Assembly (NCBI RefSeq): GCF_009914755.1
Contig: NC_060932.1
From: the human T2T-CHM13v2.0 reference genome, Homo sapiens
DNA length: 64,000 bases
Direction: 5' to 3' (one strand)
This document shows, one piece after another, positions 1 through 64,000 of the stretch; position 1 is the stretch's first letter, and each line of letters starts with the position of its first letter. Position numbers and translations under genes: made by a program. Below the pieces are notes generated by a model. That model was not told the DNA's origin, did not search any database, and worked only from the letters and a program-made list of their open reading frames with translations.

Positions 1-134
1 TGAGAAGAATCAAACTGGGTTATTGAAAAACATGTACTAAAATGAAACAAGGGGAAGGTGGCAAGGATGGGTAAAAAATTCCAAGGTCTTTTACCAGTTT
101 ACATAGGGAGAGGGAGGCCAAAAGCACAACTGGA

Positions 135-182
135 AAAAAACAAACAACAAACAAACAAACAAACAAACAAAACCCAAAAAAA
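135..182 (+). repeat. (AAAC)n / A-rich microsatellite
   Basis: aaaaaaacaaacaacaaacaaacaaacaaacaaacaaaacccaaaaaaa. Confidence 0.85.
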
Positions 183-3100
183 GGAAGCATTTGTTCAAAG
201 GAGTCCCAAGGGCTCAGGATGCCTTCAAAAGGGCTATAGACTGAAGATGAATGGCTACTCATTTAGAAAGAGAGAGGGGACCAGATGTCCCTGGTTCCTT
301 TCTCTTCCTAGCAAATACCCACTGCATGTTGTGGGATAGGAAAAAAATGTTCTCTTTCTCCCTTCATTCCTTGTATCCCTGAGTCCTAGTGATTGTGACA
401 GGGTGCCACCCATGGGTGTCAAGCAGCTTTAACCCATGTTAACAGGGAGGCATAGGGGGTGAATATATCTGCTGTTACTAATATATGCCCTATCTCTCCT
501 GCTGTCAGTAGTTCTGGAGTTCACTAGACCTCATTTATGACATGGATACTAGCATATTCTTCACTCATGAAATAGGAGGCTTGTCTTAATCAGCTGGAAT
601 TAGTCATGCTCACCTTCACCGTGCCTTTTAACCTCCATTGTCATCTGCCTCTGGATTTCTCAGATCCAGGATTCTTTCCTAGGGCTTCAACCTGAAACTT
701 GGAACTGAGGTTGGGACAAAAATGTGTCTCAGGGGATTGCATGGACTCCTTATCATGAGCTGAATGCTAAGATGAAGCTGTGAAATTGAGTCCTCTTTCC
801 ACAAGGGAGAGAAAAGAATGTCTTGTGACACACCCAGAAGACTAGTGGCTATAGTTATGCTTGCTAAGATTTGGGTGGGCACCCTATTTATTCCCATCAC
901 TCTACAGGATTTGCAGGATAATTGCCCAGAACTAGAATATTAATCCAGATTTTTACATTACCCATCTCTTTTTGTTTCTTCTGAGCTGCAGTTGAGGATT
1001 GCTAGTTGGTTCACAGAAATAAGCAGGGTTGGTCTAAAATGTAGGCAAAAATGCCCAACTAATGAGTTTAGAATTTAATGACAAATGTATAAGTTTTGAA
1101 ACATAATCTTTATTCCGTCCTCTTTTCTGTTAAAAACAAATCATGATAGGACTGAGTTGTTTGTGAAATAAACTTTAGTCTTATACTTGGCCTGATTATT
1201 TGTATAAAGTGCAGCAAGAATAATTATTTCTACATAGGTCTTTGACATTGGCTTTGATGGAACTCTGTTCCACAAGAAATTTCAGAAATTTCAGACTTTC
1301 TAAAGTCAAGCCTAGCCATGGGTTTGTACCACCAAATACTTATGAGTTGTGTGATCCTCTCCTCTTATGGTCCCACGATTAACCTGAAGCTCCTGGGCTT
1401 GTCAGAGAGTGTCATTCTTTACTTACCACTGATCAGAAACCATAGAGAAGGACTGTGTAGATGAGGTATGAGGCCAGTCTTCCCAGGGGGCTTTGATTGG
1501 CTCTGCAAGTTGAGCTTGACTCCTCAAAGGGAAACATACCCTTTCAGTTAAGGCCTTGGTAAAACAACCAGTTTCTCCAATTGTGTCCTGTTGCAAAGGA
1601 AAGTGGATTATTATTGCACTGATACAAATAGCTATATTGCCGTAAGTTAAGAATACTCACAACTATTTTTCAAATTCTGGAGAAGCCAGGCAGAGAGAGA
1701 CATACATTCTTCAAATTTTGTTCACAGGAGTACACATTACTCACATATTAAAGGCTGTCACTATCTCAAGATAAGTTTCCTTCACTCTGGTAAACAATAC
1801 AGGGATCAGTAATGTTACAAGCAAAAGTCAGAAAGATTACTTTGGATTTCTATTAGTCAACTGCATTCAGTTAACTCTTGTTTTGTTTGGTATTCATGAA
1901 CATTTTAGCTCTTCATGAGTCCTGTATGTTTTTCCTGTATTCCAGTGTCACAAGCTCCAATGTTATCAGAAGCCTGCATTTGAGATCACCTGTCAAAGTT
2001 TTATACCTGATTAAAAACCATTTTTTGAAAAAATCAAAACAAGGCAACAATTGTCTGTGTATAACAAAATGTCCAGAGTAGTTACAGTCAGAAACATGAT
2101 TGACAAAAAATTTTGCTTATTTCTGTTGGTTTACAATAACTTAACATAATAACCTAATTGTGGTTGATAGCTTATACTTCAGACATTAGAATTTTAGAAA
2201 TCCCATACAATTTTGGAACTTATATTAGTATTATTCACCAAAATATTACCTAAAGAATATTGAACACCATTTTGGCAATTCCATGTAACTAAACATGTCA
2301 TATAACCCTATTTACCTCTCTTGTGGGTACTCCAGGGGCCCTCTTTAGCATCTAACAGCCAGTAGTTAGAAAAGACAATTTTGTAACTGAAGTTTGATTT
2401 TCAGAAGGATGTTAAATGTTAGGGGTTTAAAACACTTGATATTATGAAATAAAATTCCAGACTCCCATAAATTACTTATTTAACTGAAATGATGACTTAA
2501 AAATGTAGAAAGCAAAAACCTTTTAAAATTATTTACAAATTTTGCTAAAGAACAGATTAGTGCCTTATGAGGATCTTGTGCTTTTATTTCAATGCTCAAT
2601 ATACAAAAAACCCACATAATAGATTTCTGAATTTAATTAATGTTCACACACAGAATTTCTTTGGCAAGATTTATTTTAACAATCCTTCCACAACTTGTTT
2701 GAACTGTTAGCTTTATCTTATCTAATTCAAAACAATTGTTTGACCCTAGGCAAAAATTTATATTTTCATCCCTTCTTATAATCATTTATTAAAAACACAT
2801 TTTACTGTTATTGCACACCTTGTATGTAAATCTACTTCCAGTGGCTTCAATTACATGTTATAATGGTAACTTCTAGCAATTTTAACTTTAATGTGAAACC
2901 AGGTAAATTGTTGTAATTATGTGCTAGGTGCAGCCAAGGGTTTGACTCCTTTCAGCATAATTAAGGGTGTGGTTAATTCCATGTGTCCTCAGGCCTTACC
3001 AATTGTGAGGCAAAGTTGAGCTGTTCTCAAAAACCAAAAAATAGTTTATAACCTTAAGACATTTAGCAAACCTAGTATCTGACCTGCATAATTAAGTCCA

Positions 3101-4395
3101 CCTACTCATCTATTGATCACATTTGTGTTTTGCGGATAATCTTTTAGGTTGTTTTTATTTCTCAAAGATTAAAAGTCATGTGAACTAACACGTACACAGT
3201 TTTTATCTTCCCTTCAAAAAATATTTGATCCAAGTTCTTACCATTCTTTAAGTCAATTTATTAGAGCTCTGTTTTATAGACATCACACACATAACACATA
3301 TATAACTACAGACAGGCAGAAGAAAACTCAGTAACCATAAGATTTATTATTTGCCAATTTCCTGATTGAATTACTGGCCTCTCATGCATGTACTAGAGTG
3401 GCAAGACAAAATGAAGGAAAAAAATCAGTTGGCTGAGAAAAAACCTTTTCCTAGCAAAACAAGATCCCAGAAGAGAAAAATATAAAGATCTTTTAAATAT
3501 AGCTATAATTTGGGTATCCACTTTTAATTAAGTTGAGCACTCTTTAAGAAAGTCTTTTAAATTCCTTATTACCTGACTCTAGCAGCACCAAGCAGCCAGT
3601 ATTTCTGGCATTCAAACTTTACCAAAGTTAACTTACCAGGTGCTCAGAGGAAAAAACAATTTAGGGCAGTTTGTGAAGGGAAAGAAAATCAGAAAATCTC
3701 AAAGGTTACATGCTGATATAAAATCAGAAGGGACTTATTGCCTAAGCCAGGATTAAACCTGGGCCACCATTGTAAAATGGCAGAGGCCAAAACAAAACAT
3801 TGCCACGTGGTTACAGATCATGCTCCTAAAAACATAAAACAAGATGGAGGCCTGCAGCAAAATGTCCTAACAACCATAGAGAATGGCATACAAAGCACAC
3901 CAGATTGGCCACAGCTCCAGACCAACCTCACAAATACCCTTTCACAGTGAAAACTCTACAAAGAATATAAGCAGTGATCGTTGGGATCCTAGCCCAGCAA
4001 AACATTTTCTAAGAAGAAAAAAAATAGCCTTTTGATTAAAAGTAAACTGCTGACAGGGTAAAGGAAAAAAATAAGGCTTAGGTGTAGGGCAGGGAAAAAA
4101 ATTTTCATTCTTATGCAAATGGGTTCCTTCAACAGAGAGAAAAACTTAATTGCTGTTGGATGAGGCTGGGTCCCTTGGCCGATGAAGGGGAAGATACCAC
4201 AAATGCCTGCCATTTTCCAGCCCATAGGAGATGGGGGTGAGGAGCCGCCATTCACCTGTCTATCCCGCATGTGCTTAGGGCTGTTAGAGTGGGGTGGTGC
4301 ACAGTTTCCTCTACCCTTGGGAGAAGTCCAAGGATGAAAAGGCATACAAACAGAAGAGAAAAAGAGTTTTTAGTTTACCTCTTACCCTTCCTCAA

Positions 4396-4414
4396 GCCCC
4401 ACATCTAGACACCA
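4396..4414 (-). promoter_or_regulatory. Degenerate primer-binding site (tRNA-Lys-like)
   Basis: Minus strand TGGTGTCTAGATGTGGGGC lies 3 nt after the LTR ...CAACA end and resembles TGGCGCCCAACGTGGGGC with CpG decay. Confidence 0.6.
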
Positions 4415-4417
4415 AAA

Positions 4418-4843
4418 TGTTGTAGAACTTTCTCCTTAATTCAGCTAAAACCAGGATCTTGTAACATAACCAGGAGCAAATAGGCTAACGAACACACTGA
4501 AGGTTGAGGAGTAAAGTTTATTGGGCAAAAAGGAAAAAGAAAAGAAAAACTGTCAGCAAAGTGAGACAGACTCCTGTTAACAGGCCACCACCTCACAGAT
4601 TGATGAACACCAGGTAACCACATAGCAACTGAATAGTCCAGGCTCCTCCCCTGCCAAAAGGTGTGAATTTCCATGGCTCCACCTCCTTTTCCCAGTGCAC
4701 AGGTGGGCGTTATTCAGAGAGAAACAGTCAGGAAAGGGCTGGCTTCATCCTAAACCGGGAGTCCAATTTTTCAGCCTTCAGGCTGCTTTAGGCTTAAAAG
4801 AGGAGTTTCGCCCAGGACCCTTGACTGTCTCTTGTCTCTAACA
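4418..4843 (-). mobile_element. 5' LTR, MER61-like
   Basis: TG...CA termini (tgttagagac...acaaca on minus), AATAAA on minus (tttatt ~4517), followed by the PBS. Confidence 0.75.
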
Positions 4844-4884
4844 CTCAAAGTGGGAAAAGGTCCTTTGGCTATCTCCTGTCTCTA

Positions 4885-4980
4885 TCACTCAAAATGAGAA
4901 AAGAACAGTCTCTTTAACAAACGGGTTGGAGAATACTGAATATCCAAATGATAAAAAATAAAGCTGAACCTTACCACAAG
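4885..4980 (+). mobile_element. Old L1M ORF2 fragment (insertion target of the ERV)
   Basis: gaaaagaacagtctctttaacaaacgggttggagaatactgaatatcc resembles L1 gaaaggacagtctcttcaataaatggtgctgggaaaactggatatcc. Confidence 0.55.
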
Positions 4981-4999
4981 CATGAACTTAAAATGAAGT

Positions 5000-5497
5000 A
5001 AGATTTATTATTTACAGTTGTTGTAAATAATTTTTTTCTTGAATTTCTTTTTCAGGTGGCTTGTTCTTGGCATGTAAAAGTGCTCCTACTAATTTTTTAT
5101 GTTAATTTCATATTCTGCCACTTTACTGAATTTCTTTATTAGTTCTCCATTTTTAGTGTAGTATTTAAGTTTTACTATAAAGACAATTATGTGATCTGCA
5201 AAGACAATTGGAATTTCTCCTTTTTTATTTGGATGTCTTTTATTTCTTTCTCTTGCATAAATAATCTGGCTGGGACTTCCAGTACTCTGTTAAATAAAAG
5301 TAAAAGCAGACATCATTGTCTTGTTCCAGGTCTTAAATAAAAAGCTTTCTTCTTTTCTTGTTCAGTGTGATATCAGCTATTGATTTGTCATATTTTGCCT
5401 TAACTGTGTTGAGACACAGACCTTCTATACGTAATTTGTTCAGTTGTTTTAATCACAAAGGCATGTTAAATTTTTCCAAATACTTTTTCTGCATCTA
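5000..5497 (-). mobile_element. Old L1 (L1M) ORF2 RT segment, inverted part
   Basis: Minus strand ctttgcagatcacataattgtc is a degenerate FADD motif; L1 ORF2 similarity throughout. Confidence 0.75.
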
Positions 5498-5580
5498 GAA
5501 TAAAAAATAAAGGAGTTTAGTAGTTAACTTAATTAAAAAGATAAACACAGTCTACACTATAAGTTATAAAACTGATGAAG

Positions 5581-5867
5581 GTCCAGGCACAGTGGCTCAC
5601 GCCTATAATCTCAGCACTTTGGGAGGCCAAGGCATGGATCATGAGGTCAGGAGATCGAGACCATCCTGGCTAACGTGGTGAAACCCCGCCTCTACTAAAA
5701 ATACAAAAAAATTAGCCAGGCGTGGTGGCAGGTTCCTGTAGTCCCAGTTACATGGGAGGCTGAGACAGAGAATTGCTTGAACCGAGGAGGCAGAGCTTGC
5801 AGTGAGCTGAGATAGCTCCACTGCACTCCAGCCTGGGCAACAGAGCGAGACTCCATCTCAAAAAAAA
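5581..5867 (+). mobile_element. Alu (AluY/AluSc8-like), full length
   Basis: Dimeric Alu with A tail; 13-bp TSD aaaactgatgaag at 5568-5580 and 5868-5880; diagnostic ctggctaac and gagcttgcag. Confidence 0.95.
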
Positions 5868-6767
5868 AAAACTGATGAAGAAACTAAAACATGAAAAATT
5901 TGAGAGATATTTTTTGCTCATGAGTTATAAAAAACATTGTTAAAATAGCTATGCTACTCAAGGTAATCTACAGATTCAATACAAATTCTATAAAAATACT
6001 AATGACATTTTTTTCACAGAAATGGAAAAAACAGGCCTAAAATTTATAGGGAACAAAAAAAAAAAAAACTCCCCAAATAGCCAAAGTAAGCTTGCGGAAA
6101 AAGAACAAAGTTGAAAGCATCAAACTACCTGACTTCAAAATATACTGCAAAGCTATAGCAAGCAAAAGAGCATGATACTGGCATAGAAAATGGACACATG
6201 GACCAAAGTATCCAGTGATCCCAGTAATAAATTTATAAACCTAGAGCCAAGTAATTTTTAAGTTATTTGAAACACACATTTAAGAAAAGTCAATCTTTTC
6301 AATGAATTGTGCTAGGAAAATTGATTATTTAAATGAATACAACTAAGTGCCTCACTGTTACCATATTAAAACAACTTAATTAAAAATAAATAGAAGATTT
6401 AAATGTAAAACTCAAATTTATAAAACTATTTGAATAAAACATAAATTCTTTACCAAATAGGACAGAAAAAAAATTTTAATAAGACCTCAAAAGCACAGGC
6501 AACAAAAGCAAAAGGAGACAAGTGAAATTACCAGAATCTGAAAAAAATTTACATAGCAAAAATAAATTAACAGAGTGAAAAGACAACCTACAGTGTGGGC
6601 AAATATATTTGCAAAATATACATATGACAATGGATAAACATACAAAATATATAACAAATTTAACAGCAAAAATAACACACAATTTAGTAATAGGCAAGAG
6701 ACCTTAAATGACATTTCTCCTAAGAAGACATACAAATGGCCAAGTACATGCAAAGATGCTCAACATT

Positions 6768-7625
6768 GAAGAAAAGAATTTTCAACCCGGAATTTTATAT
6801 CCAGCCAAACTAAGCTTCATAAGTGAAGGAGAAATAAAATACTTTACAGACAAGCAAATGCTGAGAGATTTTGTCACCACCAGGCCTGCCTTAAAAGAGC
6901 TCCTGAAGAAAGCACTAAACATGGAAAGGAACAACCGGTACCAGCCACTGCAAAATCATGCCAAATTGCAAAGACCATTGAGGCTAAGAAGAAACTGCAT
7001 CAACTAATGAGCAAAATAACCAGCTAACATCATAATGACAGGATCAAATTCACACATAACAATATTAACTTTAAAAGTAAATGGACTAAATGCTCCAATT
7101 AAAAGACACAGACTGGCAAATTGGATAAAGAGTCAAGACCCATTAGTGTGCTGTATTCAGGAAACCCATCTCACGTACAGAGACACATATAGGCTCAAAA
7201 TAAAAGGATGGAGGAAGATCTACCAAGCAAATGGAAAGCAAAAAAAAGCTGGGGTTGCAATCCTAGTCTCTGATAACACAGATTTTAAACCAATAAAGAT
7301 CAAAAGAGACAAAGAAGGCCATTACATAATGCTAAAGGGATCAATTCAACAAGAAGAGCTAACTATCCTAAATATATATGCACCTAATACAGGAGCACCC
7401 AGATTCATAAAGCAAGTCCTGAGTGACCTACAAAGAGACTTAGACTCCCACACAATAATAATGGGAGACTTTAACACCCCACTGTCAACATGAAACAGAT
7501 CAACGAGACAGAAAGTTAACAAGGATACCCAGGAATTGAACTCAGCTCTGCACCAGGCGGACCTAATAGACATCTACAGAACTCTCCACCCCAAATCAAC
7601 AGAATATACATTTTTTACATTTTTT
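6768..7625 (+). mobile_element. Internal fragment of young L1PA (ORF1 3' end, spacer, ORF2 endonuclease), no poly(A)
   Basis: ORF1 end EKNFQPGILYPAKLSFISEGEIK; ORF2 start MTGSNSHITILTLKVNGLN at 7035; flanked by tcaacatt at 6760-6767 and 7626-7633. Confidence 0.92.
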
Positions 7626-7707
7626 TCAACATTAATTATTAGAAAAATGCAAATCAAAGCCACAGTAAGATACCAAACCACTTCAGTTAAAATGACTATA
7701 ATCAGAA

Positions 7708-10700
7708 ATGATATGTGACTGGCCCTTTCATCAGGAGGCATTGTGACATATCTCTGTGCCTATTATTTAGGTGATATGACTCTCCTCTTCTGCCTGGACA
7801 CTTCCTACAAGGGGCATTGTGCCATACAGTTGGGCATAGCCCTGAAGTTATGCGACTTTTCTGCCAGGAACTTGCCTACAAGGAGAATATTGGAACATTT
7901 CTGCCTCAGCACTTAGGTTATGTGGCTGTCATGCCTGTTTCATTACCACAAAGTAAATTTTGACGTATACCTAGGCACAGCTCACAGGCATGATAATGAC
8001 TCTCATATGTGGACCCCACAAATAGGAGTAATTTTGACTCTTGTAACTTGCTTTAGAAACACAAGTGATATCTTAGATCTCTTTCTGATAAAAAGGTCAC
8101 AGAAGATTAAAACAGCCTCAGATATTTTATAAAGCCTTTGGCTTGTACAGAGGGTGTAATAACAGAACCCAGCAGAAAAGTGAAATTGTGAGTCTCATAT
8201 GCACACCCAGCAGACAGTAAGTGCTGTCACATCTCACATATATGAAGCTGTCACTCATGAAATCAGGACATGTGTGGTATTGTAAATCTCATCTCTGGAA
8301 TATTCTGCCAATGTGATTGTGATATAAATATTTGCCAAGCATCTATGGGATTTGACTCTCCAGCCCATATATGGGATTGTGATCGCTACATGGGCCTGCC
8401 TCTAGATGATGTGATTCTCCTGCCTGGGCCCGTCCCTCAGTAAGGATTGTGACATATCACTGGACCTATCTCCTAGGTGATATGACTCAATGCTTGGGCC
8501 TCACCCACATAGAGTATTGTGACATAAAAGTTAAACCTGCACAAAGGTGATATAACTCTTTTGCCTTGGTTCTGTCCTAAGTGAGCCTTGCAACATAGCT
8601 CAGGACCCATCACCCAGGTGATGTGGCTCTTCTATCTGGTTCCTACCCATGTGTTAGATTGTGATGTATAACTAAGGAAGCACCTAGGTGATGTGACTCT
8701 CCTTTTCTGCCAGAGTCCTGCCTACTGGGGATATTGGGACATATCTCTGAGCCCGTGACCTAAGTGATATGACTCTCTTCCCCTGCCTGGGCCTTTAAAA
8801 TGGTGGGATTGTGACATACTGCTGAGCCCAGCATTTAGGTAATGTGACTCCAATCTTTTTTCTGAACCATGCCCACAAAGGGAAATGTTGACCTATTGCA
8901 CCCAGATGATGTTACTCTTCTGCTAGAGTCCTGAATAAAGAGGGGATTATTGCATACTGGTAGGCCCAGCACACTGATGATGCTATGGTCCTGCCTGTGG
9001 CACAGCCACAGAGAGTATTTTGACATATCTTCAGCTTATTCTGTAGGTGTTTTTTGTTCTCCTCCCTTGGCTAAGTTTTTCCACATGTGAAATTGTGTCA
9101 TATTGCTGGGTCCAGCACCCAGTGAATGTGACACTCCTTCCTAGATTCTGCCTAGAGAGGGCATTGTGACATGTTTGCCACATCACCTAAGTGATGTTAC
9201 TTTTTCCTAGTTTTTTGCCCAAAAATGGGATTATGACATATACCTTCCTTCAGTTCACAGGTATGATGGTCAAACTTATATTGGGATTCAGCCAATGGAG
9301 GATATTTTGCCTCTCATTGCTAGGCTTAAGTTAATAGGTAAAATCCTGGGTTGCATATTTATAGAAAGTTCACAGAAGTTTATAACACTAACTCATATTG
9401 TATAAACTCCCTGAGAGAGCTTCATAACAAGGCCCAGTACAAAGTTAAGATTGTCACTCTCAATTACACACCCAGGTGAAAGTAAAAGCTGTCACCATCC
9501 CATATTTACAAAGCCCACTGTTGAGGTACTAGGTCTAACAAGTGAAAAGAGTACAATGATGGAATCGTGACTCTCACATGTGGATCTGACTACAGGTGCG
9601 ATCGTGACTCATTTTTGGACCCAGCTCACAGGTATAAAAATGGGTACATTCTTGAACTCAGCATAAATGAGAGATGTTGACTATTATACCTGGGATTAAG
9701 GCAATATATAAGGTTGTGAGTCCATATGAGCATGTGGACCTCAGAGTAGTTTGCAACTCTCATGCATGCTGTATAAAGCCCTCAGATGTTGTAGAGGGTG
9801 TCATACGATGGCCAAGCACACATATCACATTGTGACTTATATGCACACCAAGCTAACAATTAAAAGTGTCACCCTCAATGATGAGAAGATTGTGTCATAT
9901 CACTGGGCCTAGTACCCTAGTACCTAGGTTGTGTGACTCTCCTCTTTTTCTTCAACCCTGTCTACAGAAGACATGGCACCATGTTTCTTGAGGCTATACC
10001 AAGGTGATGTGACTCTTCTGACCTGGCCCTGCCTGCGAAGGAGATTATAATACATCCCGAATTCAGAATCCAGGTGATGAGACTCTCCTGCCTTGTTTCT
10101 CCCCACAGGTGAATTTGTGACATACCTGAGTTCAGCTCACATGCATGAACATAACCATAATACCTGGACCCAGAAAGGAGAGATATTTTGACTCATGATG
10201 CCAGCCTCATGGCCATAAGTAAAGTAATGGGTCTCCTAATTGTATAAAGTTCACAGAGGATTATGACACTCAGGAATGTAATATAAAACCTGAGTGGTAC
10301 AAAGAGTGTCATAACAGGGAACAGCAACCAGGTGCGATTGACTCTTGGGTGCACACCCAGCTGACCCTAATGTCATTCTCTCACAGTAACAGGACCTACA
10401 AATAAGGCAGTAAATCTCACACAAAAGAGCAAATGAAGGTTGAAATTGTTCCTCTCATACACAGATCTGACCCACAGGTGGTTTGGTGAAGCATGATTCA
10501 GCACACCTGTGAGGCTGTGACTCCCCCACTGGAACACAATCTTCAAGTGGGATTGGGCATCTTATACATTGATTTAGCCCATTGTTGAGATTGTGACTCC
10601 TCTGCTTCAACCCAACTCACAGGAGGTGTTGACCCACATTCACGAAACCAGGACTTGTGTGGGACTGTGGAACTTACTTCGGAATATTTACTTCTGTGTG

Positions 10701-13700
10701 ATTAGGACATAAAAGTGAGCACACCTCTTCAGTGATTTGACTCTCCTTTTTAGGACATGACCACAGATGACATTGTGACATACATGGACCATACACCTAA
10801 GTAAAAATGCCTGGGTCTGCCCACAAAGGGCACTTTTACATGTGACTGGCACCAGCACCCAAGTGATATGAATTCTTTGCCTGATCCCTGACTAGGAAAG
10901 GCACTGTGGCTTATACCTAGGTCCATCATGTAAGTGATGTGACTCCCTTCTACTGCCTTGCTCCTGCACTTATAGTTCATTATGACACATAACTGGGTAC
11001 TGCACCCAGGTGATGTGACTGTCCATTTTGTGTTCTGCCAACAGGAAGTTTTGTAACATATCATTTGACTCAGCATCTTGGAGATGTTTCTCCTCTCCTA
11101 CCTTGCCCTGACCACAGGGGAGATTGTGACATATTGTTAAACCCAGCTCCAAGGTGAGGTCCCTTTCATACCTTGGTTTTGGACATAGTGGCCATTGTGA
11201 CATACATCTAGGCCAATTGCCCAGGTGAAATGAGTCTCCTTAACTTCCTAAGCCCTGCCCACAGGGGGATTTTGATAAATCACTAAAACCAGCATCCAGG
11301 TGCTGTGACTCTTCTTCCAGGGTCCTGCCCACAAGAAAGATTGTGACATCTTACTGGACAAACACCCACCCAGGTGATGTGATCTTCCTGCTTGCTCTCT
11401 GCCCACAGGTGATATTGTGCCATATACCTGAGACCAGATAAGAGGACTAATCATGACTCTTAAACCTGGAGCCAAGTCATATGCAAGATGGTGACTCCAA
11501 TTCCTGGAACCTTCCACCAGTGTTTTTGTGACCTATACCTTCACCCAGCTCCTGAGTGATTTAATAATCCGGCCCAGGTGTAGCCCACAAATGAGATTTG
11601 GACATTTGCCTCAGCTGAGCGCCTTGGTGATTTGACTCTCCTGTCTTAACAATATCCTCAGGAAGGATTGTAACATGTATCTGGACCCATCATCTAGTTG
11701 CCTGACTCTCCTCTCCTGCCTGGACCCTGCTTCCACTGGGGATTGTAACATTTCTAAGCACTTTATCCAAAAGATATGACTCTCTTGCCTGGTCATTTCA
11801 GGCTAACAGAAGACATCGTGACATATCTCTGTGCATATCATTTAGGTGATATGAGTCTCCTCTTCTGCCTGGACACTGGCCACAAGGGGCACGGTGCCAT
11901 ACATCTAGGTGTAACCCCAAGTTATGCAACTTTTCTGCCAGGAAAATATCTAAAAGGATAATATTGGAAAATTTCTGGCTCAGCATTTAGGTGACTTGGC
12001 TGTCATGCCTGTTTCATTACTACAGAGTAAATTGTGACATATGCCTAGGAACAGTTCACAGGCATGATAATGACTCTCATATGTGGACTCCACAAACAGG
12101 AGTAATTTTTACTCTCATAACTTGCTTTAGAAACACTAGTGATTAAATCTCTTTCTGGTAAAAAAAAAAAGGCAAAGAAGATTTTGATAGCCTCAGATAT
12201 TTTATAAAGCCCTTGGTTTGTACAGAGAGTGTCATAACAGAACCCAGCAGAAAGGTAAAATTTTGAGTCTAAAATGCACACCTAGCTGACAGTAAGGACT
12301 GTGATTGTCTCACATATATGAAGCCAACTGTCACTCATGAAAACAGGACATGCATGGTATTGTACATCTCATCCTGGGAATTTTCTGCCAGTGTGATTGT
12401 GATATATATCTTTGCCAAGCACCTGCGTGATTTGACTCTCCAGACTGGTTAGATCCGGCATATGTTATTGTGATATCTACCTGGACCAACCTCGAGGTGA
12501 TGTGACTCTCCTGCCTGGGCCCTGCTGTCAGTAACAATCATAACATATCACTAGATCCAGCACCCAGATCATGTTACATTTTTGCCTGAGCCATGCCCAC
12601 AGATATCACTGTGACATATCACTGTGTCCACCACTTAGGTGACATAACTCTCCTCATTAGAATGGGCCCTGAACACTGTGGGGGATAATGACATATTGCT
12701 GGGCCAGGCACACAGGTGATGCTACTCTTTTGCTAGGGACATGTCCTAAAGAGGGTACTATGACATATCACTGAGCTTATCACCAAGGTGATGTTGCTGT
12801 CCGGCTTGGGTCCTGCTTACCTGGATAGTGACATATTGCTAGTCTAGGCACACAGATGATGGTAGTCTTTCAGTAGGGCCATGCCTCAAGGAGCACATTG
12901 TGACATATCTCTGGGTCTATCACCTAGGTGATGTGACTCCCTGCTTGGGCCCTGCCCACATGGAGCATTGTGACATAAGAGTAGAACCTGCATCTATTTG
13001 TTGTAACTCTCTTGCCTGGTTCCTGTCCTAAGGGAGCCTTGTGACATACTTCAAAACCCAGCATCAAGGTGATGTGGCTCTTCTGCCTGCTTTCACCCCA
13101 CATATTAGGTTGTGTCATGTAGCTAGGGAATCACCTAGGTGATGCGAGTCTTCTCTTCTGCCTGACTCCTGCCTATTTGGGACATTGGGCCAGATATCTG
13201 AGGTTGTGTCCTAAGTGATGTGACACTTTTCTTCTGCCAGAACCTTTACAACAGGGTGACATGGCATATTGCTAAGCCCAATACTTAGGTAATATGACTC
13301 TACTTTTTTTCCTGAACCATGCCCATGAAAAGTAATTTTGATGTATTGCAGGGCCCAGCACCCAGATGATGTTCCTCTTCTGCCTGGGTCCTGCATAAAG
13401 ATAATTATGGCATATTGCTAGGCTTCCCACCCTGATGGTGTAACTCTCCTGCCTGTACCAGAGGAACAGAAAGTATTTTTACATATTTTGGACCTATTCT
13501 GTAGGTGTTTTGGCTCTCATCATTTTTCTGGTTTTTTTTTTTTTCCACATTTGGGATTGTGTCATATTGCTGGGTCCAGCACCCAGGTAATGCAGCCCTG
13601 ATTTCTAGATCCTTCCTAGAGAGGGCATTGTGACATATTGCTTGGCACAGCACCTAAGTTGTGCTATCCTCCTGCCAAGTTTCTTTCCTACAAACGGTAT

Positions 13701-16700
13701 TATGAAATGTACATTGCTTCAGTTCATGGGAATGATCATTAAACTTAAATTTGGGTACTACCAATAGTAGATAATTTGCCTCTCATCATTATGCTTAGGG
13801 CAATAAATAAGGTTATCAGTTACATATTTGTACAAAGCTCACAGAAGGTTACAACACTAACTCATATTCTATATACTCTTTGGATGGTACAGAGTTTCAC
13901 AACAGGGCCCAGCAAGAGGTTAAGATCGAGACTCTTGATTACACATGCAGGCGACAGCAAAAGTTGTCACCATCCCACATTTACAAAGCCCACTGTAGAA
14001 GTCCTGAGTCTAACAAGCAAATAAAGTACAAAGATGGAATTGTGAATTTCATATATGGATCTTGCTACAGGTGAGATAGTGACTCATTTCTGGACCCAGA
14101 TCTCAGGCATAATAATGGATCTCTTGTCTGAATCCAGCCTATAAGAGAGAGATTGTCTATCATAACTGGGTTTAGGGCAATATGTAAGATTGTGTGTCAA
14201 TACAAGCATGTAGGCCTCAGAGATTTTTGCAAGTCTCATTCATGTTGCATAAAGCCTTTGAATGTTGTAGAGTGTGCCATACGATGACCCAAAACACAAG
14301 TGAGATGGTGACTCTTATATGCACACAAGGCTAACAGTTAAAGGTGTCACTCCAAAAGATGAGGAGATTGTGTCATATCACTAGGCCTACTACCCCGGTG
14401 TTGAGACTTTTTGGTTTAAAGTATTTCCCATGGGAGCATTGCGAAATATTGCTGGGTTAGAATAATAATAATGTGACTCTTCTGCTTGGATCTAGCCAAC
14501 AGGAGACATTATCGCATGTCTCTGGGCCTATCAACTAGGTGATGTGTCTCTCCTGCCAGTGCCCTGCCCACAGGGGACACTGTGACATATTGCTAGATAT
14601 AGCATCTGGGTAATGTGACTCTCCCCTCTAGCATGGATTCTGCCCACTGAAGAAATTGTGATATAACACTGAGTGCAAAGCCTAGGTGATGTGACTCCCC
14701 TATTTGTCCCAGACTCTGCCAAGAGAGGGAATTATAACATATTGCTGAGCCCATCACCTAGGGAATGTGACTATCCACTATTTTTTCAACCCTGTATGCA
14801 GTGAGCATGATGACATGTTATTTGAGACTGTACCCAGGTGATATGACTCTTCTGACTTGGTTCTGCCTACAATGGAGATTATAATGTATCCCTGGCTCAG
14901 CACCAGCGTGATGTGACTCTTCTGCCTTGTCTCTGTCCAAAGGTGAATTTGTGACATATACCTGGATACAGCTCATATGCACAATAATAACTCTCATACC
15001 TAGACCCAGCCAGGGGATATATTTTGACTCTCATAGCCAGTCCTTTGGCAGTGAGTAAAGTACAGATCTCCCACCTGTAAGAATTCACAGAAAAGTATAC
15101 TACTCAGGCATGTTATATAAAGCCTGAGTGGTAAAAAGAGTGTCATAATAGGCACCAGCAACCAGGTGCTATTGTGACTCTTGGAACCACACCCAGCTGA
15201 CACAATTGTCATTCTCACACATGAACAGAGCCTACAAATGAGATACTAAATCTCACACACATAAGCAGTTGAAGAAGCTTGAAACTGTTATTGTCATACA
15301 TGAATCTAGGCCACAGGTGGTTTGGTGATGTTTGAACCACGATTCAGCAGTCCTGTGGGGCTTTGACTCTTCTACTGGAAAAATCTTCAAGTGGGATTGG
15401 GACTCTTATATGTGGATCTTGCCCTTTGCTGAGACTGTGACTCCTGTACTTCGACCCAACTCTTAGGAGGCATTAACTCCCATACCCAAAGCCAGGACTT
15501 GTGTGAGACTGTGAAACTTATTTCTGAACATTTTCAAGTGTGTGATTGAGAAGTATGACTTTGCCCAACATCTGAGTGTTTTCACTCTTCTTTTTAGGCC
15601 CAGAACACTGTTGAAATTGTGACATACATGCAGCGAGCACCTAAGCAATGTATAACACCTTCTTTGGCAATCTGACAAAGGGCATTGTTTATTATCACTG
15701 ATACCAGCACCCAGCTGATGGGAAATCTTGGCCTGATCCCTTCCTATAAAGTGCATTGTGGCTTTTTTTTAGCTCCATCATATAAGTAATGTCACTTCCT
15801 TCTACTGCCTTGGCCCTGCACTTATGTTGCATTGTGACACATAAATGGATAGTGTACACAGGTGATGTGATTCTTTTTTTTTTTTTTGAGGTGGGGGTGG
15901 TTCTGCCAATAGGAAGCTTTGTAACATATCACTTGGCTCAGCACCTAGCTGATGTTTCTTCTGTCTTGCCTGGGCCCTGACAACCAGAGAGATTGTGACA
16001 TATTGCTGTACCCAAGGTAAGGTCACCCTCCTGCCTTGGTCCTGCACACAGGGGCCATTGTGACATATATCCAGGCCAATTGCCTAGGTGAAGTTTGTCT
16101 CCTTTCCTGCCTAAGCCCTGCCCACGGGGAAGATTTAGATATATCACTAAAACCAGCACCCAAGTGATGTGACTCTTCACCAGAGTCCTGCCCACAAGGA
16201 GGATTGTGACATTTCACTGGACCAGCACCCACTCAGGTGATGTGACTCCTTTCTTCTCCTTGCCTACATATGATATTATGCATATACCTGAGGCCAGATC
16301 AAAGGCCTAATAACGACTCTTGTACCTGGAGCCATGAAATACACGGGATGGTAACTCTCATCCCTGAACCTTTCCACAGGTGTTATTGTCAAATATACCT
16401 TTGCCAAGCTCCTGAGTGATTTAATAATCCTACCTAGTTATAGCCCACAGAAGAAATTTAGACATATACCTGGGCGAAGAGACTTGGTGATTCGACTCTC
16501 GTGTCTTAACAGTGTCCTCAGAAGGGGTAGTAACATCTCTCTGGACACATCCTCTAGGTTATGTGACTCTCCTCTCCTGCCTGAACCCTGCTTCCAGTGA
16601 AGAGTGTAGCATTTCTAAACACAGCATCCAATTGACATGACTCTCTTGCCTGGGCCCTTTCAACAGGAGGCAATGTGGCATATCCCTGGGCCCATCATTT

Positions 16701-19700
16701 AGGTGATATGACTCTCCTCTCCTGCCTGGACACTCTCCACAGGGAGCATTATGCCATAGAGCTGGGTCTAGCACCCAAATTTTGTGACTTTTCTGTTAGG
16801 GCCCTGCCTACAAAGAGAATATTGTACTATTACTGGCTTAGGATTTAGGTCATGTGGTTGTCCTGCCTGTTTCATAATCACAGAGAGGAGGGTGACATAT
16901 ACCTAGGCACAGCTAATAGGCATGATAATGACTCTCATATGTGGACCCAGACAATAGGAGAAATGTTGACTCTTATAACTAGGTTTAGGGACATGAGTGA
17001 TGTCCAGGATCTCCTTCTGGTGCAAAGGTGCAAAGGTGCAAAGGTCACAGAAGATTACAACACTCACACATATTTTATAACAACCTTCAGTTTTACAGAG
17101 AGTGTTATAACAGGGCCTAGCACACAGAAGAAACTGTGAGTCTTGTATGCACAGCCAGTCGACTGTAAGGACTTTCACCATCACAGATGGATGAAGGCAA
17201 CTGTCCTACATGAAAACAGGACATGTGTGGTATCATAAATCTAATCCCTACAATTTTATTCTCTCAATTGTGATATAAATCTTTGCCAAGCACTTGTGTG
17301 ATTTCATTCTTCAGACCATTTCCAGCCTACATATGGGATTTTGATATCTACCTGGTCCAACCTTGAAGTGATGTGTCTCTTCTGCTTGGGCCCTGCTCTC
17401 AGGAAGAATTGTGACATCACTGGATCCAGCATCCAGGTGATGTTCATTCTTGCCTGCACCATGCCCTCAGACATCATTCTAACATATCACTGTGTCCATC
17501 ACTTAGAAGACATAACTCTTTTCTCTGAAATTGGCTCTACACATAGGGCAGGATAGTGACATATTCCTAGGCCAGGGAGACAGGTGATGATACTCTTTTG
17601 CCAGGACCATGCCCCAAAGAGGGCATTGTGACATATCACAGGGCCTGTCATGTAGGTAATATGGCTCTTCTGCTTGGGGCCTACACACTGGAATAGTGAC
17701 ATGTTGCTAGGTCAGGCACAAAGGTGATGGTATTCTTTTGCCTGGGCCACGCTTTAAGGAAGGCTTTGTAATGTTTTGCTGGTCCTATCACCCAGGTGAT
17801 ATGACTTTCTGCTTGACCCTGCCCACATGGAGCATTGTGACATAAGGGCGGCACCTGCACATAGGTGACATAACTCTCTTGCCTGGGTCCTTTTCTAAAG
17901 GGGACTGGTGAATGTCTCAGTACCCAGGACCAGGTGGGTCTCCAGCCTGGTTTCTTCAGCCTGGTTTCTGCCCACATATTCAACTGTGACATATACCTAA
18001 AGAAGCACCCAGGTGATATGACTCTCTTTTTGTGCCTGAGCCCTGCCTACTGGTAACATTGGGCCATATCTCTCTGAGCCCATGACCTAAGTGATGTGAC
18101 TCTCTTCTTCTCTCTGGGCCTTTACAATGGGATGATTGTGATGTATTGTATTCATGAGCCCAACATTTAGGTAATACGACTCTCATGTTGTTGCTGAACA
18201 TTGCCCACGAACAGGACCTATGCCGTATTTCAGGGCCCAGCACCCAGATGATGTAACTCTTCTGCCTAAGTCCTGCATAAAGAGGGAATTATAGCAATTC
18301 TTCAGCCTAGCACCCTAATGATGTGTCTCTCCTGCCTGTGCCAGGGCCACAGAAGGTATTTTGACATATCTTTGGCCCATTCTGTATGTGTTTTGGCTCT
18401 CATCACTTTGCTGGGTTTCTTCCACGTGTGGTTGTATCATATTGTTGGCTCCAGCCCCCAATTAATGTGACCCTCTTTCCTAGGTGCTGCCTAGAGGGGG
18501 CATTGTGACATATTGCTTGGCAAATCACCTAAGCAATGTTAACCTTCTGCCTAGTTTTTTGCCCACAAATGGGATTATGACATATACCTTGCTTCAGTTC
18601 AAAGGCATGATGATCAAGTTTCTTTAGGGATTCAGCCAATAGGAGATATTTTGCCTGTCACCACTAGGTTTAGGTCAATAGGTAAGGTCCTCCATTGCAT
18701 ATTTGTGCAAAGCTCGCAGAAGTTTACAACACTAACTCATAATGTATAAACTTCTTAGGTGGTACAGAGAGTTTCATAACAGTGCCCAGGAAAAAGTTAA
18801 GATTGTGCCTCTCAGCTACACACCCAGATGAGGTAAAAGTTGTTACCATCCTACATTTACAATGCCCATTGTTGAGTTCCTGAGTCTAACAAGTGAATAC
18901 AGCACAAAGTTGGAATTGTGACTTTCATAAGTGATTCTGGCCACAGATGGGATGGTGACTCATTTCTGGTCCCAGTTCACAGGAGTAATAGCAGTCTCAT
19001 TCCTGAGGCCATCCTATGGGAGAGCTGTTGACTATCATACCTAGGTTTAGAGCAATATGTAACATCGTGAGTCCATATAAACATGTAGGCCTCAGAGAGG
19101 TTTGCAACTCTCATTCATGTTGTATAAAGTTCTCAGATGTTGTAGAGAGTGTCATACAATTGCCAGAGCACACATGAGATTTTGACTCTAATATACACAA
19201 CTACCTAGGTGTTAATGGTGTCACCCTTAAAGATGAGGAGATTGTGTCATATCCCTCTGCCTAGTACCACAGGCTTGAGACTTTTTGGTTTAAATTCCCT
19301 TCCATAAGGGCATTGTTACATATCACTGGGTCAGAATCATGATGATGTGACTCTTCTGCCTGGGTCTTGAAAACAAGAGATATTTTCACATATGTCCAGG
19401 CCTATTGGCTAGGTGATATGTCTCTCCTGCCAGTGCCTTGCCCACAGGGGACACTGTCACATATTGCTAGATACAGCACCTGGATAATGTGACTTTCCTC
19501 TCCTGCCTGGATCCTGCCCACTGAAGAAATTGTGACATACCACTGAGTACAAAGCATTGGTGACATGACTCTGCTGTTTGTCCTGGACCCTGCCAAGAGA
19601 GGGAATTTTTACATATTGATGAGCTCAGCAGCCAGGTGATGTGATTGTCTTTTTATCTTCAAACCTGTCTTCATTGGTCATGGTGACACATTACTTGAGG

Positions 19701-21017
19701 CTGTACCCAGGTGATGTGGCTCTTCTGTCTGGTTTCTGCCCCCATGTAAGATTGTGACATATAATTAAGGAAGCACCTAGGTGATGTGACTCTCCTTTTC
19801 TGCCTGGGCCCTCCCTACTGGGGACACTGGGATATATCTCTGAGTTCATGACCTAAGTGAAGTGACTCTCTTCTCTGGCCTGGTCTTTACAAGGGAGGGA
19901 TTGTGACATATTGCTGAACCCAGCACTCAGGTATTTGACTCTCTTTTTTTTTTTTGAACCATGCACACAAACAGAAATTTTCATCTATTGCAGGGCCCAG
20001 AATCCAGATAATGTTACTTGTTTGCCTGGGTCCTGCATATAGAGAGAATTGCGGCATATTGCTGGGCCCATCCCCATAATAAAGTGACTCTCATGCCTGT
20101 CCCAGAACCACAGAAGGCATTTTGACATATCCTGGGCCTATTATATAGGCCTTTTGGCTCTATAACTTGGCTGGGTTTTTTCCACATGTGGAATAGTGTC
20201 ATACTGGTGAGTCCAGCACCCAGTTAATGTGGCCCTAATTCTTATATCCTGGCTACAGAGGGCATTGTGACATGTTGCTTGTCACAGCACCTAAGTGATA
20301 TTATCCTCCTGCCTATTTTTTGGCCACAAATGGGACTACGACATATACCTTACTTCAGTTCAGAGGGATGATTGTCAAACCCATATTGGGATTCAAACAA
20401 TAGGAGATAGTTTGACTTTCATCACTAGGCCTAGGGCAATAAGTAAGGTCCTGTCCTGGGTTGCATATTTGTACCAAACTCACAGAACTTTACAAAACTA
20501 ACTCATGATGCATAAACCCCTTTGTGGTACAGAGGGTTTCATGACAGGGACCAGCAAAAATTAAGATTGGGACTCTTGATTACATATCCAGGTGAAAGCA
20601 AATGTTGTCAACATCCCACATATCCAAAGACCAATGTTAAGGTACTGAGTCTAAAAAGTGAATACAGTACAAAGTTGGAATTGTGACCTTCATATGTGGC
20701 TCTGGCCACAGGTGGGATGGTGACTCATTTCTGGATCCAGCTGACAGGCATAATAATGGAACTCAGTTTTGAACTCAGCCTACAGAAGAGATGTTGACTA
20801 TTATACCTGGGCTTAGGGCAACATGTAAGATCGTGAATCCATACAAGCATGTAGGCCTCAGAGAGGTTTGCAACTGTCATAAATGCTGTATAAAGCCTTC
20901 AAATGTTGTAGAGTATCACACAATGGCCCAGGAAACACGTGAGATTGTGACTCTCATACACACCCCCAGCTCACAGTTAATAGTGTCACCCTCAAAGACA
21001 AGGAGATTTGGCATATC
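7708..21017 (-). repeat. Complex diverged beta-satellite (BSR-like) array, left part
   Basis: Recurring acccaggtgatgtgactctcctgcctgggccctgcccacaggggcattgtgacatatc, the reverse complement of the 68-bp Sau3A beta satellite, ~70-bp period, organised in kb-scale modules. Confidence 0.9.
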
Positions 21018-21033
21018 TTCTTGTATAATCACT

Positions 21034-21703
21034 TAGTGCTTTTACTTAGGTTGTGTATTAGAAATGCAGTAGTTGTTAAAAGTAAATAATCAGGTTTAGA
21101 ATGGTAATATTTGGGTTATAAATTAGTACTGCTATTATTCTACCTATGTGAGTAATTGAGGAGTAGGCTAGGAATTTATGAAGTTGTTTTTGATTAAGTC
21201 CTCCCCAACCACCCACTATAATGAATAAGATTGTGATAGATAGGAGAATATTCATGTTTATTGATGGAAAATTTGAAACATAATCAAGATACAGGCTAGT
21301 TTTTGTCATGTGAGGAGAAGTATGCCAGATATTAGAGAGCTTCCTTTGGTTTTTGCTGGGATTCAGAAGTGAAAAGGGGCTATTCCTAGTTTTATTACTA
21401 GGGCTGTTATTATTATTAATGATGAAAATTTATTAATAGTGTTTATTATTGTTCATTGTCTGCAGGACAGGTTAGTGGAAAGGATACCTATCATGAGAAT
21501 TATAGATGTGGTTGCTTGTGTAAGGAAATATTTGGTGGATGCTTCTTTAGAGCGGGGATTAATTTTTTAATTAAGATTGGGGTAAGAACTAGTATATTTA
21601 TTCCTAGTCCTGTTCAGATGAGAAATCAGTATGAGCCTAGCATTGTGCTAAGAGTTCCTGTGACAATAGTAAAGGAGATAATAAGTTAAGCTAATGGATT
21701 AGT
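21034..21703 (-). pseudogene. MT-ND2: NUMT ND2 pseudogene, 3' truncated
   Basis: [24 protein letters not shown]; begins right after tRNA-Met; start codon mutated to ACT. Confidence 0.93.
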
Positions 21704-21771
21704 TAGTAAGGGAAGGGTATAACCAATTTTTTCAGGGTATGGGTCTGATAGCTTATTTAGCTGAACTTACT
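21704..21771 (-). tRNA. MT-TM: NUMT copy of mt-tRNA-Met (non-functional)
   Basis: agtaagttcagctaaataagctatcagacccataccctgaa... Confidence 0.9.
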
Positions 21772-21772
21772 T

Positions 21773-21844
21773 TACGACATGGTGTAATAAGTAGCACAGA
21801 GAATTTTGGGTTCTCAGGGGTAGGTTCAATTCCCATAGTTCTAG
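21773..21844 (+). tRNA. MT-TQ: NUMT copy of mt-tRNA-Gln
   Basis: ...gcacagagaattttgggttctcaggggtaggttcaattcccatagttctag; position in the IQM cluster. Confidence 0.9.
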
Positions 21845-21910
21845 AAATAAGAGGATTTTAACCTCCATTGTTTAGTCTATCAAAGTAATTCTTTTGTTGA
21901 ACATATTTCC
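21842..21910 (-). tRNA. MT-TI: NUMT copy of mt-tRNA-Ile
   Basis: ggaaatatgttcaacaaaagaattactttgatagac...cttatttcta. Confidence 0.88.
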
Positions 21911-22221
21911 TATGTTTGGTGTGGAATTAGAAGATCTGGTATAGGAAGGGGAGTCCACATATAGGAAGGGGAGTCCACAAGAGGAGAAAGGGTAAGGGTT
22001 GTAGCAATAATATAAAGGGTAATAGTAGATGTTGAGGGCCGTAACAGTTCCTTGGTGAGAAGTTTTATTGCATCAACGAATGGTTGAAGTAGTCTTTAGG
22101 GACCTACAGTGTTAGGTCCTTTGTGTAGTTGTATATAGCCTAAGATTTTTTGTTCAATTAGTGTAAGGAATGTTATAGTGATTAGAGTGGGAATAATTAG
22201 TAGAAGTTTAATTATAGGCAT
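21911..22221 (-). pseudogene. MT-ND1: NUMT ND1 pseudogene with ~650-bp internal deletion
   Basis: ATG at 22221 after tRNA-Leu; the 5' ~95 codons are joined to the last 17 nt (attccacaccaaacata). Confidence 0.9.
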
Positions 22222-22223
22222 AT

Positions 22224-22298
22224 TGTTAAGAAGAGGTGTTGAACTTCTAATTATAAAGTCTTAAGTTTTATGCAATTGCTGGGCTATGCCATCTTAAC
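22224..22298 (-). tRNA. MT-TL1: NUMT copy of mt-tRNA-Leu(UUR)
   Basis: gttaagatggcatagcccagcaattgcataaaacttaagac...ctcttcttaaca. Confidence 0.9.
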
Positions 22299-23854
22299 AA
22301 ACCCTGTTTTTGAGCAGGGTGTGTGGTGAGTTGTTAGACTGAGATAACATCATCTATGCAGTGAGGGTGCTTTATGAAGTTGGCCCTATTTCTCTTACCC
22401 TTTCATACTAGGAGAAATGTTAAATAGATAGAAACCGACCTGGGTTACTCTGGTCTGAACTCATATCACGGAGGACTTGAATCCTTGAACAAGTGAACCC
22501 TTAATAGCGGCTACACCATTAGGATGCCCTGATCCAACATCGAGGTCATAAACCCTATTGTCAATATGGACTCCAGAATAGGATTGTGCTGTTATCGCTA
22601 GGGTAACTTATTCTGTTGATCAAATTACTGGGTCAATGTGTGTCAACTCGCTTAGACTAGTGCCATCTTAGTTTGGGTTGTTCGGAGATTGAATTATGCT
22701 CCAAGGTCAACCCAACTAAAAATTTTAATGCAGGGATAGTATGCTAGAGCCTGTCAGCTTTTTTGAGTTTTTATTTGCAATAATGAATTAAAGCTCCATA
22801 GGGTCTTCTCATCTTATTTGTTTATATCCACCTCTTCACAGATAGGTCAATTTCATTAATTAAAAGTGAGAGACAGCTGAACACTCATGTGGCCATTCAT
22901 ACAAGTCCCTATTTGCGGAACAAGTGATTATTCTACCTTTGCACTGTCAGGATACTGCGGCCATTGAACATATGTCACTGGGCAGGCAGTGCCTCTAATA
23001 CTCGTAATGCTAGAGGTGATGTTTTTGGTAAACAGGCAGGGTAAGACTTGCAGAGTTCCTTTTAGTTTTTGTAATCTTTCCTTAGAGCATACCTGTGTTG
23101 GATTAACAGTATAAATAATAGGGTGTTTATTATATTGCTTATTAATATTAGGCTGTTAACTGTCAGTGGATTATTGGGGTCTGATATAAGCTTATGCAAT
23201 GGAGAATATCTTCATGTTACTTATATTAACATTACTGGTTCTATTAAGTAATAGATTAGTCCAATGTGATGTTAGGAGTTCAGTAGGATGATTAGAATTT
23301 TAGATAATTAGATGTTGAGCTTGAACGCTTTCTTAATTGGTGGCTGCTTTTGGGCCATATATGCCAACTATGGTGGTGATATTTTTTATTCCCTGTAGGA
23401 CAGTTGTTTCCTAATGTCTAAAGAGCTGTCCCTCTTTAGACTAACACTTAAAGTTACAGGGAGATTAAGTAAGTCTGTGGGTAAGTTTAAAGTTGAAAAC
23501 AATCAGCTGTTACCAGGCTTGGTAGGCTTGTCACCACTACTCATGAATCTTCCCACTATTTTGCTACATAGATGGGTGTGCTGTTTTAGCTGTTACTGAG
23601 TAGCTCGTCTGGTTTTGGGGGACTTGGTTATGGTTCTCTGTGTAAAGTTATTTCTGGTTAATACATTATGCAGAAGGTATAAGGGTTTGTCTTTGCTTTT
23701 TAATGCTGTATTCAGTTCTTTCATCTTTCCCTTAGGGTATTATGTCTATTATGCCAGGGTGAAAATTTCTATCACCTATAGCTTTTTCTAAGGTAAATGG
23801 TTGGATTAAGATGGTTTGATAATATTTTTAGTGAAGTTTGGGTTTAGAGTTGGC
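22299..23854 (-). rRNA. MT-RNR2: NUMT copy of mt 16S rRNA (pseudogene)
   Basis: Conserved motifs gacctcgatgttggatcagg, cctgtttaccaaaaacatcacctctagc and gatgagaagaccctatggagcttt on minus. Confidence 0.95.
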
Positions 23855-23923
23855 TCAAAGTGATCAGGTCGTGACAAAATCTTCTGGATGTAAGCCAGAT
23901 GCTTTAAGTTAAGCTGTACTTTG
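23855..23923 (-). tRNA. MT-TV: NUMT copy of mt-tRNA-Val
   Basis: caaagtacagcttaacttaaagcatctggcttacatccagaagattt, between 12S and 16S. Confidence 0.88.
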
Positions 23924-24858
23924 GTTTATCCAAGCACACTTTCCAGTATGTTTACCATGTTACAACCTATCTCCTCTATATGTGCATAGAGAGTTTTTAG
24001 TAATTTCTAGAATAATATTTGAGGAGAGTGATGGGAGGGGTGTGCATGCTTCATGGCTTTATTCAACCAAGCACTCTGATCTTGGTTTACTGCTAAATCC
24101 TCCTTGAGCCCTTCGATTTCATAAAGGTTGTTGTGAGATTTTCTGGGTATACAAAATGTAGTCTACTTCTTGCCACCTCATGAGCTACACCTTGACCTAA
24201 CGTTTTTATGTGTACACTTGTGCTTACTCTATAACCACTTTAGGGTTTGCTGAAGATGGTGGTATATAGGCTGGGCAAGAGGTGGTGAGGTATATTGGGG
24301 TTTATTAATTATAGAACAGGATCCTCTAGAGGGATATAAGCAGCATCAAATCCTTTGAGTTTTTAGCTGTTGCTGGTAGTATTCTGGCAAATTTTTTTTT
24401 AAATGTAACTATTAGAGTTTAGGGGTAAGCATAGTGGGGTATCTAATCCCAGTTTGGGTCTTAGCTGTTGCATCTTCAGGATATTAAAGGCACATTCATA
24501 GTATATTTTATTTCAGCTGGAGTTTTTTACAACTTAGACGGAGTTTAGCTTTATTGAGGGCAGACCTTAAGCACTGTTTTCACCAAGTTCAATTAGCTTG
24601 GGTTAATCGTATGGCTGCGGTGGCTGGCATGAAATTGACCAATGCTAGATATCACTATAGATTAAAGTCTCACTTATTACTAAATATTTATCAGTGCTTT
24701 TTCCCATGGGGGTGTGGTTGAGTAAAGTGTTTTGAGCTGCATTTGTGCATGCTTGATACTTGCTCCTTTTGTTCCGGGTGATCTAAAAGGCATTTTCACT
24801 GGGGTGGGGATGCTTGCATGTGTAATCTTACTAAGAGCTAATAGAAAGGCCAGGACCA
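23924..24858 (-). rRNA. MT-RNR1: NUMT copy of mt 12S rRNA (its first 8 nt displaced to 29849-29856 by the insertion)
   Basis: caaactgggattagataccccactatgctt and tggtcctggcctttctattagctcttagtaag on minus. Confidence 0.95.
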
Positions 24859-24963
24859 TGCTCACTTCGGCAGCACATATGCTAAAACTGGAAACATACA
24901 GAGAAGATTAGCATGGCCCCTGAGCAAGGATGACACGCAAATTCGTGAAGTGCTCCATATTTT
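24859..24963 (+). pseudogene. RNU6: U6 snRNA retrocopy, 5' part of a U6/L1 chimera
   Basis: tgctcacttcggcagcacatat...acagagaagattagcatggcccctgagcaaggatgacacgcaaattcgtgaagtgctccatatttt; essentially full-length U6; no upstream Pol III promoter. Confidence 0.97.
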
Positions 24964-29832
<4,869 letters not shown>

Positions 29833-29856
29833 AGAAAGGACAGGGCCAAACCTATT

Positions 29857-29931
29857 TGTTCATGGTGTTGTGCAGACCCATCTAGACATTTTTAGTGGTG
29901 TCTTGCTTTGAAATAATTAAGCTACATTAAC
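29857..29931 (-). tRNA. MT-TF: NUMT copy of mt-tRNA-Phe
   Basis: gttaatgtagcttaattatttcaaagcaagacacc...aaaatgtctagatggg...catgaaca. Confidence 0.88.
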
Positions 29932-31241
29932 TGTATAAATACTTAAGTCTAAAATTAGAACATGAGAAGGAAAGAAATAAATATAAATAGCCATTTACAG
30001 TTCTTGGAATTCAGGGTCTTTACAGTTGAATTGGAAGAGGTTGAGAGGATTACTCATAATTAGAATATAATCGATTTAGGGTACAATATAGGGGGTAGCG
30101 CTTTTACAGGAATATGCTCAAGGTATTATATTACTTTAGGGTGGAAGTTTAGTTATTGCATTTATTATATAAAATGGAGGCTTGATTTGGGGGGAATCTT
30201 AAGATTTTTAGGAAAATTATATCAATCGAGGGGTAGCTGTTGGGGTATTCATGGTTAAAATATTATTTTGGGGCTCTGACTGGGTTGCATTTTAGTGTCT
30301 TGTTTTTGGGGTTTGGCAAGGGTACATTTACCTTGGTTGATGGTAAAGTCAGAGATGGGAGAGGAGGAGTTTGCAAATTTAATCAGAAATAGTTCTTGAA
30401 AGTGAGCATACGTGCATGAGCATACGTACGTGAGCATACGTGTCTATTAATTGTTATGTCCTTCAAGCATTAATTAATTCACAACTTATTGTTATTATGC
30501 CAGCCCAGAATATTCAATTTAAGCTCAGCTTCTACGATTGATTTGGCAGGAATCAAATCCGAGTTCGTCTACAGCTGATTCGGCAGGTACCAGGGCGTCC
30601 GCGATGGTGAGTGATAGCACCGCGATGGTGAGTGACAGTGCTGCCGTGACTGGTTAATAGGGTGGTAGTCGTTAGTCCATCGAGATATCTTATTTAAGGG
30701 GAATGTGTGGGCGATTTTAGTTTCATGGTCCTGAAGTAAGAACCAGATGCCAGGTATAGTTTCAAAACAGTCACCCCCAAGTGTTGTGGGCCCAGAGCGA
30801 GGAGGTTAGTACTCCCAAGCAGGATGATGATTTCAAGGAGGTTGGTGGATTAAGAGATCAGAATGTAGTAGGGGATATCCATGTTGATAAGGGATTTCTT
30901 GACTGAAATGTGCTGTGTCCAATGAACGAAGTATGCACTATGTAATATTAAGGATATCTAGTACGGGTCAATATTCGCATGGATTAGACTTGTATTGTAC
31001 AGTCAATAATAGTAGATGTACCACAGTTGATTAAGGGAATGTCAATACATGCTTATATGTATATGGACTGGATTTGTAATGTATCTTCATGTATCAATGT
31101 ACTATGTATAAGTAAACAATTATAGTACTATATAATTCATGGGTGCTAACAGTAATGCACAAAGTACATGAAACCACTAATGTATTAGTGCTAGTTGATT
31201 AATATTGACATAGTAGTTAAAGTGTGTGCTGTGAAAAAATT
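29932..31241 (-). promoter_or_regulatory. NUMT copy of the complete mitochondrial control region (D-loop), ~1310 bp
   Basis: Between tRNA-Phe and tRNA-Pro; CSB3 30301-30318, CSB2-like 30357-30372, CSB1 30454-30473; central domain catctggttcttacttcagg; TACAT/ATGTA-rich ETAS domain. Confidence 0.92.
30402..30443. repeat. 3 x 14-bp RS3-like repeat in the NUMT control region
   Basis: gtgagcatacgtgc / atgagcatacgtac / gtgagcatacgtgt, between CSB1 and CSB2. Confidence 0.85.
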
Positions 31242-31309
31242 CAAGGAGTAGTTTAATTAGAATTTCAGCTTTGGTTGTTGACGATGAAGTGGGAATGCTT
31301 TTTCCCTGA
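31242..31309 (+). tRNA. MT-TP: NUMT copy of mt-tRNA-Pro
   Basis: caaggagtagtttaattagaatttcagctttgg...tttccctga. Confidence 0.85.
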
Positions 31310-31311
31310 GT

Positions 31312-31378
31312 TGTCCTGGGGAGGGGATTCTCCATTTCTCGTTTACAAGACCAGAGTATTCAATTATACTGCAAGAGC
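31312..31378 (-). tRNA. MT-TT: NUMT copy of mt-tRNA-Thr
   Basis: gctcttgcagtataattgaatactctggtcttgtaaacgagaaatggag. Confidence 0.87.
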
Positions 31379-32513
31379 ATTTTCATTTAAGTAATTTATT
31401 TTCAATTAGGGTAGTGAGCAGTATAAGGGTGAGGATGGTAGAGAAGTACATGATAGATACTGTCTGTCTGATGGCAATAAAAGATTATTGGACTGGCTGC
31501 CCTCCGATTCAGGTGAGTGTAAGCAGGTCAGCCACTAGGGTTCATAATAGGCATTAACTTAATGGCCGCAATATTATGCTTTGTTGTTTAGACTTGTGAA
31601 ATATGGGAATACTGCTAGAATGAGAATGGAGAATACGAGGGCCAGTGCGCTTCCTAATTTGTAGGGATAGATCACAATATTGCATATGCAAACAAAAAGT
31701 ACCACTCTGGCTTAATGTGGGGTGGGGTATTGAGGGGGTTGGCTAAAGGGTAATTATCAGGTTTGCTCAGGAGATCAGGCAAAAATAGTATTAGAGTTAT
31801 TAGAAGGAGGAGAAGAAAAATTAAACCTAGAATATCTTTGGTTGTACAGTAGGGGTGGAAAGTGATTTTGTCGGGATCTGATGAAACCCCTGAAGGGTTG
31901 TTAGATTCTGTTTCATGCAAGAATAAAAGAACAGTTGCGAGCACTATAATGATGAAGGGTAAGATGAAATGGAAGGTGAAAAATCGTGTGAGGGTGGCTT
32001 TGTCAACTGAGAATCTGCCTCAGATTCGTTGTACAATGTCAGTTCCAATATATGAGATGACTGATAGTAGATTTGTAATTCCTGTAGGGCCTCAGAATGA
32101 TATTTGGCCTCATGGGAGCACGTAGCCCATGAATGCTGTTGTTATAGTCGTGAATAGGAGGATAATGCCAATATTTCAGGTTTCTAGGAATGGAAATGAA
32201 CCGTAGTATAAGCCTCAACAACATGTAAGAAGAGGCAGATGAAAAATATTGAAGCCCCGTTGGCATGAAAATAGCAGACCATTCAGCCTTAGTTTACATC
32301 TTGGCCAATATGAGCGACTGAAGAAAAGGCAGCTGAGGTGTCTGATGTATAGTGCATGGCCAAAAATAATCCTGTGATGATCTGGAGAATTAGGCAGGCA
32401 CCAAGAAGAGAGCCGAAGTTTCATCATGTGGAAATGTTAGGTGGTGTGGGAAGATCATTAAATGAGTAGCTAATAATTTGTATTAGTGGATGTGTTTTGC
32501 AGGTATTGGTCAT
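31379..32513 (-). pseudogene. MT-CYB: NUMT cytochrome b pseudogene, full length, frameshifted
   Basis: [10 protein letters not shown]..., [23 protein letters not shown]. Confidence 0.96.
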
Positions 32514-32517
32514 TAGT

Positions 32518-32586
32518 GTTCTTATAAATGTAGTACAAAAATGGTTTTTCATATCATTAGTCATTTTTATAGTTCATGTGGGAATA
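32518..32586 (+). tRNA. MT-TE: NUMT copy of mt-tRNA-Glu
   Basis: gttctt...atggtttttcatatcattagtc...gggaata, between CYTB and ND6. Confidence 0.85.
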
Positions 32587-33011
32587 ATGGCATATGCTTT
32601 ATTTTTATTAAGTATTCTCTGGTTATAGGGTTTTTAGGTTTTTCTTTGAAACTTTCTCTTATTTATGGAGCCCTAGGGCTAATTATTAGGGGTGCTGTGG
32701 GTTGTGATATACTGTTGAATTTTGGTGTGGGTTTCGTGGGGTTAATAGTCTTTTTGATTTATTTGGAGGGCATGATTGTTTTTGGTTATACTATGGCTAT
32801 GGCTATTGAGGAATATCCTGAAATATGAGGGTAAAGTATTGACATTTGAGGGGCTTTCTTATTAGGATTATTAATAGAGTTGATGTTGGTTCGATGAATA
32901 GTTGAGTACGATGTGGTATTCACGATTGATTTTAATAGCGTAGAGAGTTGGGTTATTTTTTAGCATGAGGGGGCAGGGTTATTGCCTGAGGATTCTGTAG
33001 GTGTCGCTGCC
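32587..33011 (+). pseudogene. MT-ND6: NUMT ND6 pseudogene, 3' truncated
   Basis: MAYALFLLS..., [25 protein letters not shown]. Confidence 0.93.
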
Positions 33012-36000
33012 TCATTCAGGAGATGAAGGCCTAGTACTCAGGTGTTGAGACTTTTTGGCTTAAATTTCTTCCCATGGGTGCACTGTGACATATCACCGAG
33101 TTAGAATTGTAATAATGTGACTCTTCTGCCTGGACCCTGCCAACAGGGGATATTATCACATATATCTGGGCCTATAAGGGGGTTATTTGTCTCTCCTGCC
33201 TCTGCCCCCAGAGGAGATTGTGTAATATCGTTTGACTTAACATCTAGGGTAATATGACCCTCCTCTCCTGCCTGGGTCCTGCTCACCAAAGAAATTGTGA
33301 CATACCACTGATAGCAAAACCTAAATGATGTCACTGTCCTTCATATTCTAGACTCTGCCAAGAGAGAGGATTACTACATATTGCAGAGCCCAGCACCTAG
33401 GTGGAGTGACTTTCCTCTTCTTCTTCCCTGTCTATGGTGGGCTTGGTGACATACTTTGAGGTTGTACCCAGGAGATGTGACTCTTCTGGCTAGACCCAGC
33501 CTACAAATGAGATTATACTGTATCACTGGCTGAGCACCCAGGTGATGTGACTCTGTTGGCTTGTCCCTGCTCACAGGTGAAATTGTGACATATACCTGGG
33601 TTAAGCACACATGCACAATAATAACTCTCATACCTAGATCCAGAAAGTAGAAATAATTGACACTCATAGCCAGTCTCGTGGCCATGGGTAAAGTCCTCAG
33701 TTTTTCACTTGTATAAAGTTCATGAAGGGTTAAGAGTGTCATAACAGAGACCAGCAACTAAGTGAGAATATGATTCTTCTATGCACATCTGGCTGACATG
33801 ATTGTCGTGCTCACACATGAACAGGGCCTAGGAATGAGGTACTAAATCTCACACATAAAAAGCAGTCAAAAGTTGAAATAATTACTCTTATACATGGATC
33901 TGATTCACAGGTGAATTGGTAATATTTGAACCATGATTCAGCACACCTGTGGTGCTGTGAGTTCTTTACTGGAACACAATTTTCAAGTGGGATTGGGGCA
34001 GTTATACATGGATCTTGCCCATTGTTGAGATTGTGACTCCTCTACTTCCACCCAAACCACAGAAAGTGTTGACTCACATACAGGAAACCAGGATTTGTGT
34101 GGGATATGAAACTTATTTCTGAGCCTTTCTGAGAGCGTGATTGGGACAGTTAACTTTGCCCAGCACATGAATAATTTGACTGTCTTTTCTAGGCCCAGAA
34201 CACAGATGAAATTGTGCCATATGTGGAACAAGCAGCTAAGCAATATGTAATACCTTCCTTGGCTTAGCCTACAAAGGGTACTTTTATATATCACTGGGAC
34301 CATCATCCAGGTGATGTGAGTTATCTGCCTAGAACCTGCCTACAAAGAGAATTGTGTCTTAAATCTAGGTCTATCACATAAGTGATGTCACTCCCTTCTA
34401 CTGCCTTAGCCCTGCACTTAAACAGTGCATTGTGACACACAACTGGGCACTTCACACAGGTAATGTGATTCTCCTTTTTGGGTTCTGCCAACAGGAAGCA
34501 TTGTAACATATCACTTGGCTCAGCACGTGATGTTTCTTTGCTTTTGACTGGGCTCTGACCACAGGGTATTGTGACATATTGCTGGGTTCAGCACAAATGT
34601 GAGGTCACTCTCCAGGCTTGGTACTGCACAGAACAGACATTGTGACATATATCTAGGCAAATTGCCTAGAAGTGAATCCCCTCTCCTGCTTAAGTCCTTC
34701 CCACAGAGAGCGGTTTGATATGTCACTGAAACCAGCATCCAGGTGATGTGATTCTTCTGCCAGGGTCCTGCCCACAAGGTGGATTGTGACATCTCACTGG
34801 ACCTGCACACACATAGGTGATGTAACTTTCTTGCCTTCTCTCTGGCTGCAGGTGGTATTGCTCCATATGCCTGAGACCCTAACAAAAGCCTAATTACAAC
34901 TCATATGCCTGGAGCCAGGACATGTGCAGGATGGTGAGTCTTATTCTTAAACCTTTGCAAAAGTGTACTAGTGACATATACCTTTGCTCAGCTCCTGAAT
35001 GATTTAAAAATTCTACCTGGGTATATCCCTCAAATCAGATTTTGACAGATACTTAGGCAAAGCACCTTGGTGATTTGACTGTGCTATATTAACAATGTCC
35101 TCTGAGGGGACTGTAACATATTTCTGGACTCATCATCTAGGTTACATGACTCTCATCTCCTGCCTGTACCCTGCTTCCTTTGGTAATTGTAGCATTTCTA
35201 AGCACTGCATCCAAATGATATAACTGTCTTGCCTGGGCCCTGTCTACAAGAGGCATTGTGACATATTTGGAGGCCCATCATTTGGATGACAAGACTCTCC
35301 TCTCCCTGCTTGGACACTGCCCACAAAGGACATTGTGCCACAGAGCTGGACCAAGAGCACAAGTTATGTGACATTTCTGACAGGACCCTGCCTACAAAGA
35401 GAATATTGGAATATTTCTAGCCCACCATTTAGCCCTGAAGTGGCTGTTCTGCCTGCTTCATAATCACAGAGGGAATCGTAATATATACCTAGGCATGGGT
35501 CACAGACATGATAATGACTCTCATATGTGGACTCAGCCAACAGAGGATATTATGACTCTTATAACTAGGTTTAGGGACATGTGTGATGTCCTAGATCACC
35601 TTCTTGTAAAAAGGTTACAAAAGATTACAACATTCTCACATATTTTACAAAGTCTTTGGGTTATACAGACAGAGTAAAAGTAGGGCTCAGCACACAGGCG
35701 AAATTGTGAGTCTTTTATGCAGAACCAGCTGACAGTAAGGACTGTCGTTATCTCACATGGATGAAGCGAACTGTCACACATGAAAACAAGACATGTATGG
35801 TATTGTAAATCTCATCTTTGGAATTTTCTGACAGCATGATTGTGCGGTATAAATCTTTTCTAAGCACCTGTGTAATTTGACTCTCCAGACTTGTTCCAGC
35901 CCATAGAAGGGACTGTGATATCTACCTAGGCCAACCTCCAGGTGATGTGACTCTCCTGGCTGGGCCCTTCTCTCAGTAAGGATTGTGACATATCACTGGA

Positions 36001-38631
36001 TCTAACACTCAGGTGATGCTACATTCTTGCCTGCACCATGCCTACCACAATTATTGTAACATATTTCTGTGTCCACCTCATAGGTGATGTAACTTTCCTC
36101 TCTGGAATGGGTCCTGCACAAAGGAATGATAGTAACATATTGCAAAGCCAGACACACAGGTGAGGGTACTCTTTTGCCAAAGCCATGCCCAAAGGAGGAC
36201 ATTTTGACATATCTCTCAGCCTATCATCTAGGTTATGTGGCTCTCCTACTTGGGCCCTGCCAGCCTGGAGAGTGACACATTTCTATGCCAGGCACACAGG
36301 TGATGGTACTCTTTTGCCAGGGCTTTGCTTCATAGAGGACATTGTGACATAACCCTGGGCCTATCACCTAGGTGAGGTGACTCCCTCCTTGGGACCTACC
36401 CACATGGAGCATTGTGGCATAAGAGAGAACCAGCACCTAGGTGATGTAACTCTCTTGCCTGGGTGCTGTCCTAAGAGAGCCTTGTGACATATCTCAACAC
36501 CCAGCACTCAAATGATATGGCTCTTCTGCCCAGTTTCTGCCCACATATTAAATTGTGACATATTTCTAGGGAAGCATCTAGGTGATATGACTCTCCTCAT
36601 CTGCCTGAGTTCTGCCTACTGGGGACATGGGGACATATCTGTGATCCCATGACCTAAGTGATATGCCTCTCTTCCTCTGCCTGGGCCTTTAAAATGGTGG
36701 GATTGTGACATATTGCTGAGCCCAGCATTCAGGTCATGTGACTCTACTCTTTTTTGTGAACCATGCCCACAAAGGGAAATTTTGACCTATTGCACCCAGA
36801 TGATGTTACTCTTCTGATAGAGTCCTGAAAAAAGAGGGAATTATTGCATACTGGTGGGCCCAGCTGCTGATGATGCTACAGTCCTTCCTGTGCCAGAGCC
36901 ACAGACAGTATTTTGACATAATTTCGGCCCATTTGGTAGGTACTTTGGCTCTCATCCCTTGGCTAAGCTTTTCCACATTTGGAATTGGGTCATATTGCTG
37001 GGTCCTGCAACTAGTTAATATGACTCCCCTTTCTAGGTTCTGCCTAGAGGGGGCATTGCGACATATTACTTGACACATCACCTAAGTGTTGTTACTCTTT
37101 TCCTAATTTTTTGCCCAAAAATGGGATTATGACATATACCTTTCTTCATTTCACAGCCATGATGGTCCAAGTTATATTGGGATTCAGCCAATAGAAGATA
37201 TTTTGCCTGTCATCCCTAAGCTTAGGACAATAGGTAAAATCCTGGGTTGCATATTTGTACAAAGCTCACAGAAGTTTACAACACTTACTCATAATGTATA
37301 AACTTGGGTGGTACAGACAGTTTCATAACAAGGCCCGGCAAAAAGTTAAGATTGTGACTCTCAATTACACACCCAGGTGAAAGTAAAATCTGTCACCATC
37401 CCACATTTACAAAGCCCACTGTTGCAGTACTGAGTCTAATAGGTGAAAACAGTACAAAGATGGAATTTTGACTCTCATATGTGCATCGGGCCACAGGTGC
37501 GATTGTGACTCATTTTTGGATCCATCTCACAGGCATAAAATGTGTCTCATTCCTGAACTTGGCCCAAATGAGAGATGTTGACTGTCATACCTAGGTTTAA
37601 GTCAATGTATAAAATTTTGACTCCATATGAACGTGTGGGCCTCAGAGTGGTTTGCAACTCTGATGCATGCCGTATAAAGCCCTCGGATGTTGTAGAGGGT
37701 TTCATGCAATTACCTAATATGCATGACATTGTGACTCTCATATAAACACCAAGCTATCAGTTAAAGGTGTCACCATCAAAGATGAGGAGACTGTGTCATG
37801 TCACTGGGCCTAGTACCCAGGTGTTAAAACTTTTCCTTTAATTGTATCGCAAGTGTGCATTGTGACATATCGTTGGGTCAGAATCATAATAAAGTGACTC
37901 TTCTGCCTGGGCCCTGTCAAAAAGGGATATTATCACATACTTCTGAACCTATCAGCTAGGTGATTTTTCTATTTTTCCTGTGCTTTGCCCACAAGGAACA
38001 TTGTGACATTGCTGGACGTAGCATCTAGGAAATGTACTCTCCTCTCCTGCCTAGGCCCTGCCCACTAAAGGAATTGTGACATACCACTGAGTGCAAAACC
38101 TAGGTAATGCAATCTGCTCTTTATTCTGGAGTCTGCCAAAAGAAGGGATTATTACATATTGTTGAGCCCAGCACCTAGGTGGTGTGACTCTCCCCTTTTT
38201 CTTCAACCCTGTCTGCAGTGGACATGGTGCCATATTACTTGAGGCTGTACCCAGGTTATGTGACTCTTCTGACTTGGCCCTGGCTGCAAAGGAGATTATA
38301 ATGGATCTTAGCTCAGAATCCAGATAATGAGACTCTTCTGCCTTATTTCTGCCCATGGGTGAAATTGTGATATAAGGAGAGATATTTTGACTGTCATAGC
38401 CAGTCTTATGGCAATAAGTAAAGTAATAGGTCTCATAATTGTATAAAGTTCACAGATGATTATGACACTCAGGCATACCATATAAAGTCTGAGTGGTACA
38501 GCATGTCATACCAGGGAACAGCAACCAGGTGAGATCATGACTCTTGGATGGACATCTAGCTGACACGATTGTCATTTTCACAAGAACACATACAAATAAG
38601 GTACTAAATGTCACACAGAAGAGCAGTTGAA

Positions 38632-38944
38632 GGCTAGGCACTGTGGCTCATGCCTGTAATCCCAGCATTTTGGGAGGCTGAGGTGGGTGGATCATCTGAG
38701 GTCAGGAGTTCAAGGCCAGCATGACAAATATGGTGAAACCCAATCTCTACTAAAAACACAATAATTGGCTAGGCATCATTGCATTTGCCTGTAGTCCTAG
38801 CTACTTGGGAGGCTGAGGCAGAAGAATCACTTGAACCCAGGAGGCAAGGGTTACAGTGAGCCAAGATTGTGCCACTGCACTCCAGCCTGAGTGACAGAGG
38901 GAGAATCTGACTAAAAAAAACAAAAAAACAAAAACAAAAAAAAA
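38632..38944 (+). mobile_element. AluS (Sx/Sz-like), full length, diverged
   Basis: ggctaggcactgtggctcatgcctgtaatcccagc...gatcatctgaggtcaggagttc; A-rich tail; TSD only degenerate. Confidence 0.93.
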
Positions 38945-41900
38945 CAGTTCTCAAAGATTGAAATTGTTCCTCTCATACACGGATCTGACCCATGGGTGTA
39001 TTGGTGATGCATAATTCAGCACACCTGTGAGGCTGTGACTCCCCTACTGGAACACAATCTTGCAGTGGGATTGGGCATCTTATACATGGATTTTGCCCAT
39101 TGATGAGATTGTAACTCTTCTCTTTGACCGCACTCATAGGAGGTGTTACTCACATACACAAAGCCAGGACTCGTGTGGGACTGTGAAACTTATTTCTGAA
39201 TATTTTCTAGTGTGTGATTAGGACGTAAAAGTTAGCCCATCCCCTTGAATAATTTGACTCTTTTTTAGGCCATGACCACAAATGAAATTGTAACATACTT
39301 GGACTATACACCTAAGCAAAGGTGACTGGGCCTGCCTACAAAGGGCACTTTTATGTATCACCTGGGACCAGCACCCAAGTGATGTGAATTCTTTGCCTGT
39401 TCCCTGCCTATAAAAAGCACTGTGGCTTATATCTAGGTTCATCATGTAAGTGATGTGACTCCCTTCTACAGCCTTGGCCATGTACTTATGGTGCATGGTT
39501 ACACATAACTTGGTACTGCACCCAGGTGATGTGACACTCTGTTTTGGGTCCTGCCAACAGGAAGCTTTGTAACACGTTGCTTGGCTGAGCACCTACATGA
39601 TGTTTCTCCTCTCTTGCCTTGCCCTGACCACAAGGGAGATTGTGACATATTGCTAAACCCAGTACCAAGGCGAGGTCACTTTCATACCTTGGTCCTGCAC
39701 ATAGCAGCCATTGTGACACACATCTAGGCCAATTGCTTAAGTGAAGTGAGTCTCCTCACCTTCCTAAGCCCTGTCCAGGGGGAATTTTGATGTATCACAA
39801 AAACCAGCATCCAGTTGATGTGACTCTTCTTCCAGGGTCCTGCCCACAAGAAAGATTGTGACATCTCACTGGACAAGCACCCACCCAGGTGACGTGACCT
39901 TCCTGCTTGCTCTCTGCCCACAGGTGATATTGTGCCATATACCTGAGACCAGATAAGAGGACTAATCATGACTCTTAAACCTGGAGCCAGGTCATATGCA
40001 AGATAGTGTCCCCATTCTTGGAAATTTCCACCAGTGTTATTGTGACATATATCTTTTCCTAGCTCCTGAGTGATTTAATAATCCTGCCTAGGGTAGCCCA
40101 CACATGAAGTCTGGACATTTACCTCAAGTGAGACCCTTGGTGATTTGACTCTCCTGTCTTAACAATATCCTCAGGAAGGATTGTAACATGTTTCTGGACC
40201 CATTTTCTAGGTTACCTGACTCTCCTCTCCTGCCTGGACCCTGCTTCCACTGGGGACTGTAGCATTTCCAAGCTCTGCATCCAAATGATAAGACTCTCTT
40301 GCCTGGTCCTTTCAACAGGAGATATTGTGACATATCTCTGGGTGATATGAGTCTCCTCTTCTGTCTGGATATTGCCCACAAGGAGCATTTTGCCATACAG
40401 TTGGACGTAGCCCCAAAGTTATGTGACTTTTCTGCCAGGAACTTGCCTGCAAGGAGAATATTGGAAAATTCTGGCTCAGCATTTAGGTGACATGGCTGTC
40501 ATACCTGTTTCATTACTACAGAGTAAATTGTGACACACACCTTAGCACAGCTCACAGGCATGATAACGACTCTTATATGTGAACCCCACAAATAGGAGTA
40601 ATTTTGACTCTCATAACTTGCTTTAGAAACACGAGTGATTAAATCTCTTTCCGGTAAAAAAAAAAAAAAGTCACAGAACATTATAACAGCCTCAGATATT
40701 TTATAAAGCCATTGGCTTGTACACAGAGTGTCATAACAGAACCCAGCAGGAAGGTGAAATTGTGAGTCTCATATGCACACCCAGCCAACAGTAAGAACTG
40801 TTACTGTCTCACATATATGAAGCCAACTGTTACTCATAAAAACAGAACATTTGTGGTATTGTACATCTCATCCTGGGAATTTTCTGCCAGTGTGATTGTG
40901 ATATAAATTGTTGCTGAACACCTGTGTGATTTGACTCTCCAGACTGGTTAGAGCTGGCATATGTTATTGTGATATCTACCTGGGCCAACTTCTAGGTGAT
41001 GTGACTCTCCTGCCTGGGCCCTGCTCTCAGTGAGAATCATGAAATATCACTAGATCCAGCACCCAGGGCATGTTACATTTTTGCCTGAGCCATGCTCACA
41101 GAAATCACTGTGACATATCACTGTGTCAAACACTAAGGTGACATAACTCTCCTCATAGAATGTGCCCTGCACACAGTGGGAGATAGTGACATATGGCTGG
41201 GCCAGGCACACGGGTAACAGTACTCTTTTGCTAGGGCCGTGTCCTAAAGAGGGCATTGTGACAAATCTCTGGGCCTATCACTTAGGTGATGTTGCTCTCC
41301 TGCTTGGGTCCTAATTACCTGAATAGTGACATATTACTAGGCTAGGCTCACAAGTGATGGTACTCTTTTGTCAGGGCCATGCCTCAAGGAGGACATTGTG
41401 ACAAGTCTTTGGAACTATCACCTAGGTGATGTGATTCCCTGCTTGAACCCTGCCCACATGGAGCAATGTGACATATGGGTAGAACCTGCACCTATTTGTT
41501 GTAGCTCTCTTCACATGTTAGATTGTGTCATATACCTAGGGAAGCATGTAGGTGATAGGTCTCTGCCAACAATGGATATTATCACTTATCTCTGGGTTTA
41601 TAAGCTAGGTAATTTGTGTCTCCTGCCTGTGCCCTGTCCCCAGAGGACATTGTGACATGTTGTTTGGCTTAACATCTAGGTAATGTGACTCTACATTCCT
41701 GCCTGGGTCCTGCTCACCAAAGAAATTGTGACTTACCGCTGATTGCAAACCCTAAATGATGTGACTGTCCTTCATATTCTAGACTCTGCCAAGAGAGGGG
41801 ATTATTACATATTGCAGAGCCCAGCACCTAGGTGGAGTGACTCTCATCTTTTTCTTCTACCCCGTATATAGCCAGCTTGGTGACCTACTATTTGAGGCTA

Positions 41901-44900
41901 TACCCAGGTAATGTGACTCTCCTGTCTTGTCCCTGCTCACACATAAAATTGTGACATATACCTGGGTTAAGCACACATGCACAATAACTCTCATACCTGG
42001 ACCCAGCCAGTAGAGATTTTTGACTCTTATGGTCAGTCTCACGGCCATTGGTGAAGTCCTGGGTTTTTCACTTGTATAAAGTTCACAAAGGATTATAACA
42101 CTCAGGTATAGCATATAAAGCCTTAATGGTACAGACTGTCATAACAGGGACCAGCAATGACATAAGAATGTGACTCTTGTGTGCACAACTAGCTGACACG
42201 ATTACCATTCTCACACATGAACAGGACCTAGGAATAGGGTCTAAATCTCACAAATAAAAAGCAGTCGAAGGTTGAAATAATTACTCTCATACATGGATCT
42301 GATTCACACGTGGTTTGGTAACATTTGAACCATGATTCAGCACACCTGTGATGCTGTGACTGCCCTACTGGAACACAATCTTCAAGTGGGATTTTGGATC
42401 TTATACATGGATCTTGCCCATTGATGAGATCGTGACTCCTCTACTCAGACCCAACTCATAGAAAGAGTTGACTCACATACATGAAACCAGAACTTTTGTG
42501 GGATGTGAAAATTATTTCTGAACATTTCTGAAAGTGTGATTGGGACAGGTAACTTTGCCAGCACATGAATAATCTGACACTCTTTTTTAGGCCCAGACCA
42601 CAGATGAAATTGTGCAATATGTGGAACAAACACCTAAACAATATATAACACCTTCCTTGGCTCTGTCTACAAAGGGCACTTTTATATATCACTGGGACCA
42701 TCAACCAGGTGATGTTAATTATCTTCCTGAAACCTGTCTACAAAGAGAGTTGTGTCGTATACCTAGGCCCGTCATGTAAGTGATGTCAGTCCCTTCTACT
42801 GCCTTGGCCCTGCACTTACAGTGCATTGTGACACATAACAAGGTACTGCACACAGACGATGTGATTCTCCTTTTTGGGTTCTGCCAAAAGGAAGCATTGT
42901 AATAAATCGCTTGGCTCAGTACCAAGGTGATGTTTCTTTGCTTTTGCCTGGGCCCTGATAACAGGGAGATTGTGATCTATTGCTGGGCCCAACAAAAATG
43001 TGAGGTCACTCTCCAGCCGTGGTACTTCACATAAGCGCCATTGTGACATGTATCTAGGCCAATTGCCTAGGTGAAGTGAGTTTCCTCTCTTGCCAAAGTC
43101 CTGCCCACAGAGGGGGTTTTGATATGTCACTGAAATCAGCATTCAGGTGATGTGACTCTTCTGCCAGGGTCCTGCGTACTAGGTGGATTGTGACATCTCA
43201 CTGGACCCGCAACCATGTAGGTCATGTGACTTTCATGCCTTCTCACTGGCCACAGGTGATGTTGTGCCATATAACTGAGACCGTATCAAAAGCCTAATAA
43301 CAAGACGTATGTCTGGAGCCCCGATATGCACAGGATGGTGAGTCTTATCGTTCAACTTTTCCACAAGTGTAATTGTGACATATACCTCTGCCCAGCTCCT
43401 GAATTAATTATTCTGCCTAGGTATCGCCCACAAATGAGAATTTGACAAATAACAGAGCCAAGCACCTTGATGATTTGACCGCGTTATCTTAACAATGTCC
43501 TCTGGAGGGATTGTAACATATTTCTGGACCCATTTTCTAGGTTACATGACTCTCCCCTCCTGCCTGTGCCCTGATTCCTTGGTAACTACAGCATTTCTGA
43601 GCACTGCATCCAAATGATATGACTGTCTTGCCTGGGCCCTGTCAACAGGAGGCATTGTGACATATTTTGGGGCCCATCATTTAGGGGATAAGACTCTCCT
43701 CTCCTGCTTGGACACTGCCCACAAGGGACATTGTGCCACAGCGCTGGACCTAGCACACAAGTTATGTGACGTTTCTGACAGGTCTGCCTAAAAAGAGGAT
43801 TTTGGAATATTTCTGGCCCAGCATTTAGGTGATGTGGCTGTCCTGCCTGCTTCATAACCACAGAGGGGATTGTAACATATGCCTAGGCACAGCTCACAGG
43901 CATGATAATGACTCTTATATATGGATTCAGCCAATAGAGGATATTTTGACTTTTATAACCAGATTTACATACATGCATGATGTCTTGGATCACATTCCTG
44001 TACAAAGGTCACAAAAGATTACAACACTCACACATATTTTACAAAGTCTTTCGGTAATACAGACAGAGCCAAAGCAGGGCTCAGCACACACGTGAAATTG
44101 TTAGTCATGTATCCAGACCCAGCTGACAGTAAGGACTGTCATCATTTCACATGGATGAAGCCAACTGTGACACATGAAAACAGAACAAGTGTGGTATTGT
44201 GAATCTCATCTTTGGAATTTTCTGACAGTACGATTGTGATACAAATTTTTTCCAAGCAACTGTGTAATTTGACCCTACAGAGTTTTTCCAGCACATATAT
44301 GGGATTGTGATGTCTACCTAGGCCAATCTCAAGGTGATGTGACTCTCCTGCCTGGGCCCTTCTCTCAGTAAGAATTGTGACATATCACTGGATCTAGCAC
44401 ACAGCTGACGTTACATTCTTGCCTGTGCCATGCCCACTAAAATTATTGTGACCTCTTTCTGTATCCACATATAGGTGATATAACCCTCTTCTCTGGAATG
44501 GGCCCCACACAAAGGAAGGATAGTGACATATTGCAAGCCCAGGCACACAGGTAAGGGTACTTTTTTGCCAGAGTCATGGACAAAATAGGTCATTGTGACA
44601 TATCTCTGGGCCTATGACCTAGGGTAAGTGACTCTCCTGCTTGGGCCCTGCCAACCTGGAGTGTGACATATTTCTAGGCCAGGCACACAGGTGAGGGTAC
44701 TCTTTTGCCAGGGCTATGCTTCATAGAGGACATTATGACATATCTCTGGGCCTATCACCTAAGTCAAGTGACTCCCTCCTTGGGCCCTACCCACATGGAG
44801 CATTGTGACATAAACAGAGAACCTGTACCTAGTTGATGTAACTCTCTTGTCTGGGTGCTGTCCTAAGAGAGCCTTTTGACATATCTCAGGACCCAGCACC

Positions 44901-46589
44901 CAAGTGATGTGGCTCTTCTGCCTCATTTCTTCCCACATGTTACACTGTGACATATTCCTAGGAAAGCAGCTGGGTGATATGACTCTCCTCTTCTGCCTGA
45001 GCCCTGCCTACTGGGGACATTGGGACATCTCTGTGCCCGTGATTTAAGTGATGTGACTCTCTTTTTCTGCCTGGGCCTTCACAATAAGAAGATTTTGACA
45101 CATTGCTAAGCACTCAGAATATGTGACTCTCCTCTTTTTCCCAAATCATGCCCACCAAAAAGGAATTTTGACCTATTGCAGAGCCCAGCACCCAGATGAT
45201 GTTACTCTTCTGCCTGGGATCTGCATAAAGCAGAAATTACGGCATATTACATATTGCTGGGCCCAGCACCCTTATGTTGTAACTCTCCTGCCTGTGCTGG
45301 AGCCGCCGAAAATATTTTGACATATCTTGGGCCCATTATGTAGGTGTTTTGGCTCTCATAACTTGGCTGTGTTTTTTCCACATGTGGGATGGTGTCATAT
45401 TGCTGGGCCCAGCATCCAGTTAATGTGACCCAATTTCCTATGCCTTGCCTAGAGAAGGCATTGTGACATATCGCCTGGCACAGCACCTAAGTGATGTTAC
45501 CCTACTGCCTAGTTTTTTGCCCACAAATGGAATTATGACATATACCATGTTTCAGTTCCAACTCATGATGATTATACTTATACTGGGATTCAGCCAATAG
45601 AAAATATTTTGCCTCTCATCTTTAAGCTTAGGTCGATAGGTAAGGTCCTGAGTTCCATGTTTGTACCAAGCTCACAGAAGCTTACAACACTAACTTATAT
45701 TGCATAAACTCTTTCTTGGTAGAGAGATTCAACAGGGGCAGCCAAACATTCAGATTGAAACTCTTCATTACACACCCAGGTGAAATTAAAAGTTGTCACC
45801 ATCCCACATTTACGCAGCCCACTGTTGAGGTCCTGAGTCTAACAAGGGAATACAGTTCAAAGTTTTAATTGTGACTTTTATATGTGGATCTGGACACAGG
45901 TGGGATGGTGACTCATTTCTGGACCCAGCCCACAGTTACAATAATGGGTCTTCTCCCTTAATCCTGCCTGTAGGTGAGATGTTGACTATCAAACCTGGGT
46001 TTAGGCAATATGTACGACTGTGAGTCCATATGAGCTTTTAGGCCTCAGAGAGGTTTGCAACTCTCACGCAGGCTTTATAATGCCCTTGGATGTTGTAGAG
46101 AGTGTAATACTTTGGCCCAACACACAAGTGAGATTGTGACTCTAAAATACACACTCAGCTAAAAGTTAAAGTTGTCACCCTTAAAGATGAAGAGATTGTG
46201 TCATATCACTGGGCCTAGTACCCAGCTGTTGAGATTTTTTGGCTGGAATTCCTTTTCATGGGTGCATTTTTACATGTTGCTGGGTCAGAATCATAATAAT
46301 ATGACACTTCTGCCTGGGCCCTGTCAATAGGGGATATTATCACATATCTCTGAGCCTAATAGCTAAATGATGTGTTTCTCCTGCCAGTGCCCTGCCCACA
46401 AGTAACACTGTGACATATCGCTAGGTATAGCATCTAGGTAATGTGACTCTCCTCTCCTGCCTGGATCCTGCCCACTGAAGAAATTGTGACATAACACTGA
46501 GTGCAAAACCTAGGTGATATGACTCCCCTGTTTGTCCTGGACTCTGCCAAGAGAGAGCATTATAACATATTGCTGAGCCCAGCACCTAG

Positions 46590-47072
46590 TCATGGGGGTT
46601 CAATCAGGCTTGTGTGAAAAATATTAAAGATAGTTATAGTAATATCCAGAAGCCTTCCTGGAAGGCCGAGAAGTTTGCATAGCTTTAGTAAGGGTTATGG
46701 CTGAAGGCAACCTGATCCTTACCTTAAGTAAATAGCTTAAAGTGAGTACCAAGGAATGTAGAGTAGTTTATCTAACTAACTTGTTTTCCTAAGACTCACG
46801 TTTGTTTCACCATAGGTGCTTAATTGCTTTCTACTACTTGGGAGGTCCACAATGCCAATTGCCCTTTAGTATTGACTCAAGCCTTTGTCAAGTAAACATT
46901 CCTGAATAAATGTGAGTCTCACTGGCTGGTCAGGGCTGCAAATGTTTACAGCACTCTGCTTGGAGTCTGTAAGTGACCCAGATGCTCAGTAGAACTGGCA
47001 AAGCAGAATATCTGTGTGTCAGTATCTTCATTTATCAGTCATTGAGTCAGGGTCTGCAGGACAGACCCTGCA
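46590..47072 (+). mobile_element. Solo LTR, LTR22-like (HERV-K HML-5)
   Basis: Starts tcatgggggttcaatcaggc, AATAAA at ~46905, ends ggacagaccctgca; 5-bp TSD cctag (46585-46589 / 47073-47077); family from recalled consensus. Confidence 0.8.
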
Positions 47073-48570
47073 CCTAGGGGGTGGGACTATTCACTATTTT
47101 TTCAACCCTGTGTTCAATGGGCATGATGACTTGTTATTTGAGACTGTACCCAGGTGATATGACTCTTCTGACTGGGTCCTGCCTACAGAGAAGATTATAA
47201 TGTATCCCTGGCTCACAACCCAGATGATGTGACTTTTCTGTCTTGTCTCTGTCCAAAAGTGAAATTGTGACATATACCTGGATTCAGCTCATATGCACAA
47301 TAATAACTCACATAACTAGACCCAGCCAGGGGATATATTTTGACTCACATAGCCATTCTTATGGCCATGGGTAAAGTCCTAGCTCTCCCACCTGTAAGAA
47401 TTCACAGAAAAGTGTGCTACTCAGGCATATCATATAAAGCTTGAGTGGTACAAAGAGTGTCATAACAGGCACCAGCAACCAGGTGCTATTGTGATTCTTA
47501 GATGCACATCCAACTGACATGATAGTCATTCTCATATATGAGCAGAGCCTATGAACGAGGTACTTAATCTCACACACATAAGCAGTTGAAGCGTGAAGTT
47601 GTTACTCTCATACATTAATCTGATCCACAGGTGGTTTGGTGACGTTTGAACCATGATTCAGCAAATCTGTATTGCTTTTACTCCCCTACTGGAACACAAT
47701 CTTCAAGGGGCATTGGGGCTTTTATACATGGATCTTGCCTATTGTTGAGATTGCGACTCCTGTATTTTGACCCAACTCATAGGAGGTGTTATCTCTCATA
47801 CCTGAAGCCAGGACTTTTGTTGGACTGTGAAACTTATTTCTGAACATTTTTGAGTGTGTGATTGAGAAGTATGACTTTGCCCAGCGTCTGAGTGTTTTGA
47901 CTCTTCTTTCTAGGCCCAGAGCACAGTTGAAATTGTGACATATGTACACCAAGCAACCAAGCAATGTATAACACCTCATTTGGCAATGGAATCGAGGGCA
48001 CTTTTACATATCACTGAGACCAGCGCCCAGCTGATGTGAAATATTGGCCTGAACCCTGCCTACAAAAGCATTGTGGCTTTTATCTAGCTCCATTACATAA
48101 GTGATGTGACTTCCTTCTACTGCCTTGGCCCTGCACTTATGGTGAATCGTGACACAAAATTGGGTAGAGCAACCAGGTGATGTGACCCTTTTTTTTTTGG
48201 CGGGGGGCCAGTCTGTCAATAGGAAGCTTTAACATATCACTTGGCTCAGCACCTAGATTGTGTTTCTTCTCTCTAGCCTGGGCCCTGACCAGCACAGAGA
48301 TTGAGGCATATTGCTGAACCCAGGACCAAGATGAAGTCACTCTCCTGCCTTGATCCTGCACACAGGGACCCTTGTGACATATATACAGGCCAATTGCCTA
48401 GGTAAAGTTTGTCTCCTCTCCTGCCTAAGCCCTGCCCATGGGGAGGATTTAGATATATCACTGAAACCAGCATCCAGGTGATATGACTCTTTTTCCAGAG
48501 TCTTGTGACATTTCACTGGACCAGCACCCACTCAGGTGATGTGACTTTCCTTTCTTCTCCCCACCCACAG

Positions 48571-51500
48571 GTGATGTTGTGCAATATACCTGAGACCAGA
48601 TCAATGGCCTAATAATGACTCTTTTACCTAGAGCCAGGACATGTGCAGGATGGTAACTCTCATCCCTGAACCTTTCCACAGGTGTTATTGTCACATATAC
48701 CTTTTCCAGCTCCAAAGTGATTTAATAATCCAGCCTAGTTATAGCCCACAGATAATATTTGGACATATACCTGAGTCAAGAACCTTGGTGATTTGACTCT
48801 CATGTCTTAACAGTGTCCTCAGAAGGGATCATAACATATCTCTGGACCCATCATCTAGGTTATGTGACTCTCTTCTCCTGCCTGAACCCTGCTTCCAGTG
48901 AAGAGTGTTGCATTTCTAAGCACTGCATCCAAATGACATGAGTTTCTTGCCTGGGCCGTTTCAACAGAAGGCATTGTGACATATCTCTAGGTCTATCATT
49001 TAGGTGATATGACTCTCCTCTCCTGCCTGGACACTCTCCACAAGGGGCATTATGCCATAGAGCTAGAGCTAGCAACCAAGTTTTGTGAATTTTCTGTTAG
49101 GGCCTTGCCTACAAAGAGAATTTTGGAATATTTCTGGCTTAGAATTTAAGTAATGTGGTTGTTCTGCCTGTTCAGTAACCACAGAGGAGAAGGTGAAATA
49201 TATCTAGGCACCGCAAACAGGCATGATAATGAGTCTTGTATGTGGACCCAGCAAATAGGAGAAATTTTGACTCTTATAACTAGGTTTAGGAACATGAGTG
49301 ATGTCCAGGATCTCCTTCTGGTAAGAAGGTCACAGAAGATTGCAACACTCACAATTATTTTGTAACACCTTTGGGTTGTATAGGGAGTGTCGTAACAGGG
49401 CCAAACACACAGAGGAAATTGTGACAGTCATATGCACACCTACCTGACAGTAAAGACTTTCACAATCACAAATGGATGAAGGCAACTGTCCTACATGAAA
49501 ACAGGACATGTGTGGTATTGTACATCTAAAACCTAGAATTTTATTCCATTGTGACTGTGATATAAATCAATGCCAAGCACCTGCGTGATTTCACTCTTCA
49601 GACTGGTTCTATTCTACATATGGGATTTTTATATCTACCTATGCCAACCTTGAAGTGTTGTGACTTCTCTGTCTGGACCATGCTCTCAGTAAGAATTGTG
49701 ACATCACTGGATCCAGCATCCAGGTGATGTTACATTTTAGCCTGCACCATGCCCACAGACATAACTGTGACATATCACTGTGTCCATCAGTTAGAAGATG
49801 TAGCTCTCCTCTATGGAATAGCTCTGTACACAGGGCAAAATAGTGATGTATTCCCAGGCCAGGCACACAGGTGATGATATTCTTTTGCCGGGGCCAGGCC
49901 AAAAAGAGGGCATTTTGACATATCACAGTTCCTATCATGTAGGTGATATGGCTCTTCTGCTTGGGACCTGCCCACTTGGGTAGTGACATATTGCTAGGCC
50001 AGGCACAAAGGTGATGGTACTCTTTTGCCAGGGCCATGCTTTCAGAAAGGCTTTGTGACATATCTCTGGGTCCATCACCTAGCTGATGTGACTTCCTGCT
50101 TGGCTCTGCCCACATGGAGCATTGTGACATGAGGGTAGAACCTGCACCTAGGTGATGTAACTCTCTTGCCTGAATCCTTTTCTAAGGGGGACTTGTGAAT
50201 ATCTCAGTACCCAGGACCAGGTGATGTGGCTCTCAGCCTGGTTTCTGCCCACATAATAAATTGTGACATATATGTAAAGAAGCACCTAGGGGATAGGACT
50301 CTCTTTTTGTGCCTGAGCCCTGCCTACTGGTGACATTGGGCCATATCTCTGAGCCCATGACCTAAGTGATGTGACTCTCTTCTTCTGTCTGGGCCTTTAC
50401 AATGGGATGATTGTGACATATTGATGAGCCCAGCACTTAGGTAATGTGACTCTTGTCTTGTTGCTGAACAACGGCCACGAATAGGACTTTTGCCATATTT
50501 TAAGGCCCAGCACCTGGATGATGTTACTCTTCTGACTAGGTCATGCATGAAGGTGGAATTTTGGCATAATGCTTGACCCAGCACCCTAATTATGTGACTC
50601 TCCTGCTTGTGCCTGAGCTACAGAAGGTATTTTGACATAAATTTGTCCCATTTTGTAGGTGTTTTAGCTCTCATCACTTTACTGGGTTTCTTCCTCATGT
50701 GGTTGTATCATATTGCTGGCTTCAGCCCCCAGTTAATATGACCCTCTTTCCTAGGCGCTGCTTAGAGAGGGCATCATGACATATTGCTTGACACAGCACC
50801 TAAGTGATGTTAATCTTCTGCCTAGTTTTCTGCCCACAAATGGGATTATGACAAATACCTTGCTTCAGTTCAAAGGCATGATGATCAAGCTTCTATTGGG
50901 GTTCAGCCAATAGGAGATATTATGCCTCTCACCACTAGGTTTAGGTCAATAGGTAAGGTCCTTCATTGCATATTTATACAAAGCTCACTGAAGTTTACAA
51001 CACTAACTCATATCATAAAAACTTATTGGGTGGTACAGAGTTTCATAACGGAGCCCAGCAAAATGTTAAGATTGTGACTCTCGACTACACACTCAGTTGA
51101 CAGTAAAAGTTGTTACCTTCCTACACTTACAATGCCCATTGTTGAGGTCCTGAGTCTAATAAGTGAATACAGCACAAAGTTGGAATTGTGACTTTCATAA
51201 GTGAATGTGCCCACAGGTGGGATGGTGGCTCATTTTCTGACCCAGCTCACAGGCTAATAATGGTCTCATCTCTGAAACCAGCCTATTGGAGAGCTGTTGA
51301 CTGCCATACCTGGGATTAGGGCAATATGTAAGATCATGAGTCCATATAAGCATGTAGGCCTCAGAGAGGTTTCCAACTCTCATGCATGTTGTATCAAGTT
51401 CTCGGATGTTGTAGAGACTGTCATACAATGGCCAGCACACACATGATATTGTGACACTCATATACACAATGAGCTAACCATTAATGGTGTCACCCTTCAC

Positions 51501-54160
51501 AATGAGGAGATTGTGTCATATCCCTTCACCTAGTACCCTGGTGTTGAGACTTTTTGGTTTAAATTTCTTTCCGTAAGCGCATTGTTACATATCACTGGGT
51601 CAGAATCATGATAATGTGACTCTTCTGCCTGGGCCCTGCAAACAGGGGATATTTTCATATATGTCCAGGCATATTGGCTAGTTGATATATCTCTGCTGCC
51701 AGTGCCCTGCCCACAGGGGACACTGTGACATATCACTAAATATAGCATCTATGTAATGTGGCTCTCCTCTCCTGTCTGAAGGAGATCCTGCCACTGAAGA
51801 AATTGTGAGATACCACTGAGTGCAGAACCTAGGTGACATGATTCTCCTCTCTGTCCTGGACTCTGCCAAGAGAGGGAATTACTACATATTGCTGAGCCAG
51901 CACCCAGGTGGTGTGATTCTCTTTTTTTCTTTAAACCTTTCTACATAGGGTATGGTGACAAATTACTTGAGGCTATACCCAAGAAATGTGGCTCTTCTGC
52001 CTGGTTTCTGCCCACATCTTAGATTGTGACTTATAACTAGGGAAGCACCTTTGTGAGATGACTCTCCTTTTCTGCCTGGGCCCTGCCTACTGGGGACATT
52101 GTGATATATCTCTGAGCCCATGACCTAAGTGAAGTGACTCTCTTCTTCTGCCTGATCTTTACAATTGGGGGATTATGGCATATTGCTGAGCCCAGCACTC
52201 AGGTTATTTGATTCCTTTTTTTCTCAAACCATGCCCACAAACAGAAATTTTGACCTATTGCAGGGTCCAGCACACAGATAGTGTTACTGTTTTGCCTGGG
52301 TCCTGCATATAGAGAGAATTATGGCATATAGCTGGACCCAGCATCCTGATACTCTGACTCTCATGCCTGTGCTGGAGCCAAAGAAGGTATTTTGACATAA
52401 CCTGGGTCCATTATATGGGTGTTTTGGCTCTCATAACTTGGCTGGGTTTTTTTCCACATGTGGAATGGTGTCACATTGGTGAGTCCAGCACCCAGTTAAT
52501 GTGACTGTAATTCCTATACCCTGCCTACAGAAGTCATTGTGACATATTGGTTGGCACAGCACCCAAGTGATGTTAACCTCCTGCCTAGTTTTTTGCCCAC
52601 AAATGGGACTATGACATAGATGGTCAGACTTATACTGGGATTCAGCCAATAGGAGATATTTTGCCTTTCATCTCTACGCTTAGGGCAATAGGTAAGGTCC
52701 CAAGTTGCATATTTTTATCAAACTCACAGAACTTTACAACACTAACTCATAATGTTTAAACTGCTTGGGTGGTACAGAGAGTTTCATGACAGAGACCAGC
52801 AAAAAGTTCAGATTGGGACTCTTGATTACACACCCAGGTGAAAGCAAAAGTTGTGACCATCCCACATGTCCAAAGCCCACTGTCACCCTCAAAGACAAAA
52901 AAAATGGCATATTACTATGCCAAGTACCCAGATGTTGAGACTTTTTGGCTTAAATTCCTTCCGGTGACTGCATTGTGACATATCGCTGGTTTTGAATCAT
53001 AATAATGTGACTCTTCTGCCTGGACCCTGTCAACAGGGGATATTATCACATATCCTTGGGCCTATAAGCTAGGTGATTTGTCTCTCTGGCTTCTGTCCTG
53101 CTCCCAGAAGACATTGTGAAATATTGTTTGACTTAACATCTAGGTAATGTGTCTCTTCTCTCCTGCCTGGTTCCTGCTCATCAAAGACATAGAGCTGTGA
53201 CATAGAGCTGATTGCAAAACCTAGGTGATGTGACTCTCCTTCATATTCTAGACTCTGCAAAGAGAAGGGGTTGGTACATATTGCAGAGCCCACCACCTAG
53301 ATAGTGTGACTCTTCTCTATTTCTTCTTCCTTGTCTATAGTTTGCTTGGTGACATATTATTTGAGGCTGTACCCAGGTGGTGTGACTCTTCTGACTTGGC
53401 CCAGCCTACAAATTAGATTATACTGTATCACTGACTCAGTATGCAGTGGATATGACTCTCCTGTCTTGTCCCTGCTCATAGGTGAGATTGTGAATATACC
53501 TGGGTTAAGCACACATGCACAATAATAATTCTCATACCTGGACCCAGCCAGTAGAGACACTTTGACTCTCACAGCCAGTCTAAGGACCATGAATATAGTC
53601 CTGGATTTTTCACCTGTATAAAGTTCATGAAGGATTATGACACTCAGGTATATCATATAAAGCCTTAATGGTACAAAGAGTGTTGTAACAGAGGCCAGCA
53701 ATGAAAAGAGAATGTGACTCTTGTATACAAACCTAGCAGACAAGATTGTCATTCTCTCACATGTACAGGGCCTAGGAATGAGGTACTAAATCTCACACAT
53801 AAAAAGCAGTCGAAGGTTGAAATAATTACTCTCATATATGGATCTAATTCACAGGTGGGTTGGTAACATTTGAACCATGATTCAGCACACTGTGGTGCTG
53901 TGACTCCCTGACTAGAACACAATCTTCAAGGGGGATTGGGGCTCTTACACATGAATCTGGCTCATTGTTGAGACTATGTCTCCTCTCTTTTGACCCAACT
54001 CATAGAAAGTGTTGACTCACATACAAGAAACCAGGACTTGTATGGGATGTGAAACTTATTTCTGAGCATTTTTGAGAGTGTGAATGGGACAGGTAACTTT
54101 GTCAGAACATGAATAATTTCACTCTCTTTTCTAGGCTCAGACAACAGATGAAATTGTGCA
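48571..54160 (+). pseudogene. BPY2: BPY2/VCY2-like non-coding homologue, copy B (segments 48571-48681, 50755-50875, 53341-53446, 54135-54160)
   Basis: IMTLLPRARTCAG; ALLREGIMTYCLTQHLSDVNLLPSFLPTNGIMTNTLLQFK; VCLVTYYLRLYPGGVTLLTWPSLQIRLYCITDSV; RLRQQ. AG acceptors and phases are consistent with recalled BPY2 protein. Stop at 48654-48656. Confidence 0.78.
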
Positions 54161-57100
54161 ATATGTGGACCAAGCAGCTAAGCAATATAAAACACAATCC
54201 TTGGTTCTGCCTACAAAGGGCACTTTTATATGTCACTGGGACCATCACCCAGGTGATGTGAGTTATTTGCCTGAAACCAGCCTACAAAGAGAATTGTGTC
54301 TTATATCTAGGTCCATCACATAAGTTATGTGACTCCCTTATACTGCCTTGGCCCTGCAGTTACAGGGCATTGTGACACATAACTGTGTACTTCACCCAGG
54401 TGATGTGATTTTCCTTTCTGGGTTCTGCCAACAGGAAGCATTGTAACATATCACTCAGCTCAGCACCTAGGTGATGTTTCTTCATTTTTGCCTGTGCCCT
54501 GACCACAGGGAGATTGTGACATATTGCTGGGCCCAGCACCAATGTAAGGTCACTCTCCAGCCTTGGTACTGCATATAATGGCCATTATGACATATATTTA
54601 GGCCAATTGCCTAGGTAAAGGCAGCCTCCTCTTTTGCCAAAATCCTGCCCACACAAAGGGGATCACTGAAACCAGCATCCAGGTGATGTGACACTTCTGC
54701 CAGGGTGCTGCCCACAAGTTGGATTGTGACATCTCACGGACGCGCACCCATGTAAGTGATGTGAATTTCTTGCCTTCACTCTGGCCACAGGTGATATTGT
54801 TCCATATACCTGAGACCATAACAAAAGCCTAATTACAACTCATGTGACTGGAGCCAGGACATGTGCAGGATGGTGACTCTTCTTAAACCTTTCCACAAGT
54901 GTAATTGTGACCTATACCTTTGCCCAAATCCTGAGTGATTTAATAATTCTGCCTAGGTATAGCCCACAAATCAGATTCTGACAAATACCCGGGCCAAGCA
55001 CCTTGGTGATTTGACTGTGCTATCTTAGCAATGTCCTCAGGTGAGATTGTGACATATTTCTGGACCCATCATCTAGGTTACATGACTTCTCTCCTGCCTA
55101 TACCCTGCTTCCTTTGGTAATTGTAGCATTTCAAAACACTGCATCCAAATGATATGACTCTCTTGCCTGGGCTCTGTCACAGGAGACAATGTGACATATT
55201 TTGGGGCCCATCATTTAGTTGATATGACTCTTCTCTCCTTCCTGGACACGGCCCCCAAGGGGCAAGTCCAGGACCAAGCACACAAGTTATGTGACATTTC
55301 TGACAGAACCCTGCCTACAAAGAGAATATTGGAATATTTCTAGCCCAGCATTTAGGTGATGTGGTGTTCTGCCTGCTTCATAACCACAGAAGGAATTGTA
55401 ACATATACCTAGGCACAGCTCACAGGCATGATAATGACTCTTACATGTGGACTCAGCAAATAGAGGATATTTTGACTCTAATAGCTAGGTTGAGGGACAT
55501 GTGTGATGTTCTGGATCACCTTCTTGTACAAAGGTCACAAAAGATTACAGCACTCACATATTTTACAAAGTCTTTAGGCTATACAGACAGAGGCAAAGTA
55601 GGGCTCAGCACATGGGCAAAATTCTGAGTCTTATACGCACACCCAACTGACAGTAAGGACTGTCATCATCTCACATGGATGAAGCGAACTGTCACTCATG
55701 AAAACAAGATCGGTGTGGTATTGTAAATCTCATTTTTGGAATTTTCTGACAGTATGATTGTGATATAAATCTTTTCCAAGCACCTGTGTAATTTGACTTT
55801 GAAGAATGTTTCCACTCCATATATAAAATTGTGATATCTACCTAGGCCAACCTCAAAGTGATGTGACTCTCCTGCCTGAGCTTTTATCTCAGTAAGAATT
55901 GTGACATATCACTGGATCTATCACCCAGGTGATGTTACATTCTCGCCTTCTCCATGCCCACCAAAATTATTGTGACATATCTCTCTGTCCATCTCATAGG
56001 TGATGTAACTCTCCTCTCTGGAACGGGCCATGAATAAAGGAAAGATTGTGACATATTGCAAGACCAGGCACACAGCTGATGTTACTCTTTTGCCAGAGCC
56101 ATGCAAGGAGAGCATTTTGAGATATCTCTGGACCTATCACCTAGGTGATGTGGCTCTCCTGCTTGGGCCCTGCCAGTCTGGACAGTGACATATTTCTAGG
56201 CCAGGCACACAGGTGATGGTACTCTTTTGCCAGGGCTATGCTTCATAGAGAACAATGTGACAAATCTCTGAGCCTATCTCCTAGGTGAAGTGACTCCCTC
56301 CTTGGGCTCTACTCACATGGAGCATTGTGACATAAGCAAAGAACCTATGCCTAGGTGATGTAACTCTCTTGCCTGGGTGCTGTCCTAAGAGAGCCTTGTG
56401 ACATATCTCATTACCCAGAACCCATGTGATGTGGCCCTTCTGCCTGTTTTTTCTGCCCACAAATTAAATTGTGACATATTTCTAGGGAAGCACCTAGGTG
56501 ATATGACTCTCCTTGTCTACCTGAGCTCTGCCTACTTGGTACATGGGGACATATCTTTGATCTCAGGTCCTAAGTGATATGATTCTCTTCTCCTGCCTTG
56601 GTCTTTAAAATGGTGAGATTGTGACATATTGCTGAGCCCAGCATTTAGGTCATGTGACCCTACTCTGTTTTCTGAACCATGCCCACAAAGGGAAATTGCG
56701 ACCTTTTGCACCCAGATGATATTACTCTTCTGAAAGAGTCCTGAATAAAGGGAATTATTGCATACTGTTGGGCCCAGCACCCTGATAAGGCTATCATCCT
56801 GTCTGTCTGTACCAGAGCCACAGAGAGTATTTTTGACATATCTTCAGCACATTCTGTAGGTGTTTTGGCTCTCATCCCTTGGTTAAGTTTTTCCACATGT
56901 GAAATTGTGTCATATTTCCGGGTCCAGCACCCAGTTATTGTGACCCTCCTACCTAGGTTCTGCCTAGAAAGGCGTGGTGACATGTTGCTTGCCAGATCAC
57001 CTAAAGTGATGTTGCTCTTTTTCCTAATTTTTTGCCCACAAATGGGATTATGATATATACCTTGCTTCAGTTCACAGGCCTGATGGTCTGACTTATATTG

Positions 57101-60100
57101 GGATTAGGCCAATAGAAGATATTTTGCCTCTTATCGCTAGGCTTAAGGTAGTAGTTAAAATCCTGGGTTGCGTATTTGTGCAAAGCTTACAGAAGTTTAC
57201 AACATTAATTCATGTTATATAAACTACTTGGGTGGCACAGAGAGTTCCATAAAAAGGCCCAGCAAAAAGTTAAGATGGTGACTCTCAATTACACACCCAG
57301 GTGAAAGTAAAATTTCTCACCATCCCACATTTACAAAGCCCACTGCTGCAATACCTCGTAAGTCTAATAGGTGAAAACAGTACAAAGATGGAATTTTGAC
57401 TCTCATATGTGCATCGGGCCACAGGTGTGATCTTGACTCATTTTTGGAGCCAGCTCACAGGCATAAAATGTGTCTCATTCCTGAACTCAGCCCAAATAAG
57501 AGATGTTGACTGTCATACCTAGGCTTAAGTCAATATATAAAATTGTGACTCCATATGAGCCTGGGGCCTCAGAGTAGCTTGCAACTCTCATACATGCTGC
57601 ATAAAGCCCTCGGATGCTGTAGAGGACTTCATACAATTGCCTAGCACACAAGTGAAATTGTGACTTTCATACACACCAAGCTAACAGTTAAAGGTGTCAC
57701 CCTCAAAGATGAGGAGATTGTGTCATGTCACTGGGCCTAGTACCCAGGTGTTAAAACTTCCTTTAATTGTATACCAAGTGTACATTGTGACATATCGTTA
57801 GGTCAGAATCACGATAATGTGATTCTTCTGCCTGGGACCTTCCAACAAGGGATATTATCACATATATCTGGCCTGTCAGCTAGGTGACTGGTCTATTTTT
57901 ACTGTGCTTTGCCCCCAAGGAACATTGTGACATCGCTGGATGTAGCATCTACGAAATGTGACTCTCCTCTCCTGCTTAGGTCCTGCCCACAAAAGGAATT
58001 GTGACATATCACTGAGTGCAAAACCTAGTAAATGCAACTCTCCTCTTTATTCTGGAGTCTGCCAAAAGAGGGGATTATTACATATTGTTGAGCCCAGCAC
58101 CTAGGTGTTGTGACTCTCCCCTTTTTCTTCAACCCTGTCTGCAGTGGACATGGTGTCATATTACTTGAGGCTGTACCGAGGTGATGTGACTCTTCTGACA
58201 TGGCCCTGTCTGCAAAGGAGATTATAATGTATCCTGAGCCCAGAATCCAGATGATGAGACTCTCCTGCCTTGTTTCTGCTCACAGGTGAAATCGAGTAGG
58301 CTAGAACACTGTGACCCTTAATGCTTGGCTCATGCAGTCTTCAGAGGAATTTCAAAAACCACAGGATGTTGGTGGGGGTAGACAAAGAGCTGGTACAAAT
58401 GACAAGCTGCAAGTGAAATAATTGAAGGCAGGAAGAGAGTGGGACCTGCTTCGAACAGGACACCCACTGCCTTGCTGCAGCAGCACAGTCAGGCCAGTTC
58501 TCTGATTTGGACCTTATGCCAAGGAATTAACAGGCCCACTTCTGCTCTGTCCCAGGTGCTGAACTCCTTAGTTCTGGAACTAAATGTGAATTCTGGACTC
58601 CGGAATGCCAGTTGGCTTTCACATGCCAGAGGAGTGAGGAGGCCCAGGTGGGCCTAAAAATGTGGCTGTTGGTTGGCCTTCCACACATGTCTGGTTGCTT
58701 CTGTGCCTATGCTTGCAAGGAAGAGGGATCTTCTTCCTCAAGACAAGCCCAAGGAGGTCTCAAGCAAGCCCAAAGAGGTCTGAGGCTTATGGGAGCCAGT
58801 GGAAAAAAAAAATGATGCCTCAGTCCAGTGCTTTTGCCCTTCCTGGCTTGGGGCTTTGGGGGATCAATTTGCTGATCAGAAAATAGGCAATGAGAGCCCC
58901 TCATTGACTGGCTACTCACCCCACTTTTAATAGGCCACTGCACCGTGCCCACCATGCAGCTCTAGGTACAGTCTGGGCTTCAAGATCCTGGGGCATCTCT
59001 GGGCTGGGTTCAGGGCCCTGAGAAGGTTCTCCCTCTCAGGGACCCCCCATGCCTACCCCTTTGTGCCCACCTGACAGCTCAGCGTATCTGCTGTATGACA
59101 CCCTTATTGCCTGCTCTTGCCAAGCCCATGTCTCCCCGGGGTGGCCAGGGGCACATGCTCACTGAAGCCCAGGTGGCCTGTCCATCCTTCCTCCAATGCA
59201 CAGCCTCAGGCAGGTGCCACCCAGGTTTCCTCCTAAAATGTGATCTCAGGGGGTCACAGCAGCACATTCTGCTCTAACTTACTGACTAGTTAATAAGTCA
59301 CTAAATGTGCAAAGTTGGGTGTGGGCCTTGACACTCTTGATTGCCTTCCTCTAGTGGGGCTGCATTGGGCATTGCCATACTGAATTGTTTGTGGAAAAAG
59401 CTAGCAGGTGAGGCAGGACTCAAGGGCCAGGGAAAGGACAGAGCACCGAGGCTGGACTCTCCCAGGGCCCTCTGAGGCCCCTGCAGGTAGGAGGATGCAG
59501 TGGAGCTCCAGGCCCCTTTTCTAGTGTGGTGCTGAATAGAGCCTTCCTGGAGCACCAAGAAGTCCCTACTCTTTCTGCAACCACCACCCATTGGTCTCTA
59601 GGAAGTGAACATCCATTTATATTTGTGGACATGGCCTTCTGCTTAATTTCCATTGGATGTTCTCCTAGAAGAAATGTCTAGGGAATCCTGGGCCTGTGGT
59701 GGAGTTTCTCTAAGTGCCAGTCTCAAGAATACAATTAATAGTATTTTGTGCACATTACTATCTCAGGGTTACTTTTGCCCAATAATGTGTAGAAAATAAA
59801 TATTAACATTTTTATCCCTTACATTATTTTAATTAGGTAATCTTAAAAACTTTTTATTTTCCTGAAATTTATTTTCATGCCAATCATCAAATTGTGGGTT
59901 TTTCTTGTTCAAATTATTACCTGTTTTAGAGGCAAAATCTTAAAAATAATATGCTACACAAATACTAACAAGTGAGAGAAATGTATTTAAAATGTAATTA
60001 GATTTCTTAAATAAATAATTTAAGTAATTATTTACTTAATTATAGTTTATATACAAATTATAGTTTATATTATTTGTATGAATTATTTTACAGCTTATCC

Positions 60101-60683
60101 TCAATGTTAAAAAAAATAGCTAGGTATGCAATCAAAATTGACAGATTTTTTTAAATAGGCAACTTAAAAACATTTTATTGGCCGTGTTGAGCAATATAAT
60201 TCTCAAATATTTTATCTTAAAAATTAACACACTTAATAGTCATAGTATCTATGAAAGTAACATTGTAAGCATGTTTTTATAGTTGCCAAAATATTAGGAG
60301 AAAAAAATTATTTATTTTCCTTATAAAATTTAAATTGTTTCTCTTACTATATGCAGAATATTATGCTGATCACTTTCCACTCTCCTATCATCCTGTCACT
60401 TATGATACTGTTGTAAACCAACCACTAAGTGGCCTTTCCACTTAGAATGTCTTCAGGTATCTTAGATTTCAGTTTTCTAAATCTTCTATAGGAAAGTATG
60501 TAAATCTGTCCATCTAATGTAGAAGAACCTCTCATAACTCTGGTGCAACAAGCATTGACCATGTTCTTTCCCATAAATTCTAGAAATGAAGACATAGCAT
60601 CAAATGCAAGAGGTAAATTATGCCAATATTTGAGTTTGAAAATATATTAAACTCTTTCAATATAAAAAAGTAGATTCCTTTTA

Positions 60684-63600
60684 GAGGAAAGTGATCAAGA
60701 TTGCTGACTGGAAGCAGCTAGACTCCCTAGTTCTCATAAAGAGGAATGCAAAGTATGCATAAATACAGCACCTTCAAATGAAACATCCAGCTACTTGCAT
60801 TGGGACTAATTTAAAAAACAACTTAAGTTATGGAGAATGAAGTAAAACAAGGCAGGACAACAGGCCACCTGGGAACAACATGGAGCCAAGGGAACCTCCC
60901 CACCCAGTAAAGCAGTGAGTGCATGTGGGCCCTGGGAACCCATGATTCTCCCACAGATCTTTGCAACTCTCAGGTGAGGAGATACCCTCATGAACCCACT
61001 TCACCAAGGCCTTCAGTTGAACACACAGAGCTACATGGAGTCTCAGCAGAGCAGCCACTCGGGCCTGTGCAGAGACTCAAGAGCCTTAGATACTCTGGCT
61101 TTCCAGGCTTCTCCAAAAAAGTAGCTACAAGTCCAGCAAAGCAGGAGGTTACACACCTGTACATAGGAAAGAGGAATTTCCTATTCCTCTTTCTTCAGGC
61201 TTTGAAGAGTCCAAGTTGACTGGGGGCAGAAAGGATCTCCTAGCACAGTACACATGCTCTAAAAAGACATGGTCAGACTGCCTGTTAAAGCAGGTTCCCA
61301 ATCTCATTCCTGCTCACTCAAAAATACTTCTTAACCAGGGTGTCCCGTTACCACCTTTCCATCTTTGGTCAATGGAATTTTGAAACCTCTTTGGGATATA
61401 GTTTCTAGAGCAAGAGGGAGCTGCCATTTTTGCTGTTTTCGTGACTTAGCTGTTCCAGCCTTCTGGCTTTGGAGAATCCAAATAAATTGGGGATGCAAGT
61501 GGTACTTCTGCACAGCACACCTGTCCTACAAAAATGTGGCTAGGCTGCTTTCTTAAGTGGATCCCTAATCATGTTCTCTTCACTGGGTAAGACCTTTCAA
61601 CAGGGGTTTCCAGCTACTTCCTACAGGAGCTTTTGACCTGGAAACAAGCCTATACCTCCCTAGGATGGAGTTACCAGGGAAAAGGGCATGCTGCCATTGC
61701 TGCTGTTTTGCAGCATTTGCTGGTGATCACTTTAGGTACTGGAAAATCTGAGGTGACTAGAGACTGCAGTTGACACCTAGCAAACTATAGCAGCCCTTCA
61801 GAAAAGTGGCCAGACTGTTACATGAGTGCCTGCTCGCATATATTCTCACTGGGCAGGTTCTCCAGGCCTGGGCCAGAGGTATTGAGCCAGTAGAAACTTA
61901 GCAACTCCCTGGACAGAGCTTCCAGGGGAAACTGAAAATATTTCTGCCACTGCCTCTGCAGTAGAACTGTCCTTGCTATGCTCAGACTAATGATAAATCC
62001 AAAACCCTAAGTGCCTTATTCACACCTCAAACAAGGTGCAGTTTACCCAAGGAGATGAGGCCAGTCCATCCTCCATGGGTCCCACAAACTACCCATTGCT
62101 CCTCACCAGACAGTGAATGCCTAAATTGGCCAAAAGCACAGATCTTCCTTCCTGAGCTGACTGCACTGAGGGATTGCTGACCTACATCTCCCTGAGATGC
62201 AACCCCCAGAAGACAAGCAAAAAGGTGGGGCAGCAAGCCAGCTCATGTGGTGCCCAGAGGGTTTGGCACAAGAGAATCTGTAGTTAAGTGTGGCCTGTGA
62301 TGGCCATTTCTCTAGGCTCAACTTTCTCCCATAAGAGACTTCAGCACTAGGGGAACTGTTGGACCTAATTTCTGCAGGATGGTCTTGCAAATCAGAAGAA
62401 CCTGGTCCAACTGAGCACTCCTTTGTCTGTTGGCCTCTCCCAGGGACCCAGTCTGGCTACAGATGCTGACAGGGCAGTCTCAGGTACCCTGGGAGCCCAT
62501 ACCATAGCATCTGCACTGGTGGGCCGCACCTGATCCCTGAAGTGCTCCAGCAAGGCAGTCCCTATGACTGCACCAGCCCATATGTTTCCTCCCCATACTG
62601 AAGGGGAAGCCCTGGCATCATGGCAACTCCCCACATTACTTTGCTGGCACATGTCTGCAAAGGAGGGTTTGGATTTGCTTGCCCCACCAGCAAATGGGAA
62701 TGCAGTATGCCCCTGCCACCCTCAGTGACTGCCAATGGAGATGAAGCTTTGGTGGGCAGAGAGCCAGAAAGCCCCACCCCTACCTTTTTCCTAACACTTT
62801 ATGGAGAATGGGGTATCCTTCCAGACACCTTCTTGGGAGGGCATAAAAAGCATCAAAATCTTCACTAGCCAGCATCCTGCCCCAAGCCAACACCACCTTT
62901 AGTGCAACAATGCACAGTCTCCAGCATGTATCCCCACTCCCCTCCCAGCTGCTTTGCTCCTGCCACTGAGGTGAATGCCCAAAGACAGGCAGAAACCCCA
63001 TATCCACTAGCACTCTGCTGCAGTGGTGGCACTTTAGTCTTACACAGTGGCAGACTCCAAATATCAAGGAGCCATGGAAGACAGTTGGGGCTCAATACAA
63101 GTCCCCCAGAGTATGCAGCCTCTGAGTAGTGAGCTGAGCATTGCTTCCCCACCACCACACACAAAAAAATCTCCCAGGAACAAAGCAAGTTGGCTGAATC
63201 CACCTTATACCACAATCAAATATTCAAGAGCATCGAATAGGATGAAAAAAAACCAAAACCCCATTCAAAGGTCAGCAACCTCAAAGATATGCCCACAAAG
63301 ATGAGATTAAATCAGTGCAAAAATGTTTAAAACCCAAAAAGCCAGAGTAACTTCTTTAACCCAAATGACCAAATTATGTTTCCAGCAAGACCTAATATGT
63401 CAGAAGTAGAATTCAGAATATGGATAGAAATAAACTTCATTGAGCTACAAAAGTAAGTTGCAACCCAATTCAAGGAAGGGAAAAAATTGCAGGAACTGTC
63501 AGAAAAAAACAGCCAGTCTGGAGAAAAATGTGGCCAACCTGATAGATCTGAAAAACACAATACAAAAACTTTTTAATGTAATCACAAGTATTAACAGCAG

Positions 63601-64000
63601 AATAGGCCAAGCAGAGGAAAGAATCTCACAGCTTCAAGCCTGGATTTCTGAAATAAGACAGACAAGAATAGTGAAAAAAGAATAGACAGGAATGAACAAA
63701 ACCTCTATTAAATAAGGGATTATGTAAAGAAACCAAATCTGTGATTAAAGAGAGTGCCTGAAAGTGATGAGGAGAATGAAAACAACTTGAAATACATATT
63801 TCAGGATATCATCCATGAGAACTTTCCCAACCTAGATACAGAGGCCAACATTCAAGTGCAGGAAATGTGGAGAACCCCAGTAAGATACCCCATGAAAAGT
63901 TCATCCCCAAGATATATAATCATGAGATTCTCCAAGGTCAAAATGGAAGAAAAAAATGTGTTAAAGGCAGCTAGAGAGAAAGGGGAGGTCACCTCTAAAA
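60684..64000 (+). mobile_element. Old L1 5' end (L1PA13-16/L1PREC2-like): ~2.6-kb 5' UTR and disrupted ORF1 from 63301, runs off the right edge
   Basis: caagattgctgactggaagcagcta...taaatacagcaccttcaaatgaaacatccag; ORF1 peptide ITSINSRIGQAEERISQL; caggatatcatccatgagaactttcccaacctag. Confidence 0.85.

What the first reader, a model, noticed from the sequence alone, without database searches (positions are those of the whole stretch)
48571..54160. Proto-gene in satellite DNA: complete BPY2/VCY2-like exon set made of beta-satellite sequence
Seen: four + strand segments, each preceded by pyrimidine-AG, join in consistent phase. They are IMTLLPRARTCAG (48612), ALLREGIMTYCLTQHLSDVNLL..NG..NTLLQFK (50755, ending at a GC donor), VCLVTYYLRLYPGGVTLLTWPSLQIRLYCITDSV (53341) and RLRQQ (54135). 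Recalled BPY2: MMTLVPRARTRAG.../VLLTEGIMTYCLTKNLSDVNILHRLLKNGNVRNTLLQSK/VGLLTYYVKLYPGEVTLLTRPSIQMRLCCITGSVS/RPRSQK. That gives 26/40 and 24/35 identities by hand for segments 2 and 3. The codons are the satellite motifs themselves (gtgacatat = VTY, ggtgatgtgactctt = GDVTL). BPY2 is reported as a de novo gene. Inference: its coding sequence is exonised complex beta-satellite, and this locus preserves a non-coding relative.
Basis: partly seen in the sequence, partly recalled or inferred. Interest (0 to 1): 0.85.

Follow-up and report, generated by a model that had tools for sequence, protein, structure and literature searches.

The report
Known BPY2 relative built from satellite
This stretch of chromosome 8 is the already published non-coding relative (BEYLA/LINC00293) of the Y-linked testis gene BPY2, and both are built from old, decayed beta-satellite-like repeats that supply the splice sites and the reading frame.

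Summary
I derived the 106-codon BPY2 reading frame from the Y chromosome of the same assembly. They sit inside a colinear block that is 81% identical over 5.9 kb.

The chr8 copy cannot encode BPY2:
- The start codon is ATA, not ATG.
- Eight bases are missing from exon 1, and a TAA follows after 14 codons.
- The exon 2 donor is GC and the exon 3 donor is lost.
- The stop codon is lost.

This homology, with these same disablers, is already in print (Stuppia 2005, cited only; Cao 2015, PMC4370482, read). The core finding is therefore already known.

The satellite reading is also supported. The window carries 342 head-to-tail monomers of about 71 bp, all on the + strand. They are related to the 68-bp beta satellite of chr1 (consensus 55 of 71). 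BPY2 exons 2-4 map onto these monomers; exon 1 does so only weakly. All BPY2 coding splice sites, and most LINC00293 sites, fall at three fixed monomer positions. Exon 2 and the first monomer of exon 3 use the only open frame of the consensus monomer.

I found no paper linking BPY2 to satellite DNA, but several key papers and the repeat annotations could not be seen.

The parts
48503..54306 (+). Repeat unit colinear with the 6.2-kb BPY2 coding unit of chrY, introns included
   Evidence: two colinear blastn pieces, 81.2% identity over 5,891 aligned columns, covering 5,844 of 6,201 query bases. One segment of about 345 bp in the Y unit is absent here, at about 52883.
48571..48611 (+). 5' part of the exon that holds the BPY2 start in the Y copy. 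Here it is the start of the last LINC00293 exon (48571-49592). The acceptor CACAG|G lies at monomer position 68|69.
   Evidence: Hub annotation for the exon; for the homology and the monomer position.
48612..48681 (+). Homolog of BPY2 coding exon 1. ATA replaces the ATG, and 5-nt and 3-nt gaps give a net frameshift. The GT donor is kept.
   Evidence: 58 of 78 columns identical, 8 gap columns. for the translation.
48654..48656 (+). In-frame TAA, 42 nt after the start position. This is the 'disabler' described by Cao 2015.
   Evidence: PMC4370482 section 10.
50755..50875 (+). Homolog of BPY2 coding exon 2. It is open in the BPY2 frame and carries a 3-nt in-frame insertion. Acceptor AG at monomer position 55|56; donor GC at 33|34.
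   Evidence: 104 of 121 columns identical; fit to monomer z = 19.0.
53341..53446 (+). Homolog of BPY2 coding exon 3, open in frame. Acceptor AG at monomer position 68|69. The donor is lost (TG where BPY2 has GT) at 33|34.
   Evidence: 89 of 106 columns identical; z = 14.9; chr1-only profile hit at 53349-53410, E = 0.0046.
54135..54153 (+). Homolog of BPY2 coding exon 4. Acceptor AG at monomer position 55|56. The TAA stop is replaced by AAA, so the frame runs on.
   Evidence: 14 of 19 columns identical.
33027..58287 (+). Block of diverged head-to-tail monomers of about 71 bp, beta-satellite-like, interspersed with 0.3-0.6 kb spacer modules. It holds LINC00293 and the finding.
7738..20331 (+). 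Second block of the same monomers. It holds LOC105375812 and the first half of a second BPY2-like exon set.
16298..16389 (+). Second set, exon 1-like (72% identity)
18472..18616 (+). Second set, exon 2-like (82% identity)
33426..33553 (+). Second set, exon 3-like (81.5% identity). It is separated from exon 2-like by the 12-kb insertion at 21017-33026.
34185..34223 (+). Second set, exon 4-like (92% identity)

Best explanation
Window 48.5-54.3 kb is one unit of an old composite repeat on chr8q11, the BEYLA/LINC00293 region. It is a non-coding paralog, in an ancestral-like state, of the unit on the Y that encodes BPY2/VCY2.

The repeat is made of diverged beta-satellite-like monomers of about 71 bp, all in one orientation, with 0.3-0.6 kb spacers between runs.

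In this orientation each monomer carries three things:
- a donor-like YAG|GTGATG at position 33|34;
- pyrimidine-rich acceptors at 55|56 and 68|69;
- one frame without stop codons.

Transcription through the array therefore yields spliced RNAs whose exons are cut at these positions (LINC00293, LOC105375812, BPY2).

On the Y lineage a few changes joined four such exons into a 106-codon frame. These were ATA to ATG, +5 and +3 nt in exon 1 with removal of a TAA/TGA, repair or retention of GT donors, and a new TAA.

The chr8 copy kept the non-coding states and makes no BPY2-like protein. At most its first segment is transcribed, as the 3' exon of LINC00293.

Shown: the homology, the boundaries, the disablers, the monomer mapping and the splice-site positions. 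Inferred: the direction of change (supported by Cao 2015), and that the monomer motifs are the cause of the exon structure.
For: BPY2 reading frame and homology:
- The BPY2 frame was derived from chrY.
- Exon boundaries are identical in the window.
- The block is colinear at 81.2% over 5.9 kb.

Disablers in the window: ATA at the start, -8 nt in exon 1, TAA after 14 codons, GC and TG donors, and AAA in place of the stop. These match those printed by Cao 2015.

Direction of change: 6 of 6 other copies lack the two exon 1 insertions of BPY2.

Monomers:
- The anchor motif occurs 272 times on + and 22 times on -, with modal spacing 71.
- The local profile gives 342 hits, all on +.
- A chr1 array with period 68 (TRF) gives a profile that hits the window 126-148 times, with 0 hits in shuffles.
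- The two consensus sequences are identical at 55 of 71 positions.

Exons on monomers:
- z = 17.2, 13.4 and 7.9 for BPY2 exons 2-4.
- 0 of 1000 shuffles reach the local score.

Splice sites:
- All 6 BPY2 coding splice sites map at 33|34, 55|56 or 68|69.
- 9 of 11 LINC00293 donors map at 33|34, and 8 of its 11 acceptors at 50-56 or 68|69.
- 4 of 4 LOC105375812 sites map at 33|34 or 68|69.

Reading frame: the consensus monomer is open in 1 of 3 frames. That is the frame read in exon 2 and in the first monomer of exon 3.
Against: - Exon 1 alone is only marginally monomer-like: 25 of 1000 shuffles reach the score for BPY2 and 17 of 1000 for the window.
- The monomers are 71 bp, not 68. They lack the GATC site in the consensus. 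They average 67% identity to the chr1 consensus, against a shuffled mean of 54% and maximum of 63%.
- TRF sees only two short arrays of 137-140 bp in the window.
- The hub note says only 11% of the window is masked as repeat, so standard annotation may not call this beta satellite.
- The spacer at 50880-51500 is not monomer-like (61 of 1000 shuffles).
- This unit is not a unique ortholog. The tree leaves it unresolved with two other chr8 units and the Y 5'UTR unit.
- The path length to BPY2 is about 0.21 changes per site. By my own estimate that is more than expected for a transposition about 35 My ago.
- 2 of 11 LINC00293 acceptors use the 33|34 site, and 1 lies in sequence that does not fit the monomer.
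Confidence: 0.83

Rival explanations
1. The chr8 set is a decayed pseudogene of a once-coding BPY2. Either it was copied from the Y to the autosome, or an ancestral coding gene was lost on chr8.
For: - Exons 2-4 stay open in the BPY2 frame for 117 codons.
- 54 of 80 residues are identical.
- All three acceptors are intact.
Against: - The same non-coding states recur in 6 of 6 other copies on chr8, chr7 and the Y. These are the absence of the +5 and +3 nt and a stop in exon 1. Their recurrence makes them ancestral rather than independent losses.
- The consensus monomer is itself open in this frame, so openness needs no selection.
- Cao 2015 reports the same disablers in chimpanzee, macaque and marmoset autosomes (abstract and section 10).
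Confidence: 0.05
2. The monomer family is not beta satellite. It is a separate 71-bp tandem family that merely shares two short motifs with it.
For: - The period is 71, not 68, and the consensus has no Sau3A site.
- Mean identity to the chr1 consensus is only 67%.
- The region seems unmasked in NCBI's file (hub note).
- The family, with its 0.6-kb spacer, was found only on chr8, chr7 and the Y among the 40 scored of 355 candidates.
Against: - The consensus sequences align end to end, 55 of 71 identical with two small gaps.
- The chr1-only profile gives full-length hits (model positions 1-68), with E down to 3e-9. All 126-148 hits are on one strand and shuffled sequence gives none.
- A 17-mer from the window occurs 7,621 times in the genome. 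The first 100 places listed all lie in the chr1 68-bp array.
Confidence: 0.1
3. The resemblance to BPY2 is a by-product of repetitiveness. On this view any stretch of this satellite would look like a BPY2 exon set.
For: Many exon-like copies exist in the window: 9 exon 2-like, 9 exon 3-like, and 6 each of exon 1-like and exon 4-like.
Against:
- They lie in BPY2 order and spacing.
- The intervening 'introns', including non-monomer spacers, are colinear at 81%.
Confidence: 0.02

Closest known systems
BEYLA / LINC00293, the autosomal non-coding homolog of VCY2 (BPY2). Sources: Stuppia et al. 2005, Genomics 85:280 (cited, not read); Cao et al. 2015, PLoS One, PMC4370482 (abstract and sections 10, 19 and 20 read).
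   Same: - Same locus: segment 1 lies in the last LINC00293 exon.
- Same four-exon reconstruction.
- Same disablers: ATG to ATA, TAA to AAA, and a stop 42 nt after the start.
- Same conclusion that the Y gene gained coding ability.
- Two exon sets in the region, as I find at 48.6-54.2 kb and at 16.3-18.6 plus 33.4-34.2 kb.
   Different: - The paper does not contain the word 'satellite' (0 occurrences).
- It does not relate exons, splice sites or frame to a monomer.
Beta satellite (Sau3A family, 68-bp unit) and beta-composite arrays. Sources: Altemose et al. preprint 10.1101/2021.07.12.452052 (passages seen); review PMC8125562 (passages seen).
   Same: - Head-to-tail monomers in one orientation.
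- Consensus 55 of 71 identical to the chr1 array consensus.
- Interspersed with a second element, as in composite arrays.
- Pericentromeric setting at 8q11.
   Different: - The unit is 71 bp.
- The consensus has no GATC site.
- Pairwise identity is about 63%, so no homogenised array.
- The spacer here was not compared with LSau.
Complex beta-satellite structures beside the ZNF cluster in 19p12. Source: Eichler et al. 1998, seen only in the reference list of PMC8125562.
   Same: Beta-satellite-related repeats spread together with segmental duplications next to ZNF genes. Cao 2015 lists ZNF736 and TRIM60 pseudogenes flanking BEYLA and VCY2.
   Different: Not read. No claim of coding exons derived from the satellite is known to me.
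De novo genes born from non-coding DNA
   Same: A non-coding ancestral state is preserved in paralogs, and a few enabling mutations create the frame.
   Different: Here the raw material is a tandem satellite whose monomer already carries splice signals and an open frame.

Membership tests
BPY2/VCY2 protein-coding gene | ATG at the start position | tested here: not met
   ATA at 48612-48614. The next codon is ATG.
BPY2/VCY2 protein-coding gene | Uninterrupted frame of 106 codons across four exons | tested here: not met
   Exon 1 homolog is 70 nt against 78, with TAA after 14 codons. Exons 2-4 are open.
BPY2/VCY2 protein-coding gene | AG acceptors and GT donors at all coding junctions | tested here: not met
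   Acceptors are AG at 3 of 3. Donors are GT, GC and TG.
BPY2/VCY2 protein-coding gene | TAA stop in exon 4 | tested here: not met
   AAA at the homologous codon; the frame runs on.
BEYLA/LINC00293 non-coding homolog of VCY2 (Cao 2015) | Lies at 8q11 in or next to LINC00293 | tested here: met
   Hub annotation: LINC00293 last exon is 48571-49592. The window is chr8:47.18-47.25 Mb.
BEYLA/LINC00293 non-coding homolog of VCY2 (Cao 2015) | Published disablers: start ATG to ATA/ATT, stop TAA to AAA, premature stop 42 nt after the start | tested here: met
   compared with PMC4370482 section 10.
BEYLA/LINC00293 non-coding homolog of VCY2 (Cao 2015) | Colinear genomic homology with the VCY2 coding region | tested here: met
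   81.2% over 5,891 columns.
Beta satellite | 68-bp repeat unit | tested here: not met
   Modal spacing is 71, with a range of about 65-77. The chr1 reference array has period 68.
Beta satellite | Head-to-tail tandem arrays | tested here: met
   342 profile hits, all on the + strand, mostly abutting.
Beta satellite | Sequence homology to canonical monomers | tested here: met
   - Consensus 55 of 71 identical.
- The chr1-only profile gives 126-148 hits and 0 in shuffles.
- Mean monomer identity is 67% against 54% for shuffled monomers.
Beta satellite | Sau3A (GATC) site in the monomer | tested here: not met
   The local consensus has no GATC; the chr1 consensus has one.
Beta satellite | Classified as BSR/Beta by RepeatMasker/Dfam or as bSat in the T2T satellite track | not testable with these tools
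   No repeat library is on hand. The hub note says only 11% of the window is masked, with no family names.

The most novel reading that the evidence does not exclude
BPY2 would be a human protein-coding gene whose reading frame was assembled almost wholly from beta-satellite-derived monomers (at least exons 2-4, 243 of 321 nt). The satellite itself pre-supplies the donor (33|34), the acceptors (55|56 and 68|69) and the only stop-free frame. Exons 2 and 3 then encode two copies of the same monomer-derived peptide.

This would make a decayed satellite family a ready-made substrate for exon and gene birth. It would explain why lncRNAs such as LINC00293 and LOC105375812 arise in this repeat family. 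It appears not to be in print, though it may be visible in repeat annotation tracks that I could not see.
Probability: 0.4. Interest if true: 0.65.

Novelty: already known. Interest (0 to 1): 0.42.

Why it matters
The core finding is a BPY2-like exon set at chr8q11 that stayed non-coding while the Y copy became a gene. It is a published textbook-style case of de novo gene birth, so it adds nothing new by itself.

The worthwhile addition is the raw material. The exons, their splice sites and their frame come from a decayed beta-satellite-like monomer. That gives a concrete, testable reason why this region produces spliced testis RNAs and why one copy could become coding with a handful of changes. 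It also shows that satellite DNA can seed protein-coding sequence.

It also flags about 38 kb of the window as a cryptic satellite-derived repeat that tandem-repeat finders mostly miss.

Tried and rejected
- Wrong Y unit at first. I took the best Y match of segment 2 (L009, C24:23.82 Mb) for BPY2. Its exon 1 and exon 2 homologs are not open. It is the duplicated 5'UTR unit described by Cao 2015. The coding unit is the next one downstream (L010).
- TRF on the window found only two short arrays of 137-140 bp. The monomers are too diverged for it.
- A two-motif pattern search of the genome gave 0 matches. I replaced it with a 17-mer from the window.
- The first monomer alignment forced end gaps and produced meaningless long gaps. 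I use from it only the pairwise alignment of the two consensus sequences (55 of 71). The exon-to-monomer alignments were redone as a fitting alignment.
- Pfam scan of the exon 2 and exon 3 peptides of the window and of BPY2: 0 families for 4 of 4.
- I did not test whether the spacer modules are LSau, for lack of a reference sequence.
- Bhowmick 2007 is not held, by DOI or PMC id. Stuppia 2005 was not looked up and is known only from Cao 2015's citations.
- No complex or structure prediction was attempted, because nothing in the question depended on one.


Full report
**1. Observation.**
The four segments are in the sequence as described. Instead I searched the window's own assembly. Segment 2 has many paralogs on chr8, chr7 and chrY, including three equal hits on the Y.

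The first Y unit I fetched (L009) is colinear with the window at about 81%. However, it is not open at the exon 1 and exon 2 homologs. The next unit downstream (L010, C24:23826401-23836400) holds the real gene. Exons 1620-1697, 3757-3874, 6729-6834 and 7527-7545 have AG/GT splice sites. They give 321 nt from ATG to TAA, or 106 codons. The 6.2-kb unit occurs three times at 100% identity on the Y. This fits the three BPY2 copies listed by Cao 2015.

**2. Exon-by-exon comparison.**

| BPY2 exon | Window homolog | Identical columns | Splice sites and other differences |
|---|---|---|---|
| 1 | 48612-48681 | 58 of 78 | 5-nt and 3-nt gaps; ATA for ATG; GT donor kept |
| 2 | 50755-50875 | 104 of 121 | 3 extra nt; AG acceptor; GC donor |
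| 3 | 53341-53446 | 89 of 106 | AG acceptor; TG in place of the GT donor |
| 4 | 54135-54153 | 14 of 19 | AG acceptor; AAA in place of TAA |

Read from the start position, segment 1 gives 14 codons and then TAA. It is 70 nt long, so it does not join segment 2 in phase. Segments 2-4 do join in the BPY2 phases and stay open for 117 codons. Over these exons 54 of 80 BPY2 residues are identical.

The whole unit is colinear with window 48503-54306 at 81.2% over 5,891 columns.

**3. Context.**

A second set lies at 16298, 18472, 33426 and 34185. It is split by a clean 12-kb insertion at 21017-33026. By the hub table, that insertion holds the annotated mitochondrial pseudogenes and a long masked repeat.

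Other units reach similar identity to the BPY2 unit:
- chr8 47.017 Mb: 80.3%.
- chr7 65.58 Mb: 79.0%.
- Y 7.59 Mb: 84.2%.

A maximum-likelihood tree of 15 aligned pieces gives a clade with 100/99 support. It holds the BPY2 unit with the Y 7.59 Mb unit, the Y 5'UTR unit, chr8 47.017 Mb, window 17953 and window 50222. The order inside the clade is unresolved. The locus is therefore one of several near-equidistant relatives, not a unique ancestor.

All 6 non-BPY2 copies lack the +5 and +3 nt of BPY2 exon 1. This makes those insertions derived on the BPY2 lineage.

**4. Already in print.**
Cao et al. 2015 (PMC4370482; abstract and sections 10, 19 and 20 read) describe the following:
- BEYLA/LINC00293 at 8q11 as the non-coding homolog of VCY2.
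- Two reconstructed exon sets.
- The disablers: ATG to ATA/ATT, TAA to AAA, and a stop 42 nt after the start.
- A chr7 copy.
- BPY2DP, which has a start and a stop but also the exon 1 stop.

All of this agrees with what I found. They cite Stuppia 2005 for the first report, which I have not read. A 2024 preprint repeats this account (PMC11014635, passages seen).

**5. Satellite nature.**
An 11-nt anchor with up to 2 mismatches occurs 272 times on the + strand and 22 times on the - strand. The modal spacing is 71, with multiples. From these I took 152 monomers, which give a 71-nt consensus.

A 17-mer from the window occurs 7,621 times in the genome, and its reversed control occurs 0 times. The first 100 places listed are all at chr1:128.10-128.29 Mb, spaced in multiples of about 68-69 bp. 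TRF on one of those loci gives period 68 and 44 copies, with a GATC in the consensus.

Beta satellite is defined by a 68-bp unit, with arrays on chr1 and the acrocentric chromosomes (Altemose preprint and review PMC8125562, passages seen).

A profile built from 54 chr1 monomers gave these hits, all on the + strand. The monomers came from 3 non-overlapping loci of the 12 fetched.

| Target | Hits |
|---|---|
| Window | 126 |
| L009 | 19 |
| L010 | 20 |
| L011 | 23 |
| Shuffled window | 0 |

On the window alone the same profile gives 148 hits. The two consensus sequences share 55 of 71 positions.

A local profile was built from the 120 monomers outside 47.5-55.5 kb. It gives 67 hits in 48-55 kb (62% coverage), 85 hits in L010 and 0 hits in 5 shuffles. 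Over the whole window it gives 342 hits, all on +, in blocks 7738-20331 and 33027-58287.

The monomers are old:
- 71% identity to their own consensus.
- 67% identity to the chr1 consensus, against 54% for shuffled monomers.
- 63% pairwise identity.

**6. Exons on monomers.**
I used a fitting alignment to the consensus with 100 shuffles.

| Exon | BPY2 z | Window z |
|---|---|---|
| 2 | 17.2 | 19.0 |
| 3 | 13.4 | 14.9 |
| 4 | 7.9 | 9.8 |
| 1 | 3.0 | 5.7 |

The exon 1 values include flanking sequence. Exon-only local alignment gives 0 of 1000 shuffles reaching the score for exons 2, 3 and 4. For exon 1 it gives 25 of 1000 for BPY2 and 17 of 1000 for the window.

Splice sites fall at fixed monomer positions:

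| Site | Monomer position |
|---|---|
| Exon 2 acceptor | 55\|56 |
| Exon 2 donor | 33\|34 |
| Exon 3 acceptor | 68\|69 |
| Exon 3 donor | 33\|34 |
| Exon 4 acceptor | 55\|56 |
| Exon 1 donor | 68\|69 |

The same positions serve the annotated lncRNAs:
- LINC00293 donors: 9 of 11 at 33|34. The other 2 lie at a GATG|GTGAGT variant.
- LINC00293 acceptors: 3 at 68|69, 4 at 54-56, 1 at 50|51 and 2 at 33|34. One lies in sequence that does not fit the monomer (z = 1.3).
- LOC105375812: 2 of 2 donors at 33|34 and 2 of 2 acceptors at 68|69.

The consensus monomer is open in only one of three frames. That frame is the one read in BPY2 exon 2 and in the first monomer of exon 3. Of the 152 monomers, 56, 33 and 5 are open in frames 3, 2 and 1. 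Exons 2 and 3 therefore encode related monomer-derived peptides.

The spacers are not clearly monomer-like. For 50880-51500, 61 of 1000 shuffles reach the score. Among the 40 scored of 355 candidates, that spacer occurs only on chr8 47.0-47.27 Mb, chr7, and chrY 7.47-8.16 and 23.7-26.0 Mb.

**7. Is the satellite link in print?**
- BPY2 with 'beta satellite': 0 papers.
- BPY2 with 'satellite': 31 papers. I read passages of three, and none connects them.
- VCY2 with 'satellite': 3 papers.
- LINC00293 with 'satellite': 4 papers, listing only.
- Cao 2015 contains the word 0 times.

The library lacks most subscription papers. I could not see repeat annotation tracks or bioRxiv supplements. The claim 'not in print' is therefore weak.

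**8. Verdict.**
The main content, the chr8 non-coding BPY2 relative, is already known. The satellite derivation of the exons, splice sites and frame is a sound addition and possibly unpublished.

Three things remain open:
- formal family assignment of the monomers;
- the origin of exon 1;
- whether segments 2-4 are ever transcribed.

Noticed in passing
window 21017-33026: A clean 12-kb insertion splits the second BPY2-like unit. The unit alignment stops at 21016 (query position 4809) and resumes at 33027 (query position 4814). The inserted stretch holds the annotated mitochondrial pseudogenes (ND2, ND1, tRNA-Leu, CYB, ND6) and the long masked repeat at 25470-29844. This suggests a single NUMT insertion that was itself later interrupted.
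   Followed up: partly
window 34693-49592 and 9971-12333: Nearly all splice sites of LINC00293 and LOC105375812 sit at three fixed positions of the 71-bp monomer (33|34, 54-56, 68|69). LINC00293 exons 2, 8 and 12 start at the same monomer position and motif as the ATG-bearing exon of BPY2. Exons 7 and 10 start at exon 4-type acceptors.
   Followed up: yes
L010 about 5930-6276 (chrY) against window about 52883: A segment of about 345 bp in the BPY2 intron between coding exons 2 and 3 has no counterpart in the window unit.
   Followed up: no
G000:C24:7.47-8.16 Mb: A large block on the Y short-arm side carries dozens of copies of the same composite repeat. It includes a unit at 7.59 Mb that has the BPY2 ATG and TAA but lacks the +5 nt of exon 1. 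This fits the BPY2DP described by Cao 2015.
   Followed up: partly
tree: The path length between the BPY2 unit and the chr8 units is about 0.21 changes per site. By my own estimate that is roughly twice what a transposition about 35 My ago would give. Either the units diverged before the move to the Y, or this sequence evolves fast.
   Followed up: no
window 52493-52614: A tandem, shorter copy of the exon 2-like segment lies 1.75 kb downstream of segment 2. The units contain an internal sub-repeat of about 1.75 kb, seen as off-register self matches.
   Followed up: partly
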